This document shows, in pieces, positions 1-64,000 of a stretch of 64,000 nt of DNA. This stretch comes from Clostridiales bacterium (lineage in GTDB: Bacteria > Bacillota > Clostridia > Oscillospirales > CAG-272): assembly GCA_012522015.1 (NCBI GenBank), contig JAAYLD010000026.1:6694-70693 (forward strand), written 5' to 3'. How positions within the stretch are numbered: the first letter of the stretch is position 1; the number at the start of each line of letters is the position of its first letter. A model generated the notes under the pieces. The model had not been told where the DNA came from. It worked only from the letters and a program-made list of their open reading frames with translations, and searched no databases. The translations under genes were made by a program, and so were the position numbers.

Positions 1-455
1 GAACGCAGTCCTTTGCCGAGGTCATCAAGAGATGAACCAACCGGAAGTCCATCTTCCGAGAATGCTGTTTGGCTGCGGCCATAGGCAAGCTGCTTGAAAA
101 TCTCACGCATAGCGACGTTAATTGCATCGCAGACGAGGTCTGTATTAAGAGCTTCAAGAAGTGTTTTACCTTGAAGAATTTCTGCCGCCATAGCAGCTGA
201 ATGTGTCATGCCGGAGCATCCGATTGTCTCAACTAGCGCTTCCTCAATGATACCGTTCTTAACGTTAAGAGTCAGCTTGCAGGCACCCTGCTGAGGAGCG
301 CACCAACCGATTCCGTGCGAAAGGCCTGATATATCCTTAATTTCATAGGCCTTGACCCATCTGCCCTCTTCGGGAATCGGGGCGGGTCCGTGCTTTGGCC
401 CCTTGGTTACGGGACACATGTTCTGCACTTCGCTTGTGTACTGAAGTTCTGCCAT
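1..455 (-). CDS. NifU/IscU-like Fe-S scaffold domain protein (N-terminal part only; gene runs off the left edge)
   Basis: Absent from the ORF track because it is truncated. Reverse translation from the ATG at 455-453 gives MAELQYTSEVQNMCPVTKGPKHGPAPIPEEGRWVKAYEIKDISGLSHGIGWCAPQQGACKLTLNVKNGIIEEALVETIGCSGMTHSAAMAAEILQGKTLLEAL... and stays open to position 1. The layout (Cys, beta strands, GC..., GKT..EAL) resembles the IscU/NifU N-domain. Confidence 0.6.
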   Translation of the reverse strand, partial: MAELQYTSEVQNMCPVTKGPKHGPAPIPEEGRWVKAYEIKDISGLSHGIGWCAPQQGACKLTLNVKNGIIEEALVETIGCSGMTHSAAMAAEILQGKTLLEALNTDLVCDAINVAMREIFKQLAYGRSQTAFSEDGLPVGSSLDDLGKGLR

Positions 456-711
456 GTGAGATAGTATCTCCTTTAAAAGAATTGTATAGTCGATTAATAA
501 ACTGATGAATATTATACAGCTACTCCGACATAAAATCAAGTTAACATAGCAATTTGGATAAATGACGTGCCAGTAATTTAATATTTTCCAAGAAATTGCT
601 GATAAGATAAGTAAATTATGATATAATCAAATTACAGAGTACTTGACTCGGTAAGCAACAATAAAATAAAAGTGATAAAAACACCGGTGTGTAGTGGAGG
701 AATGATCAACT

Positions 712-1536
712 GTGGATAAAAACACAAGTGGGGGCGCAAGTGCAGGCGCAGGCGAATATGAACTTTTAAAACGTGCAAAACATTATATGGACAGCCTCGC
801 CGCAGGTGTTAATCCGATCGACGGTGCGCCGCTTGATAGTGAAACTATTTTACGTGATAAAAGGTTCATCCGTTGTTTTTCATATATATCTTGTGTACTG
901 AATGAAAAGATAATGTCATATGGCAAAAGAACATCACTTCGTCCAACAGTGCGTCAGATAACAGAGCAGAAAAAGCAAAAGAAACGCTTTTATTTGACTG
1001 ATGAGCAGAAAGCGTCAATCCCCATAACCTCCGGTCATGTCGGAATTAATACAATTGCGGCACGTATAAATGATAAAATCGATCAAAGCGTTATGTGGGG
1101 CGTTTCCGGTGGCAAGCTGGCGGCCCGCCTTGTATCTCTGGGTTATCTTGAGGTTACGGTAAATGAGGAAGGCGGGCATGTAAGAACTGCCACCGAGCTT
1201 GGGCGTGCATCCGGCATAACGACACTTGAGCGCACAGACGCTGTTGGCCGGTATTATCAGCAAAATGTTTACGACGAGCGTATGCAGCGTTTTATAATAG
1301 ATAATATAAACGAACTTGTAAACAATGGCGAGTCACATAGCAAAAGCAGTAGCGATGGTGGTGACAGGGGTGAACAAAGCAGCGGTAGTGATACGGCAGG
1401 AAATGCGGGTATTAATACGGCAGGCGAAAATGAAAGCGATAAAAGCGATAAAAACGATGACATAAATAATACTTATCTGCCCTACAGTCAAAACCAAGAT
1501 GCAGATTTTGACGATGGCGATATATACGGCATATAA
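712..1536 (+). CDS. hypothetical protein with a Ser/Asp/Gly/Asn-rich acidic C-terminal tail
   Basis: 274 aa ORF with a GTG start, 11 nt after GGAGG. No family motif recognised. The tail reads GESHSKSSSDGGDRGEQSSGSDTAGNAGINTAGENESDKSDKNDD...DADFDDGDIYGI. Confidence 0.55.
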   Translation: MDKNTSGGASAGAGEYELLKRAKHYMDSLAAGVNPIDGAPLDSETILRDKRFIRCFSYISCVLNEKIMSYGKRTSLRPTVRQITEQKKQKKRFYLTDEQKASIPITSGHVGINTIAARINDKIDQSVMWGVSGGKLAARLVSLGYLEVTVNEEGGHVRTATELGRASGITTLERTDAVGRYYQQNVYDERMQRFIIDNINELVNNGESHSKSSSDGGDRGEQSSGSDTAGNAGINTAGENESDKSDKNDDINNTYLPYSQNQDADFDDGDIYGI

Positions 1537-1718
1537 AAATAAGCACAGGCAGCCTTTGAGTTTTGATATTGATTAGGGAGCTGTGATGATTGAAAAGATC
1601 GCCCGACGCATTATTAAAAAGAAATGAGTAGCGCAAAAATCGGTGCCATTCGCATTTATGTTGATGTGGTTTAAAACAAAAACAATATAGAATGAATAGA
1701 ATACAAGCAATATAAAGC

Positions 1719-1755
1719 AAAAGTCAAGCTAAAACCGCTTGACTTTTCCTTTTAT
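1719..1755. terminator. bidirectional intrinsic terminator between convergent genes
   Basis: Stem AAAAGTCAAGC (1719-1729), loop taaaacc, stem GCTTGACTTTT (1737-1747). An A-run lies upstream and T-rich sequence (ccttttat) downstream. Confidence 0.6.
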
Positions 1756-1888
1756 CAGAATGTTTTGTTTAAAAAACAAGTTGATGCTTTTACACATGGT
1801 TTGATAATTAAATCATAGTAATGCAGAAAAAAAGCTATAACACAAAAAAAGCGGGACGCAGTACAATGTAAAATGACATTATTTTTTG

Positions 1889-3103
1889 TTAAACCCCAGC
1901 TTTTGCAAATAAAGAATCGACTTTTGCTTTGTACGCGTCTTCAGCATAAAGAAAACTCATGCCGTGCCCGGCGCCCTCGACGAAAAGTACGTCTTTTGGC
2001 GCTGTGCAAGCATCATAATTTTGCTTTGTGTTGCAAGGCGGGACGTATTTATCATCAAGCCCGTGCACAAATAAAACCGGGATTTTTATTTTTTTCACTG
2101 CGTCAAGCGTGCTGACGTTTTTCGTCGTAAAACTGGCGCGGAGTCTGCAAATAAATGATGCGATATAAAGTGTCGGGAAAACGGGGAGGTGGAGCATGTT
2201 AGGGAGGACATGGCGGAATTCACCGTAAGGGCTGACGAAGCCGCAGTCGGCAATAACAGCACAGACATTCGCCGGCAGGTCAGGTTCGGCTGTCGCAAGA
2301 AGGACGATAGTACAGCCCATTGACATGCCGTCAAGTATGATTTTATGAGATTGTCCGAAGCGATATGTTAAATATTTGCACCATTCGACGACGTCGTATC
2401 GTTCAAGCTGGCCGAAGGTGATGTATTCGCCTTCACTTTCGCCATGACCGCGCCCGTCTATTATCAAAAGATTAAAGCCTTTTTCCCAAAAGTAAGGGCA
2501 GCCACAGCTGAGGTCGTACTCACCGCTGCTGCGGTATCCATGAACAATTAATATGGTTTTATTTGATGCCTTCTGCACGCTCTCCCCCGCGGGATTAGGA
2601 TAAAAGCGTCCGACGAGCTTAAGCCCGTCGCGGCTGACGATAGAAACACGCTCGCGCGGTAAAGAGGCAAGCCACGCTCTTGCTTCTCTGATGCGTTCGA
2701 CAAGAGCAACCTGTGGCCCGCGTGACATAGCTGAAAGATATGCGGGTTCATCGGCAGGGAGTGCTCGTTTCACGTGAAGAGCAGGCAGCGCTTCAGATAT
2801 GGCTTTCGGGGTATCGCTGGTCGAACTTTTCTCTATGTTAGTTTTTAATTTTTGCTTAAGAGACTTTTTTGAGTTTGCTTTCGGGACTGAATGCGTAAAA
2901 TTATACGCACTGGCGACAGCTTTTGCTTTGATAGCGGAGATGATAGATGACCGTGAAGATCCGCTTGTGTTTGTAAATACTTTCATGCGCTTGCGGGGAA
3001 ACGTGAATCTATATACAAGCTCCCCGGTCACGTATGACGCTGCCATTAATAAAGCGGCGGCAGCGCCGGCTCCCGCTATCATTTTCTTTGCAGTTGTGTT
3101 CAT
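1889..3103 (-). CDS. membrane-anchored alpha/beta hydrolase
   Basis: 404 aa with an N-terminal hydrophobic anchor (AGAGAAAALLMAASYV). Motifs HGYRSSG, GRGHGESEG, nucleophile elbow GMSMGC, and late HGLDD...GAGHG. Confidence 0.85.
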   Translation of the reverse strand: MNTTAKKMIAGAGAAAALLMAASYVTGELVYRFTFPRKRMKVFTNTSGSSRSSIISAIKAKAVASAYNFTHSVPKANSKKSLKQKLKTNIEKSSTSDTPKAISEALPALHVKRALPADEPAYLSAMSRGPQVALVERIREARAWLASLPRERVSIVSRDGLKLVGRFYPNPAGESVQKASNKTILIVHGYRSSGEYDLSCGCPYFWEKGFNLLIIDGRGHGESEGEYITFGQLERYDVVEWCKYLTYRFGQSHKIILDGMSMGCTIVLLATAEPDLPANVCAVIADCGFVSPYGEFRHVLPNMLHLPVFPTLYIASFICRLRASFTTKNVSTLDAVKKIKIPVLFVHGLDDKYVPPCNTKQNYDACTAPKDVLFVEGAGHGMSFLYAEDAYKAKVDSLFAKAGV

Positions 3104-3366
3104 TTGTATGCCACCTCATTTATGTGTCTTTTGTATGTAAATTTTTACTTATTACTATTGTTAATATTTTTAACAAAAAATCTATTCACCATTCAAGCGG
3201 GGAATTTGCTTTGAGTTCATTTTATACGAGACATAGTTATAAGCCAACCTACACAAGATGCCGCGAGGTAGAAACAGTAAATAACCAGCAAGGGAGAGAA
3301 CAAGCTGCTATCTACAATCTCAAAATAAAGCCCTACTATCAGTGGAGTTTCCTTATATACAAGAAC

Positions 3367-3413
3367 AAAACGACCATTTGTACGCACAGTCTTGCGTGTA
3401 AACGGCCGTTTTT
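3367..3413. terminator. orphan terminator-like extended hairpin in a 565-bp intergenic region
   Basis: AAAACGACC-ATTTGTACGCA-cagtct-TGCGTGTAAA-CGGCCGTTTTT. About 19 bp pair with 2 mismatches. The hairpin has A4 on the 5' side and T5 on the 3' side, so it reads as a terminator on either strand. Confidence 0.4.
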
Positions 3414-3581
3414 AAAAAGACAGATATTACTATCTTTGCTGTATTAATACTGTGCTTTATGCTATAAAATCGCGTGTTATGCAATATTATAACAAAATTT
3501 GACATAATATTTGCAAATGTAAAAAATGAGGTGGCTTGCTGCTTTTTGTACGACTGTAATTAGCGGTGATATTTATTTATG

Positions 3582-3611
3582 TTGATCATCCTAATAATAT
3601 TATGATATAAT
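3582..3611 (+). promoter_or_regulatory. sigma-A-type promoter for the two-component operon
   Basis: TTGATC (3582-3587), 18-nt spacer, then extended -10 TGaTATAAT (3603-3611). It lies about 100 nt upstream of the response-regulator ATG. Confidence 0.5.
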
Positions 3612-3713
3612 CACATTGATTGAACTTTACACGATAGAATAAATATAGCGATATGGTGCATTTGGTGTATGTCGTTTAACAACTTGTATGCTTATAAGAA
3701 ACGAGAAGGGAGA

Positions 3714-4439
3714 ATGCCATTGATATACATTGTCGAAGACGATGAAAACATACGAGAGCTTGTTGTTTATACGCTTAACAGTACTGGGCTCAGTGCGCGG
3801 GGGTTTGCATCTCCATCATCGTTTCGTGAAGCGATGAAAAGTGATTTGCCGTCACTTGTCATGCTTGATATTATGCTGCCTGAGGAGGACGGGCTGTCAC
3901 TTTTGGCTTGGCTTCGTTCAGACCCTAAGACAAAATCGCTTCCTGTTATCATGCTGACTGCCCGTGGAAGCGAATATGATAAGGTAAGGGGGCTTGAATC
4001 CGGCGCCGATGACTACATACCGAAACCGTTTGGCACGATGGAGCTTGTCGCCCGTGTTAAGGCTCTTTTGCGCAGGGTGTCACCTGCTGATGAGAAAAAA
4101 GAAATCGAATACAGAGTAGGCGAGCTTTGTGTTTCCCCAGCTGCTCATTCGGTTCGTGTCAATGGCACGGAGGTTCAGCTTACACCAAAGGAATACGAAA
4201 CATTGCTTCTTTTTCTTGAAAATAAAAATATTGTTTTGTCACGCGATCAGATTCTTAACAATGTGTGGGGGTATTCGTACTGCGGCGAAAGCCGTACGGT
4301 CGATGTTCACATACGGTCTCTTAGAAAAAAACTTGGCGTGGCTGGCGATATGATCGAGACGATACGCGGTGTCGGGTATCGCTTGCGGGAGACAGCAAGA
4401 GTGAGGAATGGCACGGACAGCGAGCAAGACTTAGATTAA
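3714..4439 (+). CDS. OmpR/PhoB-family response regulator
   Basis: Receiver domain (IYIVEDD...LDIMLP...MLTARG...KPF) plus a winged-helix domain (LTPKEYETLLFL...RTVDVHIRSLRKKL...GVGYRL). I place the start at the ATG at 3714, preceded by AAGGGAGA, not at the track start 3669. Confidence 0.9.
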   Translation: MPLIYIVEDDENIRELVVYTLNSTGLSARGFASPSSFREAMKSDLPSLVMLDIMLPEEDGLSLLAWLRSDPKTKSLPVIMLTARGSEYDKVRGLESGADDYIPKPFGTMELVARVKALLRRVSPADEKKEIEYRVGELCVSPAAHSVRVNGTEVQLTPKEYETLLLFLENKNIVLSRDQILNNVWGYSYCGESRTVDVHIRSLRKKLGVAGDMIETIRGVGYRLRETARVRNGTDSEQDLD

Positions 4440-4472
4440 ACAGAAAATCTGAACAAAGTGCATTGATTTATT

Positions 4473-5543
4473 ATGAGATATAAATATAGTGTAATTAACA
4501 AAAAAAAGCCGTATCGCCCGGCGTCACTTCGTACGTCAGCTTTACGCTTTATAATAATTACTTCGGCGGCGACGGCGATATGTGCTATCGCGCCTTTTTT
4601 GTATTTTATAGCCGCACCTGACAAGGAAAGCGTGGATATTTGGCTATGTGCTTTAGCTTCTATTTTATTTTCTGCGTTAACAGCCACTGTTCTGTCGGTT
4701 TATTTTTCGAAAAAGCTCTCCCATCTTGCGAAGAAGAGTCTTGATGATATTGATGTATGGAATCCGGAGTACTCATCAGTTGTGAAAGAGTATGAGCAAT
4801 TTACAGCCCGTCTTGCCAAACACAATGCCGAGATTGATGAAAAAATACGGGAGCTTGAAAAGGAGCATGAAGATCAAGAGGCAATGCGACGGGACTTCAC
4901 AGCAAATGTGTCACACGAGCTCAAAACACCGCTTACATCAATATCCGGTTACGCAGAAATTATTAAAAACGGGCTTGCGCGGGGCGATGACGCCATTCGT
5001 TTCGCAGGTAAGATATATGATGAGTCGCAGCGCCTTGTTACGCTCGTCGGAGACATTATCAAGCTGTCGCAGCTTGACAGCAAGGAGATAGAGTTCCCAA
5101 GTGAGGAAATTGACCTTTTCGCCTTATGCGAAAAAATCACATCTCAGCTTGAGCTTCCGGCGAAGCAGCAGGGAATTAAGTTTTATATTTATGGTGAACA
5201 TGCTGTCATACGGGGCGCGGTTCAGATTGTCGAGGAAATTATATTTAATATAGCCGATAATGCAGTTAAATATAATAAAGAAAATGGAACTGTCACATTT
5301 TCAATACGGCGGTGCCTTGACGGCGTGGAATTGACCATAGCTGACACTGGAATAGGTATTGCGCCGAAAGATTTGCCTCATATATTCAAGCGTTTTTACC
5401 GTGTTGACCGCAGCCATTCAAAGGAGATTGGCGGCACCGGACTTGGTTTATCCATTGTAAAGCACGGTGCGATGTTCATCGGAGCGTCAGTGTCAGTACA
5501 AAGCAGCCTGGGCGTCGGTACAACGATAAAAGTGCTATTTTAA
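4473..5543 (+). CDS. sensor histidine kinase (PhoR/HisKA type)
   Basis: Two N-terminal TM segments. H-box FTANVSHELKTPLTSISGYAEII, N-box NAVKYN, and G-boxes DTGIGI and GGTGLGLSIV. Confidence 0.9.
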   Translation: MRYKYSVINKKKPYRPASLRTSALRFIIITSAATAICAIAPFLYFIAAPDKESVDIWLCALASILFSALTATVLSVYFSKKLSHLAKKSLDDIDVWNPEYSSVVKEYEQFTARLAKHNAEIDEKIRELEKEHEDQEAMRRDFTANVSHELKTPLTSISGYAEIIKNGLARGDDAIRFAGKIYDESQRLVTLVGDIIKLSQLDSKEIEFPSEEIDLFALCEKITSQLELPAKQQGIKFYIYGEHAVIRGAVQIVEEIIFNIADNAVKYNKENGTVTFSIRRCLDGVELTIADTGIGIAPKDLPHIFKRFYRVDRSHSKEIGGTGLGLSIVKHGAMFIGASVSVQSSLGVGTTIKVLF

Positions 5544-5649
5544 TTCATTTTTGATTGCCAAGATGTGATACGAATGAAATATAAAAATTAGACGAATGTA
5601 GCGTGAAAATGTAAATTAAAAACAGCATTCAGTTTTTTACTTATATGTA

Positions 5650-5679
5650 TTGACATTGAGAACCATCCTGTGGTATAAT
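5650..5679 (+). promoter_or_regulatory. sigma-A promoter of perR-rbr
   Basis: TTGACA (5650-5655), 18-nt spacer, then TGgTATAAT (5671-5679). Confidence 0.55.
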
Positions 5680-5690
5680 TCAATCAAAAT

Positions 5691-5705
5691 TAAGAATCAT
5701 TCCTA
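5691..5705. promoter_or_regulatory. Fur-family (PerR-type) 7-1-7 operator
   Basis: TAAGAATcATTCCTA is an inverted repeat with one mismatch and the AATnATT core. It sits just downstream of the -10, and the longer palindrome spans 5688-5708. Confidence 0.5.
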
Positions 5706-5734
5706 ATTTTTCGAGAAAGATTTAAAATTTCAAG

Positions 5735-6148
5735 ATGACAAAGCAACAAGAATTAATAACAGGGATTGTCAACAGCTCCCGTAATCATCCAACCGCCGCA
5801 GAAATATACATCGAAGCGCGGCAGAAGATGCCCTCCATTGCTGTTGGGACTGTTTACCGCAATTTAAAGCTGCTTACCAGCTCCGGTGAAATAAGAAAGC
5901 TTTCGTTTCCCGGTCAGCCGGAACGTTACGATCGTATTGAACACCCGCATGGGCACCTACACTGTGTCGCCTGCGGCGGGATAAATGATTTTGAAATAAG
6001 CCCAACCTTGCGGGATGAAATACTTGCACACGCAGGTGAGAGGGTTATTTCTTGTGACGTAACGATTAATTATATTTGCGATGAGTGCGCTGTAGCAAAT
6101 GAAAACTCTGCTAATAAAAAATTAAAAAATTATAAAAGAAGGTTATGA
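5735..6148 (+). CDS. perR: Fur-family peroxide-responsive repressor (PerR-like)
   Basis: 137 aa. DNA-binding helix motif VGTVYRNL, metal sites HPHGHLHCVACG and CDEC. It sits immediately upstream of rubrerythrin. Confidence 0.8.
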   Translation: MTKQQELITGIVNSSRNHPTAAEIYIEARQKMPSIAVGTVYRNLKLLTSSGEIRKLSFPGQPERYDRIEHPHGHLHCVACGGINDFEISPTLRDEILAHAGERVISCDVTINYICDECAVANENSANKKLKNYKRRL

Positions 6149-6151
6149 AAA

Positions 6152-6799
6152 ATGAAAAAATGGAAATGCCCGATTTGCGGATACATTTATGAGGGAGATA
6201 AAATACCTGAAGGCTTTGTTTGCCCGGTATGCGGCGCTCCCGGTTCATCATTTGTTCTGATAGAACCTGTGCTAAAGGGAAGCAAAACTGAGGCAAACCT
6301 TCTTGCAGCTTTTGCAGGTGAATCGCAGGCTCATACTAAGTATTTGTATTTTGCATCGAAAGCGAAAAAAGACGGTTACGTTCAGATTGCAAAGATTTTT
6401 GAGGAAACAGCCTTAAATGAAAAAGAGCACGCTAAAATTTGGTTTAAGTACCTCAATGGCATAGGCACAACAGCCGAGAACCTCAAAACTGCAGCCGAAG
6501 GCGAAAACTATGAGTGGACGGATATGTATGCCGGTTTCGCTAAGACGGCAAGAGAAGAAGGGTTCGACGAAATCGCCGAGAGATTTGAGATGGTTGCAAA
6601 GATTGAGAAGGAGCACGAGGAGAGATACCGCAAGCTTCTTGCCAACGTCGAAGGAGGGCTTGTTTTCTCACGCGATGGCGACACCATTTGGCAGTGCTCA
6701 AACTGCGGACATATTCACATTGGCAAAGAAGCCCCCGAAGTCTGTCCTGTTTGCTCTCATCCGAGAAGCTATTTTGAGATCAGAGCCGAAAACTATTAA
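6152..6799 (+). CDS. rbr: rubrerythrin with rubredoxin-like CxxC...CxxC fingers at both termini
   Basis: N-terminal finger CPICGY...CPVCGA. Four-helix diiron core ([31 protein letters not shown]). C-terminal finger CSNCGH...CPVCSHP. The start lies 3 nt after the perR stop. Confidence 0.9.
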
Positions 6800-6870
6800 T
6801 AATATTCTCGCTCTTACCCTCGCCGAATAAAGGGTAGGTGGGGTCGGCATATTACGGTAAATCATAAAGC

Positions 6871-6909
6871 AAAAGCCAAGCTCACTGTTTTGATGAGCTT
6901 GGCTTTTTT
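6871..6909. terminator. bidirectional intrinsic terminator (rbr / murE convergent)
   Basis: 14-bp perfect stem AAAAGCCAAGCTCA / TGAGCTTGGCTTTT with a 9-nt loop, followed by a T-run to 6909. Confidence 0.8.
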
Positions 6910-6948
6910 AATTTATAAAACTCGTTGTTTTTCACAGTGGTAAGCTGA

Positions 6949-8439
6949 TTACTTAACAGTAATTTTCTCTTCGGAGAGGCGGAGGGCTTCTTCAGTGATA
7001 ATACTACGCTCAGAGAATGCAAGGTATTCACCGCGTATAAGCTGGAATGATTCGTGTCCTTTCCCCGCAAACAGTATAATATCACCCTCACGTGCATTGC
7101 GGACAGCATATCGAATAGCCTTTGCGCGGTCTGGTATTGCTGTAAATGGTGTATTCCTGTTGCCGAAACCGTCTAAGATATCGCGTATGATAGCCATAGG
7201 ATCCTCAAAATCCGGATCGTCCGCTGTCAGAACACAGAAATCTGCGAGGCGAGAAATTGTTTCGCCGACGGGTTTCCTTCGTGAAAATGTGCGTCCGCCA
7301 ACGCATCCGACGAGTACTACAAGCCTTGTGGGGTTATACTTGCGGAGTACGGACAGCGCAGCTTCAAGAGAAACAGCATTATGTGCGTAATCAATAACAA
7401 AGGTACAGTACGGCAGCGCATCGACGACCTCGAACCGTCCAAGCGGTGTTGTATTGCTCAGCGCTGTGCGTATCATGTCAAACGGAATGCCAATATGATA
7501 GGCAACAGTAATAGCTTCGAGGGCATTATAAACAGAGAAAATCCCGGGAGACCGCAGGCGGAATGGGTACTTGCGGTCTCCGAAAACGCATGTAAAATCA
7601 ACGCCAAGCGCGCCTCTTTCACGCCATAAGCGTATATCCTCTCCTTTAATTTGAGCATTGTCGCCAACTGAAACTCCGCATGAAAGTGCTGTTGCTCTGG
7701 CAAGCATGTAGCTACTGTTCTCGTCATCAGCATTATATACAATGAATTGGCATCCGAAGTCAGAGAAAAGGCGCGCTTTTGAATAGCGGTAGTGCTCAAA
7801 ATTCGGGTGCTCATAGCGCCCAATATGGTCGGGCGATAGATTTGTGAAGATACATGTCTCAAACTTCAGCCCATGTATGCGCTCCATAAATATGGCCTGC
7901 GAGGACACCTCGATTATGACAATCTTTACCCCCGCTTTTACCATTTTATACAGGTATAATTGAATATCAGCGCTTTCTGGTGTTGTGCGGAGCGTTGACG
8001 TGCGGCGTCCGCAGAACATCACGCCAACAGTACCGATATATCCGACAGGAATGCCTGCTTCACTAAAAATTGAGTAAATTAAAAGCGCTGTTGATGTTTT
8101 GCCCTTTGTGCCTGTAATGCCGATAAGGCGGAGCTTGTCCGCCGGATGACCGTAAAAAGCTGCAGCAACATCGGCAAGTGCCGTGCGAGTGTCAGGTGCA
8201 TATAAAACTGCCGCATCCTTTGGCAAATCAACCGGCTTCTGGCAGAGAAAAGCGCGAGCTCCACGCTCATATGCGTCTTTTGCATAAAAGTGACCATCTG
8301 TGACGTTGCCTTCAATGCAGACGAAAAGGGTGCCCGATGCGCACATTCGCGAGTCGTAAGATATCGCATCGATATCTTGGGCGGCAAACGCTGCAGGCAC
8401 AGTTATATTTAATTTAGACATCAGGGCATCAAGGCGCAT
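6949..8439 (-). CDS. murE: UDP-MurNAc-L-Ala-D-Glu:diamino-acid ligase (MurE), non-DNPR type
   Basis: 496 aa with YDSR, GITGTKGKTS, EVSSQ, TNLSPDHIG, DYAHN and GKGHE. The position-3 selectivity motif reads ADDPDFEDP rather than DNPR. Confidence 0.85.
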   Translation of the reverse strand: MRLDALMSKLNITVPAAFAAQDIDAISYDSRMCASGTLFVCIEGNVTDGHFYAKDAYERGARAFLCQKPVDLPKDAAVLYAPDTRTALADVAAAFYGHPADKLRLIGITGTKGKTSTALLIYSIFSEAGIPVGYIGTVGVMFCGRRTSTLRTTPESADIQLYLYKMVKAGVKIVIIEVSSQAIFMERIHGLKFETCIFTNLSPDHIGRYEHPNFEHYRYSKARLFSDFGCQFIVYNADDENSSYMLARATALSCGVSVGDNAQIKGEDIRLWRERGALGVDFTCVFGDRKYPFRLRSPGIFSVYNALEAITVAYHIGIPFDMIRTALSNTTPLGRFEVVDALPYCTFVIDYAHNAVSLEAALSVLRKYNPTRLVVLVGCVGGRTFSRRKPVGETISRLADFCVLTADDPDFEDPMAIIRDILDGFGNRNTPFTAIPDRAKAIRYAVRNAREGDIILFAGKGHESFQLIRGEYLAFSERSIITEEALRLSEEKITVK

Positions 8440-8472
8440 ATTGATAATTCCTTATTTATGTAATGATTGTTG

Positions 8473-9231
8473 TTAAATCTGATGTATTACTGCATCTTGA
8501 GTAATTTTCGTATAAGCTCTCAAAAAGGCTTCGCTAAAGCCACACGGCTCACTTCCGCAGGCGGTGATTGAGGCATATGCAAGCGTTTCAAGTGAGTCTA
8601 CCATATTCTCATCACCACCACTAACAAGCGAAAGTTCCGTGCAGCCGAGTATGAGGCAGTCGCAGCCTCGCTTATACATTTCGCGTGCGACTCGTTTGAA
8701 TATGGCGTCACCGCCGGGGCGGCCGGCTTTGACATAATCGTATATTATCTCAGTAACTTTCGCCTGCGTTTTTTCATCAGGTTCTACGCACCCAACACCA
8801 AGCCTCTGAAGCTGCTGCTTATAAGCACCAATACGGATCGTACCTTCAGTGGCAAGAATTCCTGCGCGGGTAAAACCGCGCCTTTTTACATGGTCGGCTG
8901 TAATGGAGACAATATCAAGAACAGGTATTGACACAGCGGCCGTTATCTCGTCGTGGAAAAAGTGAGCAGTGTTGCATGGAACGGCAATTATGTCGGCTCC
9001 CATAGCTTCAAGCGTCTTAATGTCGTGGCACATAAAAGGAGCTGGGCTGACATTTATGCGCCCCATGATATAGTTCGTCCGGTCCGGTATGTCCGTTCGG
9101 CTTGTTATTAAAATATTTAGGTGTTCAGCGTCGCATGTAGCTAATGTATGTTCAGTAATAAGCCTGTAGAAATAAACAGTCGCCATCGGGCCCATGCCTC
9201 CTAAAATTCCCAGGGTTTTCTTTTCGCTCAT
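8473..9231 (-). CDS. aspartate racemase (Asp/Glu racemase superfamily)
   Basis: 252 aa. GILGGMGPMAT, and both catalytic Cys motifs (AVPCNTAHFF and LILGCTELS). Confidence 0.8.
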   Translation of the reverse strand: MSEKKTLGILGGMGPMATVYFYRLITEHTLATCDAEHLNILITSRTDIPDRTNYIMGRINVSPAPFMCHDIKTLEAMGADIIAVPCNTAHFFHDEITAAVSIPVLDIVSITADHVKRRGFTRAGILATEGTIRIGAYKQQLQRLGVGCVEPDEKTQAKVTEIIYDYVKAGRPGGDAIFKRVAREMYKRGCDCLILGCTELSLVSGGDENMVDSLETLAYASITACGSEPCGFSEAFLRAYTKITQDAVIHQI

Positions 9232-9262
9232 TTAATTGCAGGGCCTCCCTTGTAGATATTAA

Positions 9263-10501
9263 TTATAAATCTTTGCAGTATTTTTTATACTTGCCGTATT
9301 GGCGGCGCCCCATCTCAAGCACACATGCAAAGCGGAGAGGTGAGCGCAGAAGGTCGGGGGCATACATGTAAGAGGATGCCGCATCACCTGACGCCGCAAG
9401 TAAACGCGCGCTTGCGACAAGCTCGGGATTTTTTGTATAACGACGGATGACACCGCGCGGCACAGAGTGCCAAAAAACCTTTTTTTCTACTTCATGAAAG
9501 GGTTTTTTAATACCTTCAATCAAGTCGTCAACGACAAGGCGGGCTATGTTTTCACCGGCGGCAGTTACATAATAGTTGCTGCGTCCTTGACGAAGGTTCA
9601 TATCAAATGCGTAATGCTCACCAGTCTCCTTGTCAAATTTAATATCAAAATTGCAAAAACCTGTGTAGCCCTCCCCATCCAGTATAGCACGAAAACGGGA
9701 AGTGAGAGAAGGGTTATATTCGGTAATTATTGCCGAATGATTGCCGATTCCCTTCGGTGTATGCTCCTCAAGAAGCACGTGTCCAAGGCACATCATAGAG
9801 ACATGTCCCGTTTTATCTGAATACGTAGTAAGGACGCGCATTCCATCGTCGCCACCAGGTATGTGCTTTTGTATGATAATGCGTCCGGGGTAGCCTGACG
9901 CGTATATACGGGAGATGATTTCTTCCGCATCTTTTTGAGTTTCTGCAAAATAAGCCTTTTTCATACCATCGAAAGGGTAGCGCCAGTATTCGGCGCTTGA
10001 AGATGGCTTTATGACAAGCGGAAAGGAGAATCCTTCATCTGAAAGGTTTGATGGAAGCTGTGATTTTTCCGAAATAATAAGTGTTTTTGGATACGGGACG
10101 CCGTATTTATCGCACATAGCGTAAAAAAATGCTTTTTCAGCAAAAAGATCACGGCAGCGCGGGGATGTATAAGGCACTGCGTACCTTGCATCAAGACGCC
10201 CTTTTGCCGCAAGATCAATAATCATCAAGACATATTCGTCCGTACACCCGAAAAGCGGCATTGATGCGTCCGGATGTGAGCGTGAGAATTCATCGAGCAC
10301 AGCGGCGAGACGTTCGCCATCTCCTTCGGTAAGGTCGGGCACTAAGTGAGTTTTTACAATAGACGAATATTTTGTCGCGCTGACGGCAAAGCGGCCAAAA
10401 ACATGACTTTTGACCCGGTACGCCTCATGAAATGCGCGCGCTATATTGTAAGCGTTTAAATCCGCACCTATGATGACGGGAATTATATTTATCGAGGACA
10501 T
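9263..10501 (-). CDS. ATP-grasp carboxylate-amine ligase, D-aspartate-ligase-like
   Basis: About 412 aa with typical ATP-grasp size and layout (PLVIKPSSS..., QKHIPGGDD, FCNFDIKFD). I place the start at the ATG at 10501, preceded by GAGG. The track start GTG at 10516 overlaps the asnB stop as GTGA. Function is assigned mainly from its position between asnB and the racemase. Confidence 0.65.
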   Translation of the reverse strand: MSSINIIPVIIGADLNAYNIARAFHEAYRVKSHVFGRFAVSATKYSSIVKTHLVPDLTEGDGERLAAVLDEFSRSHPDASMPLFGCTDEYVLMIIDLAAKGRLDARYAVPYTSPRCRDLFAEKAFFYAMCDKYGVPYPKTLIISEKSQLPSNLSDEGFSFPLVIKPSSSAEYWRYPFDGMKKAYFAETQKDAEEIISRIYASGYPGRIIIQKHIPGGDDGMRVLTTYSDKTGHVSMMCLGHVLLEEHTPKGIGNHSAIITEYNPSLTSRFRAILDGEGYTGFCNFDIKFDKETGEHYAFDMNLRQGRSNYYVTAAGENIARLVVDDLIEGIKKPFHEVEKKVFWHSVPRGVIRRYTKNPELVASARLLAASGDAASSYMYAPDLLRSPLRFACVLEMGRRQYGKYKKYCKDL

Positions 10502-10512
10502 TTCTCTTCGCC

Positions 10513-12354
10513 TCACGTTTTCTTGTCAAAGTCAATGAAAAAGCGTTTGTACCAAACGAGGAATGCGTATATCACCCATATCATTCGCTGGTTGTTCGCG
10601 ACGCCGTTTTTATGGTCGTCAAGGATTTTCAGTATTTTATCGCGATTAAAGAATTCGGCGGCGTAATCGGCAGTAAAATACTCACGGACAATGCTGTAGA
10701 ATTTATCCTCCCGCAGCCATTTGCGGATTGGCACGGGAAATCCTTTTTTAGGGCGTGTTGCCCATTCTGCCGGGAGCACTTTCGCCGCCGCGCGGCGGAG
10801 AACAAACTTTGTGTCAATTTCGTTGACGCGGTAACAATCGGGAACGCGGCGTGCGGACTCCATAACGACACGGTCAAGGTAGGGGACTCTAAGCTCAACA
10901 GAATGAGCCATAGACATTTTGTCTGCTTTTAATAAAATGTCGCCCGGCAGCCACAAATTTAGGTCAAGATATTGCTTTTTTGTAAGCTCCGTCGCGTCTT
11001 TTACCTTGTCATAAATCGGTCGGGTAATATCGCGCGGTGACGGGCCAACCAGATAATCAGGTGTGAGGATGTGTAGTGCAGCTTTTTCGTGGAAAACGAT
11101 TGCTTGTCCGATAAAATATTTCTCCGGAACACCGCTTGAATTTATGATGAAATCGTGTCCTTTAAAATACGGCAGTTTTTCGGCTATTGACGCCGCACCA
11201 CGGCGCAGAAAGCCGGGCAAATGCTTATACTTCCGCATGAGCGGCGGGGTGAAGTATGATTCATAACCGCCCCATATTTCATCGGCTCCCTCGCCTGAAA
11301 GCACAACGGTGACATAACGGCGTGTCAGCTCGGAGAGAAACCATAGCGGAACTGACGAGGGATTAGCCTGAGGCTCGTCCATGTGGTACTGTATGTCGGG
11401 GAAAGCGTCAAAACATTCTTCCGGCGTTATTATTTTTGTGTGATGTTGGACGCCAAGCAGTTTTGATAAGCGAATAGCGTCTTGAGTCTCGTCAAAGCCA
11501 TCGATATCAAAACCTACGGAAAACGTGTGTTCCGGCAAAAGGGATGCCGTTACATAGCTTGAGTCGATACCGCCTGACAAAAACGAGCCGACAGGTACGT
11601 CGCTTATTTTATGTGCGTTGACTGAAGCGCGAACGATCTCATCTGTTTCGTTTATGAAGTCGGCAAGACTTTTTTTGTCATCGGGTTCAAACACTATTTC
11701 CCAGTAACGCTTTGTTTTAATTTTACCATTCTTAAACGTTAGTATGTGCGCCGGCGGTAGCTTATACACACCGGTGAAAAATGTCTCATCCATCGATGAA
11801 TACTGGAATGAAAGGTAAGGGCGCAGCGCCTTATTATTTACACGCGGCTTAAATGCGGGGTGCTCAAGGAAACATTTTATCTCGCTGCCAAAGAGAATTT
11901 CACCGCCTAAATCCGTATAGTAAAAAGGCTTGATGCCAAAAGGGTCGCGAGCGCAGAAAAGTGTTTTTTCATCCCTGTTCCATATAGCAAATGAAAACAT
12001 TCCGCGAAGCATTAAAACGATGGCCTCGCCATATTCTTCGTAGCCGTGAAGAATGACTTCCATATCACACCGTGACTTGAATATATGTCCACGTGCGATA
12101 AGCTGCTCTCGCAGTTCCATAAAATTACATATCTCGCCATTACAGACGATAACATGAGAGCCTGTTTCATTAAACATCGGCTGAGTGCCGTCGATGAGGT
12201 CGATTATGGAGAGACGGCGGAATCCAAGTGTAATGCCGTCTCCAATATATTCACCGGACATATCAGGGCCGCGGTGAATAATGCGGTCCATCATCGCGCC
12301 GATAATATTTTTGCTGTTGGGATAATATCCCGAAAAACCGATGAAACCGCACAT
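10513..12354 (-). CDS. asnB: asparagine synthetase (glutamine-hydrolysing), AsnB family
   Basis: The start is set at MCGFIG (Cys2 nucleophile), with GGAGG 9 nt upstream. RGPD, the SGGIDSS PP-loop and LKADKMSMAHSVELRVPYLD are present. The 9 extra residues in the ORF track overlap the promoter. Confidence 0.9.
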   Translation of the reverse strand: MCGFIGFSGYYPNSKNIIGAMMDRIIHRGPDMSGEYIGDGITLGFRRLSIIDLIDGTQPMFNETGSHVIVCNGEICNFMELREQLIARGHIFKSRCDMEVILHGYEEYGEAIVLMLRGMFSFAIWNRDEKTLFCARDPFGIKPFYYTDLGGEILFGSEIKCFLEHPAFKPRVNNKALRPYLSFQYSSMDETFFTGVYKLPPAHILTFKNGKIKTKRYWEIVFEPDDKKSLADFINETDEIVRASVNAHKISDVPVGSFLSGGIDSSYVTASLLPEHTFSVGFDIDGFDETQDAIRLSKLLGVQHHTKIITPEECFDAFPDIQYHMDEPQANPSSVPLWFLSELTRRYVTVVLSGEGADEIWGGYESYFTPPLMRKYKHLPGFLRRGAASIAEKLPYFKGHDFIINSSGVPEKYFIGQAIVFHEKAALHILTPDYLVGPSPRDITRPIYDKVKDATELTKKQYLDLNLWLPGDILLKADKMSMAHSVELRVPYLDRVVMESARRVPDCYRVNEIDTKFVLRRAAAKVLPAEWATRPKKGFPVPIRKWLREDKFYSIVREYFTADYAAEFFNRDKILKILDDHKNGVANNQRMIWVIYAFLVWYKRFFIDFDKKT

Positions 12355-12386
12355 AGGATTAAGCCTCCAAGTAGTAAACATCTATT

Positions 12387-12415
12387 ATTATAACACAAAC
12401 AAATGGCTTGGTAAA
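12387..12415 (-). promoter_or_regulatory. candidate sigma-A promoter of the asnB-murE operon
   Basis: On the minus strand: TTTACC (12415-12410), 17 nt, then TGtTATAAT (12395-12387). This implies a leader of about 25 nt containing the GGAGG. Confidence 0.45.
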
Positions 12416-12498
12416 CTCTGTCGCAATTCTATTTTAAAAAAATAACATAATTGAGATATAGAGCATTATATCGAGCAGTAATACTCCTGTGCACATTT

Positions 12499-12528
12499 AT
12501 AAAAAGCCGGTCATACTGTATGACCGGC
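12499..12528 (-). terminator. intrinsic terminator of the AraC-family gene
   Basis: Perfect 10-bp stem GCCGGTCATA / TATGACCGGC (12506-12528) with loop ctg, followed on the minus strand by TTTTT (12505-12501). Confidence 0.75.
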
Positions 12529-12593
12529 ACATATGTTATATCGAGCGAAAATTTAAAATAAATATTGAAAAATGTGCATGTAGAGGTTATCTA

Positions 12594-13448
12594 TTAGGCA
12601 TTGTTTTTCAGTTTTGATTTGCTAACATGACGAAAACGGTTTGGAGATGTTCCTGTAAGCTTTCGGAATGAGTTTGAAAAATGCTGTGAGTTTGAGTAAT
12701 GGAGCATCTCGCTAATTGTTTTTATTGAGATATTCGTATCGGTAAGCAGAGCTTTTGCTATATCTGTGCGTTTAGATATAGCGTACTGCATGGGGGTAAT
12801 CCCATATGCAGACTTAAAAAGTCTTATGATATGCATTTTTGTCAGACCAAAGTGATCGGATATGAGATTGAGGGAGATATTGTTGTATATATTATTGTCA
12901 ATATAATGCTTGATTCTTTGGGCGATTTGATCCTCTGAGCAAGGCGGTGCTTCCTCACATCCGTTGTATAATGCTAATACGAGGTCGAAGATGTACCGTG
13001 AAATGGCATCCATATTAGCAAGATAATTATGGGTGTTTGTTTTCGAGAGGATAGCATTGATAGTTATGATTGAGTCGATGACATAAGACTTACGGATGCA
13101 GACATTCAATAAGGAGTAAATATCAGCAAGCGAATCGATTAACTTGCCGGATAAAACAAACCAATACCCGAAGCTGCTTTTTTCAGAGTCAAAGGTCAGC
13201 TGACATGTAGTGTTTTTATGGACGAAAAGCAGGTCGTTTTCAGTCAGATAATGCACACCGTCACAGTAGGCAATTTTCACTCGTCCTGTTTGCAGATACC
13301 CAATCAAATAGCTGTTATCTGGGAGTATCGATTTTGTAAAATTATGTGGATTGCATATGGTACCCGCCAGAAGCATGTCAAGGATTCCGCTTTGACAATT
13401 ATTATACGCATATGTAATTTTGCCAGGGCACTTGTCGGTTTTGAGCAC
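12594..13448 (-). CDS. AraC-family transcriptional regulator
   Basis: 284 aa. The C-terminal HTH pair contains ISDHFGLTKMHIIRLFKSAYGITPMQY and SEMLHYSNSQHFSNSFRKLTGTSPNRFR. The N-terminus looks like a cupin-type sensor half. Confidence 0.85.
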   Translation of the reverse strand: MLKTDKCPGKITYAYNNCQSGILDMLLAGTICNPHNFTKSILPDNSYLIGYLQTGRVKIAYCDGVHYLTENDLLFVHKNTTCQLTFDSEKSSFGYWFVLSGKLIDSLADIYSLLNVCIRKSYVIDSIITINAILSKTNTHNYLANMDAISRYIFDLVLALYNGCEEAPPCSEDQIAQRIKHYIDNNIYNNISLNLISDHFGLTKMHIIRLFKSAYGITPMQYAISKRTDIAKALLTDTNISIKTISEMLHYSNSQHFSNSFRKLTGTSPNRFRHVSKSKLKNNA

Positions 13449-13788
13449 GATTGATTGTTCTCCGTATTTGTACGTCGGAAATAACTATTGATTACATTAA
13501 TAATTATAAACTCCATTGAAAATTTTGTCAATAATTGCAACCCGTTAATTCTTAATAAATAAGCATATAATACATATAAATATGGTACATAAACTTGCAG
13601 TATCAGCGTAAAACAACAATATTTACAATAAGTTAACAATTTGCAGGCAAAATGACAGTAATTATTCATACAATCATATGTCTATTTAGGCTATAAGTAT
13701 AAAGTAAGTTTACAATATGGTTCCGAGTATTGATTTTTTGTTTTCGGTATATTAAGATATATATAAAAAATAGATGAGGGGCATATTA

Positions 13789-14520
13789 ATGAACTTTGAG
13801 AACAACAAGAAGTATTATCTTCCACGGAAAGTCACATGGCAGATTATAGGCGGTATTATTGCAGCAATAGGCGTGCCATTTTTCTTCCTGAGACAGATGG
13901 GTTTCTATGGCGGCACGATGATCGCCTTAATATTGGTATTAATCGGCGTCTGTATTGTTATTTTTGCAAACAGCTCCCGTCCAAGCGATGCTGATATTGA
14001 AAACTGTATCGCAATAAAAACTAAGGATGTCATGGAACGGGCACGTATGTACATAGATACACGTGAAAAAATGATAAAAGCATACCCGCCTATGACTTTT
14101 TGTGAATATGATTTTTCAGAAGCCGATAGTGAAGAATTCCTTGTCCAGCGCGGAAAGGACGGGCGTTACCGCACAAACAAATACTCATATGCTATTATCA
14201 CATTTGGGCAAGAAAAGCTCCATACATATATGTATCAATTTTCGCTGACAAAAGATTGGGAGCAGGATACCGCTCTTGATTATAAATATACGGATTTACT
14301 GAGTGCTGAAATCGAGCGGATGAGCCATATTTTTAAATTTGGAGTTAAAGGTATCGAGACAAAGGTCGATTTTGAAAGTATGGTTATCCGTAAAAATGAC
14401 GGCGAAGTTATATTCACAATGCCTGTTCGGCATGCTGCCGACGTCGACAAGACTGTTGAAACGATCAATCACCTTATAAAAAGTCGTAAAGACGAAGCGA
14501 GCGGTGCAAACAGCATCTGA
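13789..14520 (+). CDS. hypothetical membrane protein (2 TM plus a soluble domain)
   Basis: The start is taken at the ATG at 13789 (MNFENN...), 9 nt after GAGGGG. Two hydrophobic helices (IIGGIIAAIGVPFFF and MIALILVLIGVCIVIFA) precede a domain of about 170 aa with no motif I recognise. Confidence 0.6.
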   Translation: MNFENNKKYYLPRKVTWQIIGGIIAAIGVPFFFLRQMGFYGGTMIALILVLIGVCIVIFANSSRPSDADIENCIAIKTKDVMERARMYIDTREKMIKAYPPMTFCEYDFSEADSEEFLVQRGKDGRYRTNKYSYAIITFGQEKLHTYMYQFSLTKDWEQDTALDYKYTDLLSAEIERMSHIFKFGVKGIETKVDFESMVIRKNDGEVIFTMPVRHAADVDKTVETINHLIKSRKDEASGANSI

Positions 14521-14620
14521 GAAAAAAGCCATAACTGAAGGTACATTAATATGTGGTGAAACATCAGAGCTGATGTGCTAAATCATCCTCTCTTTATGAA
14601 TATAAACAAAGAATAAAATA

Positions 14621-14660
14621 ATGCCCGCAAGGTGAAAATTACCTTGCGGGCATATTTTTA
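14621..14660 (+). terminator. intrinsic terminator
   Basis: 13-bp perfect stem ATGCCCGCAAGGT / ACCTTGCGGGCAT with loop gaaaatt, followed by ATTTTTA. Confidence 0.85.
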
Positions 14661-14703
14661 ATTATCCCGCAGCCTTATACTGTGCCTTGAGAGGATGTAT
14701 TAA

Positions 14704-15129
14704 ATGAAAATGCGCAGGATGATTGAATATACAGCCGTTTTTGCAGCCGGAGCCGTTTTATACTCGACAATCGAGGTGCTTTGGCGCGGATATACACACC
14801 CGTCGATGGCAGCAACGGGCGGAGCATGTCTTGCCGCAATGTATGCATACGATAAAACGCATGAAAAATGCTCACTCCCGGCAAAAGCTCTTTATGGGGC
14901 TTGCCTTATAACGTCGGCGGAATTTGTGGTAGGTTGCGCTGTAAATCTGCTTTTAGGTCAGCGTGTGTGGGATTATTCCGGTTTTCGATTCAACCTGCTC
15001 GGACAGATATGCCTGCTGTATTCTATTTTATGGTATTTTTTATCGATACCGGCGTTTTTGCTTTGCCGTTTTACCCGTAGGCTTTTCAGAGCGGGCAGTT
15101 GTGAGAGCAATCTTAATATGATAAAATAA
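14704..15129 (+). CDS. small polytopic membrane protein, 'putative ABC-transporter type IV' (DUF1113-like) family
   Basis: 141 aa with 4 predicted TM segments. The family-typical stretch is VWDYSGFRFNLLGQICLLYSILW. Confidence 0.65.
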   Translation: MKMRRMIEYTAVFAAGAVLYSTIEVLWRGYTHPSMAATGGACLAAMYAYDKTHEKCSLPAKALYGACLITSAEFVVGCAVNLLLGQRVWDYSGFRFNLLGQICLLYSILWYFLSIPAFLLCRFTRRLFRAGSCESNLNMIK

Positions 15130-15159
15130 AGCAACAATAGTTTAGTTTTGGAGCTTTCG

Positions 15160-16092
15160 ATGGCACGGACATCAAAACACTTACGCAATCGAGGCGGGCG
15201 TCGCTTTAAAATACTATTAGCTTTTGCACTTGCAGCGGCTATTCTTGTTGTTATCGCCGCTACGATAGCAGTGGACGTCGCTCGCCGCATACCCGATGGG
15301 GTGCTGAGAGCGTATTTTATAGATGTCGGGCAGGGTGACGCTTCAGTTATTCTTTGGAATGGGGGCTGTGTCGTCATTGACGCAGGGACAGAAGCGAGCG
15401 CTGAGCGTCTTTCCATATACCTGCGGAAGCTCGGCGTATCGGAGATAGACTGCGCCGTTTTTACACACCCGCACTCAGACCACATCGGCGGCGGGGATGA
15501 TATTTTAGCAGATTTTACTGTCAAGTCGGTTGTTATGCCTGACTGTGTGGTTGACGGTGAGTCGTATAGCGAGCTTCTTTATTACATAGAAAAAGAAGGG
15601 TGCCCAACATATATGGCGACGCCGGGGGATGAATACTCCTTTGGTGATGTAACTATGACTGTTCTTGGGCCGTATACAGAATATGACAATGAAAATGATA
15701 TGAGCGCTGTTGTTAAGGTCACCTATGGCGATATCGACATCATATATGCGGGCGACGCTGAGGCACGAGCTGAATATGACATAATTGAGTTTTGGGGAGA
15801 TGATGTGCTTGATGTCGAAGTGCTAAAGGTAGGCCACCACGGTTCATATACATCGACGACGGAGGAATTCCTTGCGGTGACAACGCCTGAGCTTGCCATT
15901 ATTTCGTGCGGACGCCAAAATGAATACGGGCATCCTCATTCAAAAACACTTGCAAATCTTGATAAGGCCGGCGCATCCGTGTACCGCACGGACGAGGACG
16001 GAACTGTTATTATTGAAACAGACGGTGTGAACGTATGGCGGTGTGTGATGGGGTTTCTCGGGCGTTTATACCGGGTTGATAATAAGGGATAA
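15160..16092 (+). CDS. membrane-anchored MBL-fold hydrolase, ComEC/Rec2 C-terminal-domain-like
   Basis: The ATG at 15160 lies 6 nt after GGAG. An N-terminal TM anchor is followed by YFIDVGQGDA, THPHSDHIGG and KVGHHGS. Confidence 0.8.
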   Translation: MARTSKHLRNRGGRRFKILLAFALAAAILVVIAATIAVDVARRIPDGVLRAYFIDVGQGDASVILWNGGCVVIDAGTEASAERLSIYLRKLGVSEIDCAVFTHPHSDHIGGGDDILADFTVKSVVMPDCVVDGESYSELLYYIEKEGCPTYMATPGDEYSFGDVTMTVLGPYTEYDNENDMSAVVKVTYGDIDIIYAGDAEARAEYDIIEFWGDDVLDVEVLKVGHHGSYTSTTEEFLAVTTPELAIISCGRQNEYGHPHSKTLANLDKAGASVYRTDEDGTVIIETDGVNVWRCVMGFLGRLYRVDNKG

Positions 16093-16137
16093 TGTGCGAT
16101 GATATAGGGTTGCGCTGTTTTGACATTAAAGCATAAT

Positions 16138-16193
16138 AAATAGCGTATCTTTACGGCAATAGTATCAACTCTTGTCTGAAAGATACGCTATTT
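16138..16193. terminator. 15-bp perfect inverted repeat acting as a bidirectional terminator
   Basis: AAATAGCGTATCTTT (16138-16152) pairs with AAAGATACGCTATTT (16179-16193) across a 26-nt loop. The right arm lies inside the last codons of the minus-strand pseudouridine synthase gene. Both sides are T-rich. Confidence 0.55.
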
Positions 16194-16905
16194 CATTTTC
16201 TGTAAGGTGCCGCCATTTGCCGGGAGGCAAAGAACCAAGTTTAACATCGCCTATCGCTGTCCGCGTCAGACGCTTGATTTTAAGTCCAAGCGCTGCGCAC
16301 ATTCGCCGTATCTGACGGTTCCTGCCCTCTTTTAGCGTAAGCTCAACCGTTGTTTCGCCCCCACCGCGAAAGATAAGCTCCACGCCAACCGGCGCAAGCG
16401 CGTATGGGGTACCATCGGCCTCAATAATAGTCATCGGCTCTGCGAGCTCGTCAAGGGTCGCATCCGGAACATCGCCGACAAGTGTTATGCGGTATATTTT
16501 CGGTATTTCATGGCGCGGATGCATAAGGCGTGCGGCAAGCTCCCCGTCATTCGTCAACAAAAGAAGCCCGCCCGAGTACATATCAAGCCGTCCGACGGGG
16601 TATACGCGCACCCCGACATCCGCGGTAAGATCAGCGACAGACCTCCGCCCGCGTTCATCGTGCATCGTAGTGACGACGCCAACTGGCTTATTTAGCATTA
16701 TATATGTGCGCGGCGACGGGACAGCGCCCCCTGTGACAATCCGCCCGTCAATTTTCAGCGTGTCAGATGCAGGGTCAATTTTATCGCCCGGTTTTGCTGT
16801 GGTGCCGTTGATAGCTATGCGCCCGGCGGCAAGCGCCGAGTCAGCGGCACGCCGCGACATGACGCCGCGCTCGGATAAATATTTCTGAATGCGGATTTTT
16901 TCCAT
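16165..16905 (-). CDS. rRNA pseudouridine synthase (RluB/RsuA family) with an S4 domain
   Basis: S4 domain (IRIQKYLSERGVMSRRAADSALAAGRIAINGT) and catalytic motif VYPVGRLDMYSGGLLLLTNDGELA, plus GRNRQIRRM. Confidence 0.9.
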   Translation of the reverse strand: MEKIRIQKYLSERGVMSRRAADSALAAGRIAINGTTAKPGDKIDPASDTLKIDGRIVTGGAVPSPRTYIMLNKPVGVVTTMHDERGRRSVADLTADVGVRVYPVGRLDMYSGGLLLLTNDGELAARLMHPRHEIPKIYRITLVGDVPDATLDELAEPMTIIEADGTPYALAPVGVELIFRGGGETTVELTLKEGRNRQIRRMCAALGLKIKRLTRTAIGDVKLGSLPPGKWRHLTENEIAYLSDKS

Positions 16906-16907
16906 AG

Positions 16908-17753
16908 TTATTTGATATTTTTAGCCTTCAGTTCATCGGCCATTTGCCGTAGATATGAAAGTGAATGTGTCAGTATTTTTGTATCAATGGGCCGGACGCT
17001 AAAATCGGCGGGCGATTCAAGCGTGAAGGAACCTTTGTAATGCGCGTCAGATAATGCGTGCCATAAAGCTGAAAAGTCAACAGTGCCCTCGCCCGGGTGA
17101 AGAACCGGGCGAATACGGGAAAAATCGCCCACATCCCCTCCAAAATCGCTTATGTGTATATGCGTTATACGTCCATCTGCCATAAGTTCGCTTTTTTCTA
17201 TTGCTTCGTTTTGGCCGTGGAGCCGTCCGAAGCGCACGTCGTATATAAAATCAACATCATAGCCAGCAATCTGCCGCCAGCGAGTGAGAGGATCGGCCCG
17301 GGTGCACGGAATGTTTTCAATGAGGGGCCGAACGCCGAATTTATTTGCTATTTCAATGATTTTAGGCAAAAAAGACACATTGTATTCAAAGTGCGAGTCA
17401 GACTCGTCGGCGCCCCATAAATGAAGGACAATGCGCCGCGCAGAGAGTAGCTGCGCTTCGCGGCAGTTTATCTCCCAGCGCCGGATTGCCTCCTCGGCAT
17501 CGTCCTCCGAGCAGCACGACAATAGAATGCCTATTTCCTTTTCCGCGTGAATGATGGGGCAGAAAAGCCCGCTGTCTTTTATTGTGCGCCTTACATCATC
17601 AATCACAGGGTAAAGAGGGGGCATAATAAGGTATTCAATGCCGTCCGCACCTGTCTTTTCACAAATGGAGGGAAGAATTGTTTTTATTACGGAGTAGTCG
17701 TAGCCTGTGCTGCGGCCCATGACTGTTCCCGTTGAAACAAACACTTCGTTCAT
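16908..17753 (-). CDS. sugar phosphate isomerase/epimerase (xylose-isomerase-like TIM barrel)
   Basis: 281 aa. HAEKE, VLHLWG, ENIP and THIHISD form a metal-ligand-like pattern typical of the AP-endonuclease-2/TIM family. Confidence 0.7.
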   Translation of the reverse strand: MNEVFVSTGTVMGRSTGYDYSVIKTILPSICEKTGADGIEYLIMPPLYPVIDDVRRTIKDSGLFCPIIHAEKEIGILLSCCSEDDAEEAIRRWEINCREAQLLSARRIVLHLWGADESDSHFEYNVSFLPKIIEIANKFGVRPLIENIPCTRADPLTRWRQIAGYDVDFIYDVRFGRLHGQNEAIEKSELMADGRITHIHISDFGGDVGDFSRIRPVLHPGEGTVDFSALWHALSDAHYKGSFTLESPADFSVRPIDTKILTHSLSYLRQMADELKAKNIK

Positions 17754-17798
17754 TATTAAAACCGAATCTCTTTTAAAAATACTTAGTACAAAGCAAAA

Positions 17799-18965
17799 TC
17801 AAAGTGATTTTATAAATTTTTCGATTTTTTCAAGCGCAAGAGTTATGTGGCGAACGGAGTAGGCATATGAAATGCGCGCATATCCCTCACCGCACGCGCC
17901 AAATGCCGTACCGGGGATAATGGCAACGCCGCCCTCGTATAAAAGGCGCTCGCAGAAGCGCTCGCTTTTCATGCCGAAGCTGCCGATATAAGGCCAAACA
18001 TAAAAAGCTCCCTGTGGCATAAAGCAGTCTATGCCGATACTGCGCAAACCGTTGACTATGTACCTGCGGCGGCGGTTGTACTCGTTTGTCATTTCAGCGA
18101 TGTCGTCATCTCCGTTTTTCAGAGCTTCAATCGCTGCGTATTGTGCCGTTGTCGGCGCGCACATAATGGCGTATTGGTGAACCTTAAAAATGTGTTTTAC
18201 TATCTCCGCAGGAGCGGCAAGGTATCCGAGGCGCCAGCCAGTCATGGCGTAAGCCTTTGAAAAACCGCTTGCGATGATTGTGCGCTCGCGCATACCGGGA
18301 ATGGAGGCGATTGATACGTGCTGCCTTTCATATGTAAGCTCGGCGTATATCTCATCTGAGAGGATAAGAATATCCGTGTCGCGAAGTACGTCAGCTATTG
18401 CCTCAAGATCCTCCTCTGCCATAATAGCGCCCGTTGGGTTGTTCGGAAAAGGAAGAATTAACAGCTTTGTCTTATCTGTTATTGCAGCGCGCAAATCAGA
18501 GGCAGTTAGACGAAAATCGTCTTTTTGCTTCGTTTCTATTATCACAGGAACGCCGCCCGACAGTCTGACAATAGGCTCATAGCAGACAAAGCACGGCGTC
18601 GGCATTATGACTTCATCACCTGGGTTCACAACCGTGCGAATCGTCAGGTCGATTGCTTCACTTCCGCCTACTGTTACAATTATCTCGTTGTTTGGTGAAT
18701 AATTGAGATTGAAACGGCGGGCGAAGTATTTTGATATTTCAGAGCGAAGCTCGGCAAGACCGCTGTTTGACGTATAATATGTGCGGCCTTCCTCAAGGCT
18801 GTGTATACCTGCCTCGCGTATGTGCCAGGGGGTTACGAAGTCAGGCTGCCCGACAGTCAGCGATACAATATCCTTCACCTCGTCGAGCAAATCGAAATAT
18901 TTACGTATTCCCGACGGTTCTATTCCCAAAACAGCGCGAGATAATAGTTCTGAATAAGGTTTCAT
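17799..18965 (-). CDS. class I/II PLP-dependent aminotransferase (AlaT/AspC-like)
   Basis: 388 aa with NPTG and the PLP-lysine motif SGFSKAYAMTGWRLGY. Its start overlaps the Lrp gene stop by 4 nt. Confidence 0.9.
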   Translation of the reverse strand: MKPYSELLSRAVLGIEPSGIRKYFDLLDEVKDIVSLTVGQPDFVTPWHIREAGIHSLEEGRTYYTSNSGLAELRSEISKYFARRFNLNYSPNNEIIVTVGGSEAIDLTIRTVVNPGDEVIMPTPCFVCYEPIVRLSGGVPVIIETKQKDDFRLTASDLRAAITDKTKLLILPFPNNPTGAIMAEEDLEAIADVLRDTDILILSDEIYAELTYERQHVSIASIPGMRERTIIASGFSKAYAMTGWRLGYLAAPAEIVKHIFKVHQYAIMCAPTTAQYAAIEALKNGDDDIAEMTNEYNRRRRYIVNGLRSIGIDCFMPQGAFYVWPYIGSFGMKSERFCERLLYEGGVAIIPGTAFGACGEGYARISYAYSVRHITLALEKIEKFIKSL

Positions 18966-19441
18966 ATGAAATCGTGACCCCGTTCATCTTTTTCGACGAC
19001 GCCGTAAACAACTCCGTCGTATTTATATTTACGAAGAACAAAGTGCGTTGATGTGGAAAGCACGCCATCAATAGTAGACAGCTTATTCGCTACAAAATTT
19101 GCGACTTCCTTCATCGAGCGCCCTTTTATTACGCAGGAAAGGTCATATCCGCCGGACATGAGCGTCAGGCTCTCAACCTCCGGGTAATTGTATATTTTTT
19201 CGGCTATATAGTCAAAACCGCGGTCGCGCTGAGGAGTAATTTTAATTTCAATAACGGCGCTGACGTATTCACGGTCTGTTTTATCCCAGTCAATGACAGC
19301 ACGGTAGCCTAAAATAATGCCTGTTTTCTCAAGCTGCTCAATTTCAGCGCGAACTTCGTCAACGTCGCGATTCAGCATGACGGAAATCTGCTCAGGTGTG
19401 AGGCGAGCATCTTGTTCAAGAAGTTTCAGTATCTCGTTCAT
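18962..19441 (-). CDS. Lrp/AsnC-family transcriptional regulator
   Basis: 159 aa with an N-terminal HTH_AsnC region (ILKLLEQDARLTPEQISVMLNRDVDEVRAEIEQLEKTGIILGY) and a C-terminal RAM domain. Confidence 0.9.
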   Translation of the reverse strand: MNEILKLLEQDARLTPEQISVMLNRDVDEVRAEIEQLEKTGIILGYRAVIDWDKTDREYVSAVIEIKITPQRDRGFDYIAEKIYNYPEVESLTLMSGGYDLSCVIKGRSMKEVANFVANKLSTIDGVLSTSTHFVLRKYKYDGVVYGVVEKDERGHDFI

Positions 19442-21054
19442 GAAAGGTTACCCCTTTTATGTTTAATTTTTTCAGTTATCTGATCATATGAAAGACCGTA
19501 TTGTGATGCGATATCTCGTGCGTAGCTGCGTCCATCCGGCATCGCACGCCTTATTTTAAAGTTACGCTGTCCGTCGCTTATGCCGGCAACAAGGTTGTCG
19601 ACCTTTACGCCACCCTCGCGTGCGCTGTTTTTGTTGATTTCATCAACTTTTGATGCAAGTTCATGCAGGTGTGTTGAGAAAAGACAGCGACATCCGAGTA
19701 CGGCGAAGCCGGTCAGCACTTCGGCGGCAATATAAGAGGCTTCATAAGCGCCTGTTGATGAAAGAGTCTCGTCAAGTAGAACAAGACTATTCGGCGTAAC
19801 GCGGTCAAAAATTTCTTTTAAGCGTGCACATTCCTCGCCAAGCCTGCCTTTGTCGATCGTGTCCTCGCTTCCCGTCGGGAAGTGTGTATATATACCGTCA
19901 GCGGGAGAAATAACGGCAGAATCGGCAGGCACAGGCATTCCAAGCATAGCAAAGGCAACTGCTTGACCAAGAGCACAGGTAATAACTGATTTGCCACCGC
20001 GGTTTGGCCCTGTAAGAACATAAATCATCGCATCATCGTCAAAAATAAGGTCGTTTTTGACAATATCGTCATCGATGCGCAGTGCGACAACAGGATTATA
20101 AAGATTGTAAAACTGTAAAACGCGCTCGCTCGCCGGACGTATTTCAGGACGGCAAAGTTTCACCCCCCGCTTTTTCAGCGCTGCATTGACGCGCGACGCT
20201 TTTACTACAAATTCAATCTCGGGCAATATTCGCAGAAGAAAATCTGTATTTTCAAGCACATACATCTGTATGACACGGCGCCACGAGTGAATCGAACTTC
20301 TGAAGACATCGTTTATCGCCGAGTAAAAAGCGTGAGCAGTAGCATACTGCTGATTTTCGCTCTGCCCCTTCATGAATGGGGTGAGCGGGGCTATGCACGT
20401 CATATCGTCGCGGCGGAAGTCAAGGCGCAGTATTTTATCGATTACTTCACCGCTCTTAAACGGGCGGGAATTTATTGAAAGAACGCCTGCATAAACCGGG
20501 CGGAGCTGTGAATCAAGGTTGACGCCTACAGTTATGCTTTTTATATCGCGGACGCGCTGTGTCAGTGCGGAGAGTTTTTCATTTAAGTCACGATAATACT
20601 CGCTTTCCGTCAGCTCGTTGATGCGGGTGGCAAGTGTTTTAAATGCCTCGCTTTTAACTTTATCAGCAAGCGGCGCAAAACCGTCGTGCAGTATAGATAT
20701 ACATAACGTGTAAAGCTCTATTTCCGTAATTGAGAAAAGGTACGATTGTGTTTCCGCGGTGCCGACGGCGGTGCCAGCCGCAAGCCTGCGAAGCTCGCCA
20801 ATGTCAAGCAGTACCGGGACAACGCGCGAGAGAGTCTCAGCGATCTCGGGAAATTCGGCCATATCGTCGAAAACATCCTGACGATACCGTATGACTTCAG
20901 GTGCCACTGTGAAAAAGTCAGAAAGCGAGCAGTTTTTCAAATCAAAAAGCAAATCAAGCTCAAGCTGCTCGACTGTTTCTTCAGTGATGTCCGGTAACGG
21001 GGTTGATTCATCATACATTGGCGGATATAAAAGGCTAAATTCGGATAAATCCAT
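19438..21054 (-). CDS. MutS-family ATPase paralogue lacking the mismatch-binding and connector domains
   Basis: 538 aa. The C-terminal MutS domain V carries Walker A LTGPNRGGKS, Walker B LVLLDE, and STHLHEL. The helical core-like N-terminal part shows no MutS-I motif. Confidence 0.8.
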   Translation of the reverse strand: MDLSEFSLLYPPMYDESTPLPDITEETVEQLELDLLFDLKNCSLSDFFTVAPEVIRYRQDVFDDMAEFPEIAETLSRVVPVLLDIGELRRLAAGTAVGTAETQSYLFSITEIELYTLCISILHDGFAPLADKVKSEAFKTLATRINELTESEYYRDLNEKLSALTQRVRDIKSITVGVNLDSQLRPVYAGVLSINSRPFKSGEVIDKILRLDFRRDDMTCIAPLTPFMKGQSENQQYATAHAFYSAINDVFRSSIHSWRRVIQMYVLENTDFLLRILPEIEFVVKASRVNAALKKRGVKLCRPEIRPASERVLQFYNLYNPVVALRIDDDIVKNDLIFDDDAMIYVLTGPNRGGKSVITCALGQAVAFAMLGMPVPADSAVISPADGIYTHFPTGSEDTIDKGRLGEECARLKEIFDRVTPNSLVLLDETLSSTGAYEASYIAAEVLTGFAVLGCRCLFSTHLHELASKVDEINKNSAREGGVKVDNLVAGISDGQRNFKIRRAMPDGRSYARDIASQYGLSYDQITEKIKHKRGNLS

Positions 21055-21324
21055 TGCTAATACACTCCGAAAACTACAGCATCACATGCGAACACAGGTG
21101 AGTGTGAGGTGCATGTGAGCTAATTATTCTGATGATGATCGTATGATTATAACACAAAACACGACTTTTTAAAAGTTTTGATATAAAAATATTCTTACTT
21201 TTTTCATTGTGGCAAATAAACTTTTATGATAATATTATATTTGAGGTATTCTGTTTTTTCATAATTATTATATCAATATTACATCAAGCTGTGAATTTAT
21301 GCCGCTTGATGGAGGGAGCGTTGA

Positions 21325-23349
21325 GTGGCGAAAGGTAAGTCAGATTATGATTGTTATATAAAGACAGAATTTGCTAATATTCCTGTTCGTAGTTATGATG
21401 CCATCGTCGTCGGAAGCGGCGCCGCTGGCTATGGCTGCGCCGTTTCGCTTGCTCAGGGAAGCGTGGGGAGTGGCAGCAATATTAAAATATGCATAGTCAC
21501 CGAGGGAAGGCTGATGGGAACCTCCCGAAATACGGGCAGCGATAAGCAAACGTATTATAAATTGTCGGCGGTGGCCGATTGTGATGATAACGCTCGCGCG
21601 ATGGCACTTAATTTAATGGCGGGCGGTTCAATGCACGGTGATATTGCATATGCCGAGGCGATAGGGTCGCAGAGGGCATTTTACAGGCTCGTTGCGCTCG
21701 GCGTGCCATTCCCGCATAACGAATACGGTGAATATATAGGGTACAGAACCGACCATGACACACGCTCGCGCGCGACATCATGCGGCCCCCTGACATCAAA
21801 ATATATGACTGAGGCGCTTGAGCGCGAGGCAACGCTTCTTGGTGTGCCGCTACATGACGGTTATCGTGTAGTTGCCATTATAACCGATTCAAATGGAGAG
21901 GCGGCAGGCGTGCTTGCCATGGCGAAAGATGAAGCAACAGATGAAAATCCATTTGGACTTAGCATTTTTGCATCAAAAAACATTGTTTACGCCGTTGGCG
22001 GGCCCTCGGCTATATATGTGTCAACTGTTTACCCGGAGAGTCAAACGTGCGCTCTCGGCGCCGCCCTGATTGCCGGTGCAAGAGGAGCAAACCTGACGGA
22101 AAGCCAGTATGGTATTGCGTCCATCACACCGAGATGGAATTTGTCCGGTAGTTATCAGCAGGTATTGCCACGTTACATATCAACTGATTCTGACGGTAAA
22201 AACGAAAGGGAGTTTCTTTGTGATTATTTTGCATCAGCAGGCGAGTATCTCAATGCACAGTTTTTAAAAGGGTACGAATGGCCTTTTTCACCGTCAAAGG
22301 TATGTGACAAAAGCGGCCGGCTTTTATCGTCTGCCGTTGATCTTGCCGTAATATGCGAGGAGAGAAAAGGGCGGCGTGTATTCGTGGACTTCACACGCAA
22401 TCCCACCGGACTTATGCGCGGCTGTGAGGCAGACATTTCACTTGCGGGAGTTGTTGCCTGCGAGTACCTTGAGAGGTGCGGCGCTACAGGCGGCACGCCA
22501 ATATCGCGTCTTGCCCGCATGAATCCGAAGGCTATTGAGCTATATCGCTCGTATGGCGTCGATTTATATAAAGAGCCGCTTGAAATTTCAGTCTGTGCTC
22601 AGCACTGCAACGGCGGGCTTGAAGTTGACATGTGGTATGAAACTACTGTCCCCGGCCTTTTTGCAATCGGCGAGGCTGCAGGCGTTTTCGGCGTTAGCCG
22701 CCCGGGCGGCAGCGCTCTCAACTCAACTCAGGTCGGCGGAATCCGTGCGGCTGAAAAAATACTTTCACGGCTCAGAGCGGGCAATGCCACGCCGCCAACA
22801 CTCGCACCTGATGATATTTACCGCATAACACCGGATATTTTTCTCCCAGGACGCGGATGTATATTATCACGTGATGATATTATGCGCAAGCGCGACCAGT
22901 ACGCATCAAAAATGACGGCGGCCGGGGCTGTTTTCCGCCGCGCAAAGGATGTCGCGAGCGCTCTTGACTTTGTAAGGGCGGAAATAGCTCGCTTTGGTGA
23001 TTACGGTGCCGGAACATTTGATGAGGCACGCGAGCTTTCAATAAATCGTGACATTTTATTAACGCAGTTTGCATTTTTGTCGTCAATATCCGCCTATATA
23101 GAAGATGGCGGTGCTTCAAGAGGCTCGTATCTTGTAACAGAGCTGACACCGGAGGAGATTTTGCGTCAAAGAAAGCCGATAAAAATTGACACCGCTCACA
23201 AAAAATTCGTATTGTCTGTCGCTATGGATAGCAGGGCATCGGTTGCAAAGCCAATTTGGACGCCCACAAGACCCCTTCCCAAGAAGAGCGAATACTGGTT
23301 TGAAACAGTATGGGCGGATTTTGAAAACGGTGCCATATACAACCGATAA
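21325..23349 (+). CDS. FAD-dependent oxidoreductase, fumarate reductase / L-aspartate oxidase superfamily
   Basis: 674 aa with a GTG start after GGAGGGA. Dinucleotide fold YDAIVVGSGAAGYG, and the late FAD motif GLFAIGEAAG...GGSALNS. Confidence 0.75.
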   Translation: MAKGKSDYDCYIKTEFANIPVRSYDAIVVGSGAAGYGCAVSLAQGSVGSGSNIKICIVTEGRLMGTSRNTGSDKQTYYKLSAVADCDDNARAMALNLMAGGSMHGDIAYAEAIGSQRAFYRLVALGVPFPHNEYGEYIGYRTDHDTRSRATSCGPLTSKYMTEALEREATLLGVPLHDGYRVVAIITDSNGEAAGVLAMAKDEATDENPFGLSIFASKNIVYAVGGPSAIYVSTVYPESQTCALGAALIAGARGANLTESQYGIASITPRWNLSGSYQQVLPRYISTDSDGKNEREFLCDYFASAGEYLNAQFLKGYEWPFSPSKVCDKSGRLLSSAVDLAVICEERKGRRVFVDFTRNPTGLMRGCEADISLAGVVACEYLERCGATGGTPISRLARMNPKAIELYRSYGVDLYKEPLEISVCAQHCNGGLEVDMWYETTVPGLFAIGEAAGVFGVSRPGGSALNSTQVGGIRAAEKILSRLRAGNATPPTLAPDDIYRITPDIFLPGRGCILSRDDIMRKRDQYASKMTAAGAVFRRAKDVASALDFVRAEIARFGDYGAGTFDEARELSINRDILLTQFAFLSSISAYIEDGGASRGSYLVTELTPEEILRQRKPIKIDTAHKKFVLSVAMDSRASVAKPIWTPTRPLPKKSEYWFETVWADFENGAIYNR

Positions 23350-23425
23350 CGCTGTTAATTTTAGATTAATTAGATTAATAAGTAGTTATGATATTCTTAT
23401 TTATTTTTTTATATGTAACAAATAG

Positions 23426-23453
23426 TTGACAAAATATACATATATGGTAATTA
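23426..23453 (+). promoter_or_regulatory. candidate sigma-A promoter of moxR
   Basis: TTGACA (23426-23431), 16-nt spacer, then TGgTAATTA (23445-23453). The TTG used as a start codon by the ORF track is the first triplet of this -35 hexamer. Confidence 0.45.
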
Positions 23454-23527
23454 AAATGTTAATAATGAGTTCAGTTTTTAAGGAATCCTCGATAAAAAGA
23501 TACAGTTTTACAAAAAGGAGACGAGCA

Positions 23528-24565
23528 ATGCCTGATATCACACAAAAGCAAGCAGAAGACATAATAACAGAGGCATCACAAGAGTCGCAGGAAACTCAGT
23601 TGACACAGGATGAGGCATACTCAATTTTTAAGGCACTCGTTGCAGAGGTTGATAAGGTGATTATTGGAAAACACCCTGAAATTATACTTATAACTTCTGC
23701 GCTTTTAGCGGGCGGCCATGTTCTCATCGAGGATGTGCCCGGAGTTGGGAAAACGACACTTGCATCAGCACTTGCAAAGGCAGCGGGCCTTTCTTTTAAA
23801 CGCGCGCAATTTACCCCTGACGTTATGGCATCTGACATAACCGGATTTAATATTTACAACCGTAAAACGGAAAGCTTTGAATTCCGCGAAGGGCTTGTTA
23901 TGTGCAATTTGCTTCTTGCCGACGAAATCAACCGTGCCTCTCCTAAGACACAGTCGTCTCTACTTGAAGCAATGGAGGAATCACGCGTTACCGTTGACGG
24001 TAAAACATATACGATCCCAGATCCTTTCATGGTCATAGCAACGCAAAACCCGGCGGGTTATGTTGGTACTTATCCGCTCCCCGAAGCTCAGCTCGACCGT
24101 TTTATGATAAAAATAGCGATGGGATATCCTACACTTAACGAGGAGATTGAGATAATCGACAGCCGACGCGAGAATAACCCTCTTGCTGATGTGAAAACTG
24201 TTGCTGATGTTGCAACTATCAGAGGCATGCGTAAACATATTTCCTCGATTAAAGTTGATCCCAAAATCTATAAATACATCGCAACTCTCGTACAGGTTAC
24301 GCGCACTCACCCGCTTATATCGCTTGGCGCCAGCCCGCGTGCATCTGTCGCTCTTATGCGCATCTCACAGGCGTTTGCTTTTACGCGTGGGAGGTCATAT
24401 GTGCTGCCGGACGACGTTGCTGCAGTATATACGCATACAGTCGCCCACCGTCTAATTCTGAAGCAGGAAGCGAAGCTTAATCGCATCTCAGCAAGAGATA
24501 TATTGACGGAACTGAGCCGTACGGTTGATGTGCCGTATGTAACAGAGCGCGAACAAAAGAAATAA
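23528..24565 (+). CDS. MoxR-family AAA+ ATPase
   Basis: The ATG at 23528 lies 7 nt after AAAGGAGA. Walker A EDVPGVGKT, Walker B LLADEINR, and ATQNP...PEAQLDRF. Confidence 0.9.
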   Translation: MPDITQKQAEDIITEASQESQETQLTQDEAYSIFKALVAEVDKVIIGKHPEIILITSALLAGGHVLIEDVPGVGKTTLASALAKAAGLSFKRAQFTPDVMASDITGFNIYNRKTESFEFREGLVMCNLLLADEINRASPKTQSSLLEAMEESRVTVDGKTYTIPDPFMVIATQNPAGYVGTYPLPEAQLDRFMIKIAMGYPTLNEEIEIIDSRRENNPLADVKTVADVATIRGMRKHISSIKVDPKIYKYIATLVQVTRTHPLISLGASPRASVALMRISQAFAFTRGRSYVLPDDVAAVYTHTVAHRLILKQEAKLNRISARDILTELSRTVDVPYVTEREQKK

Positions 24566-24604
24566 TAGCCGACACCCACGCGCGGGAGCCGGCAGATTAA
24601 TGCC

Positions 24605-24636
24605 GGGCCGCAAACGCGGCCCGTCTTTGGATTTTT
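24605..24636 (+). terminator. intrinsic terminator/attenuator between moxR and the DUF58 gene
   Basis: GGGCCGC-aaac-GCGGCCC (24605-24622) followed by GTCTTTGGATTTTT. Confidence 0.55.
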
Positions 24637-24819
24637 ACATAAGCAGCGGAGATAGAACGAAACAGCGCACAAATGGGCGCTATAGTGCTCAAGTAACGCT
24701 ATTGTAGCGCTGCAAAAACACCGCTGGCGTTTCCATGATTATTATTATCGCCCCCCTGATATAACGCTCAACTCCTCTTTTGAGCCAGGGGCAATTACAT
24801 GTGTACAAGGACGCCATAG

Positions 24820-26523
24820 ATGAAAACTATGAAAACAATAAAAGCAGATAATGTTATTAAGCAAGAGAATATAACGCGACATCGGTTTTCCGTTTGCCGG
24901 AACTTTATTATGTATATATTTCTCCTTGCGTTCGCCATCATTTTCACACAGGCGTTGCGTTCTCCAGTATCGAACGTACTTTTCTGGTTCATGTTGCTGT
25001 TGCCAATCGGTCTTTTAATTTATACTGCAACAGGACTTAATGCGATACGTGTTTACGTCACATCAAAAGAGACAACGGCCGTAAAAAACGAAATCGTTTC
25101 GTATGAATTCCGTATTATAAACGATTCAATAATCCCGTATCCATTTGTCGATGCGCAGCTATCAATACCGAGCGAGGATGGCGTCAAGTGTGTAGACAGA
25201 ATTGTTTCTATGTCACTGATACCGACAGGCTGTTACATCTTTGAGAATAAAATGCGCTTTCGGTATCGCGGCAGCTATCGTGTTGGTGTTGCTAATATAT
25301 ATGTGCAGGACTTTTTCCGTATATTCCGCCTACGCCTTACTGTTGATATATATAACGATATTTATATATTACCACGCCGCATTCCGCTTGAGCGGAGCAC
25401 ATACAACGCCCCCTCCGATATGCCGACAGACAGCAATGTGATTGTTCGCGGCAACGAGTCAAGCGAACGGAGCAATATTCGTGAATACCGTACGGGAGAC
25501 TCGCTCAAGCATATACACTGGAAGCTTTCCTCAAAAATGCAGGACATTCAGGTAAACGAGTATATGCCCAACACAGGTAAAAACGTTTACATCTTCTGTG
25601 ACTTTGCCCAGCTGCAGAGCAGCGAGGAGAAGGAAGTCAAAAAAGGGCGGGTGGAAAGCAAGCAGAAGAAAGAGAAAAACAAAAAGAAACGTGTCAAAGT
25701 TAAGCTGAACCCGGCATCACCGCGTGAGAAAAGCCAAGAAGAACGCTTCGCTGACGCTGCATATGCGGCAAAGGCTGTTGCCAAAGCAAGGGAAGCGTTG
25801 AAACAAGAGGGCAACGCTGATGAGACTTTTGCCGCATCGGAGACGAAGAATATATCAGTTGACACATCCAACACCGGTACTTCCGATACAGATACAATAG
25901 CAAATACTGATGCTGATAAAGATGTCGTTTTAAGTGAAGATAAAGATAACGATATTAAGCGCGACAACGAGAGGTTTGGTACGAAGAATTCAAAGGACAG
26001 TATTTCATACGAGAGTTATTTCGCACGCGCGAACGATATCTTCCCCGAACATAAGAATGATATGGATTATTTCTGTGCAGATGGCGTGTCAGAGCTTGCA
26101 ATCGGTGCTGCCCTACGTGAAATTGCTGAGGGTAACAACGTCACTCTTATGTGGTTCGACAGCCGCGCCGAGAGTGGCTACGCCAGTTATATGCTGCGTT
26201 CTTATGCTGACATTGATGCTGTGTTCAAATATTTTGCAACAGCTCCGCTTGCGCCATATGAATGTAAGGTAACACGTTTGCCTGATTTGATAAGTGACGT
26301 TCAGAATCCGACATTCTTATTTGCTACAGCTGCGGTTTGCATTAATAATACGGAGGAATTTGCCAATGCGGCAAATAGAATGGGGGCCGAAAGGACAGAA
26401 ATATTGTTTTTTAATCCAATGGAGCGCTATCAAAATCCCGAGCTTAGACGCGAATATATCGAAGTTTGCCGCTCTCAGCTTGAGTGGAGCAATATTACCC
26501 TAAACGAAACACGTATTGCATGA
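24820..26523 (+). CDS. DUF58-family protein (vWA-like) with a long low-complexity insertion
   Basis: 567 aa. Two N-terminal TM segments and the DUF58 signature REYRTGDSLKHIHWKLS. A K/E/D/T-rich stretch of about 150 aa follows VYIFCDF, before the fold resumes. Confidence 0.8.
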   Translation: MKTMKTIKADNVIKQENITRHRFSVCRNFIMYIFLLAFAIIFTQALRSPVSNVLFWFMLLLPIGLLIYTATGLNAIRVYVTSKETTAVKNEIVSYEFRIINDSIIPYPFVDAQLSIPSEDGVKCVDRIVSMSLIPTGCYIFENKMRFRYRGSYRVGVANIYVQDFFRIFRLRLTVDIYNDIYILPRRIPLERSTYNAPSDMPTDSNVIVRGNESSERSNIREYRTGDSLKHIHWKLSSKMQDIQVNEYMPNTGKNVYIFCDFAQLQSSEEKEVKKGRVESKQKKEKNKKKRVKVKLNPASPREKSQEERFADAAYAAKAVAKAREALKQEGNADETFAASETKNISVDTSNTGTSDTDTIANTDADKDVVLSEDKDNDIKRDNERFGTKNSKDSISYESYFARANDIFPEHKNDMDYFCADGVSELAIGAALREIAEGNNVTLMWFDSRAESGYASYMLRSYADIDAVFKYFATAPLAPYECKVTRLPDLISDVQNPTFLFATAAVCINNTEEFANAANRMGAERTEILFFNPMERYQNPELRREYIEVCRSQLEWSNITLNETRIA

Positions 26524-26624
26524 GATAAGCCTGCGCGTGGGCAACAATGCAAATCTACCGGCAAGTTTTGACGCTTTATACGTTAGACTAAAGATAAAAA
26601 AGCTATTAAAATGCAAAAGGAGGG

Positions 26625-29600
26625 GTGCTGCGTGTTTTAACACGCAGTCGAACTCAAGTGGTCCGTAAAAAGGATGAATTAATCACTAACAATAATTTAA
26701 ATAATGGTGCTGGCACAGAAAAAAAGCACGCAAGGACAGCCATACTTGCTAAATTTAAGAAAAAAGCAAGGGATGCTGAACCTTCTTTGCCTAAAAAGCA
26801 AAATAATCAAGAGAGTCCGTCGAAAAGAAGCGTATCAATATCGACGCTTGCGTGCCTGCCGTCGCAGCAAAGACGCTCCCGATTCTCTTTATATATCGGG
26901 TTTTTTAGTCGTGCTTTGACGGCGGCAGTCGCCATTTGTGGGTTATCTCTTTTCGTATGCGATGCTTTTTTAATTGTTACAGAGAGGGCCCCGTTTACTG
27001 CTGTTTTATACCCGTCGCTCATTTTTTCAGTATTAGTCGGCGCAATGTGTCTGAATTATTACGCCCTCATCGGCGGGATTGTTTTGATTGGCGGTGGATT
27101 TACGGCATGGGCGTCAACGAATTCAGTCGATATATTTAATTATATCGCCGCGTCAATCACATCGTTTTATAACGCAGCAATTGAGAGAATTGCTTATGCC
27201 GGTTTAGTCGGAATAAAACGCTATGCGTTGCCGGAAAACTTTGCCGCCGCATACGATAAAACCTCTCTGTATAACATGAGCGTCGCCATTTTTACGCTTA
27301 TTATGGCCATAATTTTCGTACCGGCCATAATTAAGCGTGTCAGGATGAAATACATCATCATAATGGGCGCTTTGATTGTCACACCCATATTTTTATATAA
27401 CGTGATGCAAGACAACTGGGGGTTTTCCCTATTGCTTGCCGGATTGTCAGGTGTTATCGTCCTTTGGCTTTATGACAGGCGCTATACTATGCCGTCAAAA
27501 CGGAAGATGATAATATACGAACTCTCCGAGCTTTCACCTGCAATAGCAGATTCTCTACGTGATAATGGCGCAGCTCCTATGGGTGAAGATGCGGACAGCA
27601 AAACCGGTGATAGAAATAAAAAGAAAAGCCAAACTTTCTTTGCGCTGTTTAACCGGCCGCACGGCAAGGATACTGATATTGAATCCGCTCTTACATTAAT
27701 GAGCCCGCGCGAGCGTCGTTCCCGCATGCGAGAGCAGCGCACTATTAAGCGCGCTCAGCGTGCTGAAGCTAAGCGTCTGTGTAAAAAAGAAAAGAGGGAA
27801 GCAAAAAAGCAGTCTCGTCTGACAGACGATATGCTTTTACCAAACACAGCTCTCGGAGGCTTTGCTGGATTGCTTTCATCCGCATTCATTTTTCTTTTAA
27901 TACTGTTGCCGACTCTTGTCATTGACAAGGCTTATAATAGAATTGGCTTTATTAGTAAGATCATGGAAACAGCTCGTATTTATGTATCCGCATTTATCAC
28001 GGGCGAAGACGTGGACTTAAATAACGTATCAATTTTCGGTGAAAAAGGGGAGAACACAGGACCTCGTTCGATTGCTCTCGATTATCCGGAGTTTACAGGT
28101 GAGAAGGTCGCCCTTATCGAGACACCTTATAACACGCCTGTATACCTGCGCGCCTGGATAGGCACACGGTATGAGGATGATCACTGGTATTCGGCGACTC
28201 TTAAAGAAATTGACAGCTATAAAGATAAGTTTGGTAAGAATTTTACACCGGAGTCAATTACGGAGAATTTCTACAAAGCCATTTATCCGAGGTACGATGA
28301 CTACGCTTCAATTTCGGGATATAAAAACAATATGTCCTATGGCTTTATAATCGAGCATGTAAGCTTTACGAAACTGAATGGTAAAAGTTCGCTTTTATAT
28401 ATCCCATCGTTTATAAAGCCGTCCGCCGGATTGTTGCGTTATAATACGACAGAACCGACATATCTCCCAAATGAACCGTATTTTGATGGTGTGTGGATAT
28501 CAAAATTCTTCATTAAAGACACGCGGTATACGACGATTTCACTTGTCACGACGATGAGAAACAAAGATGTCGGGCTTAATATGTATAATAATATGATTTA
28601 TTACGACGAGATGATGAGTATTATTTTGTCGGACAAGATCAAAGAAATCGAGAAAATGAGCGAGCAGGAACGGGAGAATTATTATGAACTGCTTGAGCTT
28701 TGGCTTGCTTGTGGTTTTTGCAAAGCAAAGGGTTACAATTCGACAATAGAAAATATTTACTTTGGCATACACTCAAGTAAAGACGATGAGACTTCGCAAA
28801 TTAACGAAAGTGATATTGATAAAAAACTGATTAAAAACCCGGAACTCCTCAAAGAGCATTATTCACAGCTGTTGAATAATCCGAGTAAAGCAATAAAATA
28901 TGAAGGAGAACTCCTTGTAAAGCGCTATGTTGAAGATATGACCGCCAAAGAACGTGAGGCGCTTATCGATGCGTATAAAAAGGAGAAGATTTACGGGGAA
29001 TATGTAAAGAAAACTTACACTCAGATAGACAAAAAAGATGAAAAATTCTTAAAGAATTTTACAAATGAGATTCTTTTGGAATCCTTAAGTGATATAGCGA
29101 TTATCAATGACGAGGATTCTCAATTACAGTTTGACAAAAAGGACTATCACCGTGTAATCCTCACTTTCATCGATTATCTTAGTAAAAACTATACCTACAG
29201 TCAGACACCCCCTGAGGAGGAAACAGATATATCAACTGATACATTAGACAGCGCCGAAACGAACAGCGTTGAAACGGGCAGCGTTGAAACAGAAAGCGCT
29301 GAAACAAACGAGCAGGCGGATATTAGGGCAATACAGGATTTTCTCCTAAGATCTAAACGCGGCTATTGTGTGCAGTTTGCATCAGCCCTAACCCTTATGC
29401 TGCGCTCGGTTGGTATTCCCGCGCGATACTGTGAGGGATTTATAGCATCAGAATTTATAAACACTTTCCTTATAAATGATGACGCACTTACACGTTATAA
29501 ATGTGAAGTGAAGGACAGTAACGCGCACGCATGGGTTGAAGTTTATTACGATGATATAGGCTGGGTGCAGTACGAAGCGACACCGCCTTATCTTGCCGGT

Positions 29601-30209
29601 ATGTATGGTGATGAAGCACCTGACAGTCAATCACCCGAAAAAGAAATAAATATTGTAGATCCAAATAAAGACACAACACCGGAAGATATAAATGGTCCCG
29701 AAGTTGACAAAGGCTACAAGATCTCTGATACCCCTTTAATGATTATTATTTGCGCGTCGATTGTCATAGCTGTCGCTTTAGTCATAACGGTGATAGTAAT
29801 TATAACTGTCAAAAAATCAATAGCTGAAAAAACTGTTGCGGCACGAGAGAGGCTTATACGCCGGACAATGGATTTATCAGTTGATATGACGGATGACGAG
29901 ATACGCTCCGGCGCTCGCGATATGTGCTACGGGATTTTTGCTCTCTTTAAAGCACTTGGCGAGGAGCCGGCGGCAGGTGAGCTTTCTGATGCTTATGCGG
30001 AGCGTCTTGACGAAACCTTTGGCTCGGCATCACCGATTAAGCCACGCGAGATGCTTGATTATGTCCAAAAAGAGGAGTTCGGAGACGGCTTGACTCGACG
30101 TGAGCTTTCACTGCTTGCCGAGTATTATCGCGATCTTACAACAAATATTTACAACGGTCTTGGACGTTTCAATAAGATCCGATTCCGTTATGTCAAGAAC
30201 CTGCTATAA
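26625..30209 (+). CDS. polytopic transglutaminase-like protein (TgpA-like), 1194 aa
   Basis: Multiple N-terminal TM helices and a basic loop (RERRSRMREQRTIKRAQRAEAKRLCKKEKREAKK). The large ectodomain carries a transglutaminase core (RGYCVQFASALTLMLRSVGIPARYCEGF, HAWVEVYY, WVQYEATP). A C-terminal TM and tail follow. The start codon is uncertain because the GTG at 26625 is only 1 nt after AGGAGG. Confidence 0.85.
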   Translation: MLRVLTRSRTQVVRKKDELITNNNLNNGAGTEKKHARTAILAKFKKKARDAEPSLPKKQNNQESPSKRSVSISTLACLPSQQRRSRFSLYIGFFSRALTAAVAICGLSLFVCDAFLIVTERAPFTAVLYPSLIFSVLVGAMCLNYYALIGGIVLIGGGFTAWASTNSVDIFNYIAASITSFYNAAIERIAYAGLVGIKRYALPENFAAAYDKTSLYNMSVAIFTLIMAIIFVPAIIKRVRMKYIIIMGALIVTPIFLYNVMQDNWGFSLLLAGLSGVIVLWLYDRRYTMPSKRKMIIYELSELSPAIADSLRDNGAAPMGEDADSKTGDRNKKKSQTFFALFNRPHGKDTDIESALTLMSPRERRSRMREQRTIKRAQRAEAKRLCKKEKREAKKQSRLTDDMLLPNTALGGFAGLLSSAFIFLLILLPTLVIDKAYNRIGFISKIMETARIYVSAFITGEDVDLNNVSIFGEKGENTGPRSIALDYPEFTGEKVALIETPYNTPVYLRAWIGTRYEDDHWYSATLKEIDSYKDKFGKNFTPESITENFYKAIYPRYDDYASISGYKNNMSYGFIIEHVSFTKLNGKSSLLYIPSFIKPSAGLLRYNTTEPTYLPNEPYFDGVWISKFFIKDTRYTTISLVTTMRNKDVGLNMYNNMIYYDEMMSIILSDKIKEIEKMSEQERENYYELLELWLACGFCKAKGYNSTIENIYFGIHSSKDDETSQINESDIDKKLIKNPELLKEHYSQLLNNPSKAIKYEGELLVKRYVEDMTAKEREALIDAYKKEKIYGEYVKKTYTQIDKKDEKFLKNFTNEILLESLSDIAIINDEDSQLQFDKKDYHRVILTFIDYLSKNYTYSQTPPEEETDISTDTLDSAETNSVETGSVETESAETNEQADIRAIQDFLLRSKRGYCVQFASALTLMLRSVGIPARYCEGFIASEFINTFLINDDALTRYKCEVKDSNAHAWVEVYYDDIGWVQYEATPPYLAGMYGDEAPDSQSPEKEINIVDPNKDTTPEDINGPEVDKGYKISDTPLMIIICASIVIAVALVITVIVIITVKKSIAEKTVAARERLIRRTMDLSVDMTDDEIRSGARDMCYGIFALFKALGEEPAAGELSDAYAERLDETFGSASPIKPREMLDYVQKEEFGDGLTRRELSLLAEYYRDLTTNIYNGLGRFNKIRFRYVKNLL
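29250..29309 (+). repeat. 4 x 15-nt in-frame tandem repeat (S-A/V-E-T-x)
   Basis: agcgccgaaacgaac / agcgttgaaacgggc / agcgttgaaacagaa / agcgctgaaacaaac, encoding SAETN SVETG SVETE SAETN just upstream of the transglutaminase core. Confidence 0.85.
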
Positions 30210-30314
30210 CAAATGTGTATAGTATCCGTTATGCGATTTACGCATGCACTGATTTGATCGGAATAACGTCCGCATTATAGTAGAAATTGTGCGATTTTTA
30301 CTTTTGCGGCACAA

Positions 30315-30360
30315 CCCCCGTGTTAAGCCGCAGGCTTTACAACGGGGGTATTGATTTATT
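30315..30360 (+). terminator. probable terminator after the transglutaminase gene
   Basis: CCCCCG (30315-30320) pairs with CGGGGG (30343-30348) around a structured loop, followed by TATTGATTTATT. Confidence 0.4.
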
Positions 30361-30418
30361 GCGAATCATAGTTTATAATCACGATATTGTTAAAAAAACT
30401 TGAGCGGAGGGAATACTT

Positions 30419-30838
30419 TTGAGCTGTAAGGCATCAGCGCCAGCGCTCGCATATCTTGGCGATGCCGTGATTACCCTTTTTGCGCGCCGCTTCCTTTTAT
30501 CGCTCGGCATCGAAAACCCCGCCGTATGCAGCGAGGAATCGCTTTTATTTGTAACCGCGACAGCCCAGAGCGCTGCTTACGAAAACATTAAAGACACATT
30601 GACACAAAAAGAAGCTGATATATATCGGTTGGGGCGAAATGCCAAACTCACCACTCCAAAAAGCTCAACCCCACTTGAATATCACCGTGCAACAGGATTT
30701 GAAGCTATTTTTGGATATCTTGATTCGATAGGTGACACCGCTCGTGCGAAAGAACTGTTTTCGCTTGCGTATAGCGGTGTTATGGAATATATACGAACAA
30801 GGCACATGGTGTCATATGAAATAAATGAGGCTTTGTGA
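30419..30838 (+). CDS. mrnC: mini-ribonuclease III
   Basis: 139 aa with a TTG start 7 nt after GGAGGG. It has the LAYLGDAV signature, RN...P, and ATGFEAIFGYL. Confidence 0.85.
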   Translation: MSCKASAPALAYLGDAVITLFARRFLLSLGIENPAVCSEESLLFVTATAQSAAYENIKDTLTQKEADIYRLGRNAKLTTPKSSTPLEYHRATGFEAIFGYLDSIGDTARAKELFSLAYSGVMEYIRTRHMVSYEINEAL

Positions 30839-30840
30839 TA

Positions 30841-32004
30841 ATGAAAAAAATAAGAGTAATGAGTATTTTCGGGACAAGGCCGGAAGCTGTTAAAATGTGT
30901 CCCCTTGTATTAGAGCTTAAACGTCGACCCGAAATAGAATGTATAGTTGCGCTGACAGGACAACACCGCGCTATGCTCAATTCTGTCATGAAGACGTTTG
31001 GTGTTGTCGCTGACTATAACCTTGACATTATGCGTCCGAGACAGACGCCGACGACGATAGCAGCCGATGTGTTATACGGACTTGATCCGATTCTTAAGGA
31101 ATCGTCACCGGACATTGTGCTTGTACACGGTGACACAACGACAAGCTTCGCATCAGCGCTTGCTGCTTTCCATCTAAAAATCCCTGTTGGACATGTGGAG
31201 GCAGGACTTCGGACGTACAATAAGTATTCGCCTTTTCCAGAGGAAATGAACCGCACTCTGACAGGGCGTATAGCGACGCTTCACTTCGCGCCGACTGAGA
31301 GGAACCGTCGCAACCTTCTTGCCGAAGGGGTGTGCGATTCTTCAATATACGTGACCGGCAACACAGTCATTGATACATTCCGTTATACGGTGAGGGAAGA
31401 TTATAAATTCGAAGCGGAGCCGCTTCGTGCTCTTGATTTTAACGACAAAAAGATGCGGTATATTACGTTGACTGCCCATCGCCGTGAAAATCAGGAGGGC
31501 AACAGCCATGGCGGAATTGCAGCCCTTTGCCGTGCTGTTAAGAGATTAACAGAAAAATATGACGATATAGCGTTCATATATCCTGTTCATTTATCACCCG
31601 ATGTGCGCGATATTGCCTTCCCGATACTTTCTAAAGTTGACCGTGTAATACTGACAGACCCTCTTAATTTGACCGATATGCACAACCTCATGGCAAAGTC
31701 CTACATAGTCATAACGGATTCAGGCGGGCTTCAGGAAGAAGCACCGTCGCTTGGCGCACCGGTACTTGTCGTACGACGTGAAACGGAGCGACCTGAGGCA
31801 GTTGAAGCGGGAACGGTGAAAATTGTAGGCATATCGGAGGATGATATATTTGCCGAAGCTTCCCGGCTTCTTGATGATGCGACTGAATACGCTAAAATGG
31901 CTCGCAGTATCAATCCATATGGCGATGGCCATGCCTCGGAAAGAATTGCCGACGCAATAATCGCTTATTTTAAAGAGGTGTGGGGAAGCAGCAATGAAAA
32001 ATAA
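30841..32004 (+). CDS. wecB: UDP-N-acetylglucosamine 2-epimerase (non-hydrolysing)
   Basis: MKKIRVMSIFGTRPEAVKM, HGDTTT, HVEAGLRT, PFPEE, and DSGGLQEEAPSLGAPVLV. The start overlaps the mrnC stop (GTGATAATG). Confidence 0.9.
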   Translation: MKKIRVMSIFGTRPEAVKMCPLVLELKRRPEIECIVALTGQHRAMLNSVMKTFGVVADYNLDIMRPRQTPTTIAADVLYGLDPILKESSPDIVLVHGDTTTSFASALAAFHLKIPVGHVEAGLRTYNKYSPFPEEMNRTLTGRIATLHFAPTERNRRNLLAEGVCDSSIYVTGNTVIDTFRYTVREDYKFEAEPLRALDFNDKKMRYITLTAHRRENQEGNSHGGIAALCRAVKRLTEKYDDIAFIYPVHLSPDVRDIAFPILSKVDRVILTDPLNLTDMHNLMAKSYIVITDSGGLQEEAPSLGAPVLVVRRETERPEAVEAGTVKIVGISEDDIFAEASRLLDDATEYAKMARSINPYGDGHASERIADAIIAYFKEVWGSSNEK

Positions 32005-32026
32005 AATAGAAGACGGTGGTAAGAAA

Positions 32027-32536
32027 ATGAAGAAGTTCGTATCGGAATTCCGCGATTTTATCATGCGAGGCAATGTTCTTGACATGGCGGTTGGCGTAAT
32101 CGTCGGTGCTGCTTTCAACAAAATTACAGCGTCGCTCGTTAATGACGTTCTCATGTCTTTTATCGGTATGATTGCCGGTGGCCAAAACTTTACGGACAGG
32201 CTTAATATAGTTTTGGTCAAACCGACATACAATGATGTCGGTGAGGTCATTGATGCGGGCGTGACAATTGGCTTCGGGTCATTTTTAGCGACTATAATCG
32301 ATTTTATAATTATTGCATTTGTTGTCTTTATTATCATCAAAATTTTCAACCGTGCGCGAGCCATTGCAACAAAGCGTAAGCTTGAGGCGGAGAAGGCAGA
32401 AGCAGAAGCTAAAGCTGCTGCGGAAGCGTTAAAGCCTTGTGCTCCAACGCAGGAGGAGATTCTCATTGAGATACGCGATCTTTTGAAGACCGCATACAGC
32501 TCGGATGAAGCGAGCGGCAATAAGACTACAATGTAA
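32027..32536 (+). CDS. mscL: large-conductance mechanosensitive channel
   Basis: FRDFIMRGNVLDMAVGVIVGAAFNKI at the N-terminus and a C-terminal ...EILIEIRDLL helix. The start is taken at the ATG at 32027. Confidence 0.85.
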   Translation: MKKFVSEFRDFIMRGNVLDMAVGVIVGAAFNKITASLVNDVLMSFIGMIAGGQNFTDRLNIVLVKPTYNDVGEVIDAGVTIGFGSFLATIIDFIIIAFVVFIIIKIFNRARAIATKRKLEAEKAEAEAKAAAEALKPCAPTQEEILIEIRDLLKTAYSSDEASGNKTTM

Positions 32537-32633
32537 GGTAAAACATAAGATATAAAAAATGATTCCAGCACAAACGCCGGGCGGTGATGTATTTATTCAT
32601 CTCCTTTACGCCCGGCGGATTTTTGAGGAATAA

Positions 32634-33212
32634 GTGCAGGAGGAAATAATATTGGAGCTTTACGAAAGGACTCTTGAGCGTGACTATGTGTTCAAAGGTA
32701 AAGTCATAAATGTACGGCGCGATACGGCACAGTTGCCAAATGGGAAGGCAGCAGACCGCGAGGTTATTGAGCACACAGGTGGCGTCACCATAGCGGCACT
32801 CACGGACAATGATGAGCTTCTTTTCGTTCGTCAGTTCCGTTATCCTATTGGTGAAGTTTTAATGGAGCTGCCGGCGGGGAAGCTGAAGGCGGGGGAAGAC
32901 CCGCTTACCGCCGCCGCGCGTGAGTTGCTTGAAGAGACAGGCGCTGTTGCGCGTAACTTTTATGATCTTGGCTGGATTTATACATCCTCTGGAGATACGA
33001 CGGAACGTCTTTATATTTATGCGGCGGATGGCCTCACTTTCATAGGCCAACGCCTTGATGAGGACGAGTTTCTTGATGTTCTGCGCGTGCCACTCACCGA
33101 AGCTGTCAGGCATTCAGCCGCGGGCGGCTATGGTGATGCTAAAACAGACATCGCTATATTGCGTTTTGACGCACAGCGCCGGATCGGTATGCTGGAGCCG
33201 ATTCGGTTTTAA
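32634..33212 (+). CDS. NUDIX hydrolase (ADP-ribose pyrophosphatase-like)
   Basis: Nudix box GKLKAGEDPLTAAARELLEETG. The alternative TTG start at 32652 has a better SD (AGGAGG, 8 nt). Confidence 0.85.
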   Translation: MQEEIILELYERTLERDYVFKGKVINVRRDTAQLPNGKAADREVIEHTGGVTIAALTDNDELLFVRQFRYPIGEVLMELPAGKLKAGEDPLTAAARELLEETGAVARNFYDLGWIYTSSGDTTERLYIYAADGLTFIGQRLDEDEFLDVLRVPLTEAVRHSAAGGYGDAKTDIAILRFDAQRRIGMLEPIRF

Positions 33213-33280
33213 CGCAAATAAATCCGCATGTGTGGATAGTTTCAGCAAGCAAATACTACGAAGTCAGGATATGTATTAAC

Positions 33281-34708
33281 TTGAAAACCATAAGTTCAAT
33301 TAAACGCAATTTTGTCCGTGAAAAACTGTTTTACATGACGCTTCTGAAGGTAGGAATCCCCATAGCGCTTCAGAACATGCTTGGTTATTTCGTAAACTTA
33401 GCAGACACGATTATGCTCGGGAAAGCCGATAATACAGGTCTGCTCATGTCTGCGTCATCGCTTGCAAACCAGCCTTTTTTCATTATGGCAATGGTTTGCT
33501 TTGGACTTTCAGGTGCGGCAGCCGTTCTCAATACGCAGTATTACGGTAAAGGTGATTTTGATGCGATACGCACCGTATTTGCGATTATTTTAAGAGCGTC
33601 TGCTGTAATATCAGTTGTATTTGGCGCGGCTGTTCTTCTGTTTCCGACGCAGATAATGACATTATATTCGGCTGACCCAAAAACTGTTGCAACCGGAGCT
33701 GTTTACCTTAGTGTTATGGGCTGGGCGTACATATTTTATGCCATAACAAGCGTCATGCTTCTTGTACTCCGCTCCGTCGCTGTTACAAAAATCTCAGTAT
33801 GGGTCTCACTTGCGTCGCTCATAACGAATGTTATCGGAAACTGGATTCTTATTTTTGGCAATCTTGGGTTCCCCGCGATGGGTATAAAGGGAGCGGCACT
33901 TGCTACTTTATTTGCACGTGCTGTTGAGTTTATAATAGTATCGGTTTATGTATTTAAATTTGAGAAAAAGCTCTCTTTCCGTATTACTGACATATTCCGA
34001 CGCAGCCGTGTTCTATCGAAGGATCTATTAAAATACGGAACTCCCGTCCTTGCTAATGAAGTTTTGTGGTCGCTTGCGATGACAGCACAGGCATCAATAC
34101 TTGGTCACATTACTTATTCAACCGGAGATCCGGTTGCTGCAAATGCAATATGCAGCACAGTTCAGCAGATCTCGACACTATTCGTATGGGGCGTTGCTCA
34201 TGCAGGTGCGGTTCTTGTCGGCGGGGCAGTTGGTGAGCGTGATACTGAAAAAGTTATTATACGCTCACAGACGCTTCGATATATCAGTTATATAGTCGGA
34301 GCACCCGGCGTTCTGTTCATAATCGCAACGCGCGGGATAGTTCTTGATATTTACGATATCGAACCGGAGACGAAACAGCTTGCAAATGCCATGCTGATAG
34401 TTACAGCAATAATTGTTTTCTTCCAGTCAAGCGCTTCCATACATATTGTCGGTACGCTGAGGGGAGCAGGCGATACGAAATTCTGTCTTTATATAGAAAT
34501 TTTATCGCTGTGGGCTGTTATGCTGCCCTTGGCATTTATTGCGGCAAACATACTCCATCTTCCGGTTCCGATTGTTTTAGTATTTATGCGTTCAGACGAA
34601 ATTGTTAAGGGAATAATATGCCACTTCCGCGTGAAGAGCGGTAAATTCATTAAAACGGTAACGCGCGAGCGCGGTGAAGACGGCTCATTTAAAACGGTAG
34701 AAGTGTAA
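33281..34708 (+). CDS. MATE-family efflux transporter
   Basis: 12-TM pattern with the opening PIALQNMLGYFVNLADTIMLG. The start is uncertain (TTG at 33281, track ATG at 33230, or ATG at 33335). Confidence 0.85.
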   Translation: MKTISSIKRNFVREKLFYMTLLKVGIPIALQNMLGYFVNLADTIMLGKADNTGLLMSASSLANQPFFIMAMVCFGLSGAAAVLNTQYYGKGDFDAIRTVFAIILRASAVISVVFGAAVLLFPTQIMTLYSADPKTVATGAVYLSVMGWAYIFYAITSVMLLVLRSVAVTKISVWVSLASLITNVIGNWILIFGNLGFPAMGIKGAALATLFARAVEFIIVSVYVFKFEKKLSFRITDIFRRSRVLSKDLLKYGTPVLANEVLWSLAMTAQASILGHITYSTGDPVAANAICSTVQQISTLFVWGVAHAGAVLVGGAVGERDTEKVIIRSQTLRYISYIVGAPGVLFIIATRGIVLDIYDIEPETKQLANAMLIVTAIIVFFQSSASIHIVGTLRGAGDTKFCLYIEILSLWAVMLPLAFIAANILHLPVPIVLVFMRSDEIVKGIICHFRVKSGKFIKTVTRERGEDGSFKTVEV

Positions 34709-34755
34709 AAGTAGAAGAATAGCCATCATTGTTGTGTCAGCATAATAAAAGGCAT

Positions 34756-34802
34756 AAAAAAACATTCATCCATGCGGGAATAAGCATGGATGAATGTTTT
34801 TT
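34756..34802. terminator. bidirectional intrinsic terminator
   Basis: A7-CATTCATCCATGC-gggaataa-GCATGGATGAATG-T6. The 13-bp GC-containing stem is extended by A/T pairing, and it sits between convergent genes. Confidence 0.85.
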
Positions 34803-34804
34803 GT

Positions 34805-35428
34805 TCACTCTGGCAGCTCAACTGTGGCTTCGCTTGGCAACAGCTTCGAAAAAAGCAAAGCGAAATTTTCATCAGGCTCAAAATCAATTCTTACATAGCC
34901 TTCATCGGTGTTAAATACGGCTGTATATAATATATTCGGGCGCATTGTATTATAAAAAGCATAGCGGGGAGTTTTTTTATATTCATCAGGGACGGTGGGT
35001 GCGCCCTTTTTTCGTCTTTTTTTCTTATTATGAGTGCTTTTCTTTTGTCCTCCGCGTTGCCCTCGCTCCCAGCGGGCAAAATAAACAGCATTTTTCATAG
35101 ATAAGCTTGCTATAAGCGTGCTTTTTTTACCCTGGATGCGATTGACTTCAAAATCGTATGGGGCAACGTCGGAATCAGAGCCGTCACTGTCTTTTTCCCG
35201 CAGAGTATAAACAAATGACGGGAGTGTGTATCGCGTGACGGCATATATTCCCGCAGTGCTGAAAATAACAGAGAGCAGCTGCAGAAGCCAAGGCAGCTTT
35301 ATACTTGGAACTGCAAGCGTAAAACCGTAGCATGTAATGGCAGAAATGAAGCAAGCAAGCTCAAACGCTATATCACAGTTATTTTGGCGCCGCGTTTTAT
35401 AGCTGTAAACGTTGTGTGGTTCGTTCAC
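34805..35428 (-). CDS. hypothetical membrane protein (2 TM, basic KKKRRKK stretch)
   Basis: 207 aa. TM helices FELACFISAITCYGFTLAV and LLQLLSVIFSTAGIYAV. Its start overlaps the upstream gene stop by 4 nt. No known motif. Confidence 0.55.
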   Translation of the reverse strand: MNEPHNVYSYKTRRQNNCDIAFELACFISAITCYGFTLAVPSIKLPWLLQLLSVIFSTAGIYAVTRYTLPSFVYTLREKDSDGSDSDVAPYDFEVNRIQGKKSTLIASLSMKNAVYFARWERGQRGGQKKSTHNKKKRRKKGAPTVPDEYKKTPRYAFYNTMRPNILYTAVFNTDEGYVRIDFEPDENFALLFSKLLPSEATVELPE

Positions 35429-36192
35429 TGTGAAAGCCTCTCTCTGTCGGATCTTGTTAGTCTGTAAGTTTCAGTTGATAGCTCAGGGTTATATATTGTC
35501 ATAGTCCCAAGTACGGTATCATAATCAGGCGTGCCATTGCAGATCGGATATATTTCAATGTCAAATTTACCGTTGAGAACCTTTATTCCGTTAAATGCAA
35601 GTTTTCGGTAGACATACATGAAACGGGAGGAGCCTTCTGTGAATGCCGGCTCGTAGTAATTGCCGTAGCTGTCCTTTAGGCGGAAGGCAAAATATTCATT
35701 TTCTCTTATTTGCTCAGCGGTAGGCTCAGAGTCATACCCGTTTTCTATGAAATAACCTTCTAATGCATGTACGTTGTAGCGGATGGCAACTTGGATTTCA
35801 TCTGCTTCAGCTATATAGTAAAAAGCAGTTGAATAAAAATGCCCGTCTTTTGTGTATATATCGTATATTTCTTGAGTATAAATTGTCAGCGAGCCGTCGG
35901 ATGCGGCATATGCTTCACGTGCGCGGGGCGTTGCAGCGAAATTTTCGATTTTTTTAGGGTCATTGTACATACATACGCGCAGAATAATGGCCGTATTCAA
36001 AAATAGTATGAATAAATAAAAAATAATGCGTATAATAGTGCCTAAACGGCTCTTCTTTTTTTTATAATCATAACTGATTGTTTCTGCGCCTTCATTTTCA
36101 TCGTAGATATAACTCTCGTCTTTTGGCATGGATCCCCCAGAATGGCATTGTGCCATGTTATAATTGTTTAAATTATTCAAATCGCAATACAT
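35425..36192 (-). CDS. hypothetical single-pass membrane protein
   Basis: 255 aa (or shorter from the internal ATG at 36129). One TM (LGTIIRIIFYLFILFLNTAIIL) is followed by a Tyr-rich domain of about 170 aa. No known motif. Confidence 0.55.
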   Translation of the reverse strand: MYCDLNNLNNYNMAQCHSGGSMPKDESYIYDENEGAETISYDYKKKKSRLGTIIRIIFYLFILFLNTAIILRVCMYNDPKKIENFAATPRAREAYAASDGSLTIYTQEIYDIYTKDGHFYSTAFYYIAEADEIQVAIRYNVHALEGYFIENGYDSEPTAEQIRENEYFAFRLKDSYGNYYEPAFTEGSSRFMYVYRKLAFNGIKVLNGKFDIEIYPICNGTPDYDTVLGTMTIYNPELSTETYRLTRSDRERLSQ

Positions 36193-36268
36193 TATTATAC
36201 CACAACCGTGAGGTATTTTTCTCGCATGATACTGAAAATTGCGGAAATTAACGCGAAGTTACGCGATA

Positions 36269-36297
36269 TTGACATGTAAGATAAGGTGTGTTATACT
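36269..36297 (+). promoter_or_regulatory. sigma-A promoter of proS
   Basis: TTGACA (36269-36274), 17 nt, then TGtTATACT (36289-36297). Confidence 0.5.
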
Positions 36298-36357
36298 CAT
36301 TTCATTGTAAATTTATTGTTTTTTATAGGCCTTTTAGCTTGTTTTATATAAAGGAGA

Positions 36358-37815
36358 TTGAGAGTGCCGATGTCAGCGGAAAAGAAAATGGTTGAATCTA
36401 TCACCCCGATGGATGTGGATTTTGCACAGTGGTATACAGACGTGTGCAAAAAAGCAGATCTCATTGATTATTCAAGTGTTCGCGGGTGTATGATAATCCG
36501 CCCATACGGCTATGCTATTTGGGAAAATATACAGAAAAACCTTGATGCACGCTTTAAGGCGACAGGACACGAAAATGTTTATATGCCGCTTTTCATCCCT
36601 GAATCGCTTCTCAACAAGGAAAAGGAGCATGTCAAGGGATTTGCGCCAGAGGTTGCGTGGATCACGCACGGCGGCGACGAAGAGCTGACGGAACGCCTTT
36701 GCGTCCGCCCGACGTCAGAAACGCTTTTCTGCGAGCATTATGCAAATATTATAAAAAGCTATCGCGACCTTCCGAAGCTGTATAACCAGTGGTGCAGCGT
36801 CGTCAGATGGGAGAAAACTACTCGCCCGTTTTTGCGCTCCCGCGAGTTCCTCTGGCAGGAAGGGCATACAATGCACGCAACAGCGGAAGATGCCATCGAG
36901 GAAACATTGCGGATGCTGGATATATACGCTGATTTTCACGAGAGTGATCTTGCGATACCCGTTATAAAGGGCAGAAAGACCGAGAGCGACAAGTTTGCAG
37001 GCGCTGTCGCGACATACGCGATTGAAGCATTAATGCACGACGGGAAATCGCTTCAAGCCGGAACATCCCATTATTTTGGGGACGGCTTTGCACGTGCATT
37101 TGGAATTCAATACACAGACCGTGAAAACAAGCTTGTTTATCCGCACCAGACGTCGTGGGGCGTCTCGACACGTATGATTGGCGGCATAATTATGACGCAT
37201 GGCGACAACGACGGACTTGTACTGCCGCCGTCAATAGCGCCGATACAAATAGTCGTAATACCCGTCGCACAGCACAAGGAAGGCGTCCTTGATGCCGCCC
37301 GCTCGCTTGCCACAAAGCTCAGTGAACACTTCCGCGTGAAGCTTGACGATTCGGGCTACACGCCCGGATGGAAATTTGCCGAATACGAAATGAAGGGTGT
37401 GCCGCTTCGCATAGAAATTGGTCCACGCGATATTGAAGCGGGACAGTTTGTTGCAGTAACGCGTCACAACAGAGAGAAGATAGTAGCGCCGATAACCGAA
37501 GCCGTAAGCGTTGCCGCCGAGAGGCTGAAGGCAGTTCGCGCCGGTCTTTACGAAAAGGCGCTTGCCAACCGAGTCGCACACACGTATACATGTACTACGA
37601 TAGAGGAGATAAAAACGGCGCTGCGTGAGCATGGTGACGGGTTTGTCCGCCTGATGTGGTGCAGCGATGAAGCTTGCGAGGATTCGATAAAGGAACAGAC
37701 AGGTGTGTGTGCGCGCTGTATACCGCCCGAGGAGGATCAGGAGAAGATTTCCGACGTGTGCATTTGCTGTGGTAAACCTGCTAAATATATGGTTTACTTT
37801 GCAAAAGCGTATTAA
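36358..37815 (+). CDS. proS: proline--tRNA ligase (archaeal/eukaryote-like short type)
   Basis: About 480 aa of a class II aaRS: [26 protein letters not shown], and a C-terminal zinc-type CxxC...CxxC. There is no editing-domain insertion. Confidence 0.95.
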
Positions 37816-37877
37816 TAGCCCACTCGAAACAAAAGTTTATAATATTAAACTTCGGTGTTTGTATAAAATAAAGCAAA

Positions 37878-39002
37878 ATGAAAGTATTTTCGACATCTAT
37901 AAAAGAAAAGCTAAAAAGGCTTGACTTTGTTATAATCGGTTGCGCCGTCGGTATGACGGCGCTATCGGTTTTGACGCTTTATGGTGCAAAGGATAATTAT
38001 GCCTATGGGCAGAGGATGTTCATTATACAGACGTGCTCGGCACTTCTTGGACTTGTTTGTATGGTGATTATATCGCTTATCGACTATGATGCGCTGATAA
38101 CAAAGTTTTGGATTCCTTTAATTGGTCTTTCCGTTGCACTGATTGGCGCCGTCCTTCTCTTTGGGGACAAAACGGAAAACCAGACGCTTTACATATCAAT
38201 AGGACCGCTGCACCTACAGGCGTCAGAATTTGTAAAATCACTTTTCATTTTGTCATTCGCAAAACACCTTGATTTATTAAAACACAAGATAAACAGTCCT
38301 CGCAGTCTTATTATGCTTGCCACGCACGCTGGTCTCATTATTGGCATGATGCTTATTACGGGCGACCTCGGCACAACTCTTGTATTTGTGGCTATAACGG
38401 CTTTTATGCTTTTTGCAGCAGGGCTTTCACTTTGGTATTATATAGGCATTATTGGCGCTTTAGTAATAGCGACACCATACATTTGGCCTCATCTCGGTGA
38501 ATATCAGCAAATGCGGATACTCTGCGGGTTTGACCCTGAGATTGATCCGATGCACTATGGTTATCAGTCACTTCGCAGCCGCGAAGCCATATCAGCCGGC
38601 GGATTCTGGGGTGCTGGGATCATGGGCGGGACGGAATATTTGAATATCCCCGTTGCAACGACAGATTTTTTATTTTCTGTTATGTGCGAGAAGTTAGGCT
38701 TCTTCGGTGCGCTTTTATACATAGTTCTTATGTGCACGCTGATATTCCGCATAATACATATAGCTCGCCTTGCACGCAAGGACACAGGGACATTTATATG
38801 TATTGGTGTTGCGGCGATTTTAATTACACAGACTACGGAAAATATGGGGATGTGCCTTGCCATGCTTCCTGTAATCGGAATAACGATGCCCTTTATAAGC
38901 TATGGCGGATCCTCAATGCTTGCTATGTACTGCGCACTTGGTCTGGTACAAAGTGTCCGTTTACATAATCAAAAATATTTCTTTGAACGAGAAAATGCTT
39001 AA
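37878..39002 (+). CDS. FtsW/RodA/SpoVE-family peptidoglycan glycosyltransferase (SEDS)
   Basis: 374 aa, about 10 TM, with QPSE-like ASEFVK, DLGT, TDFLFSV and GITMPFISYGGSS. Confidence 0.9.
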   Translation: MKVFSTSIKEKLKRLDFVIIGCAVGMTALSVLTLYGAKDNYAYGQRMFIIQTCSALLGLVCMVIISLIDYDALITKFWIPLIGLSVALIGAVLLFGDKTENQTLYISIGPLHLQASEFVKSLFILSFAKHLDLLKHKINSPRSLIMLATHAGLIIGMMLITGDLGTTLVFVAITAFMLFAAGLSLWYYIGIIGALVIATPYIWPHLGEYQQMRILCGFDPEIDPMHYGYQSLRSREAISAGGFWGAGIMGGTEYLNIPVATTDFLFSVMCEKLGFFGALLYIVLMCTLIFRIIHIARLARKDTGTFICIGVAAILITQTTENMGMCLAMLPVIGITMPFISYGGSSMLAMYCALGLVQSVRLHNQKYFFERENA

Positions 39003-39038
39003 CGATAAGAGAGCTTATTAGCAGTTATCATAAAAACG

Positions 39039-39070
39039 AAAAAACCGCGGCTATCAGCCGCGGTTTTTTT
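39039..39070. terminator. bidirectional intrinsic terminator
   Basis: A6-CCGCGGC-tatca-GCCGCGG-T7, between the convergent SEDS gene and spoIIIAH. Confidence 0.85.
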
Positions 39071-39081
39071 ACGCAATTGTT

Positions 39082-39723
39082 TTAATCTTTTTCGATGATA
39101 TTCATATTAACAGGCAAAATTCCCGCTTTCTTATATATAATTTCGGTAATCTGTGCCACTTCGCTTGGCAAAAGATTTTTTGCTTTTACGATGACTGTTA
39201 TTTCACCTCCGCTGATTACGGCAACGCAGTCCTCAAACCCCTTTGCTTTAATGAGTGCTTCGATATTTGCTTCTGCCTCGATGTCCTTCGCTATCTGTGC
39301 TATGTCTTCTTGTGCCTGTATACGAATCTCGTCAACAGCAGTTTCACTGCGCATAACGGTGTTTAACACCTCAATTGCCTCATCACGGGCGCGATTGCGA
39401 CTCAACATAGCGTTTACAAAATAATCACTGCTATTGTCTTCATCATCTGTGTCGCCGAAGGCATTTTGCGCCTCGTCATCAGTTCTGGCTTCTCCTCCAT
39501 TTGCCAGGATGTCTGAATAATAATCGGAGTCAATTGTGTATATGCCGTTGGCCTTTTTATCATTATTTATTATAGCTGGGATAATGAAGTTTAGCCCAAT
39601 AGCGACACCGCAAAGAAGCACAGCGCATATAATTATTAAATTCTTTGCTCCGATTTTTTTCATCGCGAGCGCGCATTTTTCCTTAATTTTATCGAACTTT
39701 TCACGAATAACCTCTTTTTTCAT
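39082..39723 (-). CDS. spoIIIAH: stage III sporulation protein AH
   Basis: It is the last gene of the spoIIIA run. N-terminal TM, acidic linker, and a C-terminal YscJ-like domain (VAVISGGEITVIVKA...). Confidence 0.8.
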   Translation of the reverse strand: MKKEVIREKFDKIKEKCALAMKKIGAKNLIIICAVLLCGVAIGLNFIIPAIINNDKKANGIYTIDSDYYSDILANGGEARTDDEAQNAFGDTDDEDNSSDYFVNAMLSRNRARDEAIEVLNTVMRSETAVDEIRIQAQEDIAQIAKDIEAEANIEALIKAKGFEDCVAVISGGEITVIVKAKNLLPSEVAQITEIIYKKAGILPVNMNIIEKD

Positions 39724-39792
39724 GTGAATCCCCCGCGTATGTATTGATTTTATTTTATTTATATGAGCATCCTCTCCTGTGTATTCCTATCT

Positions 39793-40290
39793 TTATCTTC
39801 CGGTTCCGGCAATGGATATTTTATTTGTCGGCAAATTAAACGCAGAGGAAAGAAGCTCAGTAAGCGTCGCTTTAATCTTTGCCGAATCACCGCCATCGCA
39901 AACGATTGCTATACCGCGGACAGATGCGTATATTTCCTTTATTAAAACAGGTTCTTCACCGTCTTTACCGTTGATGACAAGATAATCGTAAACAGACGCT
40001 CCCGATGAGTTTTCAGCATAGACATATTCATTGCTGCTCTCAAGCGTTAAGAGAACGCTTACATTTGATACACCTGCAACCTTATCGCAAATGTCCCTCA
40101 CGCGTCGCTCAAGCTCCTCCGTATAAGCGGTATAAACCGTAGCTGAAATATTGCCTTTATTTTTATCACTGCTGCCCCTTATAAAAATCAAATCAGCGGC
40201 AAGCAGAAGGATACCTGCTGCCACAAGGAAAACTATGAGCTTTTTGCTTTTCACAGCGCGCCAGACACCGGTGAGCTTGCCTTCTTCCAT
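39793..40290 (-). CDS. spoIIIAG: stage III sporulation protein AG
   Basis: N-terminal TM, then ELERRVRDICDKVAGVSNVSVLLTL...VRGIAIVCDGG, as is typical of SpoIIIAG. Confidence 0.8.
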   Translation of the reverse strand: MEEGKLTGVWRAVKSKKLIVFLVAAGILLLAADLIFIRGSSDKNKGNISATVYTAYTEELERRVRDICDKVAGVSNVSVLLTLESSNEYVYAENSSGASVYDYLVINGKDGEEPVLIKEIYASVRGIAIVCDGGDSAKIKATLTELLSSAFNLPTNKISIAGTGR

Positions 40291-40336
40291 TATGCGTATT
40301 CATCCTCCGTATACGTTATGTTTGCATACAAAAAAA

Positions 40337-40834
40337 TTAGTCATAACCGATTGTTACAGGGCAGGCGAAGAGGTCACCTATATAGTCAGCGGCATCCTCA
40401 GCATCAATCCACGAGCTGTATCCGGTGAGCGTTACGTAAATATGCGTGACAATGATATTTGAATAGTCGGATGCGTCATATTCAAGCTCGACCGAAACGT
40501 CGCCTATCCTTACATCATACCGTGTCGCAAGCACAGAAATTACAGTTTCTTTCATTTTATCGACGGCAGCTGCGACTATCGCTTCTCTATAATCAGTTGT
40601 ATCTTCATTTGTTGTTTCAGATGGCGTAAAAAGTGTATCGGAGCCATCACCAGGTGCATTATGTGATGCTTTGTTGCCGATAAGTAAGGAAAGCGGCGCG
40701 ATTATGACAAGTAATGTCATAAGAGCGGCGACAAATTTAATATAGCGGCCGATGCCTTTGCCTTCCGGAGCTATTGCGCAGGCGATTGATGCGACAAGAG
40801 AGACAGTTATTACCGAGTTGATGTAATTACTCAT
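40337..40834 (-). CDS. spoIIIAF: stage III sporulation protein AF
   Basis: Two N-terminal TM segments (VITVSLVASIACAI and FVAALMTLLVIIAPL), plus its position in the operon. Confidence 0.75.
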   Translation of the reverse strand: MSNYINSVITVSLVASIACAIAPEGKGIGRYIKFVAALMTLLVIIAPLSLLIGNKASHNAPGDGSDTLFTPSETTNEDTTDYREAIVAAAVDKMKETVISVLATRYDVRIGDVSVELEYDASDYSNIIVTHIYVTLTGYSSWIDAEDAADYIGDLFACPVTIGYD

Positions 40835-40837
40835 TTT

Positions 40838-42016
40838 TTATACCGATAGTGCAGGATTTATCTTTAAAAACACGGACAAACCTATGATAAATATAGTTGT
40901 TGACAAAGCGACAACGGCAAGGATGAAGCCGGAGACGTTTTTAAGCTCCGCCATTAAGGTGGCAATGCGGTCGCAGCCCAAAATTTTCGCAGCGGCTGAG
41001 CATATGCCAAGGATAGCTCCGTTTAAAAATAAGTTTATAAGTACCGGCGATACGATGAGAATAATAACAACAATACCGACAGCGCCGACGCTGCTCTTTA
41101 TCAGCGAAAGTCCTGCTGCTGTGCCTTTGATAGCATCGCCAAGTGCGCCCCCGACGACAGGAATTGAGCTTCCGATGGCATATTTAATTGAGCGTGCGGC
41201 AACGCCATCGGCTGCAGCGGTAAGGGTCGTCTGGTAAGTCATCACGGCAGTAAAGAGAGCGGCGGCAAACCCTGCTGTAACGGTGAAAGTCTTTTTAACA
41301 ATACCGCATATTCCGTCGGTATGACCATTTTCTGAGATAGCGGCAATGATAGCAAGTCCGAAACACGCACGACAAAGCGGTAAAAAGCAGTATTCCGTAA
41401 AATTTGCTAAAATTGTTGTGAATTCAAGAAGTCCTGCCCCTGTGACCGACGCCGTAAGAGTGTTACCGGAGGATATAAGAAGTGCAGTTAGAATAGGAAT
41501 GATTGCATTTGAAAAGACAGTCATCGAACCGATGACAAGAGCAGCGCCGTTGATAATGCCGACTTGCGTATTTATGACGTGACAAGCGACAGCGAGCGTC
41601 GCGCAAAGAGTAAACATACGTCCGATAGCAGCACAGCTAAGCCCGTCCGCAAGAAGCCCGAACGATGCGGCGAGCGCTGTCATGCCAAGAAGCGATGCAA
41701 GGTTTCCTGCCGCGGGCAAAAGAGAGCGTTTTATAAAGCTCCAGAGCTTGCCAAATATATATTTAACCCCGATTTTTTCAGGGAGCGACGAAGAGGTATC
41801 TTCTCCATCAAATATCCCCTCGGGAAGCTCTGACAGCACGTCCTCCGGAATGAACTTGCGAAGCTCGGAGAACGAATCATTTACATCACTTGTGGCGTTT
41901 GACATCGCTTGTGTTGAGCCGTCACTGCTTTTATGTGTATCAACAGCGCTTATGTGAGATGAGAGCAAAAGTAGTGCCGATATAAAAGCGGCGATCGCCG
42001 CTCCCCAGCGCCTCAT
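40838..42016 (-). CDS. spoIIIAE: stage III sporulation protein AE
   Basis: 392 aa with a signal-like N-terminus, polytopic and Gly/Ala-rich, plus its position in the operon. Confidence 0.9.
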   Translation of the reverse strand: MRRWGAAIAAFISALLLLSSHISAVDTHKSSDGSTQAMSNATSDVNDSFSELRKFIPEDVLSELPEGIFDGEDTSSSLPEKIGVKYIFGKLWSFIKRSLLPAAGNLASLLGMTALAASFGLLADGLSCAAIGRMFTLCATLAVACHVINTQVGIINGAALVIGSMTVFSNAIIPILTALLISSGNTLTASVTGAGLLEFTTILANFTEYCFLPLCRACFGLAIIAAISENGHTDGICGIVKKTFTVTAGFAAALFTAVMTYQTTLTAAADGVAARSIKYAIGSSIPVVGGALGDAIKGTAAGLSLIKSSVGAVGIVVIILIVSPVLINLFLNGAILGICSAAAKILGCDRIATLMAELKNVSGFILAVVALSTTIFIIGLSVFLKINPALSV

Positions 42017-42390
42017 ATAAGCCCCGCGACACCTGATAACAGCTCGGTGATAAGCGGGAGAGAAATCAAAAGTATTTCAGCTCGCCCCAAAAGTTCAATG
42101 CCGCTTGCAGCCGTATCAGCGCCTGCCCCTCGGCAGGCATCAGCAGTGATGACAGTGCAATAACCAATGCCGATTGCTTTAAGAAGAACAGCGGCGTAAG
42201 ATTCAAAGGCTGTCCCCTCTGCTGCCGAAATAAGGAACGAAACCGACGGATAAATCGAAGCAATCGCAGCTGCGGCAGCCATTATAGCAACGGCGGCTGA
42301 AAGCAGAGCCGACATACCCTTCATTTCGCGGAGTATCGGTACGGCGGCGGCACAGAGCAGAGCAGCACCGCATATTTTAAGCGTCGTCAC
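42013..42390 (-). CDS. spoIIIAD: stage III sporulation protein AD
   Basis: 125 aa, 4 TM, with 4-nt overlaps to both neighbours. Confidence 0.85.
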   Translation of the reverse strand: MTTLKICGAALLCAAAVPILREMKGMSALLSAAVAIMAAAAAIASIYPSVSFLISAAEGTAFESYAAVLLKAIGIGYCTVITADACRGAGADTAASGIELLGRAEILLISLPLITELLSGVAGLI

Positions 42391-42581
42391 AGTCCAAACA
42401 CATCCTTTATCATTTCAAAAAGCTGTCCGAGTTTGCCCGTGATCATAAGTAAAACAACAATTATTCCCGCAACGGAAACAAGCATCGACTGTTCGTCCCT
42501 GCCGGAATTCGAAAGCACCTGACACGAAGCAGCGACAATAATTCCGACGCCAGCAATTTTTAATATAAGTCCAACATCCAC
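42387..42581 (-). CDS. spoIIIAC: stage III sporulation protein AC
   Basis: 64 aa, 2 TM, with the conserved SGRDEQSMLVSVAGIIVVL. Confidence 0.85.
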   Translation of the reverse strand: MDVGLILKIAGVGIIVAASCQVLSNSGRDEQSMLVSVAGIIVVLLMITGKLGQLFEMIKDVFGL

Positions 42582-42599
42582 TTCTAAACACCGCGTTTC

Positions 42600-43091
42600 T
42601 TAAAGAAGTATTATTATAACAGTAAGAATTATAAAAAGGCATATTGTCCGCTCAAGCCGACGACGTTCGGGGAGTGTTTTTTCAAGCACCTCTATTCTTT
42701 CTTTTAATCGTGATGAGGTGATAGAGCATAGCTCAAGCTGAGATTTTTCATATCCGCGGCCAAGTTCCGCCGCAAACTCTTCCATTATCGACAGTGTGCC
42801 CAAGTCAAAAAGCTCACCACCGCACGACGCAAGTGCCGAGGTAAGGGAAGTAATAGCAGCACGCCTGCACAAATTTTGAAATAACTCGTCGGATGTACGG
42901 AAGCCCATTAGTATCTCCGGCACGGTGGCACGTCTGTATTCAATTGATTCAGCTGTGTACCGAACAAGTCTGAGTGCCTCTTTTGCGCGTGCGAGTTTTT
43001 GTGTGCCGTCGCTTGCGCTTTGCGATAGAAGAATGGCTCCGCCAATCAGTAAAAGAACAGCTCCTGCGGCTTTGTAAATATATACGTTCAT
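42600..43091 (-). CDS. spoIIIAB: stage III sporulation protein AB
   Basis: 163 aa with N- and C-terminal TM segments around a helical GspF-like core, plus its position in the operon. Confidence 0.8.
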   Translation of the reverse strand: MNVYIYKAAGAVLLLIGGAILLSQSASDGTQKLARAKEALRLVRYTAESIEYRRATVPEILMGFRTSDELFQNLCRRAAITSLTSALASCGGELFDLGTLSIMEEFAAELGRGYEKSQLELCSITSSRLKERIEVLEKTLPERRRLERTICLFIILTVIIILL

Positions 43092-44035
43092 TGTGCAGCC
43101 TTTAGAAGTTCATGCTGCCTTGTTACCGTGAAGTCAAATTCACGGCTGCCGGGCGCACGTTTTATGCCAACGATAAGCGAAAATACAGATGACCGAATCA
43201 AATCCCGAAGCTCCGGGCGCAACATCAGCTCGTCCACGGAGCCTCCGTGAGCCGATGCAATGGTATAGACGCCGCAGGAACGGGCGTAAAGCACAGCTTC
43301 AGCGTCAGCGCGCCCGCCAAGCTCATCGCATACGATATAAAGTGGCGACATTGAACGGACGGCGGAAACCATGCCCTCCGCTTTCGGGTAACCGCGGAAA
43401 AAATCGGCTCCGCAGTCATATGCCCCGCAAGCGGCAAGCTCGCCGCGGCTGTCAATAACGGAGATGGGGAGTCCTGCGCCGGCAAGCTTAATTATCAGGT
43501 CGCGCAGGAGTGTTGTTTTCCCCGTGCCGGGCGGAGAATAAATAAGCACGCTGTCCCGGTAACCGCCATCGCGGAGCATATCCCATACAATGCCGGAAGC
43601 ACCCGGTATTGCGCGAGGCACACGTATGCATACGGAATCGATATCGTGTACTTCTGATATGGCTCCGTTTTTTACAGAGGCACGTCCGCAAACACCGCAG
43701 CGAAAACCGTCTGATAGGTCTATGTACCCTTCGCGAAGTGTGTCCGCGCAAGCATAAACGGATCCGTTACATAGTAAAAAAACAAGGTTAGCGAACAGTT
43801 TGTCCGTCATAATACCACGAAAATCAATTGTTATTCGGTCGGCAAATCCTCCCCCGCATGAAACTGAAAGGTATGATGTGCCGCGGCGCTTCAGACGAAT
43901 ATCTGTTACATTTTGTGCAAGTTGCGGTGCGCGGCGTATAGTATCGGTGATGGCTAAGCGAACAGCATCGGGGAAAAGCTGTAAAGCCGGATTTAAATAA
44001 TCCGGAATCCGATTTGTTGTCTGCTTGTCTTTCAT
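43088..44035 (-). CDS. spoIIIAA: stage III sporulation protein AA (AAA+ secretion-type ATPase)
   Basis: Walker A SPPGTGKTTLLRDL and Walker B YIVCDELG. The track start (GTG at 44101) lies inside an upstream terminator hairpin, so I prefer the ATG at 44035 (alternative ATG at 44089). Confidence 0.88.
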   Translation of the reverse strand: MKDKQTTNRIPDYLNPALQLFPDAVRLAITDTIRRAPQLAQNVTDIRLKRRGTSYLSVSCGGGFADRITIDFRGIMTDKLFANLVFLLCNGSVYACADTLREGYIDLSDGFRCGVCGRASVKNGAISEVHDIDSVCIRVPRAIPGASGIVWDMLRDGGYRDSVLIYSPPGTGKTTLLRDLIIKLAGAGLPISVIDSRGELAACGAYDCGADFFRGYPKAEGMVSAVRSMSPLYIVCDELGGRADAEAVLYARSCGVYTIASAHGGSVDELMLRPELRDLIRSSVFSLIVGIKRAPGSREFDFTVTRQHELLKAAQ

Positions 44036-44093
44036 GGTATATGTATACGGTGGAGGGCGAGAGGATATGACGGGCACGCTATCTGACATGCAA

Positions 44094-44131
44094 AAAGACA
44101 CCCTACTTCATCTGAAGTAGAGCGTCTTTTT
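44094..44131. terminator. intrinsic terminator downstream of ttcA
   Basis: AAAGAC-accc-TACTTCA-tc-TGAAGTA-gagc-GTCTTT, with T-runs on both strands. Confidence 0.6.
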
Positions 44132-44222
44132 GCGCCTTACTTTAAATAATCAAACGTCAATCTTATTTTACCCAACATCCTGCAAGGCGCTTTAGCTATT
44201 TTCATAAATAGTATATGAGCTG

Positions 44223-44996
44223 TCAATCATCCAGCTCATCAACGTAGGTACGTTCTGGGCGGCGTTTCCCGCGTCGATTCTCATGGTACCCGTCAATCTG
44301 TGCGCGTTCAATCGCCCTAAAAATAGACTGGCGTATTCCGAGATAGCGGTGCCCGAGCTCAGAGAGTAGCTTTTTTATCTCCGTGCGCTCGGTCCCTCCG
44401 TCGGCTGTGCAGGGAGATTTCATTACCGGTATTCCGGCCTTTTTTGCGTAAGAGGCTATTTCATATTCCTGCGCGTATATAAACGGCCTTATGACGGTTA
44501 TATCCTTGCGTGAAAGGTATGTTACGGGCTGAAATGTAGAAAATCGTCCGCCGTAGATGAGATTAAGCATGAAAGTATCTACGACATCGTTATTATGGTG
44601 TCCGAGAGCAAGCTTGTTACAGCCAAGCCGTTTAGCTTCATCGTGGAGCGCTCCGCGTCTCATCTTTGCGCAGAGAGAACAGGGATTCGGTTCACGCCGC
44701 ACATCGAATACAATCTCTGCGATTTGTGTCTTAACGATGGAATAAGGCACATTAAGCGACTCACAAAAAGCTCCAATCTCCGAAAAATTGGTGTTCGGAA
44801 AACCCATATCAATAGTTATGGCATAAAGCTTAAACTGCTCGGGTAAGAAGTTGCGCAGTGCTGCAAGAGTTTTTAGAAGGACAAGCGAATCTTTGCCGCC
44901 AGATATGCCGACGGCAACAGAGTCACCGTCGGCGATCATTGAATAATCCTCAATAGCACGGCGCGCATAACCAAGAAGCTTTTGAAATTGGTTCAT
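44223..44996 (-). CDS. ttcA: PP-loop ATPase, tRNA 2-thiocytidine synthetase TtcA family
   Basis: SGGKDS PP-loop, CSLCAKMRRG, and the later CTADG cysteine motif. Confidence 0.8.
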   Translation of the reverse strand: MNQFQKLLGYARRAIEDYSMIADGDSVAVGISGGKDSLVLLKTLAALRNFLPEQFKLYAITIDMGFPNTNFSEIGAFCESLNVPYSIVKTQIAEIVFDVRREPNPCSLCAKMRRGALHDEAKRLGCNKLALGHHNNDVVDTFMLNLIYGGRFSTFQPVTYLSRKDITVIRPFIYAQEYEIASYAKKAGIPVMKSPCTADGGTERTEIKKLLSELGHRYLGIRQSIFRAIERAQIDGYHENRRGKRRPERTYVDELDD

Positions 44997-45065
44997 ATAT
45001 TAATCCTTTTTGTTATTAACGCATATCCTATATTAGCATAATTTTAGAAAGGGTGAATATTTTAG

Positions 45066-47741
<2,676 letters not shown>

Positions 47742-48000
47742 CTACCATCGGGGCATTTTCATGTCAACGTGCACCCACATATGCGCACGTATGCCTATTA
47801 ATAAAAAATATCTGCAGTATAATACAAAAAAATGATTTTTATGCGTTAAAATGTTAGTGTCATAGTGTTTTACTCTTCCTATAATCATCATATTGTGTTA
47901 TAATGTATCGATATCTCTTTTATTGTTATTGATGTATAATAACACAAGAATTTCAGCTTAAAAGAGCGGTATCAAAACAATATTTGAAAGGCTTAGTCGC

Positions 48001-49299
48001 ATGAATATGAAAGTGAAGACGAGGGCTGTGCGCCTTTATGGGAAAAATGACCTAAGACTTGAGGAGTTTGAGCTTCCAGAGACAAAGGATAATGAGATTC
48101 TTGCTAAAGTTGTCACAGACAGCATATGTATGTCTTCATATAAAGCGGCAAAGCAGGGGGCGGATCACAAACGAGTACCGGTTGATGTCGCCACAAACCC
48201 TGTTATTATTGGGCATGAGTTTTGCGGCGAAATAATTGAGGTTGGTGCGGCAGTGTCGGGCGAATTTAAACCTGGTGACAGGTTTACAATACAGCCCGCA
48301 CTTAATTATAAAGGCAGCTTGGCTGCGCCCGGCTATTCGTATCAATATATAGGCGGAGATGCGACATATATAATCATACCCCCCGAGGTAATGGAAACGG
48401 GGAACCTTCTCCCTTATTCGGGCGATGCGTTTTTCTATGGAAGCCTTGCGGAGCCAATGAGCTGTATTGTCGGAGCTTTTCACGCAAGCTACCATACGAA
48501 GGCCGGTTCATATGTCCATGAAATGGGCATCCGCGAGGGTGGTTCAATGGCGATTCTTGCAGGTGCCGGGCCTATGGGGCTTGGTGCCATAGATTACGCT
48601 GTTCACTGCGACAGAAAACCGTCACTGCTTGTCGTCACTGACATAGATGACGAGAGACTAAAGCGTGCGGCGTCGATTATAACGCCTGAAAATGCATCGG
48701 AAAACGGAGTAAAACTCGTTTATATCAACACAAAGACAACGCCGGACGCAGAAGCTTATATGCGCTCGCTTACGCCGGGCGGGGCAGGTTTCGACGATAT
48801 TTTCGTCTTTGCTCCTGTCCGCGATGTCGTCGAGAGTGCAGACAGGCTGCTTGCGCGTGACGGGTGCTTAAACTTTTTCGCAGGGCCAACGGATCCCGGG
48901 TTTTCGGCAGAGCTTAATTTTTATAATGTCCACTACTCGTCAACCCACGTCGTCGGCACAAGCGGCGGTAACACTGACGATATGCGCGAAGCTGTTGCCA
49001 TGATGGAATCGGGACGCATAAATCCTGCGGCGATGATTACGCATATAGGCGGGCTTTGCGCTGTTGTTGATACAACGCTGCGGCTTCCCGAAATACCGGG
49101 CGGTAAAAAGCTGATTTACACAGAAATAGACCTCCCTTTGACTGCAATAACCGATTTCAGGCGCTTATCCGAGGAGGGAGGGGAAAACGCCCATTTATTT
49201 GTGGCGCTTGCTGATATAGTTGAGAGAAATGGTGGCCTTTGGTGCGCGGAGGCGGAAAAATTCCTTCTTGCGCACGCAAAAAAAGAAAGGCAAAACTGA
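48001..49299 (+). CDS. zinc-binding medium-chain dehydrogenase/reductase (polyol / sugar-phosphate dehydrogenase-like)
   Basis: 432 aa with Zn-ligand region DSICMSS...GHEFCGEI and Rossmann motif LAGAGPMGLGA. Confidence 0.8.
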   Translation: MNMKVKTRAVRLYGKNDLRLEEFELPETKDNEILAKVVTDSICMSSYKAAKQGADHKRVPVDVATNPVIIGHEFCGEIIEVGAAVSGEFKPGDRFTIQPALNYKGSLAAPGYSYQYIGGDATYIIIPPEVMETGNLLPYSGDAFFYGSLAEPMSCIVGAFHASYHTKAGSYVHEMGIREGGSMAILAGAGPMGLGAIDYAVHCDRKPSLLVVTDIDDERLKRAASIITPENASENGVKLVYINTKTTPDAEAYMRSLTPGGAGFDDIFVFAPVRDVVESADRLLARDGCLNFFAGPTDPGFSAELNFYNVHYSSTHVVGTSGGNTDDMREAVAMMESGRINPAAMITHIGGLCAVVDTTLRLPEIPGGKKLIYTEIDLPLTAITDFRRLSEEGGENAHLFVALADIVERNGGLWCAEAEKFLLAHAKKERQN

Positions 49300-49310
49300 T
49301 AAAAAAGCAT

Positions 49311-50579
49311 ATGTTTGTAGATAAAGTCGATATTTATGTAAAAGCCGGAGACGGCGGCAATGGACGCGTGTCTTTTCGCCGTGAAAAATATGTTGCTAAG
49401 GGTGGGCCCGATGGTGGCGACGGTGGGCGTGGCGGAAATGTCATTTTTGAAGTTGACGACGGGACAAATACGCTTCTCGCCTTCCGCTATAAGCGCAAGT
49501 TCATCGCTGAAAACGGCGAGGACGGCAAACCCGACAAAATGCACGGAAAATCCGGTGAAGATTTGATAATCCGAGTGCCACGCGGCACCCTCATACGCGA
49601 TACAGCGAGCGGAAAAATTATTCACGATATGTCTGATGGCAAGCCCTTTATACTATGCCGCGGTGGTCGCGGCGGATGGGGCAACCGTCGATTCGCGACT
49701 CCGACGCGTCAGATACCGCGATTTGCAAAGAGCGGTACTAAGGGCGAGGAGGAAAATGTTACTCTTGAGCTGAAAATGATAGCCGACGTTGGTCTTATTG
49801 GTATGCCGAACGTCGGGAAATCGTCTATTCTTGCGGCTGTCAGCTCTGCGCGCCCTAAAATAGCCGACTATCCGTTTACAACGCTATCCCCGAACCTTGG
49901 TGTCGTTTCGTTTGGCGACGATGGCGGCTTTGTCATGGCCGACATTCCGGGGCTGATTGAAGGCGCGGCTGAAGGGGCTGGGCTTGGACACGAGTTTTTA
50001 CGGCATATTGAACGTTGCCGGCTGCTTGTTCATGTCGTTGATGTGTCCTCTTATGCAGAGCGCGACCCGGTGGCTGATATTGAGACGATAAACGGTGAGC
50101 TTGTGCGTTATAACGCAGACCTTATGGCGCTCCCGCAGATAATAGCTGCAAACAAATATGATGTGGCAAGCGAAGATGCCGATTTTTCAGCTCTTAAGGC
50201 ATATGCGAAGGAAAAAGACCGCGACTTAATCTTCATATCGGCCGTTACCGGATACAATATGGACAAACTCATATCGACAATAGGCCGTCATCTTGCTACG
50301 CTGCCTCCGATAACAGTTTACGAGCCAGAGTATGAACCGGAAGAAGATTATAAGGGCGAAAAGAAAACGTTTGTCCACCGCGAAAACGACAAGTTTATCG
50401 TTGAGGGCGAATGGCTTTTCAATTTGCTTGGGCAAGTAAACCTAAACGACCGGGACTCGCTTGCGTATTTCGGGCGCGTGTTAAAGCGGAACGGTGTCAT
50501 AGATTTGCTTGAGGCGCACGGATGCAAAGACGGGGACACTGTGTCGATATACGATTTTGAATTTGATTTTGTTAAGTAA
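49311..50579 (+). CDS. obg: GTPase Obg/CgtA
   Basis: The start is taken at MFVDKVDIYVKAGDGGNG (ATG at 49311). Glycine-rich Obg fold, G1 GMPNVGKS, G3 DIPGLIEGA, NKYD, and a C-terminal OCT domain. Confidence 0.95.
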   Translation: MFVDKVDIYVKAGDGGNGRVSFRREKYVAKGGPDGGDGGRGGNVIFEVDDGTNTLLAFRYKRKFIAENGEDGKPDKMHGKSGEDLIIRVPRGTLIRDTASGKIIHDMSDGKPFILCRGGRGGWGNRRFATPTRQIPRFAKSGTKGEEENVTLELKMIADVGLIGMPNVGKSSILAAVSSARPKIADYPFTTLSPNLGVVSFGDDGGFVMADIPGLIEGAAEGAGLGHEFLRHIERCRLLVHVVDVSSYAERDPVADIETINGELVRYNADLMALPQIIAANKYDVASEDADFSALKAYAKEKDRDLIFISAVTGYNMDKLISTIGRHLATLPPITVYEPEYEPEEDYKGEKKTFVHRENDKFIVEGEWLFNLLGQVNLNDRDSLAYFGRVLKRNGVIDLLEAHGCKDGDTVSIYDFEFDFVK

Positions 50580-50663
50580 ATTGTGCACAAGCGTTGCGCA
50601 TTATAAGACAACAATATAAAATATAAAAATCGGAAATCAATCGTAACCAAAAGGAACAAGATA

Positions 50664-52403
50664 ATGAAAACGAAAAGACTTATGCTCGGTAATGAAGCCG
50701 TCGCGAGGGGGCTTTACGAGGCTGGCGTTCGCTTTGTGTCAAGTTACCCGGGCACTCCGAGCACAGAAATAACTGAATATGCCGCAAAATACGATGAAAT
50801 TTACGCCGAATGGGCGCCGAATGAAAAAGTAGCACTTGAAGCGGCGATGGGCGCCGCTGTCGGCGGAGCTCGCGCTTTCTGCGCGATGAAGCATGTTGGG
50901 CTTAACGTTGCTGCCGACCCGCTGTTCGTTGCATCGTACACGGGTGTAAATGCCGGTCTGCTTATTGCAGTTGCCGACGATCCTGGCATGCATTCCTCGC
51001 AAAACGAGCAGGACAGCCGCCATTATGCAAAAGCGGCAAAGATACCTATGCTTGAGCCGTCCGACTCACAGGAATGTCTTGATTTCACCAAGCTTGTATA
51101 CGATTTATCAGAGAAGTTTGATATCCCGGTTATACTCCGTACGACAACCCGCATTGCTCACTCCCAAAGCTTAACGGAGATTTGCGAGCGGGAAGAGAAG
51201 CCGATACTCCCTTACGAAAAAAATCCTGCGAAATATGTCATGATACCGGCAAATGCGCGCGGTCGCCATACATCGCTTGAGGAGCGGCTTGCCGCGCTGC
51301 GGGAATATGCCGAAACATCGCCAGTCAACAAAATCGAGCGTGCGCCTGATGGCAAAATCGGCATTATAGCAGCAGGAATCTCTTATATTTATGCAAAGGA
51401 ATGTTTCGGCAACACGGCTTCTTACCTGAAGCTTGGACTTGTAAATCCGCTTCCCGAGCGCCTGATACGTGAATTTGCTGCGTCTGTTGAGCGTGTTATC
51501 GTAATAGAGGAGCTTGATCCGGTGATAGAGGAGCAGGTGCGTGCCATGGGCATTGCCTGCGATGGTAAAAACCTCTTGCCGGTTGAGGGCGAGTATTCAA
51601 GTGCGCTTCTTGCAGAGCGCCTACTTGGCAAAAAGCCTGAGTATGTTCGGCTTGATGTTCAAATGCCGCCTCGCCCGCCAGTTCTTTGCCCGGGATGCCC
51701 GCACAGAGGTGTCTTTTACATACTGAAAAAGCTGAAACTCACCGTATGCGGCGATATCGGCTGCTATACGCTTGGCGCCGTCGCGCCTCTTTCGAGCATT
51801 GATACGACATTTTGCATGGGGGCGAGTGTGTCATCACTTCATGGCCGCAACATTGCCACGGGTGATGAAAAAACGTCTGTTGCTGTCATAGGCGACTCAA
51901 CGTTTGTTCACTCCGGCATAACAGGGCTTATAAATATGGTCTATAATGGCAGCAAATCAACGGTTTTGATTCTTGACAACAGGATAATCGGCATGACCGG
52001 CCATCAGCAAAACCCATGTACAGGTCTGACACTTAAAGAAAAACCGGCACCTGAACTGTCGCTTGAGCGGCTTTGCGCTGCTGTCGGTGTTGATGAAACT
52101 CACATCAGAGTCGTTGATCCGAACAATCTTGACGAGCTGGAAAAAACAATAAAAGAGGAGCTCGAAAGCCCATGTGTGTCTGTCATTATATGCCGTCGTC
52201 CGTGCGCACTTCTGAAGTATGTTGCGAAAAAGAAGCCATATTCGATTGATGAGAATAAGTGCCGTGCCTGCCGCGCGTGCATGAGAATAGCTTGCCCTGC
52301 TATTTCGGTAACTGAGAGCGGCAAGGCAAAAATTGATGACTCTCTCTGCACTAACTGCGGGCTTTGCACTCAGATGTGCCGCTTTGATGCCATACGCGAG
52401 TGA
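50664..52403 (+). CDS. iorA: indolepyruvate:ferredoxin oxidoreductase, alpha subunit
   Basis: 579 aa. The TPP-binding region GDIGCYTLG...GDSTF is followed by two C-terminal ferredoxin motifs (CRACRAC...C and CTNCGLCTQMC). Confidence 0.9.
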   Translation: MKTKRLMLGNEAVARGLYEAGVRFVSSYPGTPSTEITEYAAKYDEIYAEWAPNEKVALEAAMGAAVGGARAFCAMKHVGLNVAADPLFVASYTGVNAGLLIAVADDPGMHSSQNEQDSRHYAKAAKIPMLEPSDSQECLDFTKLVYDLSEKFDIPVILRTTTRIAHSQSLTEICEREEKPILPYEKNPAKYVMIPANARGRHTSLEERLAALREYAETSPVNKIERAPDGKIGIIAAGISYIYAKECFGNTASYLKLGLVNPLPERLIREFAASVERVIVIEELDPVIEEQVRAMGIACDGKNLLPVEGEYSSALLAERLLGKKPEYVRLDVQMPPRPPVLCPGCPHRGVFYILKKLKLTVCGDIGCYTLGAVAPLSSIDTTFCMGASVSSLHGRNIATGDEKTSVAVIGDSTFVHSGITGLINMVYNGSKSTVLILDNRIIGMTGHQQNPCTGLTLKEKPAPELSLERLCAAVGVDETHIRVVDPNNLDELEKTIKEELESPCVSVIICRRPCALLKYVAKKKPYSIDENKCRACRACMRIACPAISVTESGKAKIDDSLCTNCGLCTQMCRFDAIRE

Positions 52404-52456
52404 GTGTAGACGTGACGCACTTATCTTGTAAAACCCTCCCCGAAAGGATGTAAAAA

Positions 52457-53053
52457 ATGGATAATGTAAAAAGTATATTGATAACAGGCGTCGGTGGGCA
52501 GGGAACACTGCTTGCTGCGCGTATACTTGGTGATGCCGCCATCCGCTCCGGATATGAAGCGAAAGTTTCAGAGGTTCATGGAATGAGCCAGCGCGGAGGT
52601 TCCGTTGTGACATATGTCAGATACGGGAAATCGGTCGTCTCGTCGCTCATATGCGAGGGAGGTGCGGACGTTATACTAAGCTTTGAAGTGCTTGAGGCTG
52701 CAAGATGCCTGCCTTACCTTAAAAAAGGCGGAGTTGTCGTCACCTCAACGCAACAAATAAATCCGATGCCCGTAATATCGGGCGCCGCCAAATATCCGAG
52801 CGATTTAATAGGTCAAATGAAAGCCGCCGACGTGCGTGTTATATCCGCCGACGCGTTATCAATAGCACGTGCCGCTGGCAGCATTAAGGCGTCGAACGTT
52901 GCGCTTATTGGTCTTGGCGCCGATCTTTTCGGCTTTTCGCATGATGTGCTATACGAATCTATCATGTCGTGTGTGCCTGAAAAAGCAAAAGCAGTGAACG
53001 AAGCGGCATTCAAAGGCGGTCTTGCCGCCGCTTCGCAAAAACACAATATGTAA
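52457..53053 (+). CDS. iorB: indolepyruvate:ferredoxin oxidoreductase, beta subunit
   Basis: 198 aa with ILITGVGGQGTLLAARIL...EVHGMSQRGGSV. Confidence 0.9.
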   Translation: MDNVKSILITGVGGQGTLLAARILGDAAIRSGYEAKVSEVHGMSQRGGSVVTYVRYGKSVVSSLICEGGADVILSFEVLEAARCLPYLKKGGVVVTSTQQINPMPVISGAAKYPSDLIGQMKAADVRVISADALSIARAAGSIKASNVALIGLGADLFGFSHDVLYESIMSCVPEKAKAVNEAAFKGGLAAASQKHNM

Positions 53054-53120
53054 AAAAAAGAATGACAAAAAATCAAAAAAAATGATAAAATAATAAAAAC
53101 ACATATAACCGGGGTTTAAG

Positions 53121-54428
53121 ATGAAGTATTACAACGAAGCTATTGAAACAATGCCTCGCGACGCTATGCGTGCCTTACAATCCGAGCGCCTTCGTAATAC
53201 TGTCGAGCGGATGTACGCATACGTTGCCCCTTATCGCCGCTTAATGGATGAAGCCGGCGTAAAACCTTCAGACATACGCACAATCGACGATATTACTAAG
53301 CTGCCGTTTTTAAGCAGCGAAAACTTGCGTGAAAATTATCCCTTAGGAATGATTGCCGTCCCGCGTGAGAAAACAACAAGAATCCACGCTTCCTCTGGAA
53401 CAACCGGAAAACCGAAGGTTGTTGCTTACACACAGCACGATGTTGATGTCTGGAGTGAATGTGTCGCCCGCTGCATTGTCTCTGCCGGCGCAGGTGAAAA
53501 CGATGTTATACAGGTCGCCTATGGCTATGGCCTTTTCACAGGCGGGCTGGGGCTTCATTATGGCGCTGAAAATCTTGGGGCTACTGTTATCCCGACGTCA
53601 AGCGGCAATACGTTACGTCAAATTGAAATGATGATAGATCTCGGCTCTACATACCTTTGCTGTACGCCGTCATATGCCCTCTACATAGCCGATACAATGG
53701 AAAAGAACAACATACCAGTTGAATTACTTTCGCTAAAGGGTGGCATATTTGGCGCTGAGCCGTGGACGGAAGAAATGCGACGCGAAATTGAAAAGTGTCT
53801 TAACATCAAAGCCTACGATATATACGGTATAGCAGAGATAACAGGGCCCGGTGTCGCCTGTGACTGTGAGTGTCAGAACGGAATGCATGTCAACGAGGAT
53901 AACTTCTATATAGAAATAATCGATCTGGTGACAGGAGAACCTTTACCGGACGGTGAGCGTGGGGAAGTTGTCTTTTCTTGCATTAATAAAGAAGCGTTAC
54001 CGCTTCTGCGTTACCGCACACATGACATATCGTATATCACAAGAGAGAAGTGTGAATGTGGTCGGACGCTTGTTCGCCTTATGAAGCCTTCAGGCAGAAC
54101 CGACGATATGATAATTGTGCGCGGTATCAACGTTTTCCCATCTCAAATCGAAAGTGTGCTGCTTTCGGTTAAAGGAGTGTCACCGCATTACCTCATAATT
54201 GTCGACAGACACGACAATCACGATACGATAGAAGTCAAAGTGGAGGTTTCACCCGAGATTTTCTCCGATAAAATCAGAGGTCTTCAGAGTTACGCTGAAG
54301 AAATTCAGAGGAAGATGGATAGTGTCCTGCAGATTTCAGCGAAAATCACATTTGTTGAGCCGGGGACATTACCACGTTCCGAAGGCAAGGCAAAACGCGT
54401 CATCGACAACCGCAAGCTTTACACATAA
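53121..54428 (+). CDS. paaK: phenylacetate--CoA ligase (PaaK family adenylate-forming enzyme)
   Basis: 435 aa with SSGTTGKPK and YGIAEITGPGV, plus the short PaaK-type C-terminal domain. Confidence 0.88.
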   Translation: MKYYNEAIETMPRDAMRALQSERLRNTVERMYAYVAPYRRLMDEAGVKPSDIRTIDDITKLPFLSSENLRENYPLGMIAVPREKTTRIHASSGTTGKPKVVAYTQHDVDVWSECVARCIVSAGAGENDVIQVAYGYGLFTGGLGLHYGAENLGATVIPTSSGNTLRQIEMMIDLGSTYLCCTPSYALYIADTMEKNNIPVELLSLKGGIFGAEPWTEEMRREIEKCLNIKAYDIYGIAEITGPGVACDCECQNGMHVNEDNFYIEIIDLVTGEPLPDGERGEVVFSCINKEALPLLRYRTHDISYITREKCECGRTLVRLMKPSGRTDDMIIVRGINVFPSQIESVLLSVKGVSPHYLIIVDRHDNHDTIEVKVEVSPEIFSDKIRGLQSYAEEIQRKMDSVLQISAKITFVEPGTLPRSEGKAKRVIDNRKLYT

Positions 54429-54447
54429 AAATAAAGGAGGCAGCGCG

Positions 54448-54852
54448 ATGATTAAGCAGGTATCGATCTTTTTGGAAAACAGAGCCGGCCGTGTCGCCGA
54501 AATTACAGAAATGCTTGCTGGAATGGGCATAAATCTTGACGCTATTTCGATCGCTGACACAGAAAGCTACGGAATTCTCCGCATTATCGTAGAAAATCCA
54601 GAACAGACATGTGATTTTCTGCGCAAACGCGGAGTTACAGCTACGCTGACAGATGTGCTCGATGTAAACGTTCGCCACGAACCGGGTGGACTTGCGCGTA
54701 TCTTGAAAATATTTGCGGATAATAGCATAACTATCGAGTATATTTACACCTCAATGTCAACAAAAGACGGTTATGCGTCAATAATTATCCGTGTTGAACA
54801 CCCGGAAGAAGCTGAAGAACTGCTCCGCGCCGCAGGATATACACTTGGATAA
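54448..54852 (+). CDS. ACT-domain protein
   Basis: The ATG at 54448 lies 7 nt after AGGAGG. Two ACT-like halves are present (VSIFLENRAGRVAEITEMLAGMGINL and VRHEPGGLARILKIFADNSITI). Confidence 0.8.
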   Translation: MIKQVSIFLENRAGRVAEITEMLAGMGINLDAISIADTESYGILRIIVENPEQTCDFLRKRGVTATLTDVLDVNVRHEPGGLARILKIFADNSITIEYIYTSMSTKDGYASIIIRVEHPEEAEELLRAAGYTLG

Positions 54853-54874
54853 CAAAAACAAAAAAATCGGCACG

Positions 54875-55426
54875 ATGATTGATCTGCTCCTTCTGCAAAA
54901 GGAGTTCATTATGCGGCATCTTGCGCCGGGCGGCGTAGCAGCCGATTTCACGATGGGAAACGGTAATGATACGGCTTTTCTCTCTCGGGCAGTAGGCGAG
55001 AGCGGCAGAGTATACGCTTTTGATATTCAAAGTAAGGCCCTTGAATCAACAAGGCGCAAGCTTTTGGCAGAAGGGTGTCCTGATAATGTGACGCTTATAC
55101 ATGACTCGCATGCAAATGCAGCCCTTTATATAAAAGAGCCGATAAATGCCGGCATGTTCAATCTCGGATATTTGCCCGGCGGGGACAAATTAATAACTAC
55201 AATGACATCGTCGACTATGCAGGCAGTCCGGACAGCCATTGAGCTGCTCGCACCGGGAGGTGCGATAACAGTCGCCGTTTATCCGGGGCACGCTGAAGGC
55301 AAAGCGGAGGGGGTAGAGCTTGCCCGGTATTTCGCGACACTTGACAAACACATTTTTACATGTACGGAAGTCCGTATAATTAATTCGCCCGCGTCGCCTT
55401 ATTTTACACTTATCGAGAAAATATGA
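54875..55426 (+). CDS. class I SAM-dependent methyltransferase, YtqB/MnmM-like (tRNA mnm5s2U34)
   Basis: The start is taken at MIDLLLL... It has DFTMGNGNDT, VYAFDIQ, FNLGYLPGGDK and VYPGHAEG, typical of the 'putative rRNA methylase' family now linked to MnmM. Confidence 0.7.
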   Translation: MIDLLLLQKEFIMRHLAPGGVAADFTMGNGNDTAFLSRAVGESGRVYAFDIQSKALESTRRKLLAEGCPDNVTLIHDSHANAALYIKEPINAGMFNLGYLPGGDKLITTMTSSTMQAVRTAIELLAPGGAITVAVYPGHAEGKAEGVELARYFATLDKHIFTCTEVRIINSPASPYFTLIEKI

Positions 55427-55473
55427 CAAATGACGTATAATATCACCCTATCATAATACCAAATTAAGAAAAA

Positions 55474-55508
55474 CCACTCCGTTGCGTGCGCATAACGACA
55501 CGGAGTGG
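55474..55508. terminator. GC-rich hairpin, terminator-like mainly on the minus strand
   Basis: CCACTCCGT (55474-55482) pairs with ACGGAGTGG (55500-55508) across a 17-nt loop. The A-run at 55467-55473 becomes a T-run after the hairpin on the minus strand. No T-run follows on the plus strand. Confidence 0.4.
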
Positions 55509-55586
55509 CTTATAATGTAACATATGATAATGTGATATATAGGGCAGCGATCGGGTTTTCTTTTGCCTTTTAGGAGGGTATTTATA

Positions 55587-57263
55587 TTGGGCGTCGGTTT
55601 TGGTAGTAACAGGAGAGGTAATAGTGGTTCCCGCGGTAACGACAGTTCCCGCGGTAATAATAATGTTTCCGGCGGCAGAAACAACAGAATAAATACAAAT
55701 AATAGCGGCGGGCGCGCGGGTAATAGCGATTCCCGCAACGTTAATAATAATCGTAGTCAGGTGGGTGCAGGGGGCAATGCCAACACCAAAAAAAGTGGCA
55801 GAACTTTTCCTGTGCGTACATCTGGCAATACAAACAGAAACAGCGGCAGAGGTGTGACGGCATATAATCGCGCGGGTGAAGATCCAAATGTAGCGGCGAT
55901 ACGCGACGAGCTTCTTCGAGCGCAAAAAGAACGCGAAAACAGAACCCAGCTTATGACAAAGCGTGCGCGGCGCGAGACGCTGTTTGCGCGTATCTGGGCG
56001 TTTTTTTTCATTTTTATATTGATCATAATAATCGTCACCGCAGTTATTCTTATATCTTTCCGAAGCACCAATGTTCAGGACACAGATGATGAGTATATCT
56101 ATGTCTACGGCACAGGCGATGACGAAAGCGATGTTGTTCCGTTCGATTCTGCCATGCGTGATGGAAAGCTGTATATAAATTATTCTAAGCTTGCACGCAC
56201 ACTTGACATGGTTGTGACAGGTGATGGCAATGTATTTCGATTTATAACAAAAGATGGCTCAGAGGATGTTAAATTTACCGTTGGGACGAGGGTTATACAT
56301 GTAAACGGCACCGAGTGGCGTATGTCTTTACCGTCATACAGGGAAGGCAACGATATTTGGGTTCCGCTTGATTTTGTCATTGATTCAATGATAGGTATTA
56401 ATGTTGATGTTGATGAAAAGGAGCGTACCATCACTATAACGCAAGTGACAGATGAAGCAGGAGATGTGGTGCCGGTCGCATTTAAGATGAAGGAAGCTGA
56501 TACGCTTGCGCCAATTACGGAAGACGAGAGCTACGGTGAGATGACGGAGGGTACAGATACTGAACAAACTGGCATCGAAGTACCTGTGTTCGAGTTTAAA
56601 TCAGACTTATCAGAATACGAAGAATACATGAATCCAGCTGACGACAGCGAGTACCTGATTATTGTAAATGCGGACAATTCTCTTAATGAAAATTACATTC
56701 CAGATGATCTGGTTGATGTTATCAATACGCGCGCTGACGGCCGCGAAACACAAAAGATGCGCTTATATGCAGCAAAAGCGCTTGAAGCAATGTTCATTGA
56801 GCTTTTCGCAAATGGTTACGACGGAAAAGGGCCCTCCGGTTATCCTGTTTCTGTAATGAGCGCTTATCGCTCATACGCAAAGCAATCGTCGCTTTTTAAT
56901 ACGTATGTAGAGCGTGAAATGGAAGCTAATCCAGCTCTTACACGAGCTGAGGTAGAGGCGATAGTGGAGACATATTCGGCGCGGCCGGGCGCAAGTGAGC
57001 ACCAGACGGGCCTTTGCGCTGACCTCCACAATCTTTCAAGCGCAGCACGGTCTTTTGCACGTGAGGACGTATATAAATGGCTCGTCGAAAACTGTTATAA
57101 GTTCGGTTTTATCCTTCGTTACCCCGAAGATAAAACGGAAATCACAAAAATTACATTTGAGCCTTGGCATTACCGTTATGTCGGCCGTAAAGCTGCTTAT
57201 GAAATGTATGAGCTTGGCATGTGCCTTGAAGAGTATGTCGAGTATAGAAATAAAAATCAATAG
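55587..57263 (+). CDS. membrane-anchored VanY-type D-Ala-D-Ala carboxypeptidase (peptidase M15B) with a disordered N-terminus
   Basis: TTG at 55587, 9 nt after AGGAGG. An Arg/Gly/Asn/Ser-rich region of about 130 aa precedes a TM (IWAFFFIFILIIIIVTAVILISF), a copper-amine-oxidase-N-like domain, and the catalytic SAYRSY...SEHQTGLCADL...EPWHYRYVG. Confidence 0.85.
   Translation: MGVGFGSNRRGNSGSRGNDSSRGNNNVSGGRNNRINTNNSGGRAGNSDSRNVNNNRSQVGAGGNANTKKSGRTFPVRTSGNTNRNSGRGVTAYNRAGEDPNVAAIRDELLRAQKERENRTQLMTKRARRETLFARIWAFFFIFILIIIIVTAVILISFRSTNVQDTDDEYIYVYGTGDDESDVVPFDSAMRDGKLYINYSKLARTLDMVVTGDGNVFRFITKDGSEDVKFTVGTRVIHVNGTEWRMSLPSYREGNDIWVPLDFVIDSMIGINVDVDEKERTITITQVTDEAGDVVPVAFKMKEADTLAPITEDESYGEMTEGTDTEQTGIEVPVFEFKSDLSEYEEYMNPADDSEYLIIVNADNSLNENYIPDDLVDVINTRADGRETQKMRLYAAKALEAMFIELFANGYDGKGPSGYPVSVMSAYRSYAKQSSLFNTYVEREMEANPALTRAEVEAIVETYSARPGASEHQTGLCADLHNLSSAARSFAREDVYKWLVENCYKFGFILRYPEDKTEITKITFEPWHYRYVGRKAAYEMYELGMCLEEYVEYRNKNQ
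55617..55673 (+). repeat. about 18-nt in-frame tandem repeat encoding GNSGSR / GNDSSR / GNNNVSG
   Basis: ggtaatagtggttcccgc / ggtaacgacagttcccgc / ggtaataataatgtttccggc. Confidence 0.7.
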
Positions 57264-57354
57264 ATATGTCGAGAGATAGTAAGCGTTTAGCCGCACCGAA
57301 AGCTATTTTGCGCAGCGACACGCAGGGAAGAGAAAAGCAATAATACAAATATGG

Positions 57355-57389
57355 ATACAAAAAGCCGAGCCATAAAGTGGCTCGGCTTT
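57355..57389 (-). terminator. intrinsic terminator after rplA
   Basis: 12-bp stem AAAGCCGAGCCA / TGGCTCGGCTTT with a 5-nt loop, followed on the minus strand by a T-run (57363-57357). Confidence 0.8.
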
Positions 57390-57444
57390 GCTATGCTATT
57401 ATGAATCGTTATAAATCTGAGTTTGAAGCTATTTTTGCTTCTGT

Positions 57445-58137
57445 TTATGAAAGTCTTGCTGCGCTTATCTTAATACCCGGACCCATTGTGGATGCGACGA
57501 CGCAGCTCTTGATATATTGACCCTTCGCAGCAGCGGGCTTCGCCTTGATGATAGCGCTCATGAGGGCGTTGAAGTTCTCAGTGAGCTTTTCAGCACCGAA
57601 TGAAGCTTTGCCAATCGGGCAGTGTATAATATTTGTCTTATCAAGACGATACTCAATCTTACCGGCTTTTGCTTCCTTGACAGCACGCGCAACGTCCGTT
57701 GTGACGGTACCAGATTTCGGGTTAGGCATAAGTCCTTTCGGACCAAGGAGACGGCCGAGACGGCCAAGCGGGCCCATCATGTCGGGCGTTGCGATTATGA
57801 GATCGAAGTCAAACCAGTTTTCACGCTGAATTTTATCGATCATATCCTGGTCGCCAACATAGTCAGCGCCTGCTTCTCTCGCTTCATTAGCCCTATCACC
57901 CTTTGCGATGACAAGGACGCGTACATTTTTACCAGTTCCGTTAGGAAGAACGATAGCGCCGCGAACTTGCTGGTCAGCGTGTCTCGAGTCGACACCGAGA
58001 CGCACATGAAGTTCGATGGTTTCATCGAACTTAGAATTTGCTGTCGAAACAACAAGAGCAAGTGCTTCCTTTGGATCATAAAGCTTGCCGCGTTCGACGA
58101 GCTTTGCATTTTCTTTATATCTTTTGCCTCTGAACAT
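57445..58137 (-). CDS. rplA: 50S ribosomal protein L1
   Basis: 230 aa with GKRYKE...[14 protein letters not shown]...QQVRG...LPNGTGK. Confidence 0.97.
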
Positions 58138-58151
58138 ATTCTTGTCCCTCC

Positions 58152-58577
58152 TTAGTCCGCGACGACAATGCCCATGCTGCGGGCAGTGCCTGCTATCATA
58201 CTCATCGCGGCTTCAAGCGAGCCAGCATTCAGATCTTTCATTTTTTGCTCAGCTATCTGTTTAATCTGTTCCTTTGTAATCGTAGCAACCTTCGTATTAT
58301 TAGGAACTGCGGAGCCGGACTCGATACCGCATGCCTTCTTAATGAGCACAGGAGCGGGTGGCGATTTTGTGACAAATGAGAAGGAACGGTCGGCGTATAC
58401 TGTAATGATGACAGGGATGATAAGTCCTATGTCACCCTTTGTGCGCTCGTTAAATTCCTTTGTAAAGTTGGGGATAGACACCTGATGCTGGCCGAGTGCC
58501 GGACCTACTGGTGGGCCGTTTGTTGCCTTACCGGCGGGCAGCTGAAGCTTAATATAAGCAACTACTTTCTTTGCCAT
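58152..58577 (-). CDS. rplK: 50S ribosomal protein L11
   Basis: 141 aa with [31 protein letters not shown]. Confidence 0.97.
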
Positions 58578-58690
58578 TTAAAAAATTACACCTCCGATTG
58601 TGGTATTATGCGGGAGAATTGTTTAAGAATTTATTTTCTCCCTCCCACGGCGGCGCATAGCGCCGCATAAAAAAGAAAAGTTTTGTCCTG

Positions 58691-59236
58691 TTAGACGGAC
58701 TGTTGTTTTTTCACGTGCTTTGTCTCCATTATGACAGGGAACTCACGTCCGGCAGTCTCTATAATGACAGTTGCCCGAGTGCCATCTTGCGAAATCTCTT
58801 GAACCTTGCCGGAGAAACCAACAAAAGGCCCATCGATTATCGAAATTGGGTCGCCTACAGCAATTGCAACCTTTTCCGTGTGTGTCTCAAGATTAATAGC
58901 GGCTACTTCCTCATCTGTAAGCGGCACCGGCTTTGATCCGGGGCCAACAAAACCCGTCACTCCGCTGATATTGCGGACGACATGCCAAGATTCGTCCGTC
59001 ATTATCATTTTGATAAGCACATAACTCGGGAATCTTTTAGTCTCCGACCTTTTGCTTATATTGCCGTTGTGTTCGGTTACAATATCAACAGGGATTTGCA
59101 CGTCAAATATTAAGTGGCCGAGGCCTCTGTTCTCGACGATTTTCTCAAGATTTGCTTTTACCTTATTCTCGTATCCAGAATAGGTATGCGCCACATACCA
59201 GCGTGGACCGAGGTTCATTTCATTTATGTCGCTCAT
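58691..59236 (-). CDS. nusG: transcription termination/antitermination factor NusG
   Basis: WYVAHTYSGYENKV NGN domain and a C-terminal KOW domain (GDPISIIDGPFVGFSGKV). The ATG at 59236 is preferred over the TTG at 59260. Confidence 0.95.
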   Translation of the reverse strand: MSDINEMNLGPRWYVAHTYSGYENKVKANLEKIVENRGLGHLIFDVQIPVDIVTEHNGNISKRSETKRFPSYVLIKMIMTDESWHVVRNISGVTGFVGPGSKPVPLTDEEVAAINLETHTEKVAIAVGDPISIIDGPFVGFSGKVQEISQDGTRATVIIETAGREFPVIMETKHVKKQQSV

Positions 59237-59243
59237 GTTCCCG

Positions 59244-59801
59244 TTAGAATAGCCTACCAAGGGCTATAATACCCTGTGAAAGTAGATAGTCAACTATTCC
59301 GAATATCGCCGCGAAGATTATGATAGCTATAATTACCATAATCGTTTTCTTGACAGCATCATGATGTTTTGCCCACGAAATCTTTTTGAACTCACTCTTG
59401 AAAGAGCGCCACATTTTTGATGAACGCTCCCTATCGCGAAGCGCCCATGCAGCAAATGCAACAACGCATACAGCTATGATGATAAGCGTTATAAAACCGC
59501 CCTTACTATCTTTCTTTACCTTGCCGGAATCTTTTTTACCCTCATCTTCACCTGAGTCATTGTCGCCAGCTGCATCTGTATCGGACTCGGAATCCGTGTC
59601 GGCACCATTATCATCGGCATCATCGGAATCTGCAACTGTATCAGATTCGGATTTGGATTCAGATTCGGCTTCGGTGTCGGTGACTGCGATCGTGTCAGCA
59701 TCTGTGTCGTCGGCGAAAACGGAAACAGCAGAGAGCGTCATCACTAAGACCGCGGCCAATGCTGCAGCCAGCAGCTTTATGATGTATTTATACTTCGTCA
59801 T
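59244..59801 (-). CDS. secE: preprotein translocase subunit SecE with an N-terminal signal-peptide/acidic-domain/TM extension
   Basis: The C-terminal 60 aa (FKSEFKKISWAKHHDAVKKTIMVIIAIIIFAAIFGIVDYLL) are canonical SecE. The same frame continues upstream for about 125 aa from an ATG 6 nt after AGAGAG, directly behind rpmG. Confidence 0.8.
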   Translation of the reverse strand: MTKYKYIIKLLAAALAAVLVMTLSAVSVFADDTDADTIAVTDTEAESESKSESDTVADSDDADDNGADTDSESDTDAAGDNDSGEDEGKKDSGKVKKDSKGGFITLIIIAVCVVAFAAWALRDRERSSKMWRSFKSEFKKISWAKHHDAVKKTIMVIIAIIIFAAIFGIVDYLLSQGIIALGRLF

Positions 59802-59817
59802 AACGCGCTCTCTTTCG

Positions 59818-59967
59818 TTACTTAGTTTCTCTGTGCAATGTGTGCTTACGGCAGAAACGGCAGTACTTGTTCAACTCAAGCCTGTCGGGATCATTCTTTT
59901 TGTTTTTTGTTGTGTCGTAATTTCGCTGCTTGCACCCCGAGCATGCAAGTGTGATTTTGACTCTCAT
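59818..59967 (-). CDS. rpmG: 50S ribosomal protein L33
   Basis: It falls below the ORF-track size cutoff. Reverse translation gives [49 protein letters not shown] (49 aa, CxxC...CxxC). Confidence 0.92.
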
Positions 59968-60152
59968 CGTTTATCGGCACCTCCGCATTTAAAATTATTC
60001 ACCGCACTTATATATTTTTGTTTGCGTGCGGCGTCGTGTACCTCCCTCACGCGGTGCACTCTGACGGATGTGGCGCGTCCGTCAATTCTGCATATTGCTT
60101 TATTTTAAAAAAATAAGCACGCAAAAAAAGAGCCCTCCGCAGAGGTAAAGTA

Positions 60153-60182
60153 ATTATACCACTCGGAAGAGCTTGTTGTCAA
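60153..60182 (-). promoter_or_regulatory. sigma-A promoter of rpmG-secE-nusG
   Basis: On the minus strand: TTGACA (60182-60177), 18 nt, then TGgTATAAT (60161-60153). Confidence 0.5.
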
Positions 60183-60257
60183 TATATTTATTCTTAAAAT
60201 ACTATATTTTATTGCAAAAATTTAGTATATCGAAGGCAAAAAGCATTTAACCCTTCG

Positions 60258-62066
60258 TTATTTGCTGCCTGTGCCCTCATTATCATCAGTTTTATTTATA
60301 ACTGCTATGCCAAGCTCATGAAGCGCTTGAGGATCAGCTGGGGCAGGGCAGCGGGACATCGGCTCGCTTGAGTTCTGCGCTTTTGGGAATGCAATAACAT
60401 CACGTATGTCGTCGTAACCAAGTGTAAGTGCAACGAGCCTGTCAAGGCCGAAGGCAAGTCCGCCATGCGGTGGGATGCCATATTTAAGCGCTTCAAGCAG
60501 AAAACCAAATTTTGCTTCGGCCTCTTCCTCGCCTATTCCAAGCGTTTCAAACATAAGACCCTGCATATCGGGGGTGCTGATGCGTATTGAGCCGCCGCCA
60601 ATCTCCGTGCCATTTAGCACGATATCATAAGCACGGGCGCGGACAGTACCGGGATTTGTTTTGATGAGCGGTATATCCTCTTCCATTGGCGCTGTGAAGG
60701 GATGATGTCTTGCGTAAAAGCGTCCGTCTTCCTCGTTGTACTCGAAAAGCGGGAACTCAACAACCCAAAGAAACTTAAAATCGTCCGGACGCAGAAGACC
60801 CAAGCGTGCGGCACACTCCCGACGCAGTGCGCCCAGCGCGTCAAATACGATTTTATTATTATCAGCAACGATAACGATTAAATCGCCCTCAGAAAAGTCC
60901 ATTCTTTTGTCGATAGCGGCGTTTTCAGCATCGGAGAGGAATTTTGCATAAGATGATGTGACCTCGCCGTTAGCTTTTTTGCGCCATGCAAGCCCCTTAG
61001 CGCCGTACTGCTTTGCGACCTCACCAAGAGAGTCGATTTCGCGGCGGGTGAAGCTTGCACCTCCCTTGACGTTGATAGCGCGAACGCTGCCGCCGGCAGC
61101 AATTGCTCCTTCAAAAACCCGGAAGGTGCAGTCTTTGAGAAGGTCGGTCAGGTTGCAAAGCTCAAATCCAAAGCGAATGTCAGGTTTGTCGGAGCCAAAG
61201 CGCTCCATTGCCTCAGCATACTTTATGCGCGGGAACTTTTCAGGCAGAGTTACGCCGAGAAATTTCTTATAAAGATAGTGAATTAATCCTTCGTTCATAT
61301 CCATGACGTCGTCTTCGGTTACAAACGACATTTCCATATCTATTTGCGTGAACTCAGGCTGCCTGTCCGCACGTAAGTCCTCGTCACGGTAGCAGCGGGC
61401 TATTTGAATGTAGCGGTCGAAGCCGGCGTACATTATAAGCTGCTTGTAAAGCTGTGGCGATTGAGGCAGTGCGAAAAAATTTCCGGGGAATATGCGGCTT
61501 GGAACGAGGTAGTCACGAGCGCCTTCCGGTGTCGGCTTTATAAGGTTTGGCGTTTCGATTTCAATAAAGCCTTTTTCGTGGTAGTAATCACGAACGAGTT
61601 TTGTAATTTCGGAGCGGGCTATGATATTTTTCATCATTTCCGGACGGCGCAGGTCAAGGTAGCGGTAACGCATACGCAGTTCATTGCGAACGTCAGTGTC
61701 ACCTTCTGTAATGAAAAACGGTGGCGTTTCCGCTTTGCATAAAATCTTCAAGCGATCCACAGCTATTTCTATTGTGCCTGTCGGACGATTCACGTTGATA
61801 TCAGCCCCGCGGGACCGGACAACGCCGGATGCTGTTAAGACATACTCAGAGCGCACATTTGCGGCAGTTTCAAACGTTTCCCTGTCGGTCGATTCGTCAA
61901 AGGCAAGCTGTATTATGCCCGAACGGTCGCGCAAATCTATAAAAATAAGACTTCCAAGATTGCGCTGTCTTGCGCACCAACCGTTGACTGTAACTCGGCG
62001 TCCAATGTCAGCGGTGGCGAGCTCGGTTGCGTATGCTGTTCTTTTATCTTCATTAACAAATGGCAT
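60258..62066 (-). CDS. aspS: aspartate--tRNA ligase
   Basis: 602 aa. N-terminal OB fold, class II motifs (FRDEDLRADRQPEFTQID and GGGSIR), and the GAD insertion domain. Confidence 0.97.
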   Translation of the reverse strand: MPFVNEDKRTAYATELATADIGRRVTVNGWCARQRNLGSLIFIDLRDRSGIIQLAFDESTDRETFETAANVRSEYVLTASGVVRSRGADINVNRPTGTIEIAVDRLKILCKAETPPFFITEGDTDVRNELRMRYRYLDLRRPEMMKNIIARSEITKLVRDYYHEKGFIEIETPNLIKPTPEGARDYLVPSRIFPGNFFALPQSPQLYKQLIMYAGFDRYIQIARCYRDEDLRADRQPEFTQIDMEMSFVTEDDVMDMNEGLIHYLYKKFLGVTLPEKFPRIKYAEAMERFGSDKPDIRFGFELCNLTDLLKDCTFRVFEGAIAAGGSVRAINVKGGASFTRREIDSLGEVAKQYGAKGLAWRKKANGEVTSSYAKFLSDAENAAIDKRMDFSEGDLIVIVADNNKIVFDALGALRRECAARLGLLRPDDFKFLWVVEFPLFEYNEEDGRFYARHHPFTAPMEEDIPLIKTNPGTVRARAYDIVLNGTEIGGGSIRISTPDMQGLMFETLGIGEEEAEAKFGFLLEALKYGIPPHGGLAFGLDRLVALTLGYDDIRDVIAFPKAQNSSEPMSRCPAPADPQALHELGIAVINKTDDNEGTGSK

Positions 62067-62477
62067 GATGACATCTGATTCCTTTCAGTATAAGTTTAGC
62101 TTGCTAAAAAAGTGAAAAATCCGTATGCCGGGAAACAATATAAAGCTAATTACACCGATAACACATGAATTGCGCTATCATGATGCAAATAGCCCCGTTA
62201 CATATGTTATCCCAGCTTTTTTCATGCGCCAAACGGGTGGCGCACGGAATCAATGTCAGATATTATACAGATGCCTATACTATTATACATACGTATAATA
62301 TGCATGACTGTTCTCCTTCCGAGAGTGAGCATGGCAGTTATTATAGAAATAAATCTGTAAACGACTCTATAAAGTTTGAGAGCAATATTAAACTCAGATA
62401 ATATGATAATTATATCACTTTATTCTGTCTGTGCAATAGCAGCGGTGTGATTTATCGTGTTTATATGTGGGCAGTAC

Positions 62478-64000
62478 TTATGATATTGTACGCTCAGCTC
62501 CCTCGATTGGTGCTGTTATAGCGGCAAGAGGCTCGTGTTCGGGTTTTGAGAGTGTCGGGTCGTCCGACATAATTTCGCGAGCGTCAGAAAAAGCCGCATC
62601 AAGAAGCTTCATTGCACACGCTCCTTCTATTCCGGCAAGATTAATCGGAAGGTCACCGCTTTGTCGGGTGCTTTCAGATGATGGCAAAAAGTCACCGGGG
62701 CCTCGCAGCGCAAGATCACGCTCTGCAATAGCGAAACCGTCATACGTAGTTCTCATTGTTTCAAGCCGCTCATAAGCTGTTGTGCCTTTTGCTTTTGCAT
62801 AACGTGATATAAGAATGCAAATAGATTTTGCTGTGCCGCGCCCCACGCGTCCGCGAAGCTGGTGAAGCTGTGACAGTCCGAAACGCTCAGCGTTAAGTAC
62901 TACCATCAGTGTTGCGTTCGGTACGTTTACGCCAACCTCAATGACGGTCGTTGAAACAAGAATTTTTATTTCATTTGCGGCAAAGGCCCGCATTACAGCG
63001 TCTTTTTCCGCCCCCTTCATTTTGCCGTGAACATATGCGACCTTTATATCCGGAAACTTTTTTGAAAGAGCCTCTGCGTAACCAACAGCCGTCATCATTT
63101 CGGGCCGTCCAGAACCGGACGCACCGTCTGTATTGTCATCTTCGACAGCGGGGCAAACAACGTAAACCTGATGTCCGGCTTCCGTTTCTCGCTTCATGAA
63201 AGCTTCGATGCGTTCAAGATAGCTCTCATCAACAACATATGTTGTCACGCGCTGGCGTCCCGGGGGCATTTCGTCAATTCTTGATTCGTCAAGATCGCCG
63301 AGCATAACAAGGGAAAGTGTCCGCGGGATTGGTGTTGCGCTCATAACAAGCACATGAGCCACCTCTCCTTTGCCGGAAAGAGCTGCTCTTTGCATTACGC
63401 CAAAGCGGTGCTGTTCATCCGTTATTACAAGGCCAAGACGGCGGAAGCGGACGCCCTCTTCAATGAGAGCATGTGTGCCGACAGCAAGAACCGGCGGGCC
63501 GTTTGGATCACAACACGCATTAATGCTTTCGCGTTTTTCGCGTGCTTTAAGCGAACCGACGAGCAGAACGACTTTTATTCCAAGACTACTAAGAAGGGCG
63601 CTTAAATCAGCATAATGCTGACGTGCCAAAATCTCCGTCGGTGCCATCATGGCACAGTCAAAGCCGTTTTTTATTATAATGTAGGCGGCTGCGGCGGCTA
63701 CAACTGTTTTACCGCAGCCAACATCACCGACAATGATGCGGTACATCAGCCCGCGTTTGCCGTTTTTGCCGCGCAAGTCGGCATAAATATCATTGATTGC
63801 GCGCTTTTGTGCTCCTGTCAGCGGAAAGGGAAGCTGTGATACAAGCGGCTTTATATCGGTTTTGTTAATATAATGAGCACAAAGTGTGTCTCTTGTGGCT
63901 CTTATGCGCATTACTTTGAGCGCATATATTAAAAATTCTTCGTAAACGAGCCGCTGGCGCGCTGCATTGAGAGATTTTTCATCAGCGGGGAAGTGTATAT
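62478..64000 (-). CDS. recG: ATP-dependent DNA helicase RecG (C-terminal about 500 aa; 5' end beyond the right edge)
   Basis: Helicase motifs GDVGCGKT, DEQHRFG, SATPIPRT and QLRGRVGR. The reading frame stays open upstream of the track ATG (63911) to position 64000 (...FPADEKSLNAARQRLVYEEFLIYALKV-MRI...). Confidence 0.92.
   Translation of the reverse strand, partial: IHFPADEKSLNAARQRLVYEEFLIYALKVMRIRATRDTLCAHYINKTDIKPLVSQLPFPLTGAQKRAINDIYADLRGKNGKRGLMYRIIVGDVGCGKTVVAAAAAYIIIKNGFDCAMMAPTEILARQHYADLSALLSSLGIKVVLLVGSLKAREKRESINACCDPNGPPVLAVGTHALIEEGVRFRRLGLVITDEQHRFGVMQRAALSGKGEVAHVLVMSATPIPRTLSLVMLGDLDESRIDEMPPGRQRVTTYVVDESYLERIEAFMKRETEAGHQVYVVCPAVEDDNTDGASGSGRPEMMTAVGYAEALSKKFPDIKVAYVHGKMKGAEKDAVMRAFAANEIKILVSTTVIEVGVNVPNATLMVVLNAERFGLSQLHQLRGRVGRGTAKSICILISRYAKAKGTTAYERLETMRTTYDGFAIAERDLALRGPGDFLPSSESTRQSGDLPINLAGIEGACAMKLLDAAFSDAREIMSDDPTLSKPEHEPLAAITAPIEGAERTIS

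Follow-up and report, generated by a model that had tools for sequence, protein, structure and literature searches.

A compact four-gene operon in the window (the whole 64,000-nt stretch of DNA analysed here) probably builds a Lys-type wall cross-linked via D-aspartate or D-isoasparagine in a spore-forming Clostridium, and would act as a cytoplasmic module that sets the wall chemotype. This reading rests on gene identities, folds and motifs, homology to lactobacillal AslA, RacD and AsnB, conserved gene linkage, and loss of the DAP-binding arginine from MurE. The D-Asp branch pathway itself has been described in lactic acid bacteria; what is new here is an operon variant with its own MurE.

The genes are arranged, 5' to 3' on the minus strand, in the order asnB-ligase-racemase-murE (Table 1). 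An ORF check places all four at the coordinates given by an earlier note on this DNA, and the two gaps that it reported are exact: 31 nt between the ATP-grasp and racemase genes (9232-9262) and 33 nt between the racemase and MurE genes (8440-8472). One promoter and one strong terminator flank the unit; a scan of the window recovers both, along with the separate araC-side terminator that the note had also described. The promoter, with a -10 box reading TATAAT and TG upstream of it, precedes the corrected asnB start by ~33 nt, and the two bounding terminators are the two longest stems among 18 terminator-like sites (9.0 expected by chance). The araC-family neighbour is not kept in related loci.

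Table 1. Positions of the operon genes and boundary elements in the window
Feature	Position	Strand	Remarks
Intrinsic terminator closing the operon	6871..6907	-	15-pair stem, 7-nt loop, T-rich tail; longest stem in the scan
MurE (UDP-MurNAc-L-Ala-D-Glu: amino-acid ligase)	6949..8439	-	DDPD instead of DNPR; predicted to add L-Lys (or L-Orn)
Two-cysteine amino-acid racemase independent of PLP; RacD-like, 252 aa, predicted to act on aspartate	8473..9231	-	Pfam Asp_Glu_race
Predicted D-aspartate ligase of the Asl/AslA family (412 aa), an ATP-grasp carboxylate-amine ligase	9263..10501	-	Homology and AlphaFold fold
AsnB/AsnH-type glutamine amidotransferase, 613 aa	10513..12354	-	Listed ORF reaches 12381; Pfam GATase_7/GATase_6 and Asn_synthase
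Candidate sigma-70-type promoter	12387..12415	-	TTTACC-17-TGTTATAAT, 10/12 matches, extended -10 TG; function predicted from consensus match only
Terminator of the upstream araC-family gene, the unit's upstream boundary	12506..12528	-	10-pair stem, 6 GC pairs, then TTTTTAT

Two start codons are reassigned. The asnB gene almost certainly begins at the ATG at 12354 (MCGFIG) rather than at the listed 12381: GGAGG lies 8 nt upstream, JGI lists the identical gene with a 613-aa product, this start gives the protein its obligatory N-terminal Cys, and the ATG at 12381 practically coincides with the predicted transcription start. For the ATP-grasp ORF, listed as 9263-10516, the most likely start is the ATG at 10501, which is preceded by GAGG; the database protein P0001, 100% identical to the product, has 412 aa. 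The overlap of the asnB stop with a GTG (as GTGA), proposed in the earlier note, is thus probably not the start used, and the spacing becomes 11 nt, still tight. Every motif quoted there (MCGFIG, SGGIDSS, PCNTAH, GCTELS, DDPD) is present in the translations.

The ligase occurs in at least 596 GTDB species loci, and the neighbourhoods of 84 were examined. The same four-gene order is found in 53 of these at protein identities of only 45-65%, with asnB linked to the ligase in 81 and murE in 69, and with murE beside the ligase in 66; this arrangement is far beyond chance. Having murE in the operon is more frequent in Oscillospiraceae than any other layout and is seen in Peptostreptococcaceae too, and the ligase-racemase-murE module is present in the cultured Peptostreptococcus equinus and Intestinibacter bartlettii. 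The embedding of MurE in a side-chain operon, which the earlier note had singled out, is therefore real but not peculiar to this genome. The loci are surrounded by unrelated genes and are not part of the dcw cluster, and some natural-product pathways employ MurE-like, ATP-grasp and AsnB-like enzymes. Such enzymes (the last beta-lactam-synthetase-like) could here yield a small nucleotide-peptide or secondary metabolite rather than wall, but we regard this as very improbable. All three Mur ligase domains, including the UDP-binding N-terminal one, are present in the full-length MurE, which scores 389 bits on the MurE subfamily model TIGR01085 (cut-off 257); AsnB falls far under the lasso-peptide and macrolactam cyclase cut-offs. 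The conserved core has no transporter, resistance or tailoring gene, and the module is single-copy in hundreds of species, with housekeeping-like conservation.

Compared with lactobacillal members, the ATP-grasp protein appears to belong with the D-aspartate-ligase family and with no other ATP-grasp family. It has no Pfam match and no PDB sequence match, and its AlphaFold model (pLDDT 90.9) adopts an ATP-grasp fold. Against the AslA-type ligases of Lys/Orn-D-Asp lactobacilli (Latilactobacillus curvatus, Lactobacillus crispatus, Limosilactobacillus fermentum), identity is 32-34% over 92-99% of the length (L. curvatus AslA: 32%, E 4e-80, full length), and 67 columns are invariant among clostridial and lactobacillal members. 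The comparison with D-aspartate ligases raised in the earlier note thus returns AslA-type proteins with racD or asnB adjacent: the ligase gene comes after the racemase gene in L. curvatus (aspS-racD-aslA) and after asnB in L. crispatus (asnB-aslA). In a review, the L. curvatus proteins go by the names RacD, AslA and AsnH (PMC13631041). JGI labels the identical protein 'D-aspartate ligase', and both JGI and UniRef already annotate clostridial family members in this way.

At such identity to lactobacillal AslA, the amino-acid substrate of the ligase could differ. The module would then be of the same type but attach another D- or acidic amino acid, such as D-Glu (Lys-D-Glu bridge), D-Ser or a sulfonated amino acid, with the racemase supplying that residue; this seems unlikely. 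The racemase reaches 226.8 bits on TIGR00035 (cut-off 93), which is only a subfamily-level amino acid racemase model, and also exceeds the curated cut-off for the cysteate racemase CuyB (NF052483, 212.7 vs 190), so that aspartate is assigned as substrate from context; it does not adjoin the ligase in 13 of the 84 loci. However, glutamate-racemase models score it far lower (33-38 bits), and the AsnB-type amidotransferase linked in nearly all loci fits amidation of the Asp alpha-carboxyl as performed by AsnH (PMC4155827). The same three-gene association also occurs in lactobacilli with known D-Asp bridges. Aligned with L. curvatus RacD, the racemase keeps both catalytic cysteines, Cys86 (CNTAH) and Cys197 (GCTELS), unchanged. 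AsnB carries the N-terminal Cys and SGGIDSS, scores 496.7 bits on TIGR01536 (cut-off 267) and, across 631 alignment columns, shares 44% identity with the product of the L. crispatus asnB directly upstream of the aslA homologue. Homology and synteny thereby support the D-Asp branch pathway that the earlier note had predicted.

The MurE contains the P-loop GTKGKT and GKGHE, and DDPD occupies residues 407-410. The Arg and Asn of DNPR contact the distal carboxylate of meso-DAP, and the S. aureus motif is DNPA (PMC3829189). DNPR is found in all DAP-type reference MurEs and in all Oscillospiraceae dcw MurEs read. The window enzyme is part of a monophyletic group of 67 MurEs linked to such clusters, all of which lack Arg at motif position 4 (DNPD 56, DNPN 4, DNPG 3, DDPD 2, DNPA 2). 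It is predicted to add a non-DAP residue, most likely L-Lys and possibly L-Orn; the non-DAP reading of the earlier note is strengthened by this clade-wide absence of Arg, set against the same-family dcw MurEs that keep DNPR. Those dcw enzymes (for example Ruthenibacterium-like bin OY725839, P0186, P0228) belong to the same enzyme family and the same bacterial family but are only 33-37% identical to the window MurE, and their gene is embedded in mraZ-rsmH-ftsL-pbp-murE-murF-mraY, whereas the window MurE belongs to a separate clade linked to D-Asp genes.

It is quite unlikely that the wall stays DAP-type, with MurE still adding meso-DAP (or an amidated or LL form) and either the branch attached to DAP through its free amino group (A4-gamma-like) or asnB amidating DAP like AsnB1, LtsA and B. 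subtilis AsnB. The MurE passes the NCBIfam equivalog named DAP ligase (NF001126, 431.9 bits vs cut-off 373) and lies below the Lys-ligase cut-off (NF010628, 309.7 vs 536). Its closest characterised relatives are DAP-type: 37-39% identity to DAP-type Firmicute MurEs vs 29-33% to Lys-type Staphylococcus and Enterococcus enzymes. As the clade branches with the DAP-type Firmicute MurEs, Arg was lost independently of the Lys-type enzymes. In the Ruthenibacterium-like metagenome bin, one contig has ligase, racemase and asnB clustered with no murE among them, and a separate contig encodes a DNPR dcw MurE, so the acceptor may be meso-DAP in some relatives. AsnB-family enzymes that amidate mDAP are known (PMC5485061, PMC8554201). 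Nevertheless, the Arg that binds the DAP carboxylate is replaced in all cluster-linked MurEs by an acidic or small residue, mostly Asp, which should repel that carboxylate; the neighbouring GGDRD of DAP types reads VGGRT in this clade, and a dedicated MurE would be needless if the dcw DAP enzyme were enough. In the S. aureus study, the motif accounted for only part of the specificity, and A409R gave no DAP use (PMC3829189). The Lys-adding MurEs of S. aureus (PDB 4C12) and E. faecalis likewise lack the Arg (DNPA, DDPA), and the window MurE resembles them in lying outside the dcw cluster and in its predicted diamino acid without a distal carboxylate; unlike them, it has an acidic residue (Asp) rather than Ala at position 4, and identity is just 29-32%.

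For the preferred Lys-D-Asp pathway, we infer all substrates and the reaction order from biochemical work on E. faecium and L. lactis (summary in PMC4155827). MurE would place a diamino acid without a distal carboxylate, most likely L-Lys and possibly L-Orn, on UDP-MurNAc-L-Ala-D-Glu, and the racemase would convert L-Asp to D-Asp. The ATP-grasp ligase would then activate D-Asp at its beta-carboxyl, forming an acyl phosphate, and couple it to the side-chain amino group of precursor residue 3, after which the AsnB-type enzyme would amidate the free alpha-carboxyl of the added D-Asp (D-isoAsn). Expressed from a housekeeping-type promoter, the operon would give an A4-alpha-type wall with L-Lys-D-Asp/D-iAsn bridges. 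Among lactic acid bacteria, Lys-D-Asp species carry aslA and the mDAP species L. plantarum lacks it (PMC4155827). The L. lactis (aslA-racD plus asnH) and E. faecium (Aslfm-Racfm) systems comprise the same three enzyme families, with ligase and racemase adjacent and identical predicted chemistry; the identities to these systems were measured on lactobacillal orthologues only. In contrast to them, all three predicted enzymes and MurE share one operon here, in an endospore-forming Clostridium.

There is precedent for a Lys-D-Asp wall in an endospore former: Lysinibacillus, formerly of the Bacillus sphaericus group, forms endospores and has an A4-alpha L-Lys-D-Asp vegetative wall (PMC11961540). 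The window host, for which such a wall is predicted, is also an endospore former, as the earlier note had held and as a spoIIIA operon within the window confirms, but Lysinibacillus belongs to the class Bacilli. In L. sphaericus, the spore cortex contains meso-DAP, supplied via a separate sporulation-specific adding enzyme. The literature yielded no chemotaxonomic data for the present lineage; in a 2024 review, the wall type is given as unknown for most Ruminococcaceae/Oscillospiraceae genera and as mesoDAP for Faecalibacterium. The operon is common in gut Clostridia with little-studied wall chemistry.

The four-gene operon is best read as encoding a D-Asp/D-isoAsn peptidoglycan branch together with a non-DAP MurE. 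This reading, already proposed in the earlier note, is now considered likely and is the one favored by the AslA homology of the ligase, the RacD-type cysteines of the racemase, the genetic linkage and the absence of Arg from the MurE motif. The four co-directional minus-strand ORFs are found where they had been placed, with gaps of 31 and 33 nt among the last three genes, and both the promoter-like site and the two terminators are recovered by a sequence scan. The first two starts are revised. Ntn amidotransferases need an N-terminal Cys, as given by ATG 12354. GGAGG lies 8 nt 5′ of this codon, the product begins MCGFIG and JGI lists an identical gene with a length of 613 aa; the start at 12381 is rejected. 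For the ATP-grasp gene, GAGG precedes ATG 10501 and a database protein with 100% identity has 412 aa, so that a start at 10516 is rejected as well; thus, the GTGA overlap of the asnB stop with the ligase start, claimed previously, is probably not the start used and the spacing becomes 11 nt. An Rfam scan of the window gives no RNA match, hence no riboswitch or T-box leader at the operon.

Coordinates of the operon, its candidate signals and the sporulation-related genes of the window
Feature	Position	Strand	Remark
asnB-type ORF	10513-12381 as listed	-	start moved to ATG 12354
ATP-grasp ORF	9263-10516 as listed	-	start moved to ATG 10501
Racemase ORF	8473-9231	-	31 nt after ligase
MurE ORF	6949-8439	-	33 nt after racemase
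Candidate promoter	12415-12387	-	TTTACC, 17 nt, TATAAT, upstream TG (sequence scan)
Terminators	6907-6871 and 12528-12506	-	two longest stems among terminator-like sites (scan)
Spore_III_AA (spoIIIAA)	43088-44101	-	sporulation stage III
Spore_III_AE (spoIIIAE)	40838-42016	-	sporulation stage III
FtsW/RodA/SpoVE-family gene	37878-39002	+	near sporulation stage III genes

The operon is flanked by genes unrelated to it: a two-component system, a Fur-family regulator, a rubrerythrin and an AraC-family regulator. The Fur/PerR-like regulator and the rubrerythrin (window 5735-6799, plus strand) are convergent with murE. A rubrerythrin gene is also found near, downstream of murE, in L002 (12215-12748), a related locus only about 50% identical, and in Faecalimicrobium (L080) one is located on the upstream side of the module. 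Conserved synteny, with no functional tie, probably accounts for this proximity. Further into the window (23426-30209, plus strand), a MoxR-type AAA ATPase (23426-24565), a protein of 567 aa that matches no Pfam family (24820-26523) and a transglutaminase-like protein of 1194 aa (26625-30209) follow in a row.

The ATP-grasp protein has no match in a Pfam search or in a PDB sequence search; its best NCBIfam match reaches only about 18 bits, and no other ATP-grasp family scores meaningfully. Its AlphaFold model (pLDDT 90.9, pTM 0.89) displays a predicted three-domain ATP-grasp fold, for which the best Foldseek matches in the PDB are PurK, L-amino-acid ligases, PurD and PylC (probability 1.00, TM 0.5-0.6). 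The choice between D-aspartate ligases and other ATP-grasp families falls on the AslA-type proteins of three lactobacilli of Lys/Orn-D-Asp wall type, Latilactobacillus curvatus, Lactobacillus crispatus and Limosilactobacillus fermentum (32-34% identity over 92-99% of the query, tblastn against PLSDB). The L. curvatus protein matches over its full length (32% identity, BLASTP E 4e-80), and alignment of the clostridial and lactobacillal ligases leaves 67 invariant columns. The L. curvatus ligase gene lies directly 3′ of an amino-acid racemase gene and aspS, and the ligase-racemase linkage is thus shared with the window operon; the L. crispatus gene (33% identity) lies directly 3′ of asnB. The L. 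curvatus proteins are named RacD, AslA and AsnH in a recent review (PMC13631041). In L. lactis, aslA and racD form one operon and D-Asp is amidated by AsnH after ligation; species with Lys-D-Asp walls have aslA, whereas the mDAP-type L. plantarum lacks it (review, PMC4155827). This same association of three families, in the window and in organisms with the established pathway, is the main support for the D-aspartate-ligase call. Clostridial members of the family are already named ‘D-aspartate ligase’ in JGI and UniRef. The lactobacillal sequences used for comparison come from chromosome fragments filed as plasmids. Many PLSDB ‘plasmid’ records (OY7257xx-OY7260xx, CP117684.1, CP033372.1, NZ_CP083394.1) are likewise chromosome fragments or metagenome-bin contigs; among the mislabeled ones are the TSDC17.2 series and pieces of 592 kb from L. 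curvatus and 760 kb from L. fermentum, with essential genes such as murE, aspS and the dcw cluster aboard.

The product of gene 3 is recognizable from its profile matches (PF01177, 143.9 bits; TIGR00035, 226.8 bits) as an Asp/Glu-superfamily racemase with two predicted catalytic cysteines, Cys86 and Cys197, both invariant in the alignment with L. curvatus RacD (32-36% identity). It also exceeds the cut-off of the CuyB cysteate-racemase equivalog (NF052483, 212.7 vs. 190), so profile scores do not decide the substrate; the context suggests aspartate. The AsnB-type protein contains GATase_7/GATase_6 and Asn_synthase domains (Pfam) and exceeds the TIGR01536 cut-off. Both the Ntn glutaminase signature (MCGFIG at the corrected start) and the synthetase signature (SGGIDSS) are present. 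It shares 44% identity with the L. crispatus asnB product encoded next to aslA, and its predicted substrate, with indirect support, is the D-Asp branch of the precursor rather than free Asp.

Scanning the ligase alignment over one genome per GTDB species returns at least 596 loci, of which the best 80 are all from Clostridia, many labeled Oscillospiraceae or members of it. The closest among the matches listed is ‘Clostridiales bacterium DTU064’ (LFTK01), a MAG from biogas in which each of the four proteins is 84-92% identical to its window counterpart. The window's order, asnB-ligase-racemase-murE, occurs in 53 of the 84 loci examined. Another 13, among them Subdoligranulum and Gemmiger loci, are asnB-ligase-murE without the racemase, and 12 contain asnB, ligase and racemase with no murE within the flank. 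The MurE-less loci of Ruthenibacterium and Owariibacterium (L038, L043, L044, L054, L076, L079) have the order ligase-racemase-asnB. Overall, the ligase is linked to asnB in 81/84 loci and to the racemase in 68/84. A protein search also detects the ligase family in cultured Peptostreptococcaceae and Tissierellia, and ligase-racemase-murE occurs in Intestinibacter bartlettii and in the complete genome of Peptostreptococcus equinus (CP114052). The MurE-containing arrangement is thus common in Clostridia, and no description of it was found in the literature searched. Outside this class, the conjugative plasmid pl546 of Bacillus mycoides, a member of the B. cereus group (L102, CP067054.1, 8001-11819), carries a ligase-racemase-asnB module with 33-43% identity to the window proteins. 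Its ligase and asnB are each split in two frames and are therefore probably pseudogenes; the plasmid copy hints that the module moves horizontally.

The MurE carries PF01225, PF08245 and PF02875, with the P-loop GTKGKT and GKGHE present, and passes TIGR01085 (389.2 bits vs. a cut-off of 257.3). As noted earlier, it reads DDPD where meso-DAP enzymes have DNPR. The Asn and Arg of DNPR bind the distal DAP carboxylate, and the S. aureus MurE has DNPA (PMC3829189). The same position lacks Arg in all 67 cluster-linked orthologs, i.e., MurEs encoded near the ligase gene in related loci (DNPD in 56, DNPN in 4, DNPG in 3, DDPD in 2 and DNPA in 2). DNPR is found in the reference MurEs of E. coli, Bacillus velezensis, Monoglobus and one Oscillospiraceae dcw cluster, as well as in three more Oscillospiraceae dcw-cluster MurEs, while the S. 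aureus, E. faecalis and Collinsella references have DNPA, DDPA and EDPA, respectively. Neighbor joining groups the 67 cluster-linked MurEs in a single clade that includes none of the references. The clade spans Oscillospiraceae and Peptostreptococcaceae and is distinct from the Oscillospiraceae dcw MurEs. Its members share 37-39% identity with DAP-type Firmicute enzymes and 29-33% with the Lys enzymes of Staphylococcus and Enterococcus. The window MurE is also below the L-lysine ligase cut-off for the Staphylococcus/Enterococcus type (NF010628, 309.7 vs. 536 bits) and only 29-32% identical to these enzymes, which places it outside that lineage, although it may work like those enzymes. The clade thus appears to have shifted away from DAP independently, and the acidic residue at motif position 4 would favor a cationic side chain, Lys or Orn. 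In the S. aureus study the motif is only part of the specificity determinant (PMC3829189), so that we infer, rather than establish, a Lys/Orn specificity.

The window MurE passes NF001126, an equivalog named as DAP ligase, despite its DDPD motif, and automatic pipelines probably give it that name. The racemase is likewise probably misnamed by automatic annotation, since it passes the NF052483 cut-off. The Collinsella MurE (EDPA, L095) is annotated as a DAP ligase in RefSeq. A further Oscillospiraceae MurE with DDPD, 32% identical to the window MurE, is encoded by Vescimonas fastidiosa pMM35_01 (L096, NZ_AP023416.1, 5923-7410). It is located on an 861-kb secondary replicon adjoining pgeF and thyA, neither in a dcw cluster nor next to a ligase.

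None of the ligase loci examined contains two MurE matches, and the five dcw-type MurE homologs traced all belong to assemblies other than those with a listed ligase locus. The sole pairing found of a ligase cluster with a DNPR dcw MurE is in a metagenome bin labeled Subdoligranulum variabile TSDC17.2-1.1. One of its contigs (L088, OY725839.1) reads mraZ-rsmH-ftsL-pbp-murE(DNPR)-murF-mraY, and another (L089, OY725879.1) carries ligase-racemase-asnB with no murE nearby; their GC contents are similar (0.63 and 0.62). The dcw MurE is closest to Ruthenibacterium proteins. The TSDC17.2-1.1 label is also borne by a Collinsella bin and therefore names a community, not an isolate. The Ruthenibacterium-like lineage would either place D-Asp on meso-DAP or possess another MurE elsewhere. 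A DNPR dcw MurE and a MurE-less cluster in one bin keep a DAP acceptor alive for these relatives, but in the window itself the operon's own dedicated, Arg-less MurE argues against it.

The genes spoIIIAA and spoIIIAE mark the lineage as endospore-forming. L-Lys-D-Asp walls in endospore formers have a precedent in Lysinibacillus, and the window operon predicts a like wall. A dual-chemotype wall has been described biochemically in Lysinibacillus sphaericus; to our knowledge, this arrangement has never been defined genetically in Clostridia. A more speculative and rather doubtful extension is that the four genes act as a chemotype cassette, complete in itself and able to spread horizontally, whose MurE would be a second, Lys/Orn-type paralog beside a dcw DNPR MurE. 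A Lys-D-isoAsn vegetative wall would then be made from a sigma-A promoter, with meso-DAP kept for the spore cortex or germ-cell wall. The hints for such a cassette are the separation of the MurE clade from dcw MurEs, the lineage-dependent gene order and murE content, and the B. mycoides plasmid copy. The literature searched yielded no wall types for carriers from Oscillospiraceae or Peptostreptococcaceae, and a 2024 review enters most genera of Ruminococcaceae and Oscillospiraceae with an unknown wall type.

The pathway itself is already known; what is new is a distinct MurE clade built into a D-Asp operon, and with it the prediction of Lys-D-Asp/isoAsn walls in many Clostridia. Cultured carriers are identified, so this prediction is open to direct test. 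The determinants of MurE specificity can be studied in the DNPD/DDPD clade as an independent natural experiment, and the finding would gain should the operon's MurE turn out to be a second paralog giving the cell two wall chemotypes. If the prediction is true, the probably systematic database misnaming of this clade as ‘diaminopimelate ligase’ would be corrected, and the source of gut D-aspartate would be seen differently. NOD1 senses DAP-type fragments, and the host receptors engaged by muropeptides of such Clostridia would change, as would the endolysins and bacteriocins able to attack them. Large clades of gut and digester Clostridia, including Gemmiger, Subdoligranulum, Flemingibacterium, Intestinibacter, Romboutsia and Peptostreptococcus, would be Lys-type and D-Asp/D-isoAsn-bridged rather than DAP-type as usually assumed.
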